Assembly: GCA_965232515.1 (NCBI GenBank) | Contig: CBDDPY010000002.1 | Coordinates: 2,400,001-2,464,000 of the forward strand | DNA from: Alphaproteobacteria bacterium | GTDB lineage: Bacteria > Pseudomonadota > Alphaproteobacteria > GCA-2731375 | DNA: 64,000 bases | Direction of reading: 5' to 3' | Shown: in pieces, positions 1 to 64,000 of the stretch | Numbering within the stretch: position 1 is the first letter of the stretch | Layout: each line of letters starts with the position of its first letter | Program-made: the position numbers and the translations under genes | The notes under the pieces: generated by a model | What the model saw: only the letters and a program-made list of their open reading frames with translations | Database searches by the model: none | What the model was told of the DNA's origin: nothing

Positions 1-281
1 TGGGCGCCTCGGGCGCGGTCTCGGGCCTGTTCGGCGCCGTGCTGCGATTCGCTTTCTCGCCGCGGCCGCATCTGCGGCCGGCCGGCCAACGACGCGCATC
101 GAACCCGGCGCTTATCGCCGCGGTCGCCTTCGTCGCCGTCAATCTGATCTTCGGCATCAGCGGCGTCGATCCGTTCGGCGCCGTGCGGGCGATTGCCTGG
201 GAAGCCCACCTCGCCGGCTTCGTCGCGGGCTACCTGCTGTTTCCGCTGTTCGAACCGCGACAGCGCCTGCCCGTCGACTGA
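1..281 (+). CDS. Rhomboid-family intramembrane serine protease, 5'-truncated by window edge
   Basis: Frame from nt 3 reads GASGAVSGLFG (catalytic Ser motif) and later AWEAHLAGF (catalytic His motif); hydrophobic helices. Confidence 0.85.
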   Translation, partial: GASGAVSGLFGAVLRFAFSPRPHLRPAGQRRASNPALIAAVAFVAVNLIFGISGVDPFGAVRAIAWEAHLAGFVAGYLLFPLFEPRQRLPVD

Positions 282-356
282 GCCGCCGCCCCGTCGGGAC
301 TGTTGTCCCACGGCCACATCTGCTTTGATGCGGGGTCCGCAGAGCAGGGAAATCCC

Positions 357-1463
357 GTGAAGATAACAGCCGTCCGCACCACGCTGGTCGACGTGCCCTT
401 CGAGGCGCCGATCCGCACCTCGATCCATCACATCTCGTCGGTCGGCTGCGTCCTGGTCAGCATCGAGACGGACGCCGGCGTCACCGGCGATGGCTATCTC
501 TGGTCGCTCAGCGCCAAGCGCCTGGATGTGCTGAACGCCATGGTGTTGAGCCTTGCCGATCACGTCATCGGCCGCGACCCGCACGACACCGCCGCGTTCT
601 GGGCGGCCATGTGGCGCGACGTCAATTTCTTCGGCCACAAAGGCATCCCGGTCTTCGCGATCTCGGCCATCGACATGGCCTGCTGGGACCTGGTCGGCAA
701 GGCGAACGGCAAGCCGGTCCACAAGCTGCTGGGCGCGACGCGCGACCGCATCAAGGCCTATCACTCCGGCGGCCTCTGGGTCTCGATGCCGGTCGACGAG
801 CTGGTGACGCAGGCCCGGCAGTTCGTCGCCGCCGGCTTCGGCGCCGTGAAGATCCGGCTGGGCAAGCCGTCGGTGACAGAGGACGTCGAACGCGTCGCCG
901 CCGTGCGCGAGGCCATCGGCCCGGACATCGATCTGATGGCGGACGCCAACCAGGGCTTCGACGTCAATCACGCCATCCGGCTCGGCCGCGCGCTGGAGCC
1001 CTACAATCTGGCCTGGTTCGAGGAGCCGGTCATGGCCTACGACCTCGAGGGTTCGGCCCGGGTCGCGGCCGAGATCGACACGCCGATCGCCAGCGGCGAG
1101 ACGGAATACACCCGCTACGGCTTCCGCGACATGCTGGAGCGCAAATCGGCCAACGTGCTGATGCCCGACTTGCAGCGGGTCGGCGGCGTCAGCGAGTTCG
1201 TCAAGGTCGCGCACATGGCCGAGGCCTTCGACGTGCCGGTCAGCCCGCATACCTTCACCGAGCACAGCCTGCAGCTCTGCGGCGCGTTGACCAATGTGAA
1301 CTATTCCGAGCACATGCCGTGGTTCGAGACGCTGTTCAACGAGAGGCTGGAGATGGCCGACGGCTGTTTCCTGATTCCGGACCGGCCCGGGCTCGGCTTC
1401 ACCTTCAACAACGAGGCGGTCGAACGCTACCGGATCGCCGCCGACGGGGGGACGCAACCATGA
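357..1463 (+). CDS. Mandelate racemase/muconate lactonizing enzyme family (enolase superfamily)
   Basis: GTG at 357 after GAGCAGGGA; AISAIDMACWDL, KIR, DANQ, EEP, GE, SPH, PGLG motifs. Confidence 0.9.
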   Translation: MKITAVRTTLVDVPFEAPIRTSIHHISSVGCVLVSIETDAGVTGDGYLWSLSAKRLDVLNAMVLSLADHVIGRDPHDTAAFWAAMWRDVNFFGHKGIPVFAISAIDMACWDLVGKANGKPVHKLLGATRDRIKAYHSGGLWVSMPVDELVTQARQFVAAGFGAVKIRLGKPSVTEDVERVAAVREAIGPDIDLMADANQGFDVNHAIRLGRALEPYNLAWFEEPVMAYDLEGSARVAAEIDTPIASGETEYTRYGFRDMLERKSANVLMPDLQRVGGVSEFVKVAHMAEAFDVPVSPHTFTEHSLQLCGALTNVNYSEHMPWFETLFNERLEMADGCFLIPDRPGLGFTFNNEAVERYRIAADGGTQP

Positions 1464-2560
1464 AGATCGCCAATATCGAAACCTTCCTCATCCGGCTGCC
1501 GTTCAAGACCGGCGCGCCGACGGAAGACCTGGGCGGCCGGTCCTGGCCGACGCTCGACAACGTCTTCGTCCGCATCGATACCGACGCCGGCATCAGCGGC
1601 TGGGGCGACGCGTTCGGCTACGGCGCTGCGGCGGCGACCAAGGCGGCCATCGACCACATCCTGACGCCGAGCCTGATCGGCCGCGACGCCCGTGACATCG
1701 CCGGCATCTCTGATCAGCTGCAGCGCGACAATCACATCTGGGGCCGCTACGGCATCACCATGTTCGCGATCAGCGGCATCGACATCGCGCTCTGGGACAT
1801 CGCCGGCAAGCGGGCGGGCCTGCCGCTGCACCAGATGCTGGGCGGCGCCGTGCGCCGGCGCGTGCCCGCCTATGCCAGCCTGTTCAAGTACCGCGATCCC
1901 GATCTGGTCGCGGAAAACACCTCGACGGCGCTGGCCGAGGGCTACGAGCACGTCAAATTGCACGAGACCGGCGTCGCCGAGACCCGCGCCGCGCGCGAGG
2001 CGGCGGGCGATGGCGTGCCGATCATGCTCGACACCAACTGTCCGTGGACGCCGCTGGAAGCCCGCGCCATGGCCCGCCAGCTCGCCGATTACGATCTCTA
2101 CTGGCTGGAGGAGCCGATCTTCCCGCCCGAAGATTTCGAGGCGCTGGCCGACCTGCAAACCGATTGCGGCATCCCGATCGCCGCCGGCGAGAACGCCTGC
2201 ACGGCCTTCGAGTTCAAAAAGATGCTGGACGCCGAGGCCGTGACCTTCGCCCAGCCCAGCGTCACCAAGGTCGGCGGCATCACCGAGTTCCGTAAGATCA
2301 TGACGCTGGCCGAGACCCACAATGCCCACGTCGTGCCGCACTCGCCCTATTTCGGCCCCGGCTTCCTCGCCACGCTGCACCTGATGGCCGCCTCGCCGAT
2401 CGACTCCCTGGTCGAGCGCTTCTATATGGAGGTCGAGGCCAGCCCCATGGGCACCTGGATCGACGCTGAGAACGGCAATTTCGAGGTGCCCGACGGCCCC
2501 GGCCTCGGCTGCGATCCCGATCCCAACGTCATTCGCGACTACGCCGATACGGGAGATTGA
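1460..2560 (+). CDS. Mandelate racemase/muconate lactonizing enzyme family, second paralog
   Basis: ATGA overlap with upstream stop; MKIANIETF, SGIDIALWD, KLH, DTN, EEP, GEN, VPH, GPGLG motifs. Confidence 0.9.
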   Translation: MKIANIETFLIRLPFKTGAPTEDLGGRSWPTLDNVFVRIDTDAGISGWGDAFGYGAAAATKAAIDHILTPSLIGRDARDIAGISDQLQRDNHIWGRYGITMFAISGIDIALWDIAGKRAGLPLHQMLGGAVRRRVPAYASLFKYRDPDLVAENTSTALAEGYEHVKLHETGVAETRAAREAAGDGVPIMLDTNCPWTPLEARAMARQLADYDLYWLEEPIFPPEDFEALADLQTDCGIPIAAGENACTAFEFKKMLDAEAVTFAQPSVTKVGGITEFRKIMTLAETHNAHVVPHSPYFGPGFLATLHLMAASPIDSLVERFYMEVEASPMGTWIDAENGNFEVPDGPGLGCDPDPNVIRDYADTGD

Positions 2561-2576
2561 CTCAAGGTGAATAGAG

Positions 2577-2659
2577 CTTGACCCATCCCGCTCCCCCACC
2601 CGACCACCCACGGAAGTATGCTCAATGGGTGGTCGGGTGGGGGAGCGGGATGGGTCAAG
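2577..2659. repeat. Long perfect palindrome, copy A (34-bp arms, 15-nt loop)
   Basis: cttgacccatcccgctcccccacccgaccaccca - cggaagtatgctcaa - exact reverse complement; second copy at 57040-57126. Confidence 0.95.
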
Positions 2660-2661
2660 TC

Positions 2662-2680
2662 CCCAGCCGATACGGCTGGG
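2662..2680. repeat. Small hairpin next to palindrome A
   Basis: cccagccg-ata-cggctggg, between convergent genes; no U-tract. Confidence 0.6.
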
Positions 2681-2687
2681 CAAACCG

Positions 2688-3689
2688 TCAGTGCACAAGC
2701 GTCTTTAGGATGCCCAGCACGCTGGCCTGATAGTTGTAGGAATTGACGCCGCCGCCGTTGTAGCGGCGCACCGCATAAGGCCAGTCGCAGCCGATCTTGT
2801 CGCGCCGTGGCACGTTGTGGAAGGCGCGGTTGAAGGACTTGCGGCTGCTTTTGTAGAGCGGCGTCTTGCCCGACTTGATGTCGATGGCGTCCGCGCTCAA
2901 CGCGCAATTGGCGCAATCCTGCATGTAGCGCGGATCGCTGGCGGAATACTTGCACTGGCGCAATGCCTCGTCGCCATACTCGACATGGCGGTCGTCGGCC
3001 CGGGCCCGCACATCGAAGGACCGGACGAAGTGATCGAACTTATCGCGCAGGATGCGGGCCGTTTCCCGCAGGTTGCTGGCGAGCGTCGCCAGTCGGCGCA
3101 GTTCCTCCACCGTCGGCGGATGGTGGAACAACGTTACCTGGCCGACGCCGTAGCCGCGCGAACGGATGCGGCCGGGGCGGCGGGGGTCGGGATCGAGCCC
3201 CATGGTCAGGAACCTGTCCTCGTCGTTGGTGCCGGGCTCGTTGAAATGCCGCATGGCGCTTTCCTGGCGCAGGATCGCCTCGACGAACTTCGGCGGCACC
3301 GGGACGCTGCCGTCGGAGATGGTCTTGCGGATGGTGCTGCCGACCCGCCGGTTGGCGGCGACGGGATCGGGCGCCGACGGCAGCTTGGGGAAGGCATCGT
3401 CGGCCATCATGTCGGCGATGCAGGCAATTAACGCCGGCCCGGCGCGGCCGTTCACCTCGCGCACCCGACGGCGATTGTAGGACTTAACCGCGACCGGCGC
3501 CTCTCCGTCGCCGGCGGCGCTGCTGCCGTCGTTGCGCATCAGGTCGTATTGCACGGCCTTCACCGAACGCTCGGTGCCGCGACCGAAGACCCCGTCGATG
3601 CCGATCCGAAGATATCCGAGGGCGCGCAACGCCTGCTGCAGCTGTCGCACTTCGTCGCCGCGATCCCCCCGCTTCAAAGCCGCCGGCAT
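2688..3689 (-). CDS. Peptidoglycan-binding domain + lysozyme/lytic transglycosylase-like protein
   Basis: ATG at 3689 after GGGGGAGGG; N-terminal LKRGDRGDEVRQLQQALRALGY..DGVFGRGT (PG_binding_1); ILRQES, GYGVGQV and RRYNGG resemble SLT motifs I-III. Confidence 0.7.
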   Translation of the reverse strand: MPAALKRGDRGDEVRQLQQALRALGYLRIGIDGVFGRGTERSVKAVQYDLMRNDGSSAAGDGEAPVAVKSYNRRRVREVNGRAGPALIACIADMMADDAFPKLPSAPDPVAANRRVGSTIRKTISDGSVPVPPKFVEAILRQESAMRHFNEPGTNDEDRFLTMGLDPDPRRPGRIRSRGYGVGQVTLFHHPPTVEELRRLATLASNLRETARILRDKFDHFVRSFDVRARADDRHVEYGDEALRQCKYSASDPRYMQDCANCALSADAIDIKSGKTPLYKSSRKSFNRAFHNVPRRDKIGCDWPYAVRRYNGGGVNSYNYQASVLGILKTLVH

Positions 3690-3820
3690 ATCGTCAAACC
3701 CTCCCCCATGGCCTCCGACACGCGCTCGTACCCAGCACGCGCCCACTCGGCGTGGCGTAGTTTCCTCAAGGCCGGCGCGATTGTAAACGACCGCCCCATG
3801 CATGCCGCCATGCACAAAAA

Positions 3821-4501
3821 TCAAACGGGTTCGGCGAGAAAGAACACAGATCGCGTAGGACTTGTGAAGTCGCGCCGCAACACACGCCATCCGGCTCGCG
3901 ACAGCTTCGCCTCCAGCGCCGGCAGGCCATAACCTCGATAACCGGCCTCCCATTTGTGGCCCCAGGGATCGGCCGCCTCATCGAATCGGAACCGCTTGAA
4001 ACTATTGAACTTTTTAAAGCTGAAGGCATGCCGCAGGCGATGTGGATTGACATACAGCCGCCAGTCCAGCTGCAACCCGACATAGGGCACGGAAACGATC
4101 AGATATCGCGGCGCCGCTGCCCGAAATCTGCGCAGCACCTCGTCCACATCCGGCCAATGCAGGTGCTCGAGGGTTTCGCAGCAGATCAGGGCATCGAATC
4201 CCGCCAGGCGTTCGGCCGGCACCTCCCGTACGTCGGCCCGTATATGGTCGATTCGTGGGTGTTCGTATTGCCGCGGCAGCACGTCGAGCGTGGTGACGCG
4301 GAAGCCGGCGTTGTCCAGAAAGGCGGAAACCAATCCCAGTCCCGGACCGATCTCCAGCACGGTCTCGACATCAAGGCCCTTCAGCAGATGGACCTGAAAC
4401 CATTGATGTTGAACGCGTTTTTCCGAATAGTAGCGGAACCATTCGCGCCGCCGCGCATCGCGATCGTCACTATAGTCGCTGACACCGTCCCGTTCTGCCA
4501 T
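3821..4501 (-). CDS. Class I SAM-dependent methyltransferase
   Basis: VLEIGPGLG motif I, TTLD, FDALICCETLEHL; start 4501 preferred because the longer ORF runs through a terminator hairpin. Confidence 0.8.
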   Translation of the reverse strand: MAERDGVSDYSDDRDARRREWFRYYSEKRVQHQWFQVHLLKGLDVETVLEIGPGLGLVSAFLDNAGFRVTTLDVLPRQYEHPRIDHIRADVREVPAERLAGFDALICCETLEHLHWPDVDEVLRRFRAAAPRYLIVSVPYVGLQLDWRLYVNPHRLRHAFSFKKFNSFKRFRFDEAADPWGHKWEAGYRGYGLPALEAKLSRAGWRVLRRDFTSPTRSVFFLAEPV

Positions 4502-4536
4502 GGGCGAACGGCATAGCGAAGCGGCCAGCGCAAGGC

Positions 4537-4569
4537 AAGAAAAAGCCCGGACGGTTGTCCGTCCGGGCT
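4537..4569 (-). terminator. Intrinsic terminator, minus strand
   Basis: Minus strand AGCCCGGACGG-acaa-CCGTCCGGGCT followed by TTTTCTT. Confidence 0.8.
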
Positions 4570-4640
4570 CGCGAAGCTTGAAGTGCGTTTCCTCGAACCA
4601 AAAGCTCATACCGATAGTATCACAAACTTATCGGTTTGCA
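4537..4640 (-). ncRNA. Candidate small RNA or structured 5' leader (~100 nt)
   Basis: AT-rich intergenic segment with 5' hairpin (4610-4635), possible middle stem (4575-4606) and terminator; no family recognised. Confidence 0.35.
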
Positions 4641-4691
4641 CGCATATCCCGCAACAATCGTACATTTTTTTAGTCTTCGGCGTCAGATCAT

Positions 4692-4703
4692 TGCTGCGCT
4701 GCA
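4692..4703. promoter_or_regulatory. PhaR(AniA)-like operator
   Basis: TGCTGCGCTGCA (reverse complement TGCAGCGCAGCA); identical 12-mer at 24048-24059. Confidence 0.5.
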
Positions 4704-4764
4704 ACAATTTGACCTGGAGCGACTGGCGGTGGAATGATGCGGCCTCAAGCGAGGGGATAGCGTC

Positions 4765-5664
4765 ATGGCGGATATACCGTTCAACCGCGAGCTCGAGTTC
4801 ACCCACGGCGAGGTCGACCAGGTCTCGCCGCTGATCCGTCGGGTTATCGCCAACAACCCCAGCGCCTTTACGTTCCACGGTACCGGCACCTACATCGTCG
4901 GGCACGGCAACGTCGCCGTGATCGACCCCGGTCCGGACATGCCCGACCATGTCGACGCCCTGATGCGGGCCATCGACGGCGAGACGGTGACCCACATCGT
5001 CATCACCCACACGCACCGGGATCACTCGCCGGCGGCCAAGGCGCTGCAGGCCGCCACCGGCGCGCCGACCTACGGCTACGGCCCGCACGGCTCCGGCCGC
5101 GGCGGCGTCGCCGGCGAGCAGGTCGAGGAAGGCGCCGACTGGGACTTCGATCCCGACCACAAGGTCGGCGACGGCGACAGCATTGCCGGCGACGGCTGGA
5201 CGCTGGAGGCGGTCTGGACGCCGGGCCACACCTCGAACCACCTCTGCTTCGGCCTCGCCGAGGAGAAGGCGCTGTTCACGGGCGACCATGTCATGGGCTG
5301 GTCGACGACCATCGTGTCGCCGCCCGACGGCGACATGCGCCGCTACATCGACAGCCTGCGCAAGCTGCTGCCGCGCGACGACGTGCGTTATTGGCCGACG
5401 CACGGCGCGCCGATCGACGATCCGCAGAATTACGTCCGCGCCTACATCGCGCACCGCGAGCAGCGCGAACGGCAGATCCTCGAATGCCTGTCACACGGTG
5501 TCGACCGGATCCCGGACATGGTGACGCGCATGTATGCCGACATACCGGTCGGCCTGCACCGCGCCGCCGGCCGCTCGGTGCTCTCGCACCTGATCCACCT
5601 GGTCGAGGACGGCCGCGTCAACTGCGACGGCGAGCCCAACCCCGACGCCAGTTACACGCTCTAA
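4765..5664 (+). CDS. MBL-fold metallo-hydrolase (LACTB2-like)
   Basis: NPSAFTFHGTGTY, THTHRDHS, TPGHTSNH, TGDHVMGW, PTHG; RBS GAGGGG. Confidence 0.9.
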   Translation: MADIPFNRELEFTHGEVDQVSPLIRRVIANNPSAFTFHGTGTYIVGHGNVAVIDPGPDMPDHVDALMRAIDGETVTHIVITHTHRDHSPAAKALQAATGAPTYGYGPHGSGRGGVAGEQVEEGADWDFDPDHKVGDGDSIAGDGWTLEAVWTPGHTSNHLCFGLAEEKALFTGDHVMGWSTTIVSPPDGDMRRYIDSLRKLLPRDDVRYWPTHGAPIDDPQNYVRAYIAHREQRERQILECLSHGVDRIPDMVTRMYADIPVGLHRAAGRSVLSHLIHLVEDGRVNCDGEPNPDASYTL

Positions 5665-5687
5665 GGAAGCCGCCCTCGGCGCCGCCC

Positions 5688-7328
<1,641 letters not shown>

Positions 7329-7471
7329 GGAAACCTCCCCACCCACAGTTCTCTGATTGGCGTCGAACGGCCGGCAATCGCTTCCGGCCGACGGCTTGGG
7401 CCAGTCTATAGCGTAAGGCGCCTTGGCGGGTAAAGCAGATGGGTTAACGGTCGGATCCGAGCCGATCGGGC

Positions 7472-8182
7472 TCAGCGGCAGGCGGCGACGAAGGCCTGAA
7501 ATACCGCGTTTCCCGGGTGCTCGCTGCCGGCATAGCGCTCCTGATGCCATTGCAGGCCGAGGGCGAAGGTCCGGTCCGACAACTCGATGGCCTCGATCAC
7601 CTGGTCCGGCGCGACGGCTGACACGGTCACACCCTCGGCGGCGGCGATAACCGCCTCTTGATGCAGCGAGTTCACCTCGAATTCCTCGACCCCGACGATG
7701 TCGCGGAGCCGGGCGCCGGCCCTTACCGAGACGGTGTGCCGGGCGGCCGGGTCGTCATGCGGGATGGTGGTTGTCGGCAATGCGCCGACGTCGGGCGTGA
7801 GCTTGCAGCCGTGCAAACCCGCCAGCATCTGCATGCCGCCGCAGAGACCCAGCACCGGCTTGTCGCGGGCCAGGAAACCCACCATCAGATCACGCTCGAA
7901 ACCGGACCGCTCGGAGTCGGGCGCCCGCGAAGCCTCGCCGTCGGGATACCAGTCAGCCGGGAACGCGAACCGGCTGCCGGTTGACAGCAGGCCGTCGAAC
8001 CCATCGATGACCGTGTCGACCAGCGCCGGCAGGTAGGGGATGCCGAGCGGCACGCCGCCAGCCAGATCGATGGCGCGAAAGCAGGTCTTCGACAGCTCGT
8101 AGCGACTGGCGTCCCCGCTGGTGTTCTCGTCCAGGATCACCGCGATCAACGGCCGCGGGCCATGCTCCGACAGGCTCAGCAC
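7472..8182 (-). CDS. Gamma-glutamyl-gamma-aminobutyrate hydrolase family (peptidase C26, PuuD-like)
   Basis: [10 protein letters not shown] nucleophile elbow, [16 protein letters not shown]. Confidence 0.85.
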
Positions 8183-8200
8183 GGCGGCATTATGCCGTAA

Positions 8201-10843
8201 TCAGCGCTTGCCGAAATAGATGCCGCCCGCCTGATAGGACGGCGCCGAGTTGCTGTCATAGACCTCGAAGTCACCGGCGGTGTTGAAGGGCGGCGTGCCG
8301 GGACCGAAGAAAGAGCCGCGCATCACCCCGTTCAGGCTGCCGAAGCCGGGCCGGCTGCCGGAGATGGTCGCCGTGTAGTTGGGACCGGCCAGACTTGGCG
8401 AGGAGACCAGCGCGTAGGTGCCATCGTCGAAGTTGTTGATGTTCAGCGACGTCATCTGCACGTTGCCGGCGGCGATGTTGAACTGCATGCTGATATTGCC
8501 GAAGGCCTGATAGATGTTGCCGCCGGTATGGACGGTGCCGACGATGGTGCCGGTATAGGTTGCCGCCGTGGTGGTGGCGAACTGCGCCGTGTTGGCGACC
8601 TCGCCCGCCACCCAGGTGGCCAGATGCACGTCCGTGTGGGTGCCGTCGGATTCCGTGGATTCGACGCCCCAGAAGCCCCAGCGCACGAAGTCGCAACTGC
8701 AAATCGTCACGCCCGGCGGTAAGGCCGATCCGAACTTCACCCCTTCATGGGTGGTGAAATAGGCCTGATTATCGAGGAAATTGCCGCCGTCGACGCTGCC
8801 CGGACCTGACGCCGATTCGATGGCGCCGAACAGGTAATCGTCGATGAAGGCGCTGCGCTCCATGGCGCCGGCGCCGCCGAACGGCACCGTCAGGTTGTCG
8901 AAGCCGCCGAGTACCAGCGAGTCGCCGGTCAGCACGCCGGACACCCGGTTGGTGGCGGCGTCGGTGTTGACCGAGATCATGGCGACGTCGTTCTCGTCGG
9001 TGCGAAACGCCTGCACGTCGATCAACACGTTCGAGGCACTGATGTTCTCGGCGACGCCCCCGGTGAAGCCGATCATGTTCTTGGTCGTGTGCGGTCCGCC
9101 GACCGGCCCGGCCGGCACCCGCTTCGTCGGATTGTTGGCGAAGAAGGTGTTGGTGGCTCCCCGCGGACCGCCATCGATGCCCGGGTCGCCGCCGACGTCG
9201 CTGGCGTCGACCTCGTTGCCTTCCAGCACGAAATTGTTCGGCCCGTTGGCGCCGAAGAAATCGACGCCGGCGACGTCGCCCGTCGAGACGCCGCCCTCGA
9301 AGATATTGAAGCGGCTGTTGGCGACAAAACGGGACGAGCCGCGCATCTCACCGCGCAGAAACGATCGGCCGAGGCCGTCGGTGGCAATCTCGCCGGTGGT
9401 CAGGCTGATGGCCGAGCGCTGCAGCGGGCCCTTGCCATCGATGACGCCGGACGGCATGTGAAAGGCACGGATCGCGCCCGCCTGGCTATCGTCCCAGTAG
9501 ATGTAGGCACGGGTATCGAGATTGGGATCGATGCTGCCGCCGAGACCCGGGGGTATGAACGGGATTCGATTGCCGCCGAGCGCGAAGTCTTCCTTGACCT
9601 CGTAAACAGTGGCGCCGGTATCCGGCAACCCGGCCTCCGGCGTCGGCACGCCGGCGAACAGGATGGTGCGCCCGTTGCCCACCAGCTCGTACAGCACAAC
9701 GTCGAGATCGTCGCTGATGAAGACCTCGCCCGTCACCTCGCCATAGGGGCTGAGGTTGGTTCCAAAGGCGCCGGACAGCGTCGTGTCGCCGGCGATGCCG
9801 GGAAAGAACAGATCGAAATTGCCCTGCGGCGTCGTCGCCGTGAAGCGGTTGTTGACGACGCTGATGTTCGAAAGCTGCAGGTCGTTCAGCGACGTGCCGT
9901 CCAACGTGCCGACCAGAATGTTGAGACCGCGCTTGGACCGGCCCTTGAAGCCGCCGGCGGTGAAGTTGACGGCGTCGTTGACCTGCTGTGACAGCGTTTG
10001 AAACTGGCTGGCGTCCTTGACAAAGCCGTCAGGCGGCGGTGGCGGCAACGGCCCGCCAGCGCCCGGCCCCGGACCGGATCCGGGTTTCGGCGCGGCGCCG
10101 GTGCCGGCGATCTGCTTGGGCGGCAATTGCGAGCCCAGCGTGGCGATCTGCGTGTCGGCGACGTTCTCGTCCGACACGAACACGTCAGGCTGCTGCAGCG
10201 GTCCTTCCGGCGGCGCCTCGAAGCCGCCGAGGTCGCTCGACATCTGCGGCGGACTGACGGGCGCCGGCGGTTGCGGCGGTGCCTGAGGGGGCACCACGAT
10301 ACGCGAGCCGGGCCGCACCGCCGTCTTGGTCACGCCGTTGCTAGTGACCTGCAGGCTCTCGCCGAATAGGAACGTGGCGGTGACCTCCTCGCCGACGGTG
10401 ATCGAGGCGATGCCGCCGCGAATGCCGATCACGGCGTTCGGCGTCTTCAGCGTAATCGGGCGTTTCTTGCTGATCTTTCCGCCGACAACGCGGAACACGC
10501 CCTTCGCGGCCGAGAACACGAGCTCGCCCGTCTTGGCATCGGGGTCGTAGACGAACTTATCGAGCACGACATCGGAGTTCGGGCCGATCGTCAGCGCCGA
10601 GCCGTCGAAGAACAGAAGCTGCGCCTTGCCGCCCTCGTCGGTCTGGACCCGCTCGTTGACGAAGACGTCGATGCCGACCTTCAGGACCCGGGCGTCTTCC
10701 TGGGGCGGGATGCCGCGGGCGGGCGGCAGGACGGCCGCGGCGACGCCGGCTTCGTTGCTAGCGCCGGCGTGCTGCGGCCAACAGACGATCGTCGCGATCA
10801 CCCCGGCGGCGCAGGCACGCAAAAACTTCCGATAGGTAACCAT
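8201..10843 (-). CDS. Secreted FecR-domain protein with Pro-rich linker and C-terminal TbpB-like beta-barrel region
   Basis: Signal peptide; AQLLFFDGSALTIGPNS..TPNAVIGIRGG (FecR-like); Pro-rich linker; Gly/aromatic beta strands ending GSFFGP..GGIYFGKR. Confidence 0.75.
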   Translation of the reverse strand: MVTYRKFLRACAAGVIATIVCWPQHAGASNEAGVAAAVLPPARGIPPQEDARVLKVGIDVFVNERVQTDEGGKAQLLFFDGSALTIGPNSDVVLDKFVYDPDAKTGELVFSAAKGVFRVVGGKISKKRPITLKTPNAVIGIRGGIASITVGEEVTATFLFGESLQVTSNGVTKTAVRPGSRIVVPPQAPPQPPAPVSPPQMSSDLGGFEAPPEGPLQQPDVFVSDENVADTQIATLGSQLPPKQIAGTGAAPKPGSGPGPGAGGPLPPPPPDGFVKDASQFQTLSQQVNDAVNFTAGGFKGRSKRGLNILVGTLDGTSLNDLQLSNISVVNNRFTATTPQGNFDLFFPGIAGDTTLSGAFGTNLSPYGEVTGEVFISDDLDVVLYELVGNGRTILFAGVPTPEAGLPDTGATVYEVKEDFALGGNRIPFIPPGLGGSIDPNLDTRAYIYWDDSQAGAIRAFHMPSGVIDGKGPLQRSAISLTTGEIATDGLGRSFLRGEMRGSSRFVANSRFNIFEGGVSTGDVAGVDFFGANGPNNFVLEGNEVDASDVGGDPGIDGGPRGATNTFFANNPTKRVPAGPVGGPHTTKNMIGFTGGVAENISASNVLIDVQAFRTDENDVAMISVNTDAATNRVSGVLTGDSLVLGGFDNLTVPFGGAGAMERSAFIDDYLFGAIESASGPGSVDGGNFLDNQAYFTTHEGVKFGSALPPGVTICSCDFVRWGFWGVESTESDGTHTDVHLATWVAGEVANTAQFATTTAATYTGTIVGTVHTGGNIYQAFGNISMQFNIAAGNVQMTSLNINNFDDGTYALVSSPSLAGPNYTATISGSRPGFGSLNGVMRGSFFGPGTPPFNTAGDFEVYDSNSAPSYQAGGIYFGKR

Positions 10844-10917
10844 GCCCGGTAAGCTAACCGGGCAACCTTAATGAAGCTTAACTCCGAGCAGCAATTTTCC
10901 GACGATCCGGCGCCGGC

Positions 10918-10946
10918 TTTGACTTCACCTGCAGTTGGCAGTCAAA
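10918..10946. promoter_or_regulatory. Inverted repeat overlapping a TTGACT -35-like element upstream of the aminotransferase
   Basis: TTTGACT-N15-AGTCAAA. Confidence 0.35.
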
Positions 10947-10983
10947 TGGAGCCGCGCCCCACGACAGGTAAGGATCTGACCTC

Positions 10984-12366
10984 ATGACCGACCTCGGCAA
11001 TTCGCCCGCCAGCCGCGATATCGCGCATGTCCTGCATCCCTACTCGGACCTCGCCCACCACACGCCGCACATCCTGACCCAGGGGCGCGGGATCTACGTC
11101 CGGGACGACAACGGCAAGGAGTATATCGAGGGGCTGGCCGGCCTCTGGTGCACCTCCTTCGGCTTCGGCGAGGACGAGCTGGTCAAGGCCGCGACCAAGC
11201 AGATGCAGACGTTGCCCTACTACCACATGTTCGCCAGCAAGGCGCACAACCCGTCGATCGATCTCGCCGAGAAGCTGAAAGACGTTGCCCCGGCTGATTT
11301 CTCCAAGGTGTTCTTCGCCAATTCCGGCTCGGAGGCGAACGACACCATGGTCAAGATGGTCTGGTACTACAACAACGCCATCGGCCGGCCCGAGAAGAAG
11401 AAGATCATCGCCCGGCTGAACGGCTATCACGGCGTCACCGTCGCCGCCGGCAGCCTGACCGGCCTGCCCTATGCGCAGCAGGACTTCGACCTGCCGATCG
11501 CCAACATCATCCACACCAGTAATCCGCACTATTACCGGATGTCGGAGGACGGCGAGTCGGAAGAAGACTTCGCCACCCGCATGGCCCAGGACCTGGAAGA
11601 CCTGATCCAGAAGGAAGGACCCGAGACGGTCGCCGCCTTTATCGCCGAGCCGGTGATGGGCGCCGGCGGCGTCATCGTGCCGCCGAAGACCTATTTCGAG
11701 AAGATCCAGGCCGTGCTGAAGAAGTACGACGTGCTGATGGTCGCCGACGAGGTGATCTGCGGCTTCGGCCGGACCGGCAACTGGTGGGGCAGCCAGACCT
11801 TCAACATCAAGCCGGACATCCTGACCTGCGCCAAGGCGCTGTCATCGGCCTATCTGCCGATCTCGGCGATCATGATCAACGAGCCGATGTTCGCGGCCTT
11901 CCAGCAGAACAGCGAGAAGCTCGGCATCTTCGGCCACGGCTTCACCTATTCCGGCCATCCGGTCTGCGCCGCGGTCGCGCTCCGGGCGCTGGAGCTAATG
12001 CAGGAACGCGACCTGGTCGGCCATGGCCAGGCGGTCAGCCCGCGCTTCCTCGAGCGCCTGCATTCCTACGCCGACCACGAGCTCGTCGGCAACACAAGGG
12101 GCGTCGGCCTGGTCGGCGCGATCGAGCTCTCGGCCGACAAGGCGGCCCGGACGCCGTTCGATCCCAAGCTCGGCATGGCCAAGAAGCTCGCCGCCGCGGC
12201 CAGTGACGAGGGCCTGATCGTCCGCGCCATGCCCGGCGACGCGGTCGCCTTCTGCCCGCCGATGATCATCACCGAGTCCGAGATCGACGAGATGTTCGAC
12301 CGCTTCAGCCGCGCCCTCGAAGCCTTCACGGCCCAAGCCGCGGCCGGCTCGGCGGCCGCCGAGTAG
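10984..12366 (+). CDS. Class III PLP aminotransferase (omega-amino acid/putrescine:pyruvate type)
   Basis: GLAGLWC, NSGSEAND, YHG, IAEPVMGAGG, DEVICGFGRTG, TCAKALS, HGFTYSGHP. Confidence 0.92.
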   Translation: MTDLGNSPASRDIAHVLHPYSDLAHHTPHILTQGRGIYVRDDNGKEYIEGLAGLWCTSFGFGEDELVKAATKQMQTLPYYHMFASKAHNPSIDLAEKLKDVAPADFSKVFFANSGSEANDTMVKMVWYYNNAIGRPEKKKIIARLNGYHGVTVAAGSLTGLPYAQQDFDLPIANIIHTSNPHYYRMSEDGESEEDFATRMAQDLEDLIQKEGPETVAAFIAEPVMGAGGVIVPPKTYFEKIQAVLKKYDVLMVADEVICGFGRTGNWWGSQTFNIKPDILTCAKALSSAYLPISAIMINEPMFAAFQQNSEKLGIFGHGFTYSGHPVCAAVALRALELMQERDLVGHGQAVSPRFLERLHSYADHELVGNTRGVGLVGAIELSADKAARTPFDPKLGMAKKLAAAASDEGLIVRAMPGDAVAFCPPMIITESEIDEMFDRFSRALEAFTAQAAAGSAAAE

Positions 12367-12385
12367 GGCGCAAGAAAAGGCGGGG

Positions 12386-13423
12386 TCAGCCGGCGGCTTT
12401 CTGGGCGGCCTCGAAGCCGCTCAGGAAGCTGAGCAGGTTGGCCTCGATCTCGTCGCACAGGTAGCCGCCTTCCTGCACCAGCACGGTGGGCAGGCCGAGG
12501 CCGGCGATGGCCGCGCCGATCCGGCCGAAGCCCTCGGTGCTGACCTTCAGCACGCCCAGTGGATCGTTCGCCTGCGCGTCGAGGCCGAGCGAGATCAGCA
12601 GGGCCGCTGGCGCGAAGCCGGCAATCGCGGCGAGCGCCTTGTCCACGGCATCGAGGAAGACGTCGTCGCCGCTGCCCGGCGTCAGCGGCAGATTGAGGTT
12701 GTAGCCGTGGCCCGGCCCGGCGCCGCGCTCGTGCGCGTAACCGGCGAAGAACGGGTAGAACGCCGTCGGATCGGCGTGGAGCGAGACGAAATAAACATCC
12801 GGCCGTTCGTAGAAGATGCCCTGCGTGCCGTTGCCGTGGTGCACGTCGACGTCGAGGATCGCTACCCGGCCGAGGCGCGCGGCCACATGCTCGGCGGCGA
12901 TCGCCACGTTGTTCAGAAAGCAAAAGCCACCGGCCATGTCGGCATAGGCGTGATGGCCCGGCGGCCGGCAGAGCGCGTAGGCCGAGGCCGCGCCGTCCAG
13001 CACTAGGTCCGCCGCCGTCAGCGCTACGTCGGCGGCGGCCCGCGCCGCGTTCCAGGTGCCCTCGCCGATCGGGCAGGCCGTATCGGCCATGTGATAGCCG
13101 GCAACACCGACGATGCCCTCCGGCCGGGTGTGCATGTGCCGGCCCGGATGCACGTTCGGCACGATCTCGGTTCCGGGGCCGGCCAGCTTCGCCCACTCCG
13201 TCGCGCCGTGTTCGAGGAAGCGCAGATAGTCGGGCGAATGCACGGCGGCGACCGGCGCCAATCCGAAGCTCTTCGGTGCGGCCACCGGCCTGTCGGTCCC
13301 GCGCAATGCGGCGATCAGCCGGTCGGCGCGCGCCGGCATTTCCGGACTCTGCGTCAGTCGGCCGCGCGAGATGAAGCTTTGCGGATCGTGCGCGCGGTGC
13401 GCGTCCGAATAGATGACTTGCAT
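12386..13423 (-). CDS. Histone deacetylase family, acetylpolyamine amidohydrolase-like
   Basis: PEMPARAD, RPPGHHA, GGFCFLNN, DVDVHHGNGTQ, QEGGY; start MQVIYS at 13423. Confidence 0.88.
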   Translation of the reverse strand: MQVIYSDAHRAHDPQSFISRGRLTQSPEMPARADRLIAALRGTDRPVAAPKSFGLAPVAAVHSPDYLRFLEHGATEWAKLAGPGTEIVPNVHPGRHMHTRPEGIVGVAGYHMADTACPIGEGTWNAARAAADVALTAADLVLDGAASAYALCRPPGHHAYADMAGGFCFLNNVAIAAEHVAARLGRVAILDVDVHHGNGTQGIFYERPDVYFVSLHADPTAFYPFFAGYAHERGAGPGHGYNLNLPLTPGSGDDVFLDAVDKALAAIAGFAPAALLISLGLDAQANDPLGVLKVSTEGFGRIGAAIAGLGLPTVLVQEGGYLCDEIEANLLSFLSGFEAAQKAAG

Positions 13424-13443
13424 GGAAACTCCGGCGTTTTTGG

Positions 13444-14196
13444 CTAAACGTGCTGGCCGCCGTTGACGTGGATCTCGGCGCCGTTGACGTAGCTCGACTG
13501 TTCGGTGCACAGGAAGTAGATGGTCTTCGCCACCTCCTCCGGCGTGCCCAGCCGGCGCATGGGGATCGTCGGCGCCAGCTTCTCTTCGGTGTCGGGCGAC
13601 AGGATCTCGGTCTTGATCTCGCCCGGCGCGATGGCGTTGACGCGGATGCCGTAGGGCGCGAAGTCGGCCGCCATCTCGCGCGTGAGACAAGCGAGCGCCG
13701 CTTTCGAGGTGGCATAGGCGGTGCCCGCGAACATATGCACCCGGCTGCCGGCGATCGACGTCACGTTGACGATCGACCCGTGCGCCGACTCCAGCTCATC
13801 CAGCAGACCGCGCGCCAGCATGATCGGCGCGAAAAAATTCACCTGCATCACCTGCTCCCAGGTGTCCGCTTCGGTGGTCAGGCTCGACAACCGGTCGCCA
13901 TCGCCGCTCTTCGGCGAAATGCCGGCATTGTTGACCAGCGCATGCAGCGGACCGCCGCCCAGTCGTTCCCGCAACTCGGCGATGCCGTCGGCAATATTGT
14001 CCTGGTCGGCGAGGTCGATCTGCAGATGGTCCTCGGGCCCCGCCTCCCACGGACAATCCTCCGGAAAGGCGTGGCGGGAACAGGTGATCACCCGCCAGCC
14101 GGCGCTGGAAAAGCGCTTCACGGTGGCGTGGCCGATGCCGCGGCTGGCGCCGGTCAGCACCAGCGTCCGGCGGCTGTTCGATATCGTCTCTGGCAT
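13444..14196 (-). CDS. fixR: SDR oxidoreductase, FixR-like
   Basis: TGASRGIG, NNAG, YATSK; CPWEAGPEDH segment resembles rhizobial FixR (from memory). Confidence 0.7.
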   Translation of the reverse strand: MPETISNSRRTLVLTGASRGIGHATVKRFSSAGWRVITCSRHAFPEDCPWEAGPEDHLQIDLADQDNIADGIAELRERLGGGPLHALVNNAGISPKSGDGDRLSSLTTEADTWEQVMQVNFFAPIMLARGLLDELESAHGSIVNVTSIAGSRVHMFAGTAYATSKAALACLTREMAADFAPYGIRVNAIAPGEIKTEILSPDTEEKLAPTIPMRRLGTPEEVAKTIYFLCTEQSSYVNGAEIHVNGGQHV

Positions 14197-14273
14197 AGCG
14201 ACACATTAAGACAAATAACCGTCGCCGATACCAGTGGCAGCATTGCGTTACGCGGTGATTTCAGGCGCCGCCG

Positions 14274-15137
14274 TCAATGTGCCATCAGCACCGGAATCTC
14301 GGTGTTGGCCAACACACCGCGGGTGACGCCACCGAGGATGAGCTGACGCAGCCGGGCATGGGTGTAGGCGCCCATGATCAACATGTCGCAATTGGCCGCC
14401 TTCACGTCGCGCAGCAGAGCCTCGCCGATCCCGTCCGCGCCCGGCGTGACGTGTTTGACGTCGGCCGAGACGCCGTGCGCCGCCAGAAAGCCGGCGGCGT
14501 CCTCGGCCGGCGGGCCGCGTCGCTCGGGCTCGTCGACCGCCATCACGGTGACCCTATCGGCCGTGGCCAGAAAGGGCAGGCCGCTCGACATGGCGCGCGC
14601 GGCCTGGGCGCTGCCGTTCCAGGCGACGGCGACGGTCCGGCCGAAGCCGGCCGGCTCGGCCAGCGGCGCCACCAGGACGGCGCGGCCGGTCTCGGTTATC
14701 GCCGCCTGCAACGCGGCGGGTTCGATCACGTCGGAGTCGGGACCGGCGCGGCCGGTGACGACCAGATCGTGCAATCGGCCCTGCTCGGCGACGATATCTT
14801 CCTCGCGGCCGACGACGGTGTCGTAGGTGACGGCGAAGCCAGGCGTCATCGGCGCCTCGGCCGCGGTCACGTCGGCTGCCTCGCAGGCCGCGGCAAACTG
14901 CGCCGCCGCCCGCTTGGACCGCTCGTCGGCCTCCTTCTCGACCGCCGTCATCACATCCTCGACCATGGCGCCGGTCATGCCTTCGCCGAGATAGGGGATG
15001 CTCTTGTTGGGGTCGAGCGCGGTATGGCGGACCGACACGCGCGCGTCGAACCGCCGGCCGACCTCGATGGCGACAGCCAACGCAACCGCCGATTCGTCGA
15101 CCCCGTTCAACGGAACCATGATGGATTTGATGCTCAT
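14274..15137 (-). CDS. Tandem-domain universal stress protein
   Basis: IKSIMVP, DLVVTGR, VAWNGS..AARA, LIMGAYTH..LGGVT..PVLMAH; RBS GGAGG. Confidence 0.9.
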   Translation of the reverse strand: MSIKSIMVPLNGVDESAVALAVAIEVGRRFDARVSVRHTALDPNKSIPYLGEGMTGAMVEDVMTAVEKEADERSKRAAAQFAAACEAADVTAAEAPMTPGFAVTYDTVVGREEDIVAEQGRLHDLVVTGRAGPDSDVIEPAALQAAITETGRAVLVAPLAEPAGFGRTVAVAWNGSAQAARAMSSGLPFLATADRVTVMAVDEPERRGPPAEDAAGFLAAHGVSADVKHVTPGADGIGEALLRDVKAANCDMLIMGAYTHARLRQLILGGVTRGVLANTEIPVLMAH

Positions 15138-15196
15138 GGCCACCTCCATCGCGCCAAATGAGCGGGAATCATAGAATCATAAATGTAAGCATTTCG

Positions 15197-16744
15197 TCAT
15201 GTTTGATCCACCTCAAGGCAGCGCCGGGCCGCGGCCAGGACGTCGGCGATTTTGCCTGATGAATCAATATGTTGCCAGTCGATCGGACCGGTATCCTCGC
15301 GCAGCTGTGCATGCAGGACCTCGACCGTCGCATCGGAGGGGTCGCGCGTCCGGTCGTCGATGCGCCGTGCCATCACCTGCGCGGGCGCCTCCAGCCACAG
15401 GCCGTCGAAGCGAACGCCGGCCTCTCGTGCGACCTCGGCCAACCGTCGGCGGCCGTCGGCCAGGCTATGTGTGGCATCGGCGATCACCGAATAGCCGGCG
15501 GCGAGCGCCGTCGCCGAGCGCCGGTAGAGCAGGTGGTAGACCTGGTCGCTGACCTCGGACGCATAGGCCGATGGCGGCAGCGGCTGCTCCGGCTCGACGC
15601 CCATCAGGACCTTGCGGATCTCGTCGCTGCGCAAGCGCACGGCGCCGGGCGGCGGTCCCAGCTCTGGCTCTGGCGCCAGCGCCGTGGCGAGCGTCGACTT
15701 GCCGCTGCCCGACAGCCCGCCGATGCCGATCAGGCGCGGCGGCCGGGGCGTCAGGCAATCCAGCGCCAGCGCAAGATAATCGCGCGCCTCCTGCCGGCGC
15801 GCCGCCGCTTTCTCGGCGTCCGGGGTGCCGGCCGCCATGGTGGCGTTCACGTGGGCGCGGATGCCCGCCCTCAGCGCCAGGAACATCGGCAGCACCGCCA
15901 CCCCCTCGATATCCCCGGTGCGCGCCAGATAGCGGTTCAACACGACGTTGGCGCCATGCCGCATGTCCCGATGCCAAAGGTCCATCAGCAGAAACGCCAG
16001 GTCGTACATCACGTCGGTGTGCGACAGGCGCGTGTCGAACTCGATGGCATCGAAGATCACCGGCCGGCCATGCTCCAGGAAGATGTTGCGCAGGTGCAGA
16101 TCGCCATGACATTCGCGCACAAGGCCTTCCGTCCGCCGCCGCGCCAGCAGCGCGCGGTGCCGTTCGCCTTCGGCCGCCACCGCCTCGACGAACCGTCGCG
16201 CCGGCTCGGCGCTAAAGACCTCGGGCGTATAGGTATCGAACTCGCCGGCGATAACGGCGTTGACCCGCAGGTATTCCGAGACATCGGCGCCGGCCGGGCA
16301 CGGCGCCGCCGCGGCGTGAAACGCGGCGACCTCGTCCGCAAGGTCGATGAGGGCGTGATCGTGAAGCTCGCCCGACCGCGCCAGCCGGTCCAGCAGCTGG
16401 CTGTCGTCGAAGCGCCGCATCTCGACCAGCCATTCGACCGGCCGGCCGTCGCCGCCGAGCGCCAGCCGGCCGTCGTCGCCGCGCGTCACCGGCAGCACGC
16501 CGAGATAAACATCCGGCGCCGTGCGTCGGTTCAGGCGAATTTCCTCTTCGCAGACATGCCGCCGCAGGTCCAACGTCGAGAAGTCGAGATAGGGCAGCGC
16601 CACCGCCTTCTTCAGCTTGTAGGCGCGATCGCCCACCAGAAATACGATGGCCGCGTGCGTCTCGACCTGCACGACCTGCGCACCGGCCGATCCGTGGGTT
16701 CGGCCATCGGCCAGAAAGGCGATGACGTCTTTCTGATCGGACAC
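15197..16744 (-). CDS. Bifunctional aminoglycoside-phosphotransferase-like/AAA kinase (Rv2004c-like)
   Basis: ETHAAIVF, AYKLKK, CHGDLHLRNI, FDAIEF; Walker A GLSGSGKS; RSDEIRK. Confidence 0.88.
   Translation of the reverse strand: MSDQKDVIAFLADGRTHGSAGAQVVQVETHAAIVFLVGDRAYKLKKAVALPYLDFSTLDLRRHVCEEEIRLNRRTAPDVYLGVLPVTRGDDGRLALGGDGRPVEWLVEMRRFDDSQLLDRLARSGELHDHALIDLADEVAAFHAAAAPCPAGADVSEYLRVNAVIAGEFDTYTPEVFSAEPARRFVEAVAAEGERHRALLARRRTEGLVRECHGDLHLRNIFLEHGRPVIFDAIEFDTRLSHTDVMYDLAFLLMDLWHRDMRHGANVVLNRYLARTGDIEGVAVLPMFLALRAGIRAHVNATMAAGTPDAEKAAARRQEARDYLALALDCLTPRPPRLIGIGGLSGSGKSTLATALAPEPELGPPPGAVRLRSDEIRKVLMGVEPEQPLPPSAYASEVSDQVYHLLYRRSATALAAGYSVIADATHSLADGRRRLAEVAREAGVRFDGLWLEAPAQVMARRIDDRTRDPSDATVEVLHAQLREDTGPIDWQHIDSSGKIADVLAAARRCLEVDQT
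15203..15216 (-). promoter_or_regulatory. FixK/FNR-type box for the usp promoter
   Basis: TTGAT-CCAC-CTCAA; minus-strand -10 TATGAT at 15176-15181 puts the box centre about 41 nt upstream of the predicted start site. Confidence 0.65.
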
Positions 16745-16751
16745 AGCCGAC

Positions 16752-17690
16752 TTAGCCGCCGAACGCGGTATGTGGCTCTTCGATGCCGTCGGGGTCTTGA
16801 TGGATAATCACCTCCGCGCCCGGAAACGCCGCCATGATGTTCGCTTCTACCTGATCGGCGATTTCATGCGCCTTGATCAGGCTCATGTCGGGATCCAGCA
16901 CGAGGTGCAACTGGATGAAGGTCTGTACGCCCGATGACCGGGTCCTGAGATCGTGCAGGCTCAACACTTCGGGATGGGCGCGCGCAATCTCCTGTATCCG
17001 TGCGCGCTGATCATCGGGAAGTTCCCGATCCATCAAGGGATCGATCGCGCTACGGAAAATCTGCACCGCGCCGTAGAGGATGTAGACGCCGATTGCCGCG
17101 GCGAACAGCGGGTCGATGAAGGCGACCCCAAACCAGGCCGTCAGGGCCAACGCCGCGATGACGCCGATATTCATCAACAGATCGCTGCGGTAGTGCAGCG
17201 AATCGGCGGAGATCGCGAGCGAGCCGGTGCGGCGCACCACGAACATCTGGAAAGCCACCAGGCCGAGCGTCAGCGCGATGGAGAACAGGATGATGACGAT
17301 GCCGACATCGCTTTGCACCGGCATGCGGGGATGGATCAGCCGCTCGCCGGCCTGAAACAGCAGGAACACGGCCGATCCGGCGATGAACGCGGCCTGCGCC
17401 AAACCGGCGAGCGCTTCCGCCTTGCCGTGGCCGAACCGGTGCTCGCGGTCCGCCGGTGTCAGCGCGTGGCGAACCGCCAACAGATTGATGACCGAGGCGC
17501 CGGCATCGAGGATCGAATCGACAAGCGAGCTCAGCATGGCCACCGAGTCGGTCATCAGCCAGCCGGTCAACTTGGCCAGGATCAGGATTGAGGCGACCGT
17601 GACCGACGCATAGGTCGCGACGCGCATCAGGCGCCCGGCCCGCTGCGGATCGATGCCCGTCGTCGGTTCGCGTTCGGCCTTTGCGATCAA
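16752..17690 (-). CDS. fieF: Cation diffusion facilitator transporter
   Basis: SLVDSILD, PADREHRFGHGKAE, ADSLHYRSD, HDLRTR, IIHQDP. Confidence 0.88.
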   Translation of the reverse strand: MIAKAEREPTTGIDPQRAGRLMRVATYASVTVASILILAKLTGWLMTDSVAMLSSLVDSILDAGASVINLLAVRHALTPADREHRFGHGKAEALAGLAQAAFIAGSAVFLLFQAGERLIHPRMPVQSDVGIVIILFSIALTLGLVAFQMFVVRRTGSLAISADSLHYRSDLLMNIGVIAALALTAWFGVAFIDPLFAAAIGVYILYGAVQIFRSAIDPLMDRELPDDQRARIQEIARAHPEVLSLHDLRTRSSGVQTFIQLHLVLDPDMSLIKAHEIADQVEANIMAAFPGAEVIIHQDPDGIEEPHTAFGG

Positions 17691-17717
17691 GTCGCCGTCC
17701 TCTGACTAAAGGCTCCG

Positions 17718-18308
17718 TTACGGATAAAGCCGCTGGGTCGACCAGCCCTCCGCCTGACGACTATAGACCACTCGGTCGTGCAGCCGATACGGCATGCCCT
17801 GCCAGAATTCGATGCGTTCCGGCACCACCCGGAAGCCCGACCAGTGCGGCGGCCGCGGCACGTCGCCGCCCTCGAACCGCGCCTCGCTTTCGGCGACGCG
17901 CCGCTCCAACAGCGCGCGATCCTCAAGCGGCCGCGATTGGTCCGAGGCCCAGGCGCCGATCTGACTGCCGCGCGGACGCGTCGCGTAGTAGGCGTCCGCC
18001 TCGCCGTCGCTGACCTGCTCGACGCCGCCGTCGATGCGGATCTGGCGTTCCAGGCTCTTCCAGTGGAAGTTCAGGCTTGCCTTCGGACAAGCCAGCAGCT
18101 GACGGCCCTTGTCGCTTTCGAGGTTCGTGTAGAACACAAAGCCCTGATCATCGAGGCCTTTCAGCAGCACGATCCGCACCGTGGGCTGTCCGTCAGCATC
18201 GACGGTGGCGAGCGCCATGGCGTTCGCCTCGTTCGGCTCGCTGGCCGACGCCTCCTGCATCCAGGCCTCAAACAGCTGAAAGGGATCGCTCGACGCCGGA
18301 ATCGTCAT
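17718..18308 (-). CDS. pdxH: Pyridoxamine 5'-phosphate oxidase
   Basis: [46 protein letters not shown]. Confidence 0.96.
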
Positions 18309-18457
18309 TTTTTTGGCCCTTTGAAATCGATCGAGCGCAGGTTTTCCGGGCCGATGCCCGTGATCATGCGCAATGTGCCGATACTAATCCCGCAGATACC
18401 GCCTGCGCACTGCGGCATGGCGTAGCAGATCGCGGAAAATGCACGGAATTGTGTCGT

Positions 18458-18484
18458 TTGAACGCCACCTTAACCGCCCTATAT
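18458..18484 (+). promoter_or_regulatory. Putative RpoH/RpoD-type promoter of the 17-kDa lipoprotein gene
   Basis: TTGAA..CCTATAT with 17 nt between TTG and CCTATAT; TTAACC half-site in the spacer. Confidence 0.5.
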
Positions 18485-18592
18485 TAGCTACATGTGACCG
18501 CTGACAGTTGTGTTGCGGTAATGACGCATGCATATATCGATCCCGTGTAAGGTTTACGGTAGACCGAATTTCCCCGGAGAAGGCTAATTGTT

Positions 18593-19072
18593 ATGGAACT
18601 TCGGAAAATAGCGATCATTGGACTGTGTGCCGGCTTCTTGGCCGCCTGTCAGGGCAGCGACGCCGGCCAGAAGCAGACGTTGGGGACGATCCTCGGCGGC
18701 GTCGGCGGTGCCGTCGCCGGCGCGCAATTCGGCTCCGGCAGAGGACAATTGGCGGCGACCGCGGCGGGCACGCTGCTCGGCGCGTTTATCGGCAGCTCGA
18801 TCGGCAAGTCGCTCGACCGCGCCGACCAGGCCGCCATGCACAAGACCACGCAGCGCACGCTCGAAACGGCGCCGTCTGGACAGACCACGTCCTGGCGCAA
18901 CCCGGACTCCGGCAACCAGGGGACCATTACCCCGCAGCCGGCCTATCAGACGGCCACCGGCCAGTATTGCCGCGAGTTCCAGCAGACCGTAACGGTCGGC
19001 GGCCAGACCGAGCAGGCCTACGGCACCGCCTGTCGACAGCCCGACGGCACCTGGAAGATCGTCAGCGGCTAA
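18593..19072 (+). CDS. RT0821/Lpp0805 family 17-kDa surface lipoprotein (glycine zipper)
   Basis: Lipobox LAAC, glycine zipper, WRNPDSG, YCREFQQTV, GTACRQPDGTW. Confidence 0.93.
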   Translation: MELRKIAIIGLCAGFLAACQGSDAGQKQTLGTILGGVGGAVAGAQFGSGRGQLAATAAGTLLGAFIGSSIGKSLDRADQAAMHKTTQRTLETAPSGQTTSWRNPDSGNQGTITPQPAYQTATGQYCREFQQTVTVGGQTEQAYGTACRQPDGTWKIVSG

Positions 19073-19133
19073 GGCGGTCGGAAGCCGGTATGGCGGCAGC
19101 GCAAGGGCGGCCGCCTGAACGAGATGTTGGATC

Positions 19134-20585
19134 ATGATTCGCTGCGGCGCGGTCGCTGTTAGTCTGTTGCTGACGGCGCTGCCCGCGGCGGCGCTGGCCG
19201 ACTTTGCCGCCGCGGTCTCGGCCTATGATCGCGGCGACTACGAAACGGCATTCAACGAATGGCTGCCGCTGGCGCGCGATGACGATCCAGCGGCCCAACG
19301 GAATATCGCCCATCTCTATCGGCAAGGTCTGGGCGTCGCGCAGGACTTCAGCGAGGCGGCGCGCTGGTACCGGCGCGCCGCCTATCTCGGCCTCACGGGC
19401 GCGCAGTCCAACCTCGCGGCCATGTATCTGCGCGGCCAGGGTGTCGAGGAAAATCCCGAGGAAGCGGCCTATTGGTTCGAGCGGGCCGCCGTCGGTGGCC
19501 ATATCCTGGCGCAATACAATCTTGGTCTGATGTACAGTCGCGGCGTCGGCGTCCGCCGGAGCCAACCACGCGCCATGGCCTGGCTGTACCTGGCCGCGAA
19601 ATCGGGGCACGAGCAGGCGCTGGCCGCGCTGTCGCAGATGGTGCTGCAGGAGGCGGATACCTATGGCCCGCCCTTGCCGCCGCCGGGCTATGTCGAGGAA
19701 CCCCCGCCCCCCGCGCCCGTCCCCGAACCGGTTGCCGAAAGCGAACCGACGAGCGATGTCGCCGCAGTCGACGACGCCACCGACGATGCCGAGGCGCCCT
19801 CCGAGCCGACAGCGGCCGATGACGACGCGTCCCTGCTGAGCTGGCTGGGCGCGCTGTTCTCGGAAGACGAGGCCGTCGCGGCCGAAACCGCACCTGAAAC
19901 GACCGCCGACGCTGACCGGACTGCCGCCGCCGCGCCACCGCGACCGGCCGAACCGGCGACGGACACCCGGACCGGGGCGACGGCACTGGCCCCGACGCGG
20001 CAACCCGTCTTTGCTTATGTGCTGGATCCGCCACCCGGCAGCAGATTGTCGTCGAACGACGGGGAGCCGCCGGACGAGGCTCCGGTCCGCGAATCGGCGT
20101 CACCGGTGCCGGCGGCGTCAGAGCCCGCCCCACCTATCGAGCCAGCCCAAACGCTGGCGGCGCGAACGCCGGACGATGAAAACTCCTCGGCGCCGCTCGC
20201 GCGGGATGCGGCGCCGCAGGAAACGCTCGATGTCGAGCCGTCGGCGCCCGCCGCCGAAAAAGCCGATGGCGACGCCAGCGCCGACCGGGTGATGGCCAGC
20301 GGGCTGATCGCCTACTACAGCGGCAATTTTCAGGTCGCATTCGACCGCTGGCTGCCGATCGCGGATGCCGGGCACCGCGAGGCGCAATATCAACTGGGCC
20401 TGCTGCTCGACCGTCCGGACTTCAACGGCCGCGACCGATCGCGCAGCTTCAAATGGCTGCAATTGGCGGCCGATCAGGGCCATGCCCAGGCGCGCGACCA
20501 ATTGCGGCGCCTGGAAGACGATCTGACACCGCTTGAACGCCTGGACGGTCAGCGACTGGTCAAGGACTGGCGCGAGGACCGCTGA
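19134..20585 (+). CDS. Secreted Sel1-repeat protein with long Pro/Ala/acidic linker
   Basis: Signal peptide; AQ.NLG..Y..G.GV repeats at N-terminus and a further repeat block at C-terminus. Confidence 0.85.
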   Translation: MIRCGAVAVSLLLTALPAAALADFAAAVSAYDRGDYETAFNEWLPLARDDDPAAQRNIAHLYRQGLGVAQDFSEAARWYRRAAYLGLTGAQSNLAAMYLRGQGVEENPEEAAYWFERAAVGGHILAQYNLGLMYSRGVGVRRSQPRAMAWLYLAAKSGHEQALAALSQMVLQEADTYGPPLPPPGYVEEPPPPAPVPEPVAESEPTSDVAAVDDATDDAEAPSEPTAADDDASLLSWLGALFSEDEAVAAETAPETTADADRTAAAAPPRPAEPATDTRTGATALAPTRQPVFAYVLDPPPGSRLSSNDGEPPDEAPVRESASPVPAASEPAPPIEPAQTLAARTPDDENSSAPLARDAAPQETLDVEPSAPAAEKADGDASADRVMASGLIAYYSGNFQVAFDRWLPIADAGHREAQYQLGLLLDRPDFNGRDRSRSFKWLQLAADQGHAQARDQLRRLEDDLTPLERLDGQRLVKDWREDR

Positions 20586-20709
20586 CCTGGTGCGACATTT
20601 TCTTTAACCAATTAGCGTCGAAACCATATTATTTCTGGTGAGCGCGGTTTGGCGCATATTCGATCCCCGCGGCAGACCGATGTTTCACTTGGCATAGATC
20701 TCGAAACGG

Positions 20710-21630
20710 ATGCGTGACCCTTACAAAATTCTCGGCGTCGGACGCACGGCCAGCGACGCGGACATCAAGCGGGCTTACCGCAAGCTCGCGAAGGAACTGC
20801 ATCCCGACATGCATCCGGGCGACGACGCCGTCGCCGAGCGCTTCAAGGAGGTCTCGGCCGCCTATCACATCCTGGGCGACAAGGACCTGCGGGCCAAATA
20901 CGACCGCGGCGAGATCGGCGCCGACGGCAATCAGAAGAACCGTTTTCGCTATGAGTATGCCGGCGGCGGACAGGACGGCATGGAGGGCTTTGGCGGATTC
21001 GGCTTCGGCGCCGGCAATGCCGAGGACATCATCAACGAGTTCTTCGGCAACATGCGCGGACGGGCCGGCGCCCGCCGGAGCCGGCGGCAGCAACAGCAGA
21101 ACCAACGCGGCGCCGACCGGTCGTACAAGATCACGGTCGATTTCCTCGACGCCGCGAACGGCACCACGCGCCGAATCAGCCTGCCCGACGGCCGCACGCT
21201 CGACGTCAAGATCCCGCCCGGAATCGAGGATGGTAAGCAGATCCGCCTCAAAGGTCAGGGCGACGCCGGCCTCGCCGGCGGTACGTCCGGCGACGCACTG
21301 ATCGAGATCACGATTCGGCCGCACGAAACCTTCCGGCGCGAAGGCCACGACATCCATCTCGACCTGCCGATCAGCCTGGCGGAAGCCGTGCTCGGCGCCA
21401 AGGTCGAGGTGCCCACCATCGACGGTCCGGTCAGCCTGACCATCCCGAAGGGCGCCAATACGGGCCGGAAGCTGCGGCTCAAGGGACGCGGCATCGCCCA
21501 GGGCAAGAACCAGGATCGCGGCGATCAGTACGTGCATCTGCAGGTCGTGCTGCCCGCCAAGACCGATGATGAGCTCGAAGCATTCGTCAAAGAGTGGGCC
21601 GCCAAGAACCGCTACGATCCACGCGGCTGA
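20710..21630 (+). CDS. DnaJ class B (CbpA-like) co-chaperone
   Basis: J domain with HPD, G/F-rich region, DnaJ_C domain, no Zn finger. Confidence 0.92.
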   Translation: MRDPYKILGVGRTASDADIKRAYRKLAKELHPDMHPGDDAVAERFKEVSAAYHILGDKDLRAKYDRGEIGADGNQKNRFRYEYAGGGQDGMEGFGGFGFGAGNAEDIINEFFGNMRGRAGARRSRRQQQQNQRGADRSYKITVDFLDAANGTTRRISLPDGRTLDVKIPPGIEDGKQIRLKGQGDAGLAGGTSGDALIEITIRPHETFRREGHDIHLDLPISLAEAVLGAKVEVPTIDGPVSLTIPKGANTGRKLRLKGRGIAQGKNQDRGDQYVHLQVVLPAKTDDELEAFVKEWAAKNRYDPRG

Positions 21631-21673
21631 TCGACACCTTCCCGAATACCGGTAGTCGGCCGCCCACCCGGCA

Positions 21674-21701
21674 TTGACGGCCTGCGGCTTTCTTGTAGGA
21701 T
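21674..21701 (+). promoter_or_regulatory. Putative sigma70 promoter of fabI-aroC
   Basis: TTGACG-N16-TAGGAT. Confidence 0.5.
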
Positions 21702-21738
21702 GCGCCGCGTTCGTTCAATCGCGGAATAGCGGGGCATC

Positions 21739-22551
21739 ATGAGCGATGCGACCAGCCTGATGGCCGGCAAGCGCGGCCTGATCATGGGCGTCGCCAACGA
21801 CCGTTCGATCGCCTGGGGAATCGCCAAGGCGGCGGCCGACCACGGCGCCGAACTGGCCTTCACCTATCAGGGCGAGGCGTTGGCGAAACGCGTCCGGCCG
21901 CTTGCGGAATCGGTGGGCTCGGATTTCCTGATGTCGTGCGACGTCGCCGACGACGACAGCTTGACCGCGGTGTTCGCCGAACTCGAGCAACGCTGGGGCC
22001 GGCTCGATTTCCTGGTGCACGCGATCGCCTATTCCGACAAGGAGGAGTTGAAGGGCCTCTATCTCGACGCGTCGCTGGCCAATTTCACGATGTCGCTGGA
22101 CATCTCCTGCTATTCGTTCACGGCCGTTTGCCGGCATGCCGAGAAGCTGATGACCGATGGCGGCAGCATCGTCACGCTGACCTACTACGGCGCCGAGAAG
22201 GTCGTGCCCCACTACAATGTCATGGGCGTCGCCAAGGCGGCGCTGGAGGCCAGCGTCAAATACCTCGCCGCCGATCTCGGCGCGTCGGGCATCCGCGTCA
22301 ACGCGGTGTCGGCCGGACCGATCAAGACGCTCGCGGCGTCAGGTATCGGCGACTTCCGCTACATTCTGAAATGGAACGAGTACAACTCGCCGCTCCGGCG
22401 CAACGTCTCAATCGACGAAGTGGGCGGCGCCGGCCTTTACCTGCTCAGCGATCTCGGCGCCGGTGTCTCCGGCGAGGTGCACCATGTCGACTGCGGCTAC
22501 CACGTGGTGGGTATGAAGCAGGTCGACGCGCCCGATATCGCCACGGTCTGA
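21739..22551 (+). CDS. fabI: Enoyl-ACP reductase FabI
   Basis: GLIMGVANDRSIAWGIA, YNVMGVAKAALE, SAGPIKTLA. Confidence 0.97.
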   Translation: MSDATSLMAGKRGLIMGVANDRSIAWGIAKAAADHGAELAFTYQGEALAKRVRPLAESVGSDFLMSCDVADDDSLTAVFAELEQRWGRLDFLVHAIAYSDKEELKGLYLDASLANFTMSLDISCYSFTAVCRHAEKLMTDGGSIVTLTYYGAEKVVPHYNVMGVAKAALEASVKYLAADLGASGIRVNAVSAGPIKTLAASGIGDFRYILKWNEYNSPLRRNVSIDEVGGAGLYLLSDLGAGVSGEVHHVDCGYHVVGMKQVDAPDIATV

Positions 22552-22590
22552 GCCGGTACCGCAACGTCGGACCGAAACCGACAACCGCCC

Positions 22591-23661
22591 ATGTCGCACA
22601 ACACCTTCGGCCACCTGTTTCGAGTCACGACCTGGGGCGAAAGCCACGGACCGGCGATCGGCTGCGTCGTCGACGGCACGCCGCCCGGCCTGCCGCTGGC
22701 GCCGGAAGATATCCAGATCTGGCTCGACAAGCGCCGCCCCGGCAGCTCTCGGTTCGTCACCCAGCGCCGCGAGCCCGATCGGGTCTCGATCCTGTCAGGC
22801 GTGTTCGACGGCCGCACCACCGGCACGCCGATCAGCCTGGTCGTCGAGAATGTCGACCAGCGCTCGAAGGACTACAGCGAGATCAAGGACAAGTACCGGC
22901 CCGGCCACGCCGACTATGCCTATGAGGCGAAATACGGCCTGCGCGACTATCGCGGCGGCGGCCGTTCGAGCGCGCGCGAGACCGCCTGCCGGGTCGCCGC
23001 CGGGGCCGTCGCCCGCCAGATCCTGGGCGACGACATCGCGATCCGCGGCGCGTTGGTGCAGATTGGCGACCAGGCGATCGACCGCGGCCGCTGGGACTGG
23101 AATGCCGTCGACGACAACCCGTTCTGGTGCCCGGACCCGACCGCGGCGGCGGAATGGGAGGCGTATTTGGATGACGTCCGCAAGGCTGGGTCGTCGGTCG
23201 GCGCCGTTATCGAGGTCGTCGCGTCGGGCGTACCGGCGGGTCTCGGCGCACCGATTTACGGTAAGCTCGACGCCGAAATGGCGGCGGCAATGATGAGCAT
23301 CAACGCGGTAAAGGGCGTCGAGATCGGCGCCGGATTTGCCGCGGCGGCGCTGAGCGGGGCCGAAAATGCCGACGAAATGCGCATGGATGCCGGCAAGGTC
23401 GGCTTCGCCTCGAACAATGCCGGCGGCGTTCAGGGCGGGATTTCGACGGGGCAGGACGTGATCGTGCGCTTCGCCGTGAAGCCGACCTCCTCGATTCTGA
23501 CACCGCGGCAGACCGTCAGCCGCGAGGGCGAGGAGACCGAAATCGCCACCAAGGGCCGGCACGACCCCTGCGTCGGCATCCGCGCGGTGCCCGTGGGCGA
23601 GGCCATGATGGCCTGCGTGCTCGCAGACCATCTGCTGCGACACCGCGGGCAGTGCGGTTGA
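22591..23661 (+). CDS. aroC: Chorismate synthase
   Basis: [36 protein letters not shown]. Confidence 0.98.
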
Positions 23662-23785
23662 TTACAATCGGCCTACCGCCGCCCTACCGACGATAGCTAC
23701 GATTAAAATCTGCTTGGAAATTATCGGTTTGCCGTCTTTTCGACGGTAGGGCCGGAAGTTATCTGGATTCGCCGGCCCGAAATAC

Positions 23786-23812
23786 AAAACCCCGCGTGAT
23801 TGGCGGGGTTTT
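23786..23812. terminator. Bidirectional intrinsic terminator
   Basis: AAAACCCCGC-gtgattg-GCGGGGTTTT, 3 nt beyond the stop of the mini-GcrA ORF. Confidence 0.8.
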
Positions 23813-23815
23813 GGG

Positions 23816-24007
23816 TCAGGCCGCGTTCTTGCGCGGAATGAACGTCTGTCGCGGTTCGGTCTCGAAATCGCGGATCGCCATGCGGCGATGATACTCGCAG
23901 TACGGGCTCTCGGGATGGCGCTTCGAGCCGCAGTACTCGTGCGTGGGCCGGGAATCGTGCGGCCACATCGGCCACAGGCATCCCCGGCGGGATTTCTGTT
24001 CGGACAT
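23816..24007 (-). CDS. Small GcrA C-terminal-domain protein (63 aa)
   Basis: CLWPMW..YCG..SPYCEYH matches the GcrA C-terminal pattern; RBS-like GAGAG, own promoter-like element and terminator. Confidence 0.7.
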   Translation of the reverse strand: MSEQKSRRGCLWPMWPHDSRPTHEYCGSKRHPESPYCEYHRRMAIRDFETEPRQTFIPRKNAA

Positions 24008-24038
24008 CGGTTTCTCTCTCGAAAAGATTATGAAGGGG

Positions 24039-24067
24039 TAGATATTGTGCAGCGCAGCATAAGTCAA
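24039..24067 (-). promoter_or_regulatory. Sigma70-like promoter with PhaR-like box in the spacer
   Basis: Minus strand TTGACT-N17-TATCTA; spacer contains TGCTGCGCTGCA (24048-24059). Confidence 0.55.
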
Positions 24068-24101
24068 GGCGGAATCGTAAGAAATTTGCAAGAAAGCACG
24101 C

Positions 24102-25332
24102 CTATCGCGTGAAAACCGCAACCAGTTCTAGATGGTGCGACCAAAGAAACTGGTCGATGGGTGTCACGGTATGCGGCCGATAGCCGCCATCGATCAGAAT
24201 TCGAGCGTCTCGCGCAAAGGTTGCAGGATTACAGGAGACTGCGACCACTGTCGACACCGTCGAATCCGAGATGGCGTCGGCCTGCGCACGGGCTCCGGCG
24301 CGCGGCGGATCGAAGACGATGGCATCGAACCCATTCAGCTCGGCGACCGAAAACGGGCGGCGCTGCAGATCCCGCCGTTCGACGGCAATTCGACGCCCCC
24401 CGGCCACGGCGGCCAGCGCCTCGACCATCGCGGCGTCGGCATCGACCGCCTTCACCTGCGCCGACGCGGGCGCGGCCAATGCGAAGGTACCGCAACCGCT
24501 GAACAGGTCCAGGACATGCCGGCTCTCGGCCAGCGCGGCGCCGACAATGTCGCACAACGCCGCCTCGCCGGCCTGGCTTGCCTGAAGGAACGCGCCAGGC
24601 GGGATCGCCACGTCGACGCCCGCAAGCGCGACCGTTGGCGTGCGGCGGACCACCACCGGCTCCGGCGACGGGTCGCCCCAGCACAACCGCGCCACATCCT
24701 GCGCCTCGGAAAAGCCGCCCAGCGCCTCGTGATCGGCCAGGCCCAGCGGCCGGTCGCCGCGCAGCCAGAGATCGAGGCCGGTATCGGTCTCGGTGACATG
24801 CACGTCGATCGCATCACCTATCGATAACAGATCGTTCAAGAGCTGCCGCAGCGACGGCAGCAGATCGACAATCGCCGGCCGCAGAACATGGCATTCGGCG
24901 AGATCGACGATCCGCCGGCCGCGCCGTTCATTGAAACCGAGCACGACGCCGTTGCGCCGCCGAAACGCCGCGAACGCCGCCCGACGTCGACTGGCGGGCG
25001 GGGTCATGATCAGCTCGCCGACGTCGATATCCGCGAGACCGCGCCTGGCCAGGGCCGCGCCGATCAGTCCGGTTTTCCACCGGCGGTAAGCGGACTCATC
25101 GACATGCTGCAGCAGGCAGCCGCCGCAGGCGCCGAAATGGGCGCAAACCGCGTCGACGCGGTCCGGCCCCGCTTGCAGCAACGCTTCGAGATGCGCGTGA
25201 ATGGCGCCGTCGCGCTCGCTGTCGATACGCACCCGCGCCCGATCGCCCGGCAACGTGTAGGGCACGTAGACCGGACGGCCGTCTATGTCGCCGACGCCGT
25301 CGCCGCGCGCGCCCAGGGCCGTGATCTCGATC

Positions 25333-25340
<8 letters not shown>
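24102..25340 (-). CDS. rlmD: 23S rRNA (uracil-C5)-methyltransferase, RlmD/TrmA family
   Basis: TRAM domain, CAHFGACGGC Fe-S motif, FLQ, DLFSGCG, DPPRAG, VSCNPATFARD, DQF..SHHLE. Confidence 0.88.
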
Positions 25341-26082
<742 letters not shown>

Positions 26083-26085
26083 CGC

Positions 26086-28011
26086 TTAGGCGCGCCGCGG
26101 CGCCTCCACCTTATCGTCAGCGCGGCCGAGCGCCGCGAGCGCCGTCTCGACGATATCGGCCGCCGTCAGGCCCGCCTCCGCGTACATGATATCCGGCTTG
26201 TCGTGATCGATGAACCGGTCGGGCAGGATCATCGGCCGGATCTTCAGGCCGTTGTCCATCAGACCATTCGACGCCAGATACTGCATGACCTGCGCCGCGA
26301 AGCCGCCGATAGCGCCCTCCTCGATCGTGATCAGGACCTCGTGGTTCTCGGCCAGGTCGCGGATCAGGGCCTCGTCGAGCGGCTTGGCGAAGCGGGCATC
26401 GGCGACCGTGGTCGAGAACCCGCGCGCGCCCAACTCGTCGGCCGCCGTCAGCGAATCCTGCAGGCGCGTGCCGAACGACAGGATGGCCACGGTTGAGCCT
26501 TCGCGCACGACCCGGCCCTTGCCGATCTCCAGCGGCTCCGCCGTCTCCGGCATGTCGACGCCGACACCGTCGCCGCGCGGATAGCGGAAGGCCGACGGCC
26601 GGTCGTCGATCGCCGCCGCCGTCGCCACCATGCGCACCAGTTCAGCTTCGTCAGCGGCCGCCATGACGACGAAGCCCGGCAGCGAGGCGAGATAGGTAAT
26701 GTCGTACGAGCCGGCATGCGTCGGCCCGTCGGCGCCGACCAGCCCGGCCCGGTCGATGGCGAAGCGCACCGGCAGCGACTGAATGGCGACGTCGTGCACG
26801 ACCTGGTCGTAGGCTCGCTGCAGGAACGTCGAGTAGATCGCCGCGAACGGCTTGTAGCCGCCGGCGGCCAGACCGGCCGCGAAGGTAACGCCGTGCTGCT
26901 CGGCGATGCCGACATCGAAGCAACGCTCCGGGAACCGTTCGGCGAACAGATTGAGGCCGGTGCCGGACGGCATCGCCGCCGTGATCGCGACGATCTTGTC
27001 GTCCGCTTCGGCCTGCTTGATCAGCGCGTTCGCGAACACTTTGGTGTAGGCCGGCGCGTTCGATTTCGGCTTCGCCTGCGCGCCGGTAATCACATCGAAC
27101 CGGCTGACGCCGTGATACTTGTCCGCCGATTCCTCGGCCGGCGCGTAGCCCTTGCCCTTCTGCGTGACCACGTGCACCAGGAGCGGCGCGGTCCGGCGCG
27201 CGTCGCGCACATTCCGCAGCACCGGTAACAGGTGGTCCAGGTTGTGTCCGTCGATCGGGCCGACATAGTAAAAGCCGAGCTCCTCGAAGAGCGTGCCGCC
27301 GGTAATGATGCCGCGCGCGTATTCCTCGGCGCGCCGGGCCGTCTCTTCGATCCGCGGCGGGAACATTTGCGCCAGCTGCTTGGCGATATGGCGAAAGCCG
27401 CGATAGGGCTTCGACGACAGCAAGCGCGACAAGTAGGCGCTCATGGCGCCAACCGGCGGCGCGATCGACATGTCGTTGTCGTTCAAGATCACGATCAGCC
27501 GCGAGTCCATCGAGCCGGCATTGTTCATGGCCTCATAGGCCATGCCGGCGCTCATGGCGCCGTCGCCGATCACGGCGATCACGTTGCTGTCCCCGCCGTC
27601 CAGATCGCGGGCAACCGCAAATCCAAGAGCGGACGAGATCGAGGTCGAGCTGTGCGCCGCGCCGAAGGGATCGTATTCGCTCTCGCTGCGCTTGGTGAAT
27701 CCCGACAAGCCGCCGCCCTGGCGCAGGGTACGGATCCGGTCCCGCCGTCCCGTCAGAATCTTGTGCGGATAGGCCTGATGACCGACGTCCCAGATCAGCG
27801 TGTCCTGCGGCGTGTCGAAGACATGATGCAGGGCGACGGTCAGCTCGACCACGCCCAGCCCGGCGCCAAGATGGCCGCCCGTACTCGATACGGCGTCAAT
27901 GGTCGCGGTTCGCAGCTCGTCGGCAAGTTGCCGAAGTTGCGGATCTGAAAAGGATCGGATATCGGCGGGCGCCGACACCGTATCCAATAGTGGCGTCTTA
28001 CGCGTGCTCAA
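26086..28011 (-). CDS. dxs: 1-deoxy-D-xylulose-5-phosphate synthase
   Basis: [43 protein letters not shown]; TTG start. Confidence 0.98.
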
Positions 28012-28056
28012 TAAACGTTACCGGACTGGCCGGTATCCCTAAATCCAGACGTGCGG

Positions 28057-28947
28057 CTAAGCGCGGCGATTTATAACGAATTCGGCGAGCGCGCGCAAAG
28101 AATCGGCCCGCGGCCCGAACAATTCCAGATGGGTGACGGCCTGCCCGGCCAGCATCTCGGCCCGCTCGACCGCGGCCTCCTCGCCCAGCAGGCTGACGAA
28201 GGTCGCCTTGCCGGCGGCCGCGTCCTTGTTCACGCCCTTGCCGACCGCCTCCGCCGTGCCGGTCACGTCGAGCAGGTCGTCGGCGATCTGGAACGCCAGA
28301 CCGAGGTCATGGGCATAGGCGCGCAGCGCATGCCGTTCGGCGTCGCGCGCCTGGCTCATGACGGCGCCGGTTTCCACCGCGAAGGCGATCATCTCGCCAG
28401 TCTTCAGCCGCTGCATGCGCACGATGGCGGGCTCGGTCAGCTTCTGATGCTCGCCCAGCAGGTCCAGCATCTGGCCGCCGACCATGCCGTGCCCGCCGGT
28501 CGCCCGGGCCAGGCCCAGCACCAGCTCGGCCCGGATCCTGGCGTTGCGCGACACGGCCTCGTCCGCCAGCACCTCGAAGGCGAGTGACTGCAGCGCGTCG
28601 CCGGCCAACACGGCCGTCGCCTCGTCGAAGGCGACATGCACCGTTGGCTGCCCGCGCCGCAGGTCGTCGTCGTCCATGCAGGGCAGGTCGTCGTGGATCA
28701 GGCTGTAGGTGTGCATCAGTTCGACCGCCGCACCGACCCGAACCGCCGAGCGCTGCGGAATATCGAACATCTCGGCCGACGCCAGCACCATGAACGGCCG
28801 CAGCCGCTTGCCGCCGCCCAACGCCGCGTGGCGCATGGCCGCAAACAACTGGCCCTCGGGCCCCTCATCGGCCTTCGGCAGAACCTGCTCGAGAACGGTT
28901 TCGACCGCCTTCGCGGCGACGCCCAGCGTGGTTTCGAAATCGGCCAA
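28057..28947 (-). CDS. ispA: Farnesyl diphosphate synthase (geranyltranstransferase)
   Basis: GGKRLRP, HDDLPCMDDDDLRRG, KTG, FQIADDLLD; between xseB and dxs. Confidence 0.93.
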   Translation of the reverse strand: MADFETTLGVAAKAVETVLEQVLPKADEGPEGQLFAAMRHAALGGGKRLRPFMVLASAEMFDIPQRSAVRVGAAVELMHTYSLIHDDLPCMDDDDLRRGQPTVHVAFDEATAVLAGDALQSLAFEVLADEAVSRNARIRAELVLGLARATGGHGMVGGQMLDLLGEHQKLTEPAIVRMQRLKTGEMIAFAVETGAVMSQARDAERHALRAYAHDLGLAFQIADDLLDVTGTAEAVGKGVNKDAAAGKATFVSLLGEEAAVERAEMLAGQAVTHLELFGPRADSLRALAEFVINRRA

Positions 28948-28956
28948 CGACGCGCC

Positions 28957-29229
28957 TCAGTCGGACTCCAGGGGCTCGACCCCGGCGGCATCGCCGCTCG
29001 GCCCGACGACGATCCGATCGACCTTCTCCTGCGCGGCCGCCAGCTTGGCCTGGCAATGGCTCTTCAACTGCGCGCCACGGGTATACATCTCGATCGAGTC
29101 TTCCAGACCGACCTGCCCGCTTTCCAGCTTGCGCACGATCTCTTCCAGGCCGGCCATCGCTTCCTCGAAGCTCATCGCGCGGATGTCGTCGGGCAGCTTG
29201 TCGCTGTCTTTGGTCTTGGAATCGGCCAA
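28957..29229 (-). CDS. xseB: Exodeoxyribonuclease VII small subunit
   Basis: SFEEAMAGLEEIVRKLESG..LEDSIEMYTRG..C. Confidence 0.95.
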   Translation of the reverse strand: MADSKTKDSDKLPDDIRAMSFEEAMAGLEEIVRKLESGQVGLEDSIEMYTRGAQLKSHCQAKLAAAQEKVDRIVVGPSGDAAGVEPLESD

Positions 29230-29264
29230 ATGCCCTCTCCAGATTCAGGACCGCCGCGTCGTCG

Positions 29265-30191
29265 CTAGGCGGTCATCAGCTCGCGTACATGGGCGGCCGT
29301 GGCCGTCGCCAGGGCCTGCAGGTTATAGCCGCCTTCCAGGGTCGAGACCAGCCTGCCGCCGGCGTGCCGGTCCGCCAGCGCGATCAGCTCGCGCGTGACC
29401 CAGGCATAGTCGTCGTCCTGCATCTCCAGGTTGGCCAACGGGTCGCTGGCATGCGCGTCGAACCCGGCCGAAATCAGCACCAGTTCCGGCGCGAAATCCT
29501 CCAACGCCGGCAGCAGCGTGTCGGCGAAGGCGTCGCGGAAGGCGGTCGAGCCGGCATAGGGCGGCAAGGGCACGTTCACGATATTGCCCAGGCCGCGCTC
29601 GTGCGCGCCGCCGGTGCCGGGATAAAGCGGCGACTGATGCGTCGACACGTAGACCAGGTCGGCGTCGGCCTCGAACATCGCCTGCGTGCCGTTGCCGTGG
29701 TGAACATCGAAATCGATCACGGCGATCCGTTGCAGGCCATGCACGGCGCGAGCCTGCAAGGCCGCGACCGCGACGTTGTTGAAAATGCAGAAGCCCATGG
29801 CCCGGCCCGGCTCGGCATGGTGGCCGGGCGGCCGGACAGCGCAGAAGGCGTTGCGCGCGGCGCCCGAGACGACCTCGTCGACCGCGGCGCAGACGGCGCC
29901 GGCGGCCCGGTAAGCCGCTTCCAGCGAACCCGGAGACATCACGGTATCGGCGTCGAGATGAACGATGCCGTCGCCGGGCGCGGTCTGCTCGACCTTTTCG
30001 ATATAGGCCGCCGGGTGCACCCGCATGACCTGCTCTGGCGTCGCTTTCGGCGCCTCGGCCCGATGCAGGTCCTGGAAGGCCTCGGTCTCCAGCGCATGCA
30101 GAACCGCGCGCAGGCGATCGGCGCATTCGGGGTGCCCCAGTCCGGTGTCATGCGCCAGAAAGGCCGGGTGGGTGAAGAGAACAGTCGTCAT
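29265..30191 (-). CDS. Histone deacetylase family protein
   Basis: GHPECADRL, RPPGHHA, GFCIFNN, DFDVHHGNGTQ, SAGFDAH, LEGGY; start MTTVLF at 30191. Confidence 0.92.
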   Translation of the reverse strand: MTTVLFTHPAFLAHDTGLGHPECADRLRAVLHALETEAFQDLHRAEAPKATPEQVMRVHPAAYIEKVEQTAPGDGIVHLDADTVMSPGSLEAAYRAAGAVCAAVDEVVSGAARNAFCAVRPPGHHAEPGRAMGFCIFNNVAVAALQARAVHGLQRIAVIDFDVHHGNGTQAMFEADADLVYVSTHQSPLYPGTGGAHERGLGNIVNVPLPPYAGSTAFRDAFADTLLPALEDFAPELVLISAGFDAHASDPLANLEMQDDDYAWVTRELIALADRHAGGRLVSTLEGGYNLQALATATAAHVRELMTA

Positions 30192-30226
30192 GCCGCCATC
30201 GTAACCGCCGCTGCGGCGGCCGGCTA

Positions 30227-30538
30227 TCAGGTTCGTGTGCTGTCGACGGTGTCGGTGTCTTCCGGCTCGCTCTCGGGCGGCGGGTCCGCCGGCGCGCGCT
30301 TGCGGCGGATGATGATATCGCCGTTCTCCAGAACCTCCGGCGACTCGTATTGCGGGATGCGGTTGATGAACAATTGCAACGTGTCCATCAGGGTCTTGGC
30401 GGTTTCTCGCGCCAGTTCCTCCGCCTCGCGCGCGAGTTCCTCGGGCGTCTTGCCCTGCTTGTCGTCCTGCGCCAGCGTCGCCGATGGCGCCGCCGCGGTG
30501 AAACAAAGTGCCAGAATGGCGGCTTGTAACCTTTTCAT
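30227..30538 (-). CDS. Small secreted hypothetical protein
   Basis: Signal peptide MKRLQAAILALCF..TLA; EELAREAEELARE repeat; YESPEVLENGDIIIRR; start uncertain (30538-30556). Confidence 0.7.
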   Translation of the reverse strand: MKRLQAAILALCFTAAAPSATLAQDDKQGKTPEELAREAEELARETAKTLMDTLQLFINRIPQYESPEVLENGDIIIRRKRAPADPPPESEPEDTDTVDSTRT

Positions 30539-30656
30539 GATCTGCATCCTTAGCACGGACCGCCCATCGGAGTCGCTGCTGGCGTCATAGGTCCGTGACG
30601 CCTAGACTCGCGGGCGCCCGCCGACACTCATCCCGAATTTTGTCGAAAATAAGAAC

Positions 30657-31559
30657 ATGCCGTCGAAATCGCCCGCCTGGGCCTATCTGCTGCTGACGAT
30701 CGCGGTGCTGATGTGGTCGGGCAATTTCATCCTCGGCCGCGCGGTCCACGCCGAGATCCCGCCGATCGGTCTCGCCTTCTGGCGCTGGGTTGTCGCGGCC
30801 GCGCTGCTCGCGCCATTCGCGGTGCCGGCGGCCTTTCGCCAACGCGCGGCGTTGCGGGCGCATTGGCGCCTGCTGCTGGTCCTGGCGCTGTTCGGCGTCG
30901 CCGCCTTCAACACACTCGTCTATGTCGGTCTGCAAACCACGACCGCGGTGAACGGTGCGCTCGTCAACGCGACCATGCCGGCGCTGATCGTCATCACCGG
31001 CCTGCTGCTGTTCCGCGACGCCGTCAGCTTGGCGCAGACCATCGGTATCGCGCTCTCCTTTTGCGGCGTCGCCGCGATCATCTTTCGCGCCGATATCACG
31101 CTCGTGCAGGCGCTGCAATTCACCGCCGGCGACCTCATCGTGCTCGCCGCCACCGCCTGTTATGCGGTCTATGTCGTGCTGTGGGCCCGCCGGCCGCCCA
31201 CGCTCGACCCTTACGGCACGCTGCTCGTGCTGTTCCTCTTGGGCGCCGCGATCCTGGCGCCGTTCTACGCCTGGGAGTCGCTGGTCGCGGGCCGCACTGT
31301 GCCGCTCACCTGGACCGCGGCCGGCGCGGTGTTCTACGTGGCGGCCGGCGCGTCGGTGCTGGCCTGGATCTGCTACAACCGCGGCATCGAGCTGGTCGGC
31401 CCCGGTCAGGCCGGCATGTTCATCAACCTCAACCCCGTCTTCGCCAGCATCCTCGCCGTGATCCTGCTCGGCGAGCCGTTCCGCCTCTATCACGCCGCGG
31501 GCATGGCGCTCGTCTTCGCCGGGATCTGGCTGGCAACCCGCGCCGGCAGAGAACGCTAA
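30657..31559 (+). CDS. DMT (EamA) family transporter
   Basis: About 10 TM helices; WSGNF..GR, FWRW, NL.PVF..LLGE. Confidence 0.9.
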   Translation: MPSKSPAWAYLLLTIAVLMWSGNFILGRAVHAEIPPIGLAFWRWVVAAALLAPFAVPAAFRQRAALRAHWRLLLVLALFGVAAFNTLVYVGLQTTTAVNGALVNATMPALIVITGLLLFRDAVSLAQTIGIALSFCGVAAIIFRADITLVQALQFTAGDLIVLAATACYAVYVVLWARRPPTLDPYGTLLVLFLLGAAILAPFYAWESLVAGRTVPLTWTAAGAVFYVAAGASVLAWICYNRGIELVGPGQAGMFINLNPVFASILAVILLGEPFRLYHAAGMALVFAGIWLATRAGRER

Positions 31560-31566
31560 CCCGCGC

Positions 31567-32346
31567 TCAGAAGGCGCTGTTGTACTTGCCGCCGTCGATC
31601 AGCAGGCTCTGGCCGGTGATGTAGCCGCTGCCGGCCGCGCACAGGAAGGCGCAGGCCTCGCCGAACTCGGCCGGATCGCCGAAGCGCTTGGCCGGAATGC
31701 CCGCTGCGGTGTCTTCCGCGACCTCGTTCTCCGAACGGCTCTGCAGCTTCGCCGTGCCGGCGAAGCCCGCCCGCAAACGGTCGGTGTCGAAATAACCCGG
31801 CAGCAGGTTGTTGATCGTCACGTTACGGTCGGCGACGGAGCGCGCGACGCCGGCCAGGAACGCCGTCAGGCCGGCGCGGCCGCCGCTCGACAGATCCAGC
31901 CCAACCACCGGCATCTTCACCGAGATCGAGGTGATGTTGACGATGCGCCCGAAGCGGCGCGCGATCATGCCGTCGATCACCGATTGGATCAGTTCGATCG
32001 GCGTCACCATGTTCATGGTCACGCCGTCCAGCATGGCCTTGCGGTCGATCTCGCGGAAGTCGCGGAACGGCGGGCCGCCGTTGTTATTGACCAAAATATC
32101 CGGCGCCGGACAGGCCTCGAGCAGCCGCGCCTGGCCCTCCGGCGTGCCGACGTCGGCGGCGACCGCCGTCACCTCGGCGCCGGTGGCGCGCACGATCTCG
32201 TCGGCCGTGGCCGCCAGCACGGTCTCGTCTCGGCCGTTGATGGTGACGGCCGCCCCGGCCCGGCCGAGCGACATGGCGCAGGCCTTGCCCAGTCCCCGGC
32301 TCGAGGCGCAGACGATCGCCTTCTTTCCGCTGATCCCCAGATCCAT
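31567..32346 (-). CDS. SDR oxidoreductase, atypical
   Basis: CASSRGLG, NNNGGPP; LSSGGR in place of YxxxK; ITGQSLLIDGG. Confidence 0.88.
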   Translation of the reverse strand: MDLGISGKKAIVCASSRGLGKACAMSLGRAGAAVTINGRDETVLAATADEIVRATGAEVTAVAADVGTPEGQARLLEACPAPDILVNNNGGPPFRDFREIDRKAMLDGVTMNMVTPIELIQSVIDGMIARRFGRIVNITSISVKMPVVGLDLSSGGRAGLTAFLAGVARSVADRNVTINNLLPGYFDTDRLRAGFAGTAKLQSRSENEVAEDTAAGIPAKRFGDPAEFGEACAFLCAAGSGYITGQSLLIDGGKYNSAF

Positions 32347-32403
32347 CGGTGTTCTCCCAAAGTGCCGCCCCCGGGCTAGCCTACCGTAAATCGGTGATTG
32401 CGT

Positions 32404-32841
32404 TTAGCTCTCGTCTGTGCGCGCGATCAGCGTGCGCAGGATACGCTTCAACGTCGCCGCCTCATCCCCGTCATAGCCGGCCAGCACACCCGTCTCATGC
32501 CGCTTGGCCTGCGGCAACAGCTTGCGCACCAGCGCCTCGCCGCGACCGGCGATGGCGACGACGACCTTGCGGCCATCCTGTCCGTGCGGTTGGCGCCGGA
32601 CCAGGTCCTCGCGCGCCATGCGATCAATCAGCTTGGTCAGCGTCGGCTGCTGGATCAGGGTGATCTCGGCCAGGTCGCCGATCGTGCGCGGGCCGTCGTT
32701 CAGTGTCGCCAGCACCCGCCATTGCGGCACCGGCACGCCCTGCGCCTTGATCACCTGGTGGAACTGCCGGCTGGCCTGATGGCTGGCGCGCGCCAACAGA
32801 TAGAGCAGATAGTCGTCGATGAAGGCCTTGCCGGCTGCCAT
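32404..32841 (-). CDS. MarR family transcriptional regulator
   Basis: YLLYLLARAS, QWRVLATL, QPTLTKLIDRM, DGRKV; divergent from the dioxygenase operon. Confidence 0.92.
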   Translation of the reverse strand: MAAGKAFIDDYLLYLLARASHQASRQFHQVIKAQGVPVPQWRVLATLNDGPRTIGDLAEITLIQQPTLTKLIDRMAREDLVRRQPHGQDGRKVVVAIAGRGEALVRKLLPQAKRHETGVLAGYDGDEAATLKRILRTLIARTDES

Positions 32842-32860
32842 GCTGAATCATAGCGGAAAT

Positions 32861-32880
32861 TTATATGACTTTTCATATAA
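32861..32880. promoter_or_regulatory. Putative MarR operator
   Basis: Perfect AT-rich palindrome TTATATGA-cttt-TCATATAA in the 89-bp divergent intergenic region. Confidence 0.75.
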
Positions 32881-32930
32881 TTTTTTGAATGCTAGGCTCT
32901 TCCATCGACCGGTAATGGGGACCGACGACC

Positions 32931-33977
32931 ATGCTGCAGGAACGCATCGAGGCGAAGTGGATCGACTGCTTCGCGGCCGTGTTCGAGAAGTGCGCGGTGC
33001 AGGAGGGCGAGATCGTCGCCATCCTCTCCGAAACCCAGTCCCGGCCGGTGAACGTCAATCTGGCCGAGCTCGCCCTGCAGCGTCTCGGCGCCAAGCCGTT
33101 CCACGTCGTGCTGCCGACGCCGCCGCAATCTGTGCCGGTGCCGATCCGCTCGACCGGGGCCAGCGATGTGATCCAGGGAGTCGCGCCCGTGATCTCGGCG
33201 CTGGGCGGCGCCGGCTTCGTCGTCGACTGCACGGTCGAGGGCCTGCTACACGCGCCCGAGCTGCCGGCGATCCTGAAGGCCGGCGCCCGGGTGCTGATGA
33301 TCTCGAACGAGCACCCCGAAGCGCTCGAACGCCTGGCCCCGACGGAAGACCTGGAGGCCAAGACCAAAACCGGCATTAAGATGCTGCGCGACGCCGGCGC
33401 GATGACCGTCAGCTCGCCCGGCGGCACCGAATTGCGGATCGATCTCGACGGCGCTGTCGCCGGTGGCGGCTGGGGCTATACCAAACGCGGCGGCACGATC
33501 ACCCACTGGCCGGGCGGTCTGTGCCTTTGCTTTCCAAAGGCCGGCTCGGTCAACGGCAAGCTGGTGCTCGACCGCGGCGACGTGAACCTGACCTTCAAGC
33601 GCTATGTCGAGAGCCCGATCACGCTGTCGATCGAAAACGACTATGTCACCGACATCGCCGGCGACGGCGTCGACGCCGACCTCATGCGCAGCTATTTCGC
33701 CGCCTGGGGCGACGACGAAGCCTATGCCGTCAGCCATGTCGGCTGGGGCATGAATCCGGGCGCGCGCTGGGACGCCATGACCATGTACGACCGCAACGAC
33801 TTCAACGGCACGGAGCTGCGCGCGTTCGCCGGCAATTTCCTCTATTCGACCGGCGCCAACGAGGTCGCCGGCCGCCACACGTTGGGCCACTTCGACCTGC
33901 CGCTCAGGCGCTGCACGGTGACGCTCGACAACACCGTCGTGGTCGACAACGGCGTGCTGCAGGGAGAACTGGCGTGA
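32931..33977 (+). CDS. 2,5-dihydroxypyridine 5,6-dioxygenase (NicX)-like / peptidase M29 family protein
   Basis: THWPGG, SHVGWGMNPGARWD, RAFAGNFLYSTGAN, HFDLP (His/His/Asp metal ligands as in NicX). Confidence 0.75.
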   Translation: MLQERIEAKWIDCFAAVFEKCAVQEGEIVAILSETQSRPVNVNLAELALQRLGAKPFHVVLPTPPQSVPVPIRSTGASDVIQGVAPVISALGGAGFVVDCTVEGLLHAPELPAILKAGARVLMISNEHPEALERLAPTEDLEAKTKTGIKMLRDAGAMTVSSPGGTELRIDLDGAVAGGGWGYTKRGGTITHWPGGLCLCFPKAGSVNGKLVLDRGDVNLTFKRYVESPITLSIENDYVTDIAGDGVDADLMRSYFAAWGDDEAYAVSHVGWGMNPGARWDAMTMYDRNDFNGTELRAFAGNFLYSTGANEVAGRHTLGHFDLPLRRCTVTLDNTVVVDNGVLQGELA

Positions 33978-34744
33978 TCCCCGCCTATAAGGACGCCGGC
34001 AACGGACAAGCGCTCGTCTTCCTGCACGGCATCGGCGGTAACAAGGAGAGCTTCGACGACCAGCTCGACGCCTTCGCCGACCGCTGGCAGGCGATTTCCT
34101 GGGACATGCCGGGCTACGGCGGCTCGGCCCTACCGCCTGAGCTGACCTGGCCGGTGCTGGCCGACGCGCTCGCGGCCCTACTCGATCACTTGAATCACCA
34201 GAAAGCCGTCATTGTCGGTCATTCCATGGGCGGCATGGTGGCGCAGGAGTTCGTTACCAGGTATCCCGATCGGACCTCGGCCCTGGTGCTTTCCGGCACC
34301 AGCCCCGCGTTTGGCAAGCCCGGCGGTGACTGGCAGCAGAAGTTCCTCGATGCCCGCCTGGCGCCAGTCGAGCGCGGCCTCACGCCGGCCGACATCGCCG
34401 ATGAGCTGGTCGCCGGCATGTTCGGCGATGATCCCGATCCCGCCGCCATGCGCCGCGCCGCCGCCTGCATGGCCGAGGTAGGACCCGAGACCTACCGTGC
34501 CGCTCTGCAGTGCCTCGTCACCTTCGACCGCCGCGACGCGCTCGGTCAGATCAGCTGCCCGACCCTGGTGCTGGCCGGCGAGAAGGACGGCAACGCGCCG
34601 GCGGCGATGATGGAGAAGATGGCCGCGAAGATCCCGGGCGCCCGCTATCACTGCATGCCGGGACTGGGCCACTTGGCCAATTTCGAGCGCCCCGACGTGT
34701 TCAATGCGGCGATCGCCGACTTTCTTTCTGATCTGGAGGCCTGA
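33974..34744 (+). CDS. Alpha/beta hydrolase
   Basis: GTGA overlap; FLHGIGG, DMPGYG, GHSMGG, GEKD, GHLANFE. Confidence 0.9.
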   Translation: MIPAYKDAGNGQALVFLHGIGGNKESFDDQLDAFADRWQAISWDMPGYGGSALPPELTWPVLADALAALLDHLNHQKAVIVGHSMGGMVAQEFVTRYPDRTSALVLSGTSPAFGKPGGDWQQKFLDARLAPVERGLTPADIADELVAGMFGDDPDPAAMRRAAACMAEVGPETYRAALQCLVTFDRRDALGQISCPTLVLAGEKDGNAPAAMMEKMAAKIPGARYHCMPGLGHLANFERPDVFNAAIADFLSDLEA

Positions 34745-34745
34745 G

Positions 34746-35963
34746 ATGGACCTGCCGATGACCGACCGTCAGCGCGAGCTCGTGGGCATCGCCCGCGAGT
34801 TGGGCCGCGACAAGTTCGCAGCCCGGGCGGCGAGATACGACGACGAGGCGAGCTTCCCGTTCGAGAACTACGACGATTTGCGCGCGGCCGGCTTTCTCGG
34901 CCTGACCGTGCCCAGCCAGTATGGCGGGCTCGGCGCCGATTACACCGATTACATGCTGGTCGGGGCCGAGATCGGCCGCTGGTGCGGCGCCACCGCGCTG
35001 ACCTTCAACATGCATACCTGCACCATGCTCTGGTCCAGCCAGATGGCCGACGATCTGCAGATGACCGACGAGCAGCGCGAACGCCACGAAAGCCGTCGCG
35101 CCGGCATCTACCGCAAGGTCGTCGAGGACGGCGCGCTCTTCGCGCAGCCCTTCTCCGAGCCGAACAGCGCCGCGGCCGCCGGCAAGGCGCCCTTCGGCAC
35201 CACGGCGCGCAAGACCGACGGCGGCTGGCTGGTGAACGGCCGCAAGCACTTCGCCTCGCTCTCGGGCGCGGCCGACTACTACGGCGTGCTCTGCACCGAG
35301 GATCGCGAGGACGCGCCCGCCAACGTCAAGGACACGCTCTACCTCGCCGTGCCGGGAAACGCCGACGGCTTCCAGATCACCGGCACCTGGGACCCGGTCG
35401 GCATGCGCGGCACGGTTTCGCGCAACCTCGAGCTCGACGACGTCTTCGTGCCGGATGACCACCAGCTGATGCCGCGCGGCCTCTACTATCAGGCCGCGCT
35501 CTCCTGGCCACATATGTTCATGACCCTGTCGCCGACCTACATGGGCATCGCCCAGGCCGCCTTCGATTTCACCGTCGGCTATCTGCGCGGCGAGCTGCCG
35601 GGCGTGCCGAAGTCGAAGGCGCGCGCCGTGCCGACCAAGCAGTACGCCGTCGCCGAGATGCGCATCAAGCTGGAGCAGGCGAAAGCACTCTGGCACCGCG
35701 CGATCAGCGAGGCCGGCGTCAACCCGACCAAGGATTCGCGGCTGCGCGCCTATACGGCGCAATACACGGTGATGGAATACGCCAACGACATCTGTCGCCT
35801 GGCGATCCGCACCTGCGGCGGCCGCTCGATTATGAAGGCCCTGCCGTTGGAGCGGCTTTACCGCGACAGTCGCTGCGGCTCGCTGATGTTGCCCTGGACG
35901 GCCGAGATCTGCATGGAGCGCCTCGGCCGCGAGAGCCTCTACGAGCCGGGCGAGACCGACTAG
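34746..35963 (+). CDS. Acyl-CoA dehydrogenase-fold flavoprotein (possible monooxygenase)
   Basis: FSEP, NGRKHFAS, WDPVGMRGT, LERLYRD; IYEG motif replaced by SLMLPW. Confidence 0.85.
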   Translation: MDLPMTDRQRELVGIARELGRDKFAARAARYDDEASFPFENYDDLRAAGFLGLTVPSQYGGLGADYTDYMLVGAEIGRWCGATALTFNMHTCTMLWSSQMADDLQMTDEQRERHESRRAGIYRKVVEDGALFAQPFSEPNSAAAAGKAPFGTTARKTDGGWLVNGRKHFASLSGAADYYGVLCTEDREDAPANVKDTLYLAVPGNADGFQITGTWDPVGMRGTVSRNLELDDVFVPDDHQLMPRGLYYQAALSWPHMFMTLSPTYMGIAQAAFDFTVGYLRGELPGVPKSKARAVPTKQYAVAEMRIKLEQAKALWHRAISEAGVNPTKDSRLRAYTAQYTVMEYANDICRLAIRTCGGRSIMKALPLERLYRDSRCGSLMLPWTAEICMERLGRESLYEPGETD

Positions 35964-35967
35964 ACGG

Positions 35968-37479
35968 ATGGACATCTCCGGCTGGATTTCGCGGCGCGCC
36001 GACTGGAGCCCGGCCAAGGTCGCCGTCCGCTTCGAGGGCCGCGAGATCACCTATCCCGAGCTCGACGCCGAAATACGCCGCCTGGCGGCCATGCTCGACG
36101 GCGCGCTTGGCGTCAAGTCCGGCGACCGGGTGGCGCATCTCGGCCTCAATGGGCCGGATCTGCTGACCCTGCTGTTCGCCTGCGCCCGCCTTGGCGCCGT
36201 CCTGGTGCCGCTGAACTGGCGTCTGGCGCCGCCCGAGCATCTCTACATCCTGCAGAACTGCACGCCGAAGGCGCTGCTGGTGGAGCCCGAGTTCATCGCC
36301 GCGACGAACGGCATCCGCGACGGCCTCGGCGGCACGCGGCTCGTCGCCTACGGCCCGCCGCAGGACGACTGGGAGAGCTACGACGCGCTGCTGGCTGCCG
36401 CCGGCGACGACGCCAGCCATCCGCGCGCCGGGCTCGAGAGCGCCGTGATGCTGGTCTACACCTCCGGCACCACCGGCCGGCCGAAAGGCGCCGTCCTGAC
36501 GCAAAACGCCCTGTTCTACAACGCCGTCAACGCCATCTCGGCCCAGGACATCACCAGTTCAGACCACGTGCTGACCGTCCTGCCCATGTTCCATGTCGGC
36601 GGCATGAACATCCAGACCACGCCCGTGCTGCATGCCGGCGGGACGGTGACGATCCATCGCCGCTTTGATCCCGGCGCGACGCTGGCGGCCATCAACGACG
36701 ACCGCCCGACATTGTTCCTGAGCGTGCCCGCCCTGATCCAGGCACTGATCACCCACCCCGCCTGGGCAACGACGGATCTCACCAGCCTGCGCCTGGTCGG
36801 CACCGGCTCGTCGACGGTGCCCGAGGCGCTGATCCGCGCCTGGCTCGATCGCGACATTCCCGTAACCCAGGTCTATGGCCTGACCGAGAGCGGGCCCGTC
36901 GCGATCTGCCTGCCCGAGGCGGACTCCATCGCCAGGATCGGCTCCTGCGGCAAGCCCGCCATGCATTGCGACGCCCGCATCGCCGACGACGCGGGCAACG
37001 ACATGCCCGCGGGCGAAACCGGCGAGATCCTGCTGCGCGGCCCCAACCTGCTCAGCCACTACTGGAACGATCCCGCCGCCACTGAGGCCGCCTTCAGCGA
37101 CGGCTGGTTCCATACCGGCGACGTCGGCCACCGGGACGCCGACGGCTACTACTATGTCGACGACCGCAAGAAGGACGTGGTGATCTCGGGCGGCGAGAAC
37201 ATCTATCCGGCCGAGCTGGAGAACGTGCTCGCCGACTGCGCCGACATCGCCGAGTTCGCCGTGGTCGGCCGCGCGGACGAGAAATGGGGCGAGGTCGCCG
37301 TCGCCTGTATCGTGCCGCGCGACGGCAGCACGCTCACATCAGACGACGTGAAGGCGCTCTTCCACGACCGCCTCGCCCGCTACAAGCACCCCCGCGACGT
37401 CGTCTTCATGACCGAACTGCCCCGCAACGTCATGGGCAAGGTCCTCAAATACGAACTCCGCCGACAACTCGCCAAATAG
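35968..37479 (+). CDS. AMP-dependent acyl/aryl-CoA ligase
   Basis: YTSGTTGRPKG, YGLTE, TGD, ISGGENIYPAE, MGKV. Confidence 0.92.
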   Translation: MDISGWISRRADWSPAKVAVRFEGREITYPELDAEIRRLAAMLDGALGVKSGDRVAHLGLNGPDLLTLLFACARLGAVLVPLNWRLAPPEHLYILQNCTPKALLVEPEFIAATNGIRDGLGGTRLVAYGPPQDDWESYDALLAAAGDDASHPRAGLESAVMLVYTSGTTGRPKGAVLTQNALFYNAVNAISAQDITSSDHVLTVLPMFHVGGMNIQTTPVLHAGGTVTIHRRFDPGATLAAINDDRPTLFLSVPALIQALITHPAWATTDLTSLRLVGTGSSTVPEALIRAWLDRDIPVTQVYGLTESGPVAICLPEADSIARIGSCGKPAMHCDARIADDAGNDMPAGETGEILLRGPNLLSHYWNDPAATEAAFSDGWFHTGDVGHRDADGYYYVDDRKKDVVISGGENIYPAELENVLADCADIAEFAVVGRADEKWGEVAVACIVPRDGSTLTSDDVKALFHDRLARYKHPRDVVFMTELPRNVMGKVLKYELRRQLAK

Positions 37480-37552
37480 GATAGACGAGTTCTTTATCCG
37501 GGCTACAAGATGGCTCTTCTTTGAGTCTTTGCGTCGGTAAAAGATCGCACGG

Positions 37553-38128
37553 TCATGCACTTCCTTCTTGGACCTTGCGCACGATGTCATGAACGCGACG
37601 CACATCACCGATCCGCTCAAATATGAAGGGATGAGGAGGTCCGATCCAAAAGCCAAACCCCCACGCATAGTCGAAGAGATTGTATCCCCTTCCAAATCGA
37701 ATTGATCCAATCGTCCCGCCGGACAGCTCAGTTTGAAGACTTTCTGTAAGCGGCATCGACTTGACTGATCGTCGGAAGAGTCCTTTTGAAATCAGAGCAC
37801 GTTTGTTGGTAACTGCGTATTCGGTCCGTGATCTAATGGCGGCATCGAGCAATGGCCGACCAAATATTCCAATCACTCCGACTAATATGAAAAGCCCACC
37901 AATTCCCACAAACATTATTGCCGGCGGTCTAAACAACTCACCTATGTCGCCATCTGAACTGGCTAGAAAACTTGATACGACCGTCCATTCCCAAAATATT
38001 GCGACGCCTGTCCAAAAGATCAAAAACAGCGTCACCACGACGTCGAATGGCCGAACTATCAGGCCCTTTGGCGGAGACCCTTGCCACAGGATTTTTTCGT
38101 CCTTATCGGTGAAGCTGTTGACTGGCAC
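37553..38128 (-). CDS. Hypothetical membrane protein (two TM helices + bacterial PH-like domain), AT-rich
   Basis: EKILWQGSP, two hydrophobic helices, TEYAVTNKRALI, GSIRFG; codon usage differs visibly from neighbours. Confidence 0.7.
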   Translation of the reverse strand: MPVNSFTDKDEKILWQGSPPKGLIVRPFDVVVTLFLIFWTGVAIFWEWTVVSSFLASSDGDIGELFRPPAIMFVGIGGLFILVGVIGIFGRPLLDAAIRSRTEYAVTNKRALISKGLFRRSVKSMPLTESLQTELSGGTIGSIRFGRGYNLFDYAWGFGFWIGPPHPFIFERIGDVRRVHDIVRKVQEGSA

Positions 38129-38231
38129 GAATTCTGATCAAACCGAGAGCAATGCTAGGCCGAAACCGATTAAGCGAAAGAAGGCATCTCAATTCTATCA
38201 TTAGAGGATGGCGCAAGCTAGCAAATGACTA

Positions 38232-38311
38232 CGATTTAATTCCGGTGACAGTAACCATAATTCGCCCGCTCCTCTTTGATAATTATGGTTACTGTCACCG
38301 GAATTAAATCG
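38232..38311. repeat. Perfect palindrome (31-bp arms, 18-nt loop), REP/REPIN-like
   Basis: cgatttaattccggtgacagtaaccataatt - 18 nt - exact reverse complement. Confidence 0.92.
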
Positions 38312-38330
38312 GCGGCGGGCAAGTGCAGCT

Positions 38331-39248
38331 TCAGCTCGCCTGGGCCAGTTCGCGGGCGGCCTCGTCGCGGGCGGCTTCTTCCAGCAGGAAATCCCGGAAG
38401 GCCACGACCTTGGGCAGGTCGGCGTCGCGCGGCGAATAGACGATGTAATAGGCCGCGTCGAGCTGGACGTTGAGATCGAACGGCGCCGCCAAGCGGCCGG
38501 CGGCAATGTCGTCGGCCAGCAGCACGGTCGAGCCGAGCGCGACGCCATGGCCGGCGATTGCCGCCTCGAGCAGGACGTTGTGGGAATCGAAGGTTGGGCC
38601 GCGGTGGGCGTCCACCTCCGGCGCGCCGGCCGCCGCCAGCCAGCGCGGCCAGTCGTCATAGCCGACATCATGCAGCAGGGTATGGTGACGCAGGTCGGCA
38701 GGCGCGCGGATCGGCTTGTCACCCGACAGCAGCTTCGGGCTGAACAACGGCGTGACATCGGCGCTTTTCAGGAGATGAGAGGTAAGGCCGGGCCAGTCAC
38801 CGCAGCCCCAGCGGATCGCCATGTCGACGTCCTCGCGGTCGAAATCGACGAGATGCGGGGAATGGTGCAGGCGCAGCTCGATCTCGGGATAGCGCTGCCA
38901 GAACCGGCCGAGCCGGGCACCCAGCCACTTCACCCCGATCGACTGTGTCAGGCTGACCGTCAGCACCGCCTGCCGGCTGTCGCTGCGCAGGTATTGCGCC
39001 GTCTCGCCGATACGCGTGAAGGCGTCCGCCACCGCGGTCGCCAGCATCCGGCCCTCCTCGGTCAGCGCCAGCTTGCGGGTCAGGCGCCGGAACAACTGCA
39101 CCCCCAGGTCCTGCTCCAAGGCCTTCACCTGATGGCTGACGGCCGCCTGGGTCACGTTCAATTCGTTCGCCGCGTGGGTGAAGCTCAGGTGCCGGGCCGC
39201 GGCTTCAAAACCCCGCAATGCGTTCAGTGGTGGCAGGTGGGACGCCAT
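38331..39248 (-). CDS. gcvA: LysR family regulator, GcvA-like
   Basis: LPPLNALRGFEAAARHLSFTHAANELNVTQAAVSHQVKALE; VDMAIRWG; alternative start 39260. Confidence 0.8.
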   Translation of the reverse strand: MASHLPPLNALRGFEAAARHLSFTHAANELNVTQAAVSHQVKALEQDLGVQLFRRLTRKLALTEEGRMLATAVADAFTRIGETAQYLRSDSRQAVLTVSLTQSIGVKWLGARLGRFWQRYPEIELRLHHSPHLVDFDREDVDMAIRWGCGDWPGLTSHLLKSADVTPLFSPKLLSGDKPIRAPADLRHHTLLHDVGYDDWPRWLAAAGAPEVDAHRGPTFDSHNVLLEAAIAGHGVALGSTVLLADDIAAGRLAAPFDLNVQLDAAYYIVYSPRDADLPKVVAFRDFLLEEAARDEAARELAQAS

Positions 39249-39386
39249 CGTCTGCTCCATGCATAACTCTGGCTAATCCATAACATGAAAAACCATCGTT
39301 TGTCGCGCCGCCTCGAAACCCTTATCTCCCCTGCGCAAAGGGAACCATCCCAAACGAGCCACACCACCCCGGCACTGCCCGGCTGG

Positions 39387-39401
39387 TTAAAATGGAGTTA
39401 A
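39387..39401. promoter_or_regulatory. CtrA-like full site
   Basis: TTAA-AATGGAG-TTAA (minus strand TTAA-N7-TTAACC). Confidence 0.5.
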
Positions 39402-39403
39402 TG

Positions 39404-39607
39404 ATGCAACGGACCTTTCCGGGCCTCGACTACGCGACCGGGGCCGATCTTCAAGCCGGAGTCATGATCGTTGGCGCGCCCGCCGACGGTCCGGGCCTGC
39501 TGACCATTGCCGCGCGGCCCATCGTGGCGGCGCTGCGGTCGCTGCGACCGTTCGGACAGCAAGAAGGGCAGGTCCCTGTCCGGGAACCCGCCCTGCCGGC
39601 AGCCTGA
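39404..39607 (+). CDS. Small hypothetical protein divergent from gcvA
   Basis: RBS GGAG 6 nt before ATG 39404 (in-frame ATGs also at 39392 and 39401); fills the gap; no family recognised. Confidence 0.45.
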   Translation: MQRTFPGLDYATGADLQAGVMIVGAPADGPGLLTIAARPIVAALRSLRPFGQQEGQVPVREPALPAA

Positions 39608-39621
39608 AACGCTCGGCGCGG

Positions 39622-40095
39622 CTACTCGCCGACGATCCCGGGCCAGTTCTCGTCGGCGGCGACGATCAGGTTGGCCTGATCGCGTTCCCAGCGGCGCTGA
39701 ATGCCCTTGGAATAGTTCAGGTACAGCTTGCCGTCGACCACCTTCCAGGCCCGCGGATCGATGGTCGCGGTGTAGCCCTGGCTGACCGCCCAGGCGCAGT
39801 AGCCGCCGTATTGCGGCGCGTATTTCTCAGGCGCGGCCTGGAACGTGTCGCGGTTCTCGGCGCTGGCGAAGCGGAAGGTCGTGCCGTTCCAGGTCGCGGT
39901 AAACTCATCCGAGCCCTTGGTCGGCTTGCCGGCGGTGAAATAGGCCACCGGGTCGTAGCCGCTGATCGCGGCCTCGCCGCCGTTGGTGTTGACCGGCGAG
40001 ACGGCGAGCGCCGGGAACGCCGCGACGATGACGGCGACGACGATGGCGAAGGCGGCAAGAATCGAGCGATGCCGGCTGACGATAATCGGTGACAT
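39622..40095 (-). CDS. Secreted YHS domain-containing protein
   Basis: Signal peptide; AISGYDPVAYF, YAPQYGGYCAWAVS, GKLYLNY. Confidence 0.92.
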   Translation of the reverse strand: MSPIIVSRHRSILAAFAIVVAVIVAAFPALAVSPVNTNGGEAAISGYDPVAYFTAGKPTKGSDEFTATWNGTTFRFASAENRDTFQAAPEKYAPQYGGYCAWAVSQGYTATIDPRAWKVVDGKLYLNYSKGIQRRWERDQANLIVAADENWPGIVGE

Positions 40096-40212
40096 GGGCG
40101 GCCCCTTTCCGCTGGTTCCAAATCGATGACCGCTCCCCGCGGTCGCCCTTAGACGTAGGCGCGGCCGGCGCCGGGCAAAGACGCGATCAATCCCTTGTGA
40201 AACGGTGTGATC

Positions 40213-41907
40213 TCACTCCGCGGCACCCTTCGCCGCCTCGTATTTCTCCATTTCCTCGGCCACCAGCTCCTTCTTCGACAGCTTGCCGATCATGGTCTTC
40301 GGCAATTCGTCGCGGAATTCGATGTGCTTCGGCATCTCGTGCTTGCCGAGCTTGCTCTTCAGGAATTCCTTCAGCTTCTCCTCGTCGATCTCCTGGGCGT
40401 CCTTCAGCTTGACGAAGGCCTTGACCGCCTGGCCGGTATAGTCGTCGGGGATGCCGATCACCGTCACCTCGTCGACGGCCGGATGCTCGTAGATCGATTC
40501 CTCGACATGGCGCGGAAAGACGTTGAAGCCACCGACCAGGACCAGGTCCTTCATGCGGTCGATGATGAAGGTATAGCCGTCGTCGTCCATATAGCCGACG
40601 TCGCCCGTGCGCAGCCGGCCGTCGAGCAGCACCTGCGCCGTCTCCTCCTCGCGGCCCCAATAGCCCTTCATCACCTGCGGGCCCTGAATGCAGATCTCGC
40701 CGGATTCGCCCAGCGGCATCTCCTTATGCGGATCGTCCCGGTCATAGATGCTGATGACGGTGCGCGGCGACGGCTGGCCGATCGAGCCCGGCTTGTTAAC
40801 GCCGTTCAGCGGGTTCGAGCTGGCGACCGGCGAGGTTTCGGTCAGGCCGTAGCCTTCGAACACCTTGGCGCCGGTCATCTGCTCGAAGCGCTGCTTGACC
40901 TCGACCGGCAGCGGCGCGCCGCCCGACATGCAGGAATGGATCGACGACATATCGGTCGTGGTCGCCGCCGGATGGCTGGCCATCGCCGTGTACATGGTCG
41001 GCACGCCCGGCATCATCGTCGGCTTCTTCTGCGGGATCGCCTTCATCACGTCTTCCAGCACGAAGCGCGGATGCATGATGATCTCGCCGCCAATGTGCAG
41101 GGTGTAGTTCATCACCACGGTCATGGCGAAGACGTGGAAGAACGGCAGTACGCCCATCATCTTCTCTTCGCCCGGCCGCGCGCCGGGGAACCAGAGCGCC
41201 GCCTGATGGATGTTCGCCGACAGATTGCCGTGCGTCAGCATGGCACCCTTGGACACGCCGGTCGTGCCGCCGGTGTACTGCAGGACGGCGATGTCCTCGT
41301 CGACGTCGATCTCGACGGGCGCGATATCGCCCTCGTTGTTCATCAGCTCCTGGAACGAGACATGCTTGGCGTCGTTCGGCACCTTGGCGATCTCGCCGCG
41401 CTTGAAGATCGGAAACAGCAGGTTCTTGGGGAACGGCAGCACCTCCGACAGCGTGCCGACGACCAGTTTCTGCAGCCGGCTCTCGCGCAGCATGAGCTCC
41501 ATCTTCGGGTAGAGCGCCTTCAGGTGCAGCGTCACCATGATGTCGGTGTGGCTGTCCTCGATCTGGTGCAATAGCTGCTCTTCCGAATAGAGCGGGCTGA
41601 AATTGACCACCGTGCCGCCGGCCTTCAGCACGCCGTAGTAAGCCACGATGAACTGCGGGCAGTTCGGCAGGAACAGGCCGACCTTGACGCCCTTGGTGAC
41701 GCCCAGATCCTGGAAGCCCTTGGCGGCGCGGTCGATCATCCGGCCGATCTGCTGATAGGTGAATTTCTTGTCCAGGAAGTCGACGCACGGACGGTCGCCG
41801 AACTTGGCCACGGATTGGTCCATCAGTGCCGGCATCGGCCGCTTTTCGATCTCAGCGTGCCAGTCCACGCCCGGCGCATAGTTTTTCAGCCAGGGATAAT
41901 CGGCCAT
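40213..41907 (-). CDS. Long-chain fatty acid/dicarboxylate-CoA ligase (FadD/PimA-like)
   Basis: YPWLKNYAPGV, QYTGGTTGVSKG, EGYGLTETSP, TGD, GGFNVFP, IGKL. Confidence 0.92.
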   Translation of the reverse strand: MADYPWLKNYAPGVDWHAEIEKRPMPALMDQSVAKFGDRPCVDFLDKKFTYQQIGRMIDRAAKGFQDLGVTKGVKVGLFLPNCPQFIVAYYGVLKAGGTVVNFSPLYSEEQLLHQIEDSHTDIMVTLHLKALYPKMELMLRESRLQKLVVGTLSEVLPFPKNLLFPIFKRGEIAKVPNDAKHVSFQELMNNEGDIAPVEIDVDEDIAVLQYTGGTTGVSKGAMLTHGNLSANIHQAALWFPGARPGEEKMMGVLPFFHVFAMTVVMNYTLHIGGEIIMHPRFVLEDVMKAIPQKKPTMMPGVPTMYTAMASHPAATTTDMSSIHSCMSGGAPLPVEVKQRFEQMTGAKVFEGYGLTETSPVASSNPLNGVNKPGSIGQPSPRTVISIYDRDDPHKEMPLGESGEICIQGPQVMKGYWGREEETAQVLLDGRLRTGDVGYMDDDGYTFIIDRMKDLVLVGGFNVFPRHVEESIYEHPAVDEVTVIGIPDDYTGQAVKAFVKLKDAQEIDEEKLKEFLKSKLGKHEMPKHIEFRDELPKTMIGKLSKKELVAEEMEKYEAAKGAAE

Positions 41908-42067
41908 ATCGCTTGTCTCCCTTTACGCGGCATCCGCGCAAATGCCCCATGGATTCGCTTGAACTCGATATAGCACTGATTTCGTTAATGACACACAGAT
42001 GACAGCAATCCGATCGCGATTGCCGCGTGTATCGATCAGCGTGGACCGCCGGATCTTGTCACCGTCT

Positions 42068-42155
42068 TCTGGATGCCCGGATCAAGTCCGGGCATGACGA
42101 ACGGGGCGAGCCTTCGCCAATTTCGTGTTTGCCGGGCTCGACCCGGCAATCCAGA
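42068..42155. repeat. REP-like doublet: two inverted 34-nt units, each a hairpin
   Basis: Unit 1 tctggat-gcccgga-tcaag-tccgggc-atgacgaa (42068-42101); unit 2 reverse complement tctggat-tgccggg-tcgag-cccggca-aacacgaa (42122-42155). Confidence 0.8.
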
Positions 42156-42178
42156 CGCAACCTCCGGAACGCGTCGTC

Positions 42179-43003
<825 letters not shown>

Positions 43004-43007
43004 CGAA

Positions 43008-43805
43008 CTAGCGTCCCTTGAACTCGGGCTTACGCTTCTCGGCAAAGGCCGAGATGCCCTCGCGGAAATCCTCCGTCTCCACGTTCGAGGCGAAACACTC
43101 GGCCTCGAGCTGCAGCTGCGCCTCGTACTCGCGGTCGATCGAGCCGTGGATCAGCTTCTTGACGTTGCCGAGCGCGTGCGTCGGCCCGTTCGCGAGGCGG
43201 TTGGCGAGCTTGGCCGTCTCGGCCTCGAGCTGGTCGCGCGGCACCACGAAATTGACCATGCCGTGCTGCGCCGCCGTGGCGGCGTCCACATCGTCGCCCA
43301 GCATGGCGAACTCCATCGCCTTCTTGACGCCGACGATGCGCGGCAGGAAGTAGGTGCCGGTGCCGTCCGGGCTGGTGCCGATGCGCACATAGGCCATGGC
43401 GAAAATGGCGTCGTCGGAACAGATCACCAGGTCGCAGCCCAGCGCCAGGCTCATGCCGAAACCGGCGGCATAGCCCTGCACCGATGCGATCACCGGTTTC
43501 GGCATGCGGCGGAACGAGAACATGATTGGGTGCATCGCGTTGATGCCTTCCAGAAACCGCCGCCGCTTCTGGTGCGGGCTGTTGTCGCGGTCGGCGTAGA
43601 AGCCCTTGACGTCACCGCCGGCCATGAAGTGCTCGCCGGCGCCCTTCACCACGACACAGCGGATCTCGGGATCGAACTCGACCTGCGTGTTGATCTCCAA
43701 CAGCGCTTCCTTCATGTCGGCGTTCAACGCGTTCAGCGCCTTCGGCCGGTTCAGCGTGATCGTGGCAACGCCCCCGGCGACGTCCAGTACGGCGGTATCG
43801 TTCAT
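43008..43805 (-). CDS. Enoyl-CoA hydratase/isomerase family protein
   Basis: TLNRPKALNAL, FMAGGD, PKPVIASVQGYAAGFG, DFREGISAF.EKR.P. Confidence 0.92.
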   Translation of the reverse strand: MNDTAVLDVAGGVATITLNRPKALNALNADMKEALLEINTQVEFDPEIRCVVVKGAGEHFMAGGDVKGFYADRDNSPHQKRRRFLEGINAMHPIMFSFRRMPKPVIASVQGYAAGFGMSLALGCDLVICSDDAIFAMAYVRIGTSPDGTGTYFLPRIVGVKKAMEFAMLGDDVDAATAAQHGMVNFVVPRDQLEAETAKLANRLANGPTHALGNVKKLIHGSIDREYEAQLQLEAECFASNVETEDFREGISAFAEKRKPEFKGR

Positions 43806-43836
43806 TGACGGCTTCCCCTTCTTGAATTCGTAGCGA

Positions 43837-44889
43837 TCAGGCGGCGTCGGCGGCTTCTTGCGTCCGCCGGTAGACGTAAACACCGTCGGCGTCGAGGCTG
43901 CGCACGACCCGGCCGCGACCGATCAGGCAATGCAGGTGCGCCAGCGATTCACCGACGCCCAGAAAGGCTTCGAATGGCTTCAGCCGGCGCCGGAACAGCA
44001 CCTTCAGCGTCGACAGCACCCGCGTTGGCTCGCTCAATGCCGCTTCCAGGGCGGCCAAGCGCTCGTCGTGGTGTGACTGCAGATAATCGAGCCGCGCCGG
44101 CAGCCCGTGGAACGGCTCGTTGTGCGCCGGCAGCACCAGCGTGTCGGCCGGCAGGTGCCGGTAATGCGCCAGGCTGTCGAGATATTCTTCCAGCGGATTG
44201 GCGTCCGGCTCCGACGGATAGACGCCGATATGCGGCGTGATCTTCGGCAGCACCTGATCGCCCGAGATCATCACCTGCAACTCGTCGCAGTAAAGACAGG
44301 CATGTTCCGGCGCGTGGCCATAGCCGACGATCACCCGCCAAGCCCGGCCGCCGATCTCGATCACCTCGGCATCGACGATGCGCCGGTGCGCGCCCGGAAT
44401 CTCCCAGACCGAGTTGCGGTAGTGGTTGTAGCCTCTGGCCCGCAGTTTCTCGACCGCGTCCGGCTTGAAGCCCAGCCGCCGGAAATGATCGAGATAGTAT
44501 TCCGGCGCCACGTCGGCGGCGTCGAGATAGAGCATGCGGCCGAACAGCCATTCGCGCCGCGTCGCCCAGAGCGGCGCCTGCCAGCGTTCGCACAGCCAGC
44601 CGGCAAGGCCCATATGGTCGGGGTGGAAATGCGTGCAGATGACCCGTTTGACCGGACGGCCGCCCAGATACCGGTCCAACACCTGCGCCCACAGGCCGCG
44701 GATCTTGTCCGTGTTCATGCCGGTATCGACGATGGTCCAGCCGTCGCCGTCGTCCAGCAGCCAGAGATTGATGTGGCTGAGCCCGGTCAGCTCAAGCGGC
44801 ATGCGCAGCCAGAGCACGCCCGGCGCGACCTCGATGGTTTCGGCCGGCTCAGGCACGCGGTCGAAGGGATAACGCAGTTGATCAGCCAA
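43837..44889 (-). CDS. MBL-fold metallo-hydrolase
   Basis: THFHPDHMG, GHAPEH, SGDQVLP, LPAH; TTG start. Confidence 0.9.
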   Translation of the reverse strand: MADQLRYPFDRVPEPAETIEVAPGVLWLRMPLELTGLSHINLWLLDDGDGWTIVDTGMNTDKIRGLWAQVLDRYLGGRPVKRVICTHFHPDHMGLAGWLCERWQAPLWATRREWLFGRMLYLDAADVAPEYYLDHFRRLGFKPDAVEKLRARGYNHYRNSVWEIPGAHRRIVDAEVIEIGGRAWRVIVGYGHAPEHACLYCDELQVMISGDQVLPKITPHIGVYPSEPDANPLEEYLDSLAHYRHLPADTLVLPAHNEPFHGLPARLDYLQSHHDERLAALEAALSEPTRVLSTLKVLFRRRLKPFEAFLGVGESLAHLHCLIGRGRVVRSLDADGVYVYRRTQEAADAA

Positions 44890-44979
44890 TGACTCGGGCC
44901 TCGCTTGTCGCGGAATACGAAATTGCCGCGCAAGCGCACAGGGCTCCGGCGGCTTTCGACAGGAGTATAGACGTTCTAC

Positions 44980-45001
44980 TTGACGTTTACGTCAACGTCA
45001 A
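44980..45001. promoter_or_regulatory. LiuR-type (MerR family) operator
   Basis: TTGACGT-TT-ACGTCAA (44980-44995) with overlapping TTTACGT-CA-ACGTCAA, upstream of acyl-CoA metabolism genes. Confidence 0.7.
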
Positions 45002-45012
45002 CCTTGTGATCC

Positions 45013-46809
45013 TTAAGCCGACAGCCGCTCAGGCGCGATGGCGTAGAGCAGGTCGGCGCCGGCGGTCACCGCCGGCAATTGCGATACCGCCTGCGGCATC
45101 AGTTGTTCGGCAAAAAAGCGGGCCGTGGCGATCTTGTCGGTGAGGAAGGCATTGTCGCCCCCGCCCGCCGCCAGCATCGATTTCGCCGCCAGCGCGCCCT
45201 TGGCCAGCAGGTAGCCGCCGGCGGTCAGGCCGAACATCTTCATGAAGGGCGAGCAGCCGGCCGCCGCGCCGTTCGGATCGTCGGCCATGGTCGTCAGCAA
45301 CCATTGGCTCGCCTGCTCCAGCGCATCGACCGTCGCGGTCAGGTTCGTGCGGATCGCCGCGAAGTCGTCGCCGGCATCCGCCAGCGGCGCGTCGAGCCCG
45401 CGCATCTCGGCGACGTAGCCCGCGATCAGCTCGCCGCCCTGCATCGGCAGCTTGCGCATCACCAGGTCCATGGCCTGGATGCCGTTGGTGCCCTCGTAAA
45501 TCGGCGCGATGCGCGCGTCCCGCATGTGCTGGGCGGCGCCCGTCTCCTCGATGAAGCCCATGCCGCCATGCACCTGCACGCCGATCGAGGCGACCTCGCA
45601 GCCGATATCCGTGCACCAGCCCTTGACCACCGGCGTCAGCAATTCGGCCATGCCGCCGAACCGCGCCCGGCCGTCTTCGTCGGCGTGATGGCGCGACAGG
45701 TCGATGGCCTCGGCGTTGACGTAACAGAGCGCCCGCGTCGCCTCGGTATAGGCCTTCATGGTCATCAGCATGCGGCGCACGTCGGCATGCGCGACGATGC
45801 CGGCATCGGCGTCGGCGCCGTTCAGCGGCCGGCCCTGCTTGCGGTCCAGCGCGTAGGCCACGGCCTGCTGATAGGCCCGCTCGGCGATGGCCAGGCCCTG
45901 GATGCCGACGGCGAGCCGCGCCGTGTTCATCATCGTGAACATGCAGCGCATGCCCTGGTTCTCGGCCCCCAGCATGTAGCCGATGGCGCCGCCGTTATCG
46001 CCGTAGGACATCACCGCCGTTGGGCTGGCGTGAATGCCGAGCTTGTGCTCCAGCGAGACGCAGCGCAAGTCGTTGCGCTGGCCCAGGCCGCCGTCGCCGT
46101 TGGGCAGGAGTTTCGGCACGATGAACAGCGAGATGCCCTTGGTGCCGGGCGGGCTGCCGGGCGTGCGGGCCAGCACCAGATGCACGATGTTGTCCGAGAA
46201 ATCGTGCTCGCCGTAGGTGATGAAGATCTTCGTGCCGGTGATCTTCCAGGTGCCGTCGCCGACCGGCTCGGCCTTGCTGCGCAGCGCGCCGACATCCGAG
46301 CCCGCCTGCGGCTCGGTCAGGTTCATGGTCCCGGTCCACTCGCCCGAGATCAGCTTCGGCAGGTAATAGTCCTTCTGCTCGTCCGTGCCGTGGGCGTGGA
46401 TCGCCTCGACGGCGCCCTGGTTCAACAGCGGGCAGAGCGCGAAGCCCATATTGGCCGAGTTCCACATTTCGATGCAGGCGGCGCCGACGAGCCAGGGCAG
46501 GCCCATGCCGCCATAGTCCGGATCGAACGGTACGCTGTTCCAGCCGCCGTCGCGGTATTCGGCGTAGGCCTCCTTGAAGCCGTCGGGCGTGCGCACGACG
46601 CCGTTCTCCAGCAGCGAGCCCTGCTGATCGCCGCTATGGTTGAGCGGCGCCAGCACGCCGCCGGCGAGCTTCCCCGCCTCTTCCAGCGCCTGCGAGACGA
46701 CCTCCGGATCGGCGGCGTCCAGGCCTTCCAGCGCGGACAGGCCCTTCAGATCGGTGATCTGGTTCAGCGTGAATTCGATATCGTTCAGCGGTGCCGTATA
46801 GGCGGTCAT
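45013..46809 (-). CDS. Acyl-CoA dehydrogenase, DmdC-like long type
   Basis: MTAYTAPL, GTMNLTEPQAGSD, GTKIFITYGEHD, HKLGIHASPT, IYEGTNGIQA; RBS GGAGG. Confidence 0.92.
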   Translation of the reverse strand: MTAYTAPLNDIEFTLNQITDLKGLSALEGLDAADPEVVSQALEEAGKLAGGVLAPLNHSGDQQGSLLENGVVRTPDGFKEAYAEYRDGGWNSVPFDPDYGGMGLPWLVGAACIEMWNSANMGFALCPLLNQGAVEAIHAHGTDEQKDYYLPKLISGEWTGTMNLTEPQAGSDVGALRSKAEPVGDGTWKITGTKIFITYGEHDFSDNIVHLVLARTPGSPPGTKGISLFIVPKLLPNGDGGLGQRNDLRCVSLEHKLGIHASPTAVMSYGDNGGAIGYMLGAENQGMRCMFTMMNTARLAVGIQGLAIAERAYQQAVAYALDRKQGRPLNGADADAGIVAHADVRRMLMTMKAYTEATRALCYVNAEAIDLSRHHADEDGRARFGGMAELLTPVVKGWCTDIGCEVASIGVQVHGGMGFIEETGAAQHMRDARIAPIYEGTNGIQAMDLVMRKLPMQGGELIAGYVAEMRGLDAPLADAGDDFAAIRTNLTATVDALEQASQWLLTTMADDPNGAAAGCSPFMKMFGLTAGGYLLAKGALAAKSMLAAGGGDNAFLTDKIATARFFAEQLMPQAVSQLPAVTAGADLLYAIAPERLSA

Positions 46810-46922
46810 CGGCCAACCTCCCTCCAGGTCGCGGGCACGCCTCGCTGCGCCGCGGCTCTTAACTCTTGCAGGTAATATGCTATGCAGGACAAGTGGTGCA
46901 AACCCGGAACGAGGCAATGCCG

Positions 46923-47714
46923 ATGAACAGCGCAACGGGCGGACATCTCAACCCCGGCCAGCGGCTGCCCGACTGGACGACGGATGTCAGCGCCGAGACC
47001 CAGCTGCGCTGCCTGACCGCGGCCCAGGTCGATCCCGCGCCCTATGGCGACGTCGTCGACATGACGCTGCTCGGCAACGAATGCTACCGGGCGCTGACGG
47101 CCGCAGGCATATCGTTCGAAGGCTGGGTGCAGTTGGAGCAGCACTTCGAGCAGCACCGGCAGGTCCGCCTCGGCGAAAGCCTCGAGGTCAAGACCGAGGT
47201 CACGGCAGTTGATCCGCACGCCCGCGGCATGTCGACTCATCTCGTGTTCGACTTCTCGAGCGGCGGTGATGTAGCGCTGCGCGCCGAAATCATCGCGCTG
47301 CTGCCTGATGCCCCATTGAGCGGTCCGGCCGAGCAATCGCCGTCGAGCTCGACGTCCATGACGGGCTTCGAGAAGATCGCCACCAAGCAGCTCACGCCGG
47401 ACGCGGTGAAGGCCTATTCCGGCTACGTCGGCAACGCCATTCACGTCGACCCGAAGGCCGCACTGGCGAGCGGCTTCCGCGCGCCGGTGGCCCAGGGCAT
47501 GATGACCAACACCTTCATGACCGGCATCCTCTGCCACCGCCAGCCGCCGCAGACCGCGACCATGCGCACGCGCTTCCTGCGGCCCGTGTTCTGGGACGAG
47601 GCCGTCGACGTGTTCGGCCGGCGCGAGGGCGACGGCGGCCTGGTCGCGCTGCGCTGTCTCAATGCCGACGGCAAGCTGGTCACCGAAGGCCACGTGCTGG
47701 ACCTCAAGTATTGA
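46923..47714 (+). CDS. Double hot-dog (MaoC-like) protein A
   Basis: GNAIHVD..A..GFRAPVAQGM, RFLRPVFWD; RBS GAGG. Confidence 0.75.
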   Translation: MNSATGGHLNPGQRLPDWTTDVSAETQLRCLTAAQVDPAPYGDVVDMTLLGNECYRALTAAGISFEGWVQLEQHFEQHRQVRLGESLEVKTEVTAVDPHARGMSTHLVFDFSSGGDVALRAEIIALLPDAPLSGPAEQSPSSSTSMTGFEKIATKQLTPDAVKAYSGYVGNAIHVDPKAALASGFRAPVAQGMMTNTFMTGILCHRQPPQTATMRTRFLRPVFWDEAVDVFGRREGDGGLVALRCLNADGKLVTEGHVLDLKY

Positions 47715-47730
47715 GCCGTCCGCGCCCGAG

Positions 47731-48540
47731 ATGAGCTACATCCCCGAACCGGACGGCGACCTCAGCGCCTGGGACGACATCCCGGCCGGTTATCGCTTCC
47801 CGGATTTCCAGGTCACGGTCGATCGCGCCCGCCAGAACGCCTATCACCGCGCCACCGACGTCGACACCAACCGCTTCGGCGACCGCGCCGATGTCAGCAT
47901 CTTCGCCCAGGACACGTCGATCGCCGCCGGCCGCGCCGGCCTGCCGAAGGACGGCCGCATCCACACCCGTCACCGCATCCGGCAGACTGCGCCGATCGCC
48001 ATCGGCGACATGCTGACGCTGCGGGGCCGGGTCGAGCCGTTCGGCCAGTCGCTGCGCGGCCGTGTGCTGCATTGCGCCTTCGACTTCGTCGCCGCCGACG
48101 GCAGCCGGCCGCTGACGATGCGGGCCGAATATCTGCTGCCTGCCACCAAGGTGGATCGGAAAGCCACGCCGCGCCCGATCGCTGTCGAGGACCCGCGCGC
48201 CGGCTTCACCACCGTTGGCGCTTGTCAGCTGACGTCCGACAAGGTCGCGGCCTATTCGCGCGAGGTTGGCAACCGTATCCACTTCGATTTGAGCTTCGCG
48301 GCCGAACGCGGCTTTCGCGCACCGCTGGCGCAGGGCCTTATGCAGGTGACGGCCGTCATGGGCGTCATCGCCGAAACCGGCGCACCGTCGTCCCTCGACC
48401 TGGAACTGCAGTTCCGCCGGCCGCTGTTCTGGGACGATCGTTTCGAGGTCCTGGCCGATGCCGAACGACGGCTGTTCCGCTGCATCGGACCGTCGGGCAA
48501 GCCGAGCGGCGAAGCCGTCCTCCGGCACATCGAGCAGTGA
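47731..48540 (+). CDS. Double hot-dog (MaoC-like) protein B, paralog of A
   Basis: GNRIHFD..A..GFRAPLAQGL, QFRRPLFWD. Confidence 0.75.
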   Translation: MSYIPEPDGDLSAWDDIPAGYRFPDFQVTVDRARQNAYHRATDVDTNRFGDRADVSIFAQDTSIAAGRAGLPKDGRIHTRHRIRQTAPIAIGDMLTLRGRVEPFGQSLRGRVLHCAFDFVAADGSRPLTMRAEYLLPATKVDRKATPRPIAVEDPRAGFTTVGACQLTSDKVAAYSREVGNRIHFDLSFAAERGFRAPLAQGLMQVTAVMGVIAETGAPSSLDLELQFRRPLFWDDRFEVLADAERRLFRCIGPSGKPSGEAVLRHIEQ

Positions 48541-49481
48541 CCGTCGCTGCCGCCACCGAGGCCGCCGTCGCCGAGGCGGCGCGTCTGTTGCGCGCGGGCG
48601 AACTGGTCGCCTTTCCGACCGAAACCGTCTACGGCCTCGGCGCCGACGCCACCAACGACCCCGCCGTCGCCGGTATCTTCGCGGCCAAGAACCGGCCTGA
48701 CTTCAACCCGCTGATCGTGCACCTGGCCGATGCGAACGACGTCGACCGACACGCGATCTGGACCGAGCCGGCGCGCCGCCTGGCCGATGCCTTCTGGCCG
48801 GGCGCGCTGACCCTCGTGCTCCCGCGCTTGCCCGATTGCCGACTGTCGCTGCTGGTCAGCGCCGGCCTCGACACCGTCGCGCTCCGGGTGCCGGCCCATG
48901 ACGTCGCCCGCCGGCTGCTGCGCGCGACCGGCCGGCCGGTCGCCGGCCCCAGCGCCAACCCGTCGGGGCGGATCAGCTCGACCACGGCCCAGCACGTCGC
49001 CGAGGGGCTCGGCGATAGGGTGGCGATGATCCTCGACGCCGGCCCCTGCCCGCTCGGCCTCGAGAGCACGGTGGTCGGCTTCGATGGCGACAAGCCGCTG
49101 CTGCTCAGACCCGGCGGCGTCACGGCGGAAGAGATCGAGGCCGTCGTCGGCCCGCTCGGCGGCCCGGCCCCGGCCGACCGGCCCAACGCGCCCGGCCAGC
49201 TCGCCAGCCACTACGCCCCGACCGCGCCGGTCCGGCTCGACGCCCGGCAGGCAGACCAGGGCGAACTCCTGCTCGGCTTCGGTCCGGACGCGCCCGCCGC
49301 GACCGCGCTGAACCTCAGCACTAAGGGCGATCTGCGGGAGGCCGCGGCAAATCTGTTCGCCATGCTGCGACAATTGGATGCCCAACGGCCGGCCGGCATC
49401 GCCGTGATGACGATCCCTGAAACCGGCCTCGGCCGGGCCATCAACGACCGCCTGCGCCGCGCCGCTGCACCCCTGCTATGA
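48537..49481 (+). CDS. tsaC: L-threonylcarbamoyladenylate synthase (Sua5-type)
   Basis: GTGA overlap; VAFPTETVYGL, KNRPDFNPLIVH, FWPG, PSANPSG, GLESTV, PGQLASHYAP, AINDRLRRAA. Confidence 0.95.
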   Translation: MTVAAATEAAVAEAARLLRAGELVAFPTETVYGLGADATNDPAVAGIFAAKNRPDFNPLIVHLADANDVDRHAIWTEPARRLADAFWPGALTLVLPRLPDCRLSLLVSAGLDTVALRVPAHDVARRLLRATGRPVAGPSANPSGRISSTTAQHVAEGLGDRVAMILDAGPCPLGLESTVVGFDGDKPLLLRPGGVTAEEIEAVVGPLGGPAPADRPNAPGQLASHYAPTAPVRLDARQADQGELLLGFGPDAPAATALNLSTKGDLREAAANLFAMLRQLDAQRPAGIAVMTIPETGLGRAINDRLRRAAAPLL

Positions 49482-49528
49482 CGCCAGCGCGGCTTGTTCA
49501 CTCCAGCAAAAGCGAATACATCTGACGG

Positions 49529-50965
49529 ATGAATTTGCCCGCCCGCCACAGCCCTATTCCGGCTGACGTCCTGGAGCGTATCAAGGATGCCGTCGGACCG
49601 AAGGGCTATCTGAGCGACCCCGACGAGATCGCGCCGCTGACCCGGTCCTGGCGCGACAACTGGCAGGGTTGGGTGCCATTGGTGGTGCGGCCGGCCAGCA
49701 CCGAGGAAGTCGCCGAGGTCGTACGGATCTGCGCCGAGACCGGCACGCCGATCGTGCCCCAGGGCGGCAACACGGGTTTGACCGGGGCCAGCCAGCCGCA
49801 TGACGACGGCAGTGAGATCATTCTCTCGACCTCGCGCCTGAACCGCGTCCGCGACATCGATCTGGGCAATGACACCATGACGGTCGAGGCCGGCTGCATC
49901 CTCGCCGACCTGCAGGCCGCCGCCCGCGACGTCAACCGGCTGCTGCCGCTCAGCCTCGCCGCCGAGGGTTCGTGCCAGATCGGCGGCAATCTGGCGACCA
50001 ACGCCGGCGGCACCCAGGTGCTGCGCTACGGCAACGCGCGGGCCCTGGCGTTGGGCCTGGAAGTGGTGCTGCCGGACGGCCGCATCTGGGACGGCCTGCG
50101 TGGCCTGCGCAAGGACAATACCGGGTACGACCTGAAGCAGCTCTTCATCGGCGCCGAAGGCACGCTCGGCATCATCACGGCGGCCGTGCTGAAGCTCTAT
50201 CCGCTGCCGACCGACGTGCAAACGGCCCTCGTTGCCGTGCCCGATCCGGCGGCGGCGGTGAAGCTGTTGTCCCATGCCCGCGACGCGGTCGGCGACCAGG
50301 TCACCGGCTTCGAGCTGATCCAGCGCATCTGCATCGATATCGGCGTCGCCCATGTGCCGGGCGTCATCGATCCCTTCCCCTCGCCGCATCCATGGTACGT
50401 GCTGATCGAGGTGACCGGCCAGGGCGCGCCTGGCGGGCTGCGCGAGCCGGTCGAGGATTTCCTCGCCAGCGCGGCGGAGACCGGTCAGGTGCTGGACGCC
50501 GTCGTCGCCACGTCGGCGGCGCAGTCGCAGGCGCTCTGGCACATCCGCGAATCCATCCCCGAGGCGCAGAACCACGAGGGCGCCGGCATCAAGCACGACG
50601 TCTCGGTGCCGGTCAGCCGCATGCCCGATTTCATCGCCCGCGCCGACGCGGCGCTGGCCGCCGCCTATCCCGGCATCCGACCGCTGTCGTTCGGCCATAT
50701 CGGCGACGGCAACATGCACTACAATCCCGCCCAGCCCAGGGATTGGGACGGCGCGGCCTTCGCCGCCGAGCGCGAGAACATCAACCGCATCGTGCATGAC
50801 ATCGTCGCCGAGATGAACGGCTCGATCAGTGCCGAGCACGGCCTCGGCCGGCTGCGTCGCGAGGAAGTGCTGCGCTACAAGTCCGATGTCGAGATGGACC
50901 TGATGCGCGCGGTCAAGCGGGCTTTCGACCCCGACGACATCATGAACCCCGGCAAGGTTGTCTGA
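49529..50965 (+). CDS. FAD-binding oxidoreductase (D-2-hydroxyglutarate/D-lactate dehydrogenase-like)
   Basis: PQGGNTGL, IGGNLATNAGG, KDNTGYDL, GHIGDGNMH, SAEHGLG, MNPGK. Confidence 0.92.
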   Translation: MNLPARHSPIPADVLERIKDAVGPKGYLSDPDEIAPLTRSWRDNWQGWVPLVVRPASTEEVAEVVRICAETGTPIVPQGGNTGLTGASQPHDDGSEIILSTSRLNRVRDIDLGNDTMTVEAGCILADLQAAARDVNRLLPLSLAAEGSCQIGGNLATNAGGTQVLRYGNARALALGLEVVLPDGRIWDGLRGLRKDNTGYDLKQLFIGAEGTLGIITAAVLKLYPLPTDVQTALVAVPDPAAAVKLLSHARDAVGDQVTGFELIQRICIDIGVAHVPGVIDPFPSPHPWYVLIEVTGQGAPGGLREPVEDFLASAAETGQVLDAVVATSAAQSQALWHIRESIPEAQNHEGAGIKHDVSVPVSRMPDFIARADAALAAAYPGIRPLSFGHIGDGNMHYNPAQPRDWDGAAFAAERENINRIVHDIVAEMNGSISAEHGLGRLRREEVLRYKSDVEMDLMRAVKRAFDPDDIMNPGKVV

Positions 50966-50993
50966 TGGCCGCCGCCGGGCGCCCCGACCAACG

Positions 50994-51854
50994 GTGAGCG
51001 ACCTCGCCGTCATTCGGCGCGCCTACGCCAAGCAGATCATGGCGGCGGCCGGTGTCGGCGACGCGAAAATCGAGGCCGCCTTCGCGTCGGTGCCGCGCGA
51101 ACGCTTTCTCGGCCCCGGTCCCTGGCCAATCCTGCGCTGGGGCCGCGGCTACGTGCTGTCGCCAAACGCCGACCCGGTCTACCTCTATGCAGATGTCCTG
51201 GTCGGCATCGACCGCCAGCGCGAGCTCAACAACGGCCAGCCCTCCTTCCACGCGCTGCTGATGTCGCGCATGGCGCCGGCCAGCGGCGACCATGTCGTGC
51301 ATGTCGGCAGCGGCACGGGCTATTTCAGCGCCATCCTGGCGCATGCCGTCGGCGAGAGCGGCCGTGTCACCGCGATCGAGTACGACGCCCGCCTGGCCCG
51401 GCTCGCGGCCGAAAACCTGGCGCCATATCCGCATGTCACGGTCGTGCAGGGCGACGGCGCCGTGGCCGACTTCGATCCGGCCGACGGCATCTACGTGAAT
51501 GCCGGCGCCACGCGTCCGGCCGACATCTGGCTCGACCGCCTGAAGCCGAAGGGACGCCTGATCCTACCGCTCACCACCGAGAAGGGCTTCAGCGCCGGCG
51601 AGCCCGAGCAGATCGCCCGGCGCGGCGCCGTGTTCCGCATCCAGCGCCTTACCGACCGCTACTCGGCGAAATGGCTGAGCCCCGTCGCCATCTTTCCCTG
51701 CGCCGGCATGCGCGATGCCGACTCGGAAGCCGCCCTGGCGCGGGCGCTCGAGAACGGCGGCTGGGATTTCGTCAAGAGCCTGCGCCGCGACAACGCCGTG
51801 CCGGTCGAACGCTGCTGGCTCTGGGCCGACGGCTGGTGCCTGACCTACGACTGA
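50994..51854 (+). CDS. Protein-L-isoaspartate O-methyltransferase family
   Basis: AFASVPRERF, NNGQPS, HVGSGTGYFSAILA, GDG, GRLILP; start approximate. Confidence 0.85.
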   Translation: MSDLAVIRRAYAKQIMAAAGVGDAKIEAAFASVPRERFLGPGPWPILRWGRGYVLSPNADPVYLYADVLVGIDRQRELNNGQPSFHALLMSRMAPASGDHVVHVGSGTGYFSAILAHAVGESGRVTAIEYDARLARLAAENLAPYPHVTVVQGDGAVADFDPADGIYVNAGATRPADIWLDRLKPKGRLILPLTTEKGFSAGEPEQIARRGAVFRIQRLTDRYSAKWLSPVAIFPCAGMRDADSEAALARALENGGWDFVKSLRRDNAVPVERCWLWADGWCLTYD

Positions 51855-53086
51855 CAGCGGCGGACCGTCCGGTTTCCGGACCGGCGGCCGACGACGATGC
51901 GGCCACGCGCTGGGGAATCGTCGCGCTCGCCGTCGGCGCCGGCATCATCACCGGCCTGCAGGTCGGCAAGGTGCCGCCGGCGATCCCCGACATGCGCGCC
52001 GAGCTGGGGCTGAGCCTGGTCACCGCCGGCTGGATGGCCTCGCTCTTCAACGCCGTCGGCGCCGCGCTCGGCATTGCCGCCGGCCTGTTCGCCGACCGCA
52101 TCGGCGCGCGGCGGTCGATCGGCCTGGGCGTGCTGCTGCTGGCGCTCGGCAGCGCCGGCGGCAGCCTGGCGGCCGACGCCTGGCACATCCTGCTGGCCCG
52201 GACCGTCGAGGGCATCGGCTTCGTCGCCGTCGTCGTCGCCGGCCCGCGCATCATCGTCGCCGCCGCGCGGTCGCGCGATCACGGCCTCGCGCTCGGTATC
52301 TGGAGCACCTATATGCCGGCCGGCATGGCCATCGCCATGCTGGCGGCGCCGCTCATCCTGTCGGCCTTCGGCTGGCGCGGGTTATGGCTGGCCAATGTCG
52401 GCGTCATGCTGGCCTTCGCGCTCGTCTTCGTTTTGGCGACCGCGCCGCGACGCTGGCCAGGCGCGCCGGCCGCGGGTGGCCGTCTCGGCGCCGCTGACCT
52501 GCGCGCCACGGTCCTCCGGCCCGGCCCCTGGCTGCTGGGCGGCTGTTTCGCCTGCTATTCGATCCAGTTCTTCGCCGTGATGTCCTGGCTGCCGACGTTT
52601 CTGATCGAGACCCAGGGCCGCAGCCTGGCCGCAGCCTCGCTGTTCGGCGCTATCACGGTCGCCGCCAACGTCATCGGCAATGTCGCCAGCGCCTGGGCCA
52701 TGCATGCCGGCATCGGTCGCCGGCATTTAATGACCACGGCCTATCTGGTGATGGCCGGCTGCGCGGTCGGCATCTTCGCGGATATCGTCGACGCCGTGTG
52801 GAAGCTGCCGCTGGCGCTCGCTTTCAGCGCCTTCGGCGGCCTGCTGCCGGCGGCGACGCTCGCCGGCGCGGCGGCGCACGCGCCGACCCCGGCCCAGGTC
52901 TCGACCACGAACGGCTTCGTCGTGCAGGGCTCCAATACCGGCAGCCTGCTCGGCCCGCCGGTGATGGCGCTTCTGGTCGCCGTCGGCGGCGGCTGGCAGC
53001 AGACCTGGGGCCTGATGGTTGCCTGCGGCGCGCTGGGGCTTATCCTGCTGGCCGGTTTGGCCCGGGTGGAGAGGAAACTGCGGTGA
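51851..53086 (+). CDS. MFS transporter (CynX/NimT-like)
   Basis: About 12 TM helices; GLFADRIGARR motif A; QVGKVPPAIP; start uncertain. Confidence 0.85.
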   Translation: MTAADRPVSGPAADDDAATRWGIVALAVGAGIITGLQVGKVPPAIPDMRAELGLSLVTAGWMASLFNAVGAALGIAAGLFADRIGARRSIGLGVLLLALGSAGGSLAADAWHILLARTVEGIGFVAVVVAGPRIIVAAARSRDHGLALGIWSTYMPAGMAIAMLAAPLILSAFGWRGLWLANVGVMLAFALVFVLATAPRRWPGAPAAGGRLGAADLRATVLRPGPWLLGGCFACYSIQFFAVMSWLPTFLIETQGRSLAAASLFGAITVAANVIGNVASAWAMHAGIGRRHLMTTAYLVMAGCAVGIFADIVDAVWKLPLALAFSAFGGLLPAATLAGAAAHAPTPAQVSTTNGFVVQGSNTGSLLGPPVMALLVAVGGGWQQTWGLMVACGALGLILLAGLARVERKLR

Positions 53087-53547
53087 CGGTGCGTTATTTC
53101 GATGATTTTTCGGTCGGCGAACGTTTCGTCACGGCCGCCAAGACCGTGACCGAAAGCGAGATCCAGCGCTTCGCCCTCGAGTTCGACCCGCAGCCGTTTC
53201 ACCTCGACGCCGCCGCGGCGGAGGAGACCCCGTTCGGCGGCCTGATCGCCAGCGGCTTCCACACGCTGTCGCTCAGCATGAGCCTGTTCTTTCGCATGCG
53301 CCTGCTGGAACAGCCGAACCTCGGCTCGCCCGGTATCGACGAAATCCGCTGGCTGCAGCCGTTGCGGCCCGGCGACACGATCCATCAGGTCGCCGAGATC
53401 GTCGACCTCAAACGCTCGAAGTCAAAGCCCGACCGCGGCGTCATCTGGATGCGCCACGACACGCTCAATCAACAAAATGAGATGATCATGCAGCTCCGCT
53501 GCATGCACATGCTGCGCCGGAAGACCGGCGCGCCGGATCAGGCGTAG
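53083..53547 (+). CDS. MaoC family (R)-specific enoyl-CoA hydratase/dehydratase
   Basis: GTGA overlap; FDPQPFHLD (intact D-x4-H), GGLIASGFHT, PLRPGD. Confidence 0.9.
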   Translation: MTVRYFDDFSVGERFVTAAKTVTESEIQRFALEFDPQPFHLDAAAAEETPFGGLIASGFHTLSLSMSLFFRMRLLEQPNLGSPGIDEIRWLQPLRPGDTIHQVAEIVDLKRSKSKPDRGVIWMRHDTLNQQNEMIMQLRCMHMLRRKTGAPDQA

Positions 53548-53735
53548 CTGATCCTCTCTTCAGGCTCGAACCGCTGCAGATTCTGCGGCAGCCGGTCGAT
53601 CGCCTGCACGACGCCGAGCCAGTGATTGGACAGCGCGGCGCGGCGCGCGCCGTCATGGCCCAGATGATTCGTCAGCTCGATCGCGACCCGTTCGACCGGA
53701 TCGGTGGTGTCGGTAACGGCGGCAAGAAAGGCCAT
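53538..53735 (-). CDS. Small hypothetical protein (65 aa)
   Basis: RBS GGAGG 5 nt before ATG 53735; sigma54-type promoter upstream. Confidence 0.55.
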   Translation of the reverse strand: MAFLAAVTDTTDPVERVAIELTNHLGHDGARRAALSNHWLGVVQAIDRLPQNLQRFEPEERISYA

Positions 53736-53793
53736 CCTGGCCTCCATCGCTTTGAATTCCTGATCATTTGGCCCAAGGACCATGTGACGAATA

Positions 53794-53809
53794 TGCAATC
53801 CCGGGACCA
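53794..53809 (-). promoter_or_regulatory. Sigma54 (-24/-12) promoter
   Basis: Minus strand TGGTCC-CGGGA-TTGCA, with exact GG-N10-GC spacing. Confidence 0.6.
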
Positions 53810-54085
53810 CTCACGCAGTGATCGACGTCACTGCAGATTTCCAAGCCGAATCAAGAAGTTATGGCAGAGCCTCGAACACCTCGGACGGCCGGGTGTTTCA
53901 TACTGGCGATCAGTTATGAAACTTCCGTCAGCACGCTTGCCGATCTGGCACGCCAAGCTGACACATGCCGGGACACCTCAGTAAAGTCGGTAAAATTACC
54001 CACAAAAACGCCGGTAATTGCCGTTATTGTTAGGTCGGGCGGGCCGTCGCAACGCGGCAGACATGATCGTCACGAGTAACAGGAC

Positions 54086-54415
54086 ATGACCATTCGCACA
54101 GCCAAGTTTCAGATCGGCGACATCGTCCGTCATCGCATCCACCCGTTTCGCGGCGTGATCTTCGATGTCGATCCGGTGTTCAGCAACACCGAGGAATGGT
54201 GGCTGTCGATCCCCGAGGAGATGCGGCCGGCGAAGGACCAGCCCTACTATCACCTGTTCGCCGAGAATGACGAGACCACCTACATCGCCTATGTCTCGGA
54301 ACAGAACCTGCTGCCGGACGAGACCGGCAAGCCGGTTTCGCACCCGCAGATCAGCATGGTCTTCTCGGGCGTCGAGAACGGCCGCTATGTCATGCGGAAC
54401 GGCCAGACCAACTGA
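54086..54415 (+). CDS. hspQ: Heat shock protein HspQ
   Basis: AKFQIGDIVRHR, FRGVIFDVDPVF, PAKDQPYYHL, AYVSEQNL. Confidence 0.95.
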   Translation: MTIRTAKFQIGDIVRHRIHPFRGVIFDVDPVFSNTEEWWLSIPEEMRPAKDQPYYHLFAENDETTYIAYVSEQNLLPDETGKPVSHPQISMVFSGVENGRYVMRNGQTN

Positions 54416-54450
54416 GCGGAACCGCGACAGGCCAGTCAGCGAGGAGCGAC

Positions 54451-54939
54451 ATGCAAGATCTCACGGCCATGGGCGAGCGGATCAGCCGCCTGCTGAAAGA
54501 ACGCGGTCAGACGGTCGCCGTGTCCGAGTCCTCCACTGGCGGCCTGGTCTCCGCCGCCCTGCTGGCGGTGCCCGGCGCGTCCGCCTATTTCCTCGGCGGC
54601 GGGGTTATCTATACCCGGTCGGCGCGGGACGCTCTGCTCGGCATCGGCGATGCCGACATGAAAGGCATGCGCTCGAGCAGCGAGCCCTACGCCCAGCTCG
54701 CCGCGCGAACGATCCGGGACCGGCTCGGCGCCGACTGGGGCTTGAGCGAGACCGGCGCCGCCGGGCCCACAGGCAACCGCTACGGCGATGCGGCGGGCCA
54801 TACCTGCATGGCCGTCGCCGGCCCATTGGAGGCGGCCAAGACGCTTGAGACCGGCAGCGACGACCGGCAGGCCAATATGTGGCGTTTCGCCGAGGCGACG
54901 CTGGCCCATTTCGAGGATTGCCTGCGCCGGGAGGGTTGA
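54451..54939 (+). CDS. CinA/PncC family amidohydrolase
   Basis: VAVSESSTGGL, PGASAYF.GG..Y, ETGAAGP. Confidence 0.88.
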   Translation: MQDLTAMGERISRLLKERGQTVAVSESSTGGLVSAALLAVPGASAYFLGGGVIYTRSARDALLGIGDADMKGMRSSSEPYAQLAARTIRDRLGADWGLSETGAAGPTGNRYGDAAGHTCMAVAGPLEAAKTLETGSDDRQANMWRFAEATLAHFEDCLRREG

Positions 54940-55157
54940 TCCGTCGAACAATCGTTCGCGAGCGGCTGAAATGGCCGTAACACAACCATAAGGTTTAGCG
55001 CGTTTTTACGATTTCTTCGCTTTCCCCGGCGATAACCAGGGCAGGGGCTTAGCGTTGATCGACCCGTCAAGCGTATCGAGAATTTCAACCTTGGCGGGTT
55101 GTTGGACTCCATAAGTCCCCGAAGACTGGTTCGGGCCGGAGGTTTCAACCGCATCGG

Positions 55158-57014
55158 ATGGCGCAATATGCAGCCTCCCTTGATGTCGACGATCAGCACA
55201 CAGCCGATCGACCAACGCCGCCATTGCTGGCCGGCGCCGTCGTATCGCACCCGCCGCCCCCCGCCCGCCGCCGTCTTGCCGGCGTTCTTGGCGCCGTCGC
55301 GGCGTTGCTCGTCGCCATCGGCCTGTTGGTCCTGCTTCGCCTGGTGTTCGCCGGCGAAACAGGCTTGCTGTCGGCAATCCTGCTCGCGACGAGCGGTCTG
55401 GCCGCCGGCGGCGCCGGCCTCGGCGTTCGCCACGCCATCCTGAAAAGCCGAACCGCCGATCCCGAGCGACCCGCCGCGCCGGCCGGGCCCACCGATCCCA
55501 TGGCGCTCATCGTGGGCCTGCTGGACCGGCTGCCGGACGGCGTCGCCTGGTGGGACGCGGACGACCGCCTGATTGTCTGCAACCGGGCCTACCGAACCGA
55601 GCTCGACTCGGCGCAGGATCTGGTCCGGCCCGGCATCAAATTCGAGGACATGATCCGGGGACTGGTCGAGGCCGATGCCATACCGGAAGCGCACGGCATG
55701 GCCGAGGCCTGGATCCGCGGACGGCTGGCGCAGCATCAGGCCGCGGACAGCGCCAGCGAGCGCATGCTGCCCGACGGGCGCTGGATCCAGATCACCGAGA
55801 GCCGGACCGGGGACAAAGGCGTGCTGACTGTCTGCACCGACATCAGCGACAAGAAGCGCCGCGAGAAGACCCTGCGCGAGACCCAGGAGCGTTACACGCT
55901 CGCCATGCACGGCGCCAACGAGGGCCTGTGGGACTGGAACATCAGCAGCGGCGAGCTCTACATCTCGCCGCGCGTGATGGCCATCCTGCATCTCGACAAG
56001 ACGGACGCGCCGATGACGGCCGACGACTGGCTCGGCCTGATCCGGTCCGACGATGTCGAGCGCTACAAGGCGACGATCCGCCAGCATCTGCGCGGCGAGG
56101 TGCCGGTCTATCAGTGCGAATACCGCGTCGTCGGCAGCGACGATGTCGAGCGCTGGGTCTTCGACCGCGGCCTGGCCTTGCGGGACTCGACCGGCCGGGC
56201 CTATCGCATGGCCGGCTCGATCGGCGACATCACCGAGCGCAAGAACGCCGAGGCCGAGCTGCAGGCCGCCATCGAGCAGGCCCAGCTTGCCAGCCGGGCC
56301 AAATCGGAATTCCTGGCCAATGTCAGCCACGAGCTGCGCACGCCGCTGAACGCGATCATCGGTTTTTCCGAGATCATGAAGGAAGAGATGTTCGGACCGC
56401 TGGGCGCGAAGGAATACAAATCCTATGTCGAGGACATCAAGTATTCCGGCCAGCATCTGCTGGAGCTGATCAACGACATTCTCGACGTCTCCAAGGCCGA
56501 GGCCGGCAAGCACAGCCTGCAGGAGGCCGACATCGATCTGCCGACCTGCGTGCAGATCTGTCTGCGCCTGGTGGCCGAGCGGGCGGCCGAGGGCAATGTC
56601 GAGCTGGTGATCGACATCCCCAACGATCTGCCGCCGTTGAATGCCGACGAGCGCAAGCTGAAGCAGATGCTGATCAACCTGATGAGCAATGCTGTGAAGT
56701 TCACGCCGTCCGGCGGACGGGTCGGCATCGCGGCGGAAATCGTCGACGACGGTGCGCTTCACGTGGTTGTGACCGATACCGGCATTGGCATGTCGGAACC
56801 CGACATCGAGCTGGCGCTGAAGCCGTTCGAGCAGGTCGACAGCTCCTTCAACCGCAAATACGAGGGCACCGGCCTCGGCCTGCCGATCGTCAAGTCGCTG
56901 ATCGAGCTGCATGGCGGCGGCCTGGAGATGCGCAGCCAGCCGGGCGTCGGCACGTCGGCGACCCTGCGCTTCCCGGCCCGCCGGATTCGCCATCACCAGG
57001 ACGCCGCGCAGTAG
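55158..57014 (+). CDS. Membrane PAS-PAS sensor histidine kinase, PleC/DivJ/PdhS-like
   Basis: Two TM helices; PAS_7 and PAS_3/PAC; KSEFLANVSHELRTPLNAIIGFSE; NLMSNAVKFT, DTGIG, GTGLGL. Confidence 0.9.
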   Translation: MAQYAASLDVDDQHTADRPTPPLLAGAVVSHPPPPARRRLAGVLGAVAALLVAIGLLVLLRLVFAGETGLLSAILLATSGLAAGGAGLGVRHAILKSRTADPERPAAPAGPTDPMALIVGLLDRLPDGVAWWDADDRLIVCNRAYRTELDSAQDLVRPGIKFEDMIRGLVEADAIPEAHGMAEAWIRGRLAQHQAADSASERMLPDGRWIQITESRTGDKGVLTVCTDISDKKRREKTLRETQERYTLAMHGANEGLWDWNISSGELYISPRVMAILHLDKTDAPMTADDWLGLIRSDDVERYKATIRQHLRGEVPVYQCEYRVVGSDDVERWVFDRGLALRDSTGRAYRMAGSIGDITERKNAEAELQAAIEQAQLASRAKSEFLANVSHELRTPLNAIIGFSEIMKEEMFGPLGAKEYKSYVEDIKYSGQHLLELINDILDVSKAEAGKHSLQEADIDLPTCVQICLRLVAERAAEGNVELVIDIPNDLPPLNADERKLKQMLINLMSNAVKFTPSGGRVGIAAEIVDDGALHVVVTDTGIGMSEPDIELALKPFEQVDSSFNRKYEGTGLGLPIVKSLIELHGGGLEMRSQPGVGTSATLRFPARRIRHHQDAAQ

Positions 57015-57039
57015 GCTTTGTTGGTTTCTCTTCGAAACC

Positions 57040-57126
57040 GGCTCGACCCATCCCGCTCCCCCACCCGACCACCCATTGAGCATACTTCCGTGGGTGGTCG
57101 GGTGGGGGAGCGGGATGGGTCGAGCC
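57040..57126. repeat. Long perfect palindrome, copy B (36-bp arms, same 15-nt loop in opposite orientation)
   Basis: ggctcgacccatcccgctcccccacccgaccaccca - ttgagcatacttccg - exact reverse complement. Confidence 0.95.
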
Positions 57127-57289
57127 ACCGGCCCTTGGCCGGCCAAAAGATTCCGAGAGTCGACGTAATCCGCCGCAGGAAGTATGATCCGGGCCTCGGA
57201 AGGGCTTGAACGTTCGACGCGCGCGGGGCTTGAATTTGTGCCGCGCGACGACACTTCCACTAAGCGTAGACAGACATTTCAGGATTCGC

Positions 57290-58444
57290 ATGAATCGCCG
57301 CCCGAATACGCCATGCGGCCCGGTTCCGCAGCCCGTGCCCCTGGCCGCGGGCGGTTGGTTATGCGCGCTTTTGCTGCTGGCCGCGATCGTCTTCGCGGCC
57401 GCATCCCCGGCTGACGCCCAGGGCCGACCGGCGCTCGTCGGCGTCGACGAGGTGACGGTGACGCCGGTTTCGCAGACCTTCCCCGTCCTCGGCCGCATGG
57501 TCGCGCGCAAGTCCGGCATCGTCGCGACGCGGGTCCGGGGACCGGTGGCCGAGCTTAAGGTCGCGGTCGGGGACCGGGTCAGGGCCGGCGACGTCATTGC
57601 CCTGCTCGATGTCGACCAGTTGCGCTGGCAACGTGAGCTCCGGGCCGCCGAATTCGCCGAGAAGAATGCCGAGCTCGAAACCGAGCAAGCCCGCCTCAAC
57701 ATGGTCAATCAGGAGCTGCGGCGCCTCGACCGTCTGCGGACCAACAAGTCGGCCGCGTTCCGGGTTGCGCAATTCGACGACAAGACCGTCGAAGCGGCCA
57801 TGATCGGCAGCAGCGTCGCCGAAGCGCGGGCCCGCGTGAAGCAGGCCGAAGCCGATCTCGAACTGGTCCAGATCGATCTTGAGAACGCGCAGATCCGGGC
57901 GCCCTACCCCGGCGTGATCACCCGGCTGCACACGGAAGCCGGCGCTTATCTAACGGTTGGCGACCCGGTCGTGGCCATGCTCGACGACGCCGATCTCGAG
58001 ATCGAGGCCGACGTGCCGGTCGATCGGATCGCCGCGCTCAGCCCTGGCAAGATCGTCAATGTCAGCATCGATGGCGAAGGCCGTCAGGTCATGGTGCGGG
58101 CCGTGGTGCCGGAGGAGAATCCGCTGACCCGGACCCGCGCCGTCCGCCTGACGCCGAAATTCGGCACCAACGGCGGCCAGTTCGCCGCCAACCAGAGCGC
58201 CACCGTCCATGTCCCCATCGGCAAATCGCGCGACGCCGTCACCGTGCACAAGGACGCGGTCCTGAACCGCCGCGGCGGCCACATGGTGTTCGTCGTCACC
58301 GACGGCAAGGCCATGCCCCGGCCCATCGTCCTGGGCGAGGCCGTCGGCGGGCGTTTCGAAGTGCAAAACGGCCTTCAGGCGGGCGACATCGTGGTGATCC
58401 GCGGCAACGAACGATTGCGGCCGCAACAGCCCGTGCAATTCTGA
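57290..58444 (+). CDS. RND efflux periplasmic adaptor (MFP) subunit
   Basis: V.VGDRV.AGDVIA.LD, coiled-coil hairpin, IRAPYPGVI, TRT, GLQAGDIVVIRG. Confidence 0.9.
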   Translation: MNRRPNTPCGPVPQPVPLAAGGWLCALLLLAAIVFAAASPADAQGRPALVGVDEVTVTPVSQTFPVLGRMVARKSGIVATRVRGPVAELKVAVGDRVRAGDVIALLDVDQLRWQRELRAAEFAEKNAELETEQARLNMVNQELRRLDRLRTNKSAAFRVAQFDDKTVEAAMIGSSVAEARARVKQAEADLELVQIDLENAQIRAPYPGVITRLHTEAGAYLTVGDPVVAMLDDADLEIEADVPVDRIAALSPGKIVNVSIDGEGRQVMVRAVVPEENPLTRTRAVRLTPKFGTNGGQFAANQSATVHVPIGKSRDAVTVHKDAVLNRRGGHMVFVVTDGKAMPRPIVLGEAVGGRFEVQNGLQAGDIVVIRGNERLRPQQPVQF

Positions 58445-58469
58445 CGGCTTGTCGTAAGCTGGAGCGATC

Positions 58470-61400
58470 ATGGACCTGATACGCTTGGCCATCGAACGAC
58501 CGACCGCGGTGTTGGCGGCGGTCTTCATGGTGCTGATGTTCGGGCTTCTGGCGCTCAAGACCATCCCGATCCAGCTGACGCCGGATATCGACCGACCGGT
58601 CCTGCAGGTCACCACGACCTGGCCCGGCGCGGCGCCGGCGGAAGTCGAGCGCGAGCTCACCAATCGTCAAGAAGAAGTGCTGAAGGGCCTCGAGGGCGTG
58701 GTCGAGATGACCAGCAATTCCGAGGACGGCCGCGCGCGTATCACACTCGAGTTCGGCGTCAGCACCAACATGGACCGGGCGCTCTTGCTGCTGGCGAACC
58801 GTCTGGACCGTGTCGACGGCTATCCCGACGAGGTCGACGAGCCGCGCATCAGCACCCAGGGCTCGGAAGACAACCCCATTGCCTGGTTCATCATCAAGCG
58901 GGTCGAGGGCAACGAGCGGCCGATCCACACCTACCGCGATTTTGTCGAGGACGTCGTCGCCGACCGGCTGGAACGCGTGCCGGGCGTCTCGGGCACGAAC
59001 TTCTACGGCGGCGGCGAGCGCGAGATGCGCATCATCGTCGACCCGACCAAGATGGCCCGATACGGCCTGACTGTGTCGCGGGTCGTCGACGTGCTGCGGG
59101 CGGCAAACTGGTCGATCACCGGCGGCGACGTCGAGGAAGGCAAGCGCCGCTACGTCGTCCGCACCGAGAATGAGTTCACGACGCCCGAGCAGGTCGCCGC
59201 CGTCGTCCTGCGCAGCGAGAGCGACGACGATTCCGGCCGCGTCGGCCGGGTCACGGTCGGCGACATCGCTCGGGTCGAGTTCGGCTACAAGGATCCCGTC
59301 GCGACCATCCGCAACCTCGGCGATTCGTCGCTGGCCGTGAACGCCACCCGCGAGACCGGCGCCAACGTGATCGAGGTCATGGAAGGCATCCGGGCGGCCA
59401 TTGCCGAGCTCGAAGCCGGCGCCCTGCCCGCGGAGGGCCTGCGCATCAAGCAGGTCTACGACGAGACCGTTTACATCGATTCCGCCATCGATCTGGTACA
59501 GACCAACATCTTCGTCGGCGGCGTGCTGGCGGCCATCGTGCTGATGCTGTTCCTGCGCTCCGGCCGGGCGACGCTGGTGGTCAGCCTGGCGATCCCGGTC
59601 TCGGTGGTGGGCTCCTTCGTCGCCATGGCGGCGCTCGGCCGGTCTTTGAACGTGATCTCGCTCGCCGGCATCGCCTTCGCGGTCGGCATGGTCGTCGATG
59701 CCGCCATCGTCGTGCTGGAGAACATCTACCGGCACCGCCAGGAGGGCAAACCGCCGAAGGAAGCGGCCTATCTCGGCGCGCGCCAGGTCTGGGGGGCGAT
59801 CCTGGTCTCGGCGCTGACCACGGTGATGGTGTTCCTGCCGATCATGGTGATGGAACTGGAGGTCGGCCAGCTGTTCCGCGACATCGCCGTCGCCATCTCG
59901 GTCTCCGTCATGCTGTCCCTCATCGTCGCCGTGACCGTCATCCCAGCGCTGTCGCAGCGCCTGCTGTCGGACAAGACCAAAAGTTTGACCCAGCGCTTGC
60001 ACCTGCCGCTGATCGACAGCTTCGCGTCCGGCTTCGTCGCCACCATCATGCGCTTCACGCGAGCCGTTGTGGCCAGCCGCGTGCTCGCGATCGCGGTTGT
60101 CGCGATGGTGTCCGGCTCGGCCGCGATCGCCACCTGGGCCTTCCTGCCGAAGCTGGATTATCTGCCCGACGGCAACCGCAATCTGGTGTTCGGCGTGATC
60201 CTGCCGCCGCCGGGCTACAATCTCAAAACCACCACCAGCATCGCCGAGTCGCTGGAATCGACGGTCCGGCCCTATTGGGCGTCCGAGACCGGGCCTGAAG
60301 CCGGACCGGACGAACCGCCGAAGATGGAGAGCTTCTTCTTCGTCGCCTTCCGCGGCACCACGTTCATCGGCGCCAGCGCGGTCGATCCGACCCGTGTAGC
60401 GGAGATGATTCCGGTGCTCCAGGAACCGATCTTCCGCGAGCCCGGCACCTTCGGCTTCATCTCGCAGCGCTCGCTGTTCGGCCGCGGCATCGGCGGCGGC
60501 CGCACCATCAGCCTGAACGTCTCTGGCGGCGATCTCGAAACCATTCTCGGCGTCGCCCTGCAGGCGGTCGGCATCGTCGGCCAGGTCCTGCCGCGCGAGC
60601 AGGGCAATCAGCTGCGCCCGATCCCCGGCCTGGAACTGGGCGCACCCGAGGTCCGCGTGATTCCAGATCCCGTGCGACTGGCCGACAACGGCGTCTCGGC
60701 GCGCGAGCTCGGCCTGACGGTCGACGCCTTCAACGACGGCCTGCGCGTGGCCGAGATCACCGTCGAGGGCAAGCGTCTGGATTTGACGCTCTTGGGACCC
60801 ATACGCGCCGTCTCCGAGACCCAGGGCATCGGCCAGCTTCCCGTGGTGACGGAATCCGGCAAGATCCTGCCGGCGCGGTCGCTCGCCGACATCGCCATCA
60901 CCGCCGGCCCGACCGAGATCCGCCACCTGGAGCGCGTGCGCACGGTGACGCTCGAGATAAGGCCGACGCCAACCATGCCGCTCGAGGCCGCGCTCGACAT
61001 CCTCAACGCCGAGGTCATCGACAAGCTGACCGCACAGGGCCTGCCGCCGGGCGTGCGACTGTCGCTGACGGGCACGGCCGACAAGCTGACCCAGACCTGG
61101 AACCACATGGTCGTGGACCTGATTGTCGCCGTTATCATCGTTTATCTGGTGATGGCGGTGCTGTTCGAGAGCTTCCTGTTCCCGCTGATCATCGTGTTGT
61201 CGGTGCCGCTGGCGACGGCGGGCGGCATCGGTGGGCTGGGGCTGCTCAACCTCTATACCTTCCAGGCGCTCGACATGCTGACCATGCTCGGCTTCGTGAT
61301 CCTGGTCGGTATTGTCGTGAACAACGCCATTCTGCTCGTGCATCAGACGCTGTTCCACGTACGCCAGGAGGGCCTCGCCGCCACCGACGCCATCATCGAA

Positions 61401-61661
61401 GCCACCCGCAACCGGATCCGGCCGATCTTCATGTCGACGCTGACCAGCGTCGTCGGCATGATGCCGTTGGTGGTGTTCCCCGGCGCCGGCTCCGAGCTCT
61501 ATCGCGGCCTCGGCTCGGTGGTCGTCGGCGGCCTGGCGCTGTCGGCGGTGCTGACCCTGCTGATCATTCCGCCGCTCTTGAGCCTGGTCACCAGCCTCGG
61601 CGGCCGGCAATTGGCCGCGAAGCCGGCCCAGCCCGAGCCGACGCCGAGCCCGGCGGAGTAG
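58470..61661 (+). CDS. RND efflux permease (AcrB/AcrD/AcrF family)
   Basis: AIERP, WPGAAPAEVE, GMVVDAAIVVLENI, GIVVNNAILL, RIRPIFMST. Confidence 0.95.
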   Translation: MDLIRLAIERPTAVLAAVFMVLMFGLLALKTIPIQLTPDIDRPVLQVTTTWPGAAPAEVERELTNRQEEVLKGLEGVVEMTSNSEDGRARITLEFGVSTNMDRALLLLANRLDRVDGYPDEVDEPRISTQGSEDNPIAWFIIKRVEGNERPIHTYRDFVEDVVADRLERVPGVSGTNFYGGGEREMRIIVDPTKMARYGLTVSRVVDVLRAANWSITGGDVEEGKRRYVVRTENEFTTPEQVAAVVLRSESDDDSGRVGRVTVGDIARVEFGYKDPVATIRNLGDSSLAVNATRETGANVIEVMEGIRAAIAELEAGALPAEGLRIKQVYDETVYIDSAIDLVQTNIFVGGVLAAIVLMLFLRSGRATLVVSLAIPVSVVGSFVAMAALGRSLNVISLAGIAFAVGMVVDAAIVVLENIYRHRQEGKPPKEAAYLGARQVWGAILVSALTTVMVFLPIMVMELEVGQLFRDIAVAISVSVMLSLIVAVTVIPALSQRLLSDKTKSLTQRLHLPLIDSFASGFVATIMRFTRAVVASRVLAIAVVAMVSGSAAIATWAFLPKLDYLPDGNRNLVFGVILPPPGYNLKTTTSIAESLESTVRPYWASETGPEAGPDEPPKMESFFFVAFRGTTFIGASAVDPTRVAEMIPVLQEPIFREPGTFGFISQRSLFGRGIGGGRTISLNVSGGDLETILGVALQAVGIVGQVLPREQGNQLRPIPGLELGAPEVRVIPDPVRLADNGVSARELGLTVDAFNDGLRVAEITVEGKRLDLTLLGPIRAVSETQGIGQLPVVTESGKILPARSLADIAITAGPTEIRHLERVRTVTLEIRPTPTMPLEAALDILNAEVIDKLTAQGLPPGVRLSLTGTADKLTQTWNHMVVDLIVAVIIVYLVMAVLFESFLFPLIIVLSVPLATAGGIGGLGLLNLYTFQALDMLTMLGFVILVGIVVNNAILLVHQTLFHVRQEGLAATDAIIEATRNRIRPIFMSTLTSVVGMMPLVVFPGAGSELYRGLGSVVVGGLALSAVLTLLIIPPLLSLVTSLGGRQLAAKPAQPEPTPSPAE

Positions 61662-61722
61662 CATCGCCGTCGGGCAGCGCTTAGAATGCCCGCCGCCACT
61701 GAGACAAACTGGAGGACCACCG

Positions 61723-62325
61723 ATGTCGGTCGCCGAGCACGACCCGTCCGTCGCCGAACGCCGCGCTGCCGCGGTCGCCGCCACCGTCGATAAGGTGCGG
61801 CGGATCGAAGCCGACATGGGCGTCAATTACGACGCGCTGGAACGGATCAAGCAGGAGCTGATCGAACTCAGCCGTCACACCGAGCTGTTCCCCGCGCAAG
61901 ACTTTCCGCTCGGGCCCGACGACAGCAACATGATCTATCGCTTGTCCGAAGACCCGGACCATCGCTTCGCCCTTTACATGTCGACCGGCAAGACCGGCAA
62001 GGAGACGCCGCCGCACGACCACACCACCTGGGCCGTGATCGTCGGCCTCAAGGGCAAGGAGCACAACCGTTTCTACGAGCGCGTCGACGATCGGTCGGTG
62101 CCGGGACGGGGCGAGGTGCGGGTCAAGGACCAGTTCACGGTCGAACTCGGCACCGGCGTCACCCTGATGCCCGAAGACATCCACAGCATTCATCTCGAGG
62201 GTGCGCCGCCGACGCTGATGTTCCACATGTACGGCCTGGCGCTCGACCACCTGCACAAGCGCGTCGCCTACGATGTCGAGGCCGGCACCTACGCGCACTT
62301 CCCGGCGAGCGACAACATCCGATGA
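61723..62325 (+). CDS. Cysteine dioxygenase-like cupin (thiol dioxygenase family)
   Basis: PPHDHTTWAV, G.E.N, EDIHSI, FHMYG; RBS GGAGG. Confidence 0.8.
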   Translation: MSVAEHDPSVAERRAAAVAATVDKVRRIEADMGVNYDALERIKQELIELSRHTELFPAQDFPLGPDDSNMIYRLSEDPDHRFALYMSTGKTGKETPPHDHTTWAVIVGLKGKEHNRFYERVDDRSVPGRGEVRVKDQFTVELGTGVTLMPEDIHSIHLEGAPPTLMFHMYGLALDHLHKRVAYDVEAGTYAHFPASDNIR

Positions 62326-63914
62326 CCAACAAAGTCTCGCCGGCCGCCGTCAAGGCCATGCTCAAGGACGGCGGCGAGCTGGCGCTGCTGGACGTGCGCG
62401 AGGAAGGCACGCATTCCGCCGCGCATCCGCTCTACGCCGCCGCCCTGCCGCTCAGCCGCCTCGAACTGCTGGCCGAAGCCATGCTGCCGCGAAAGTCGGT
62501 TCGCATCGTTCTGATCGACGACGATGACGGTTTGGCCGAGCGGGCAGCATCGAAACTCGACGGTTACGGCTACAGTGATGTTTCGATTCTCGCCGGCGGC
62601 GTGCCCGGCTGGCGGGACGCCGGCTATGTGCTGTTCAGCGGCGTGCACGTGCCCAGCAAGGCCTTCGGTGAGTATGTCGAGCATCACTACGACACGCCGC
62701 ACATCAGCGCCGACGATTTGAAGTCGCGCATGGACGCGGGCGAGAACCTGATCGTGCTCGACAGCCGTCCGCTCGACGAATACCGGGTCATGAACATCCC
62801 CACTGGCATCGACGTGCCGGGCGCCGAACTCGCCTATCGCGTCCACGACGTGACGCCGTCGGACGACGCGCTCGTGGTCGTCAACTGCGCCGGCCGAACG
62901 CGCTCGATCATCGGCGCGCAGTCGCTGATCAATGCCGGCGTGCCGAACAAGGTGGTCGCGTTGAAGGATGGCACCATGGGCTGGCATCTCGCCGGTTACA
63001 CGCTGGAGAACGGTCAGTCGCGCCTGGCGCCGGATGTATCGCCGTCCGGGCTGGCGCAAGCTCAGGCCGCCGCGGCGCGCGTGCAGGATCGCTTCGGCGT
63101 GGCGGTGATTGACCGCGAGACACTCGGGCAATGGCAGGCCGAAGCCGACAGCCGCTCGCTTTATCTGCTCGACGTCCGCACGTCGGAGGAATACGAGGCC
63201 GGCCACCTGCCGGGCGCCTACCACGCACCGGGCGGTCAGCTGGTGCAGGAGACCGAGACCTGGGTGCCGACTTTGGGCGCCCGCATCGTGCTGGTCGACG
63301 ATACCGGCGTGCGCGCGACGCTCACCGCCTCCTGGCTGGTGCAGATGGGCTGGGACGTGGCCGTGCTGGAGAACGGCCTCGACGGCGCCGATCTCGCGAC
63401 CGGCCCGCAGCCGTCGCCTGCCGCCGACATCGCCGCCGCCGCGCGGACCGAAATCACACCGGCCGACTTGAAGTCCGCGCTCGACGCCGGCACCGCCGTG
63501 GTCGTCGATCTGGCGCTCAGCCGGACCTACAAATCGGGCCACATCCCCGGCGCCTGGTTCGCCATCCGTGCCCGCCTGCCTCAGAGCCTGCCCAAGCTGC
63601 CGACAGCGGAGAAGCTGGTCTTCACCTCGCCCGATGGCGTCATCGCCCGCCTCGCCGCGCCGGAGGCCTCGGAACTCACCGACCGCGATGTCATAGTGCT
63701 GGCCGGCGGCACCGACGCCTGGGTCGCGGCCGGCCTGTCGCTCAGCGAAGGCTTCGAGAACATGGCCGACGCCCGTGACGACGTCTGGCTCAAGCCCTAC
63801 GATCACGATGGTCCGGTGGAGCAGCACATGCGCGACTACCTGACCTGGGAGGTCGACCTGATCAACGAGATCGAGCGGGACGGCGACCACCGCTTCCGCC
63901 TGTTTCCGACATGA
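62322..63914 (+). CDS. Four-domain rhodanese/sulfurtransferase
   Basis: ATGA overlap; repeated LLDVR/LDSR rhodanese units; VNCAGRTRSIIG active loop; YLTWE..L C-terminus. Confidence 0.9.
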   Translation: MTNKVSPAAVKAMLKDGGELALLDVREEGTHSAAHPLYAAALPLSRLELLAEAMLPRKSVRIVLIDDDDGLAERAASKLDGYGYSDVSILAGGVPGWRDAGYVLFSGVHVPSKAFGEYVEHHYDTPHISADDLKSRMDAGENLIVLDSRPLDEYRVMNIPTGIDVPGAELAYRVHDVTPSDDALVVVNCAGRTRSIIGAQSLINAGVPNKVVALKDGTMGWHLAGYTLENGQSRLAPDVSPSGLAQAQAAAARVQDRFGVAVIDRETLGQWQAEADSRSLYLLDVRTSEEYEAGHLPGAYHAPGGQLVQETETWVPTLGARIVLVDDTGVRATLTASWLVQMGWDVAVLENGLDGADLATGPQPSPAADIAAAARTEITPADLKSALDAGTAVVVDLALSRTYKSGHIPGAWFAIRARLPQSLPKLPTAEKLVFTSPDGVIARLAAPEASELTDRDVIVLAGGTDAWVAAGLSLSEGFENMADARDDVWLKPYDHDGPVEQHMRDYLTWEVDLINEIERDGDHRFRLFPT

Positions 63915-64000
63915 GGGTTGTGGCGCTTGCAACGGCCGTCTGGCTGCTCGCCGGCGGTGTCGCGCTGGCGCAGAACACCGAGAAGACCGGCACCGGCGGC
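63911..64000 (+). CDS. Secreted protein, 3'-truncated by window edge
   Basis: ATGA overlap; MRVVALATAVWLLAGGVALA-QNTEK signal peptide. Confidence 0.55.
   Translation, partial: MRVVALATAVWLLAGGVALAQNTEKTGTGG

Follow-up and report, generated by a model that had tools for sequence, protein, structure and literature searches.

A probably MarR-controlled four-gene operon built around a NicX-like dioxygenase, presumably for the degradation of a hydroxylated aromatic or pyridine-type compound

The nicotinate cluster of Pseudomonas putida KT2440 comprises NicX, NicD, NicF, NicE, NicC and NicAB under the control of the MarR-type regulator NicR. NicX is a 2,5-dihydroxypyridine 5,6-dioxygenase that yields N-formylmaleamate, and NicD is the N-formylmaleamate deformylase. 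In the bacterial degradation of steroid rings A and B, an ACAD-fold oxygenase and its flavin reductase (HsaAB) are followed by a ring-cleaving dioxygenase (HsaC), an alpha/beta hydrolase (HsaD) and a CoA ligase (FadD3) whose substrate is the acid set free. A third, CoA-dependent aerobic route leads from salicylyl-CoA through gentisyl-CoA to gentisate; its hydroxylase is not ACAD-fold and its dioxygenase is a cupin. Finally, TdaE is reportedly an ACAD-like oxygenase that acts on a CoA ester.

The locus compared here with these systems lies in the window, that is, the whole stretch of 64,000 nucleotides of alphaproteobacterial DNA that was analysed. Its features are as follows.

31567..32346, minus strand: SDR-family oxidoreductase (Pfam adh_short and adh_short_C2)
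32404..32841, minus strand: MarR-family regulator, divergent from the operon (Pfam MarR_2, 5.1e-15)
32861..32880, no strand: perfect inverted repeat TTATATGA-N4-TCATATAA, probable MarR operator (read directly)
32931..33977, plus strand: Fe(II) dioxygenase for ring cleavage, NicX family, distinct clade NicXl (PDB 7cn3 and fold)
33974..34744, plus strand: alpha/beta-fold serine hydrolase, ABH, with a GTG start (Pfam Abhydrolase_1, 8.2e-33)
34746..35963, plus strand: ACAD-fold flavoprotein without the catalytic Glu, ACADl (four ACAD Pfam domains)
35968..37479, plus strand: ANL-family acyl-CoA ligase, Lig (Pfam AMP-binding, 1.9e-86, and C-terminal domain)
37500..37516, plus strand: terminator-like hairpin, 21 nt past the ligase stop codon (consensus scan only; weak)

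The six genes, their overlap and gaps and the perfect palindrome are all found where the earlier note on this DNA had placed them. The NicX-like and hydrolase genes share a 4-nt GTGA overlap (33974-33977), a single nucleotide (34745) separates the hydrolase and ACAD-fold ORFs, and the ORF ends leave a 4-nt gap (35964-35967) in front of the ligase. The terminator scan returned 7 such sites where 4.2 were expected, hence the weak standing of the hairpin. The palindrome, which reads TTATATGA-CTTT-TCATATAA, is upstream of both divergent genes, 20 nt from the marR start and 51 nt from the ATG of the NicX-like gene, and it overlaps a promoter-like match for marR on the minus strand (32876-32847). 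Its 18-nt core, TATATGA-N4-TCATATA, occurs only once in the 7.39-Mb genome with up to one mismatch allowed, and the reversed control gives no occurrence at all. Of 80 related loci, 19 have a divergent MarR gene no more than 1.2 kb away from the NicX-like one, and the shorter core ATGA-N4-TCAT is present in 12 of these 19 loci versus none of the 61 loci devoid of MarR. Both features expected of a local repressor, a winged-helix MarR domain (MarR_2) and a palindrome in the divergent intergenic region, can be read from the sequence, and the site at 32861-32880 is the probable MarR operator.

The gene order NicXl-ABH-ACADl-Lig is not restricted to this genome. Among 81 loci belonging to several phyla, ACADl is found in 64, ABH in 60 and the ligase in 50. 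When an unbiased sample is considered, ACADl accompanies 6 and ABH 7 of the 8 clade loci, versus none of 13 canonical loci in either case. Since the core palindrome is unique in the genome and dozens of unrelated genomes share the gene order, the locus goes beyond a chance arrangement: the four-gene operon, probably controlled by MarR, is real, and the same order is found in many bacteria. Conservation of all six genes, a point raised by the earlier note, holds for the four-gene set but not for the SDR gene, which is peripheral and outside the conserved module because it adjoins that module only in the closest relative (locus L002). The SDR protein reads Ser-x3-Arg at the position of the Tyr-x3-Lys motif of this family.

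The dioxygenase matches NicX (PDB 7cn3) with an E value of 1.4e-62 over residues 12-341, and in the fold comparison its model is superposed on NicX with a Z score of 46.7 and an rmsd of 1.8 Å over 341 aligned residues at 38% identity (38-40% to NicX of the KT2440 system). Against the M29 aminopeptidases, the fold Z score falls to 20-22 and the identity to 13-15%; the Pfam Peptidase_M29 model (PF02073) does not match NicXl even at E 10, and a search of the whole genome with this model at E 0.01 returned nothing. A scheme without ring cleavage, in which NicXl would be a hydrolytic enzyme, peptidase-like or of another kind, and lipid, amino-acid or secondary metabolism would be the task of the cluster, can call upon the fold shared by NicX and the M29 enzymes, upon the name 'peptidase M29' given to relatives in some sources and upon the long-chain fatty acids in the name of the ligase subfamily. 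It is nevertheless very improbable in view of the silent M29 model, of the far stronger match to NicX and of the invariance of all the NicX Fe ligands. The identification of a NicX-like enzyme in the earlier note is thus upheld against the aminopeptidases (Z 46.7 versus about 21). The SHVGWG and HFD motifs that it had singled out align with NicX His265 and with His318/Asp320, respectively. Indeed, the Fe(II) ligands His265, Ser302, His318 and Asp320 do not vary among the 89 clade and the 14 canonical sequences, Arg293 is invariant too, and Leu104, His105 and His189 are retained in NicXl. In a set of 401 genomes of the phylum, the identities are distributed bimodally (53-100% versus 34-40%), and the branch of the NicXl clade has an SH-aLRT support of 99. 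Judged by its sequence and fold, NicXl is a true NicX relative belonging to a separate, well-supported clade.

A study of NicX (PMC7910607) describes the roles of the Fe ligands and has Glu177 bind the ring N(-H) and the C2 oxygen of 2,5-dihydroxypyridine (2,5-DHP). The 2,5-DHP binding network, His105/Glu177/His189, is incomplete in NicXl, with the two histidines kept and Glu177 gone. This position is occupied by Gly in the window protein and is never Glu among the 89 clade members (G 42, V 37, N 3, T 3); of the 14 canonical sequences, 13 have Glu here. With this residue replaced in the clade, plain 2,5-DHP is probably not the ring substrate, which would rather be a substituted or different analogue and need not be an N-heterocycle, even if the replacement by itself is no proof of a different substrate. 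The substituted pyridine or other N-heterocycle favored by the earlier note is therefore retained only in part: the difference from the canonical nic cluster stands, but with Glu177 lost a nitrogen in the ring is no longer required.

This difference is apparent in the gene content. As the earlier note had stated, nicC, nicE and nicF are absent from the window, and elsewhere in the genome only weak or distant homologues of these genes were detected; nicAB is not found nearby either. In the 88 clade loci, homologues of nicF, nicE, nicC, nicD and nicA are limited to 0-3 loci, with weak matches, versus 10-12 of the 13 canonical loci. The resemblance to the KT2440 cluster lies in the dioxygenase itself, with its fold, four Fe ligands and Leu104/His105/His189/Arg293, in the alpha/beta hydrolase adjoining it and in the divergent MarR-type regulator. 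Unlike that cluster, the present one has a dioxygenase of a separate clade devoid of Glu177, a hydrolase that is not orthologous to NicD, and an ACAD-fold flavoprotein and a CoA ligase in place of the missing genes.

The hydrolase has an intact Ser-Asp-His triad, with the nucleophile in a G-x-S-x-G motif; each of Ser84, Asp205 and His233, and likewise G82 and G86, is retained by 95% or more of 61 orthologues. It scores 157.1 bits against the model of the 3-oxoadipate enol-lactonase PcaD (TIGR02427), below the curated cut-off of 255.85, and the assignment to PcaD was rejected on this basis. Its identity to proteins labelled NicD-like from their gene context is 24% (locus L085) and 21% (L088), which rules it out as a NicD orthologue. 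A match to the Pfam Thioesterase family (1.6e-08) is also observed.

These results bear on a NicX/NicD-type version of the route, where NicXl and ABH would act as NicX and NicD on 2,5-dihydroxypyridine while the ligase and ACADl would replace NicF and NicE, the maleamate being processed as a CoA ester. The retention of the Fe ligands, Leu104, His105 and His189 suits this proposal, as do the membership of ABH and NicD in the same superfamily, the MarR nature of canonical NicR-type control (MarR proteins are also present in the canonical NicX loci L088 and L092) and an isochorismatase, encoded elsewhere in the genome, that is 44% identical to a NicF-like protein. It is unlikely, though, since Glu177, with its contacts to the ring N-H and to the C2 oxygen of DHP, is found in 0 of the 89 clade members, and the hydrolase is so distant from the NicD-like proteins. 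Moreover, enoyl-CoA chemistry is hardly to be expected of an ACAD that lacks its catalytic base, and the linkage of a flavin reductase to these loci would be left unexplained.

This linkage, together with the sequence of ACADl, is instrumental in assigning the third enzyme. ACADl carries the N, M and C domains of the three-domain ACAD fold (four Pfam matches). In true ACADs, the catalytic glutamate base occupies the Y-E-G-T position. The alignments of ACADl to these enzymes end at YRDxRxG, just short of the Glu motif, and the following residues are S-L-M-L-P-W, with Leu where the catalytic Glu is expected; the Pfam C-domain match likewise ends at profile position 133 of 150. In 30 orthologues, M381 and P383 never vary and L382 and W384 hardly do. 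The best PDB sequence match is 5z8t (E 1.7e-43), deposited as 'Flavin-containing monooxygenase', and the identity to 5z8t and 5gj7 is 28-30%. In the fold search, true ACADs and monooxygenases tie, all with Z scores of 37-41, and many ACADs are found at about 40. NCBIfam models give AcrC 137, FadE16 132 and desulfinase 124 bits, above DszC (86) and HsaA (80), the best scores being all far below the cut-offs. The ESM Atlas neighbours of ACADl bear the automatic name 'putative dibenzothiophene monooxygenase', a lead only.

A flavin reductase gene is present in 21 of the 88 clade loci versus 0 of 13 canonical loci, and their coordinates indicate that 16 of these 21 genes directly adjoin NicXl or ACADl. 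None was found near the cluster in the other 67 related loci or in the window, and three PF01613 flavin reductase genes are located elsewhere in this genome. Because of this association and of the closest solved relative being deposited as a flavin-containing monooxygenase, ACADl is best read as the probable oxygenase partner in a two-component flavin monooxygenase, a CoA-ester dehydrogenase being less likely. The absence of the glutamate reported in the earlier note is maintained (Leu in LMLPW). ACADl resembles the two-component monooxygenases DszC, TdsC and SfnB by its ACAD fold (Z 37-40.5), by the missing catalytic Glu and by the reductase linkage in related loci; it differs from them and from 5z8t in its scores against true ACAD families, which are at least as high, and in its low identity to the solved monooxygenases.

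The ligase scores 500.2 bits against NCBIfam PRK06187, above the cut-off of 476, and its best PDB matches are 8weu and 8wev (fatty-acyl and feruloyl-CoA synthetase, about 1e-118). Across 52 orthologue rows, the ligase keeps its adenylation motifs, with TSGTTGxPKG, G384-D385 and K491 all conserved. The name of the PRK06187 subfamily refers to long-chain fatty acids. The ligase gene lies directly downstream of ACADl in 50 of the 64 ACADl-bearing loci. Of the 81 loci, 31 lack it, some being truncated at contig ends, which makes its place in the pathway uncertain. In many loci, those of Minwuia among them, the NicXl and ACADl core has no ligase beside it; Pusillimonas and Thauera also lack the orthologous ligase but carry another, longer AMP-binding gene in the vicinity. 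Some variant loci carry genes for a Rieske oxygenase, a P450 or TRAP transporters (the latter in 7-9 loci), which suits aromatic-acid catabolism.

The adjacency of the ligase to ACADl lends itself to a second scheme, in which the ligase would act first on an aromatic or pyridine carboxylic acid, ACADl would hydroxylate or oxidise the CoA thioester, ABH would be a thioesterase and NicXl would cleave the freed dihydroxy acid. By analogy, the set of ligase, oxygenating flavoprotein, hydrolase/thioesterase and para-diol dioxygenase recalls CoA-dependent aerobic hydroxylation, as in the salicylyl-CoA route or with TdaE, an ACAD-fold oxygenase said to act on a CoA ester, even if the enzyme families of the salicylyl-CoA route are different. 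The CoA-dependent ACAD families, which give ACADl its best scores, the TRAP carboxylate-type transporters and the Thioesterase match of ABH point in the same direction. This scheme can be held only tentatively, because flavin reductase neighbours indicate a free-flavin two-component system, because NicXl and ACADl are kept together in many loci without the orthologous ligase, and because a hydrolase beside a dioxygenase is the usual pairing for the processing of ring-cleavage products.

The preferred reading, to which a probability of about 0.5 is given, is that of a catabolic operon under MarR repression, whose substrate, a hydroxylated (N-hetero)aromatic compound, would be hydroxylated, cleaved, hydrolysed and activated by CoA, in an inferred order. 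ACADl, as a reduced-flavin-dependent monooxygenase served by a reductase encoded elsewhere in this genome and beside the cluster in many relatives, would add a hydroxyl group, giving a para-dihydroxy ring resembling 2,5-dihydroxypyridine. This ring would be cleaved by the Fe(II) dioxygenase of the NicX clade, the Ser-Asp-His hydrolase would cut the acyl or N-acyl bond made by ring opening, and the ligase would convert the released carboxylic acid to a CoA thioester for further metabolism. MarR would occupy the palindrome between the divergent promoters until the substrate or an intermediate releases it. Several observations go against the preferred reading: ACADl scores slightly nearer to the CoA-dependent ACADs (AcrC) than to DszC or HsaA, the TRAP transporters suggest a carboxylate substrate suited to an initial ligase step, the fold of ACADl ties true ACADs with monooxygenases, 67 of 88 loci and the window have no nearby flavin reductase, and the ligase is missing from 31 loci.

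The succession of hydroxylase, dioxygenase, hydrolase and ligase would be analogous to that of HsaAB-HsaC-HsaD-FadD3. The scores of ACADl, ABH and Lig against HsaA, HsaD and FadD3 (80, 77 and 333 bits) are far below the cut-offs (450, 400 and 657), and, unlike the steroid system, the present cluster has a NicX-type dioxygenase for para-diols instead of an extradiol catechol dioxygenase and no steroid genes nearby. No published description of this gene set was found in the literature, in agreement with the earlier note, which had seen here a candidate for an undescribed system. With this operon, these bacteria probably break down a hydroxylated aromatic or pyridine-type compound along a route unlike the known nicotinate pathway.

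The six open reading frames that the earlier note had placed around a divergent marR gene were read from the window and lie at exactly the positions that it gave. They are listed here together with the palindrome between the two divergent arms.

31567-32346, minus strand: short-chain dehydrogenase/reductase (SDR)
32404-32841, minus strand: MarR regulator
32861-32880: palindrome between marR and the operon
32931-33977, plus strand: NicXl, NicX-like dioxygenase, 348 aa
33974-34744, plus strand: alpha/beta hydrolase
34746-35963, plus strand: ACADl, protein of acyl-CoA dehydrogenase (ACAD) fold without the catalytic Glu
35968-37479, plus strand: CoA ligase

The GTG start of the hydrolase at 33974 overlaps the NicXl stop codon by 4 bases (GTGA), its own stop is separated from the ATG of ACADl at 34746 by 1 base, and the stop of ACADl from the ligase ATG at 35968 by 4 bases. 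Pfam matches within the unit cover the SDR, MarR, the alpha/beta hydrolase, all the ACAD domains and the AMP-binding domain. Since the flanking genes (dxs, ispA, an EamA transporter and a LysR regulator) are housekeeping or unrelated, the unit is self-contained. A block comprising dxs, ispA, xseB and a histone-deacetylase-family gene (26086-30506, minus strand) immediately precedes the module in 14 related loci (L003, L007, L012, L014-L021, L023, L029 and L061); in the window, this block is separated from the module by the EamA transporter, the SDR and marR. The HDAC-like gene (29265-30506, minus strand) was dropped as a pathway member, being part of this conserved block and a mere neighbour in the 14 loci, and the first-pass reading frame at 29289-30590 on the plus strand is probably spurious and the HDAC-like gene probably the real one. 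The EamA transporter (30657-31559) was dropped as well, as it is not beside the module in other loci. The classical SDR catalytic pattern is Ser...Tyr-x3-Lys, accompanied by a glycine-rich motif; the SDR of the window has Ser...Ser-x3-Arg in its place, with CASSRGLG as glycine-rich motif. Of the related loci, only that of the nearest relative (L002) has this gene beside the module, and a flavin reductase holds its position in many others. Just downstream of the ligase, a 191-aa reading frame (37553-38128, minus strand) matches no Pfam family and is not kept beside the module elsewhere. A second, unrelated CoA-dependent cluster at 40213-46935 (minus strand) encodes an AMP-binding ligase (564 aa), an SDR, an enoyl-CoA hydratase, a metallo-beta-lactamase-fold protein and a 640-aa ACAD with an Acyl-CoA_dh_C extension.

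The palindrome, already described as perfect in the earlier note, was read directly as the inverted repeat TTATATGA-CTTT-TCATATAA. An ATGA-N4-TCAT core, mostly in the form TATATGA-N4-TCATATA, is present between marR and NicXl in 12 of the 19 loci with a divergent MarR, from Alpha- and Betaproteobacteria, and was not found in 42 kb of upstream sequence from 61 loci without MarR. In the whole genome (7.39 Mb) the 18-nt form occurs once. The evidence for the palindrome lies in its conservation across loci, because the 14-nt core alone is not significant in the window, being matched in 28 of 100 shuffles. A promoter-like site on the minus strand overlaps it. In two RNA-seq libraries, X4 and X18, contigs from close relatives (90-97% identity) extend over 28 and 27 out of 30 bins, and a 1375-nt contig (33725-35099) bridges the junctions between NicXl, the hydrolase and ACADl, although these contigs do not establish a single transcript; for libraries X6 and X7 the RNA origin is only guessed. 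Given possible DNA carry-over, they provide only a hint that the region is expressed.

NicXl matches no family in the local Pfam or NCBIfam copies, and a precomputed PF26233 label appears for it in a database listing of relatives. The solved structure of Pseudomonas putida NicX is matched over nearly the full length (E 1.4e-62), and the NicXl model (pLDDT 93) superposes on NicX with Z 46.7 and an rmsd of 1.8 A over 341 residues, whereas the values for the M29 aminopeptidases AmpT, AmpS and PepS stay at Z 20-22, with 13-15% identity. The Pfam M29 model has no match in the genome of the window. By these values NicXl does not group with the true aminopeptidases, an outcome that would have refuted the earlier note; it is a NicX-family protein. 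It is the sole NicX homologue of this genome.

Within this family, NicXl falls into a clade of its own. Among 401 genomes drawn evenly from the phylum, 21 contain a homologue. Their identities are bimodal, 53-100% in nine of the genomes and 34-40% in the other twelve (13 loci), with no value between the two ranges. The low-identity loci are canonical, combining a NicX-type gene with nic partners. In a quick maximum-likelihood tree of 103 sequences (IQ-TREE), drawn without the other characterised 2,5-dihydroxypyridine (2,5-DHP) dioxygenases (Hpo, VppE, PicD, HpaX and HpdF), the 89 high-identity sequences are split from the canonical ones by a branch of length 1.61 with SH-aLRT 99. According to the structure paper on NicX (PMC7910607), the Fe ligands are His265, Ser302, His318 and Asp320, and 2,5-DHP is positioned by Leu104, His105, Glu177 and His189, with Glu177 turned towards the nitrogen of the ring and the oxygen on C2; from the same source, NicX is not known to have a substrate besides 2,5-DHP. 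The alignment shows the four Fe ligands and Arg293 to be invariant in both groups and His189 nearly so. At the Glu177 position, 13 of the 14 canonical sequences have E but none of the 89 clade sequences, which have mainly G (42) or V (37), with N and T three times each; NicXl of the window has G180 there, in a stretch reading G-G-G. Because the ligands and Arg293 are invariant while this position is never E in the clade, the clade is predicted to keep the catalytic machinery and to have lost a specificity determinant.

The partners differ as well. NicX in canonical loci is accompanied by a NicC-like FAD monooxygenase, a NicD-like hydrolase, a NicF-like isochorismatase, a NicE-like isomerase of Asp/Glu-racemase type and a NicAB-like molybdenum hydroxylase. 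By tblastn, these five types are found in 10-12 of the 13 canonical loci; in the 88 clade loci they give 0-3 matches, all weak (24-55% identity). No close NicC or NicE homologue was found in the genome of the window, and a NicF-like isochorismatase (44% identical) lies 4.3 Mb away. The clade has instead its own fixed set of partner enzymes. Eighty related loci were gathered and compared with tblastn and through clustering of every ORF. The gene order NicXl-hydrolase-ACADl-ligase is found again and again among them, and in the 81 loci including the window the ACAD-fold gene is present in 64, the hydrolase in 60 and the ligase in 50, several of the incomplete loci being cut by contig ends. The four operon genes are thereby conserved together, as the reading of the earlier note requires. 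In the unbiased sample, ACADl is present in 6, the hydrolase in 7 and the ligase in 4 of the eight other clade loci, and neither ACADl nor the ligase was found in the 13 canonical loci.

Carriers belong to the Alpha-, Beta- and Gammaproteobacteria, Rokubacteria/Methylomirabilota, Binatia, Myxococcota and Acidimicrobiia, and include the cultured Variovorax dokdonensis, Pusillimonas caeni, P. noertemannii and Microbaculum sp. FT89. The clade numbers at least 8000 database candidates, the best 120 of which are 74-97% identical and come from Alpha-, Beta- and Gammaproteobacteria, Rokubacteria, Binatia and Acidimicrobiia. In the quick tree the Acidimicrobiia sequences are nested among the Alphaproteobacteria, which suggests transfer between phyla. 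Thauera sp. 2A1 has two identical copies (L076 and L077), one on a contig labelled plasmid p2A1 and one on another contig from the same assembly, suggesting that the module is mobile; there it extends with a flavin reductase, a LIV-type binding protein, a Zn-dependent dehydrogenase, a 635-aa AMP-binding protein and a GST. The early-branching members L058, L078, L101 and L102 have differing contexts: L058 has a P450, a luciferase-like monooxygenase and a Peptidase_C26, L078 has Rieske dioxygenase subunits and a second, very divergent NicX paralogue, and in L101 TetR and a flavin reductase accompany a glutamine-synthetase-like gene. The gamma-glutamyl-type enzymes of these variants hint at an amine-bearing aromatic substrate. 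In the loci L038, L040 and L047, from Bordetella-like Betaproteobacteria, the neighbours of NicXl are a serine beta-lactamase-family gene, ABC transporter genes and a conventional ACAD from a different family, without the usual hydrolase, ACADl and ligase.

The ACAD fold of ACADl is supported by Pfam, by a model of pLDDT 87 and by Z values of about 40 to many ACADs. The catalytic Glu of ACADs lies in a Y-E-G-T motif; alignments of ACADl with true ACADs stop at a YRDxRxG motif, and the residues that follow, S-L-M-L-P-W, sit where ACADs hold this Glu. Across 30 orthologues M381 and P383 do not vary, and L382 and W384 hardly do. By sequence, the best match among solved structures is 5z8t/5gj7 (E 1.7e-43, 28-30% identity), deposited as 'Flavin-containing monooxygenase'. 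A Flavin_Reduct (PF01613) gene occurs in 21 of 88 clade loci against 0 of 13 canonical loci, and by coordinates 16 of the 21 are immediate neighbours, placed between marR and NicXl or just behind ACADl, with Pusillimonas and Thauera among the carriers of an adjacent one; in the window none is near the module, and three are found elsewhere in the genome. The missing Glu, the 5z8t/5gj7 match and the flavin reductase linkage favour ACADl as the oxygenase component of a two-component monooxygenase. The slightly higher NCBIfam scores with CoA-dependent ACADs (137-124 bits, versus 92-80 for DszC, SfnB and HsaA), all far below the cut-offs, count against this. A fold search retrieves dehydrogenases and monooxygenases alike (Z 37-41) and does not separate the two classes, and the ESM Atlas neighbours bear automatic names that serve as a lead only. 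These ACAD-like scores, the tight adjacency of ACADl and the ligase, and TRAP transporters in 7-9 loci speak for the main rival, in which the ligase acts first and ACADl works on a CoA ester.

At least 95% of 61 orthologues of the hydrolase keep its G-x-S-x-G nucleophile, Asp205 and His233. The hydrolase comes closest to PcaD-type enol-lactonases, below their cut-off (157 bits versus 255.85), and is only 21-24% identical to the NicD-like hydrolases of canonical loci, so the proposed counterpart of NicD is not an orthologue. Together with the loss of Glu177, this weakens a version with plain 2,5-DHP as the substrate, where CoA chemistry would take the place of NicF and NicE. The ligase scores above the cut-off of the NCBIfam subfamily PRK06187, is similar to fatty-acyl and feruloyl-CoA synthetases and keeps the adenylation motifs. 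Some loci (L096) have a 3-hydroxyacyl-CoA dehydrogenase after it, which fits later CoA chemistry.

The best-supported order would be monooxygenase, NicXl, hydrolase, ligase. The flavin monooxygenase would make a para-dihydroxy ring, the NicX-clade enzyme would cleave it, the serine hydrolase would cut the acyl or N-acyl product, and the ligase would capture a released acid as a CoA ester. HsaAB, HsaC, HsaD and FadD3 form a steroid degradation route, and the proposed steps would mirror their order. In the most far-reaching form, to which we give roughly one chance in five, the module would be a widespread and so far unrecognised pathway for a substituted 5-hydroxy-2-pyridone-type ring (e.g. N-methyl, C6-acyl/alkyl) or a carbocyclic para-diol, where NicXl without Glu177 opens the ring, the hydrolase frees the substituent as an acid larger than formate, and this acid or the C4 ring half becomes the CoA ester.

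The pathway would be of the known NicX type of ring cleavage, with a distinct dioxygenase clade and fixed partners that appear to be new. In the full-text literature covered, which includes few subscription journals, no description of the four-gene set was found, nor any paper on it among those on homarine catabolism, PDB 5Z8T/5GJ7, NicX homologues, or dihydroxypyridine and flavin reductase. NicX is, to our knowledge, the sole solved representative of its ring-cleavage dioxygenase class, and beside it now stands a second clade, very large and highly conserved, with an altered pocket and fixed partners. Pipelines annotate its genes as '2,5-dihydroxypyridine 5,6-dioxygenase' or 'peptidase M29', labels that probably lead to wrong predictions of nicotinate degradation in metagenomes. 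The substrate, once found, would define a new aerobic ring-cleavage pathway, and MarR with its operator could be used as a sensor. Should it turn out to be a pyridine common in nature, for instance a methylated osmolyte of this kind or a pyridone derived from NAD, the module would give marine and soil bacteria a major sink for N-heterocycles that has so far been missing.
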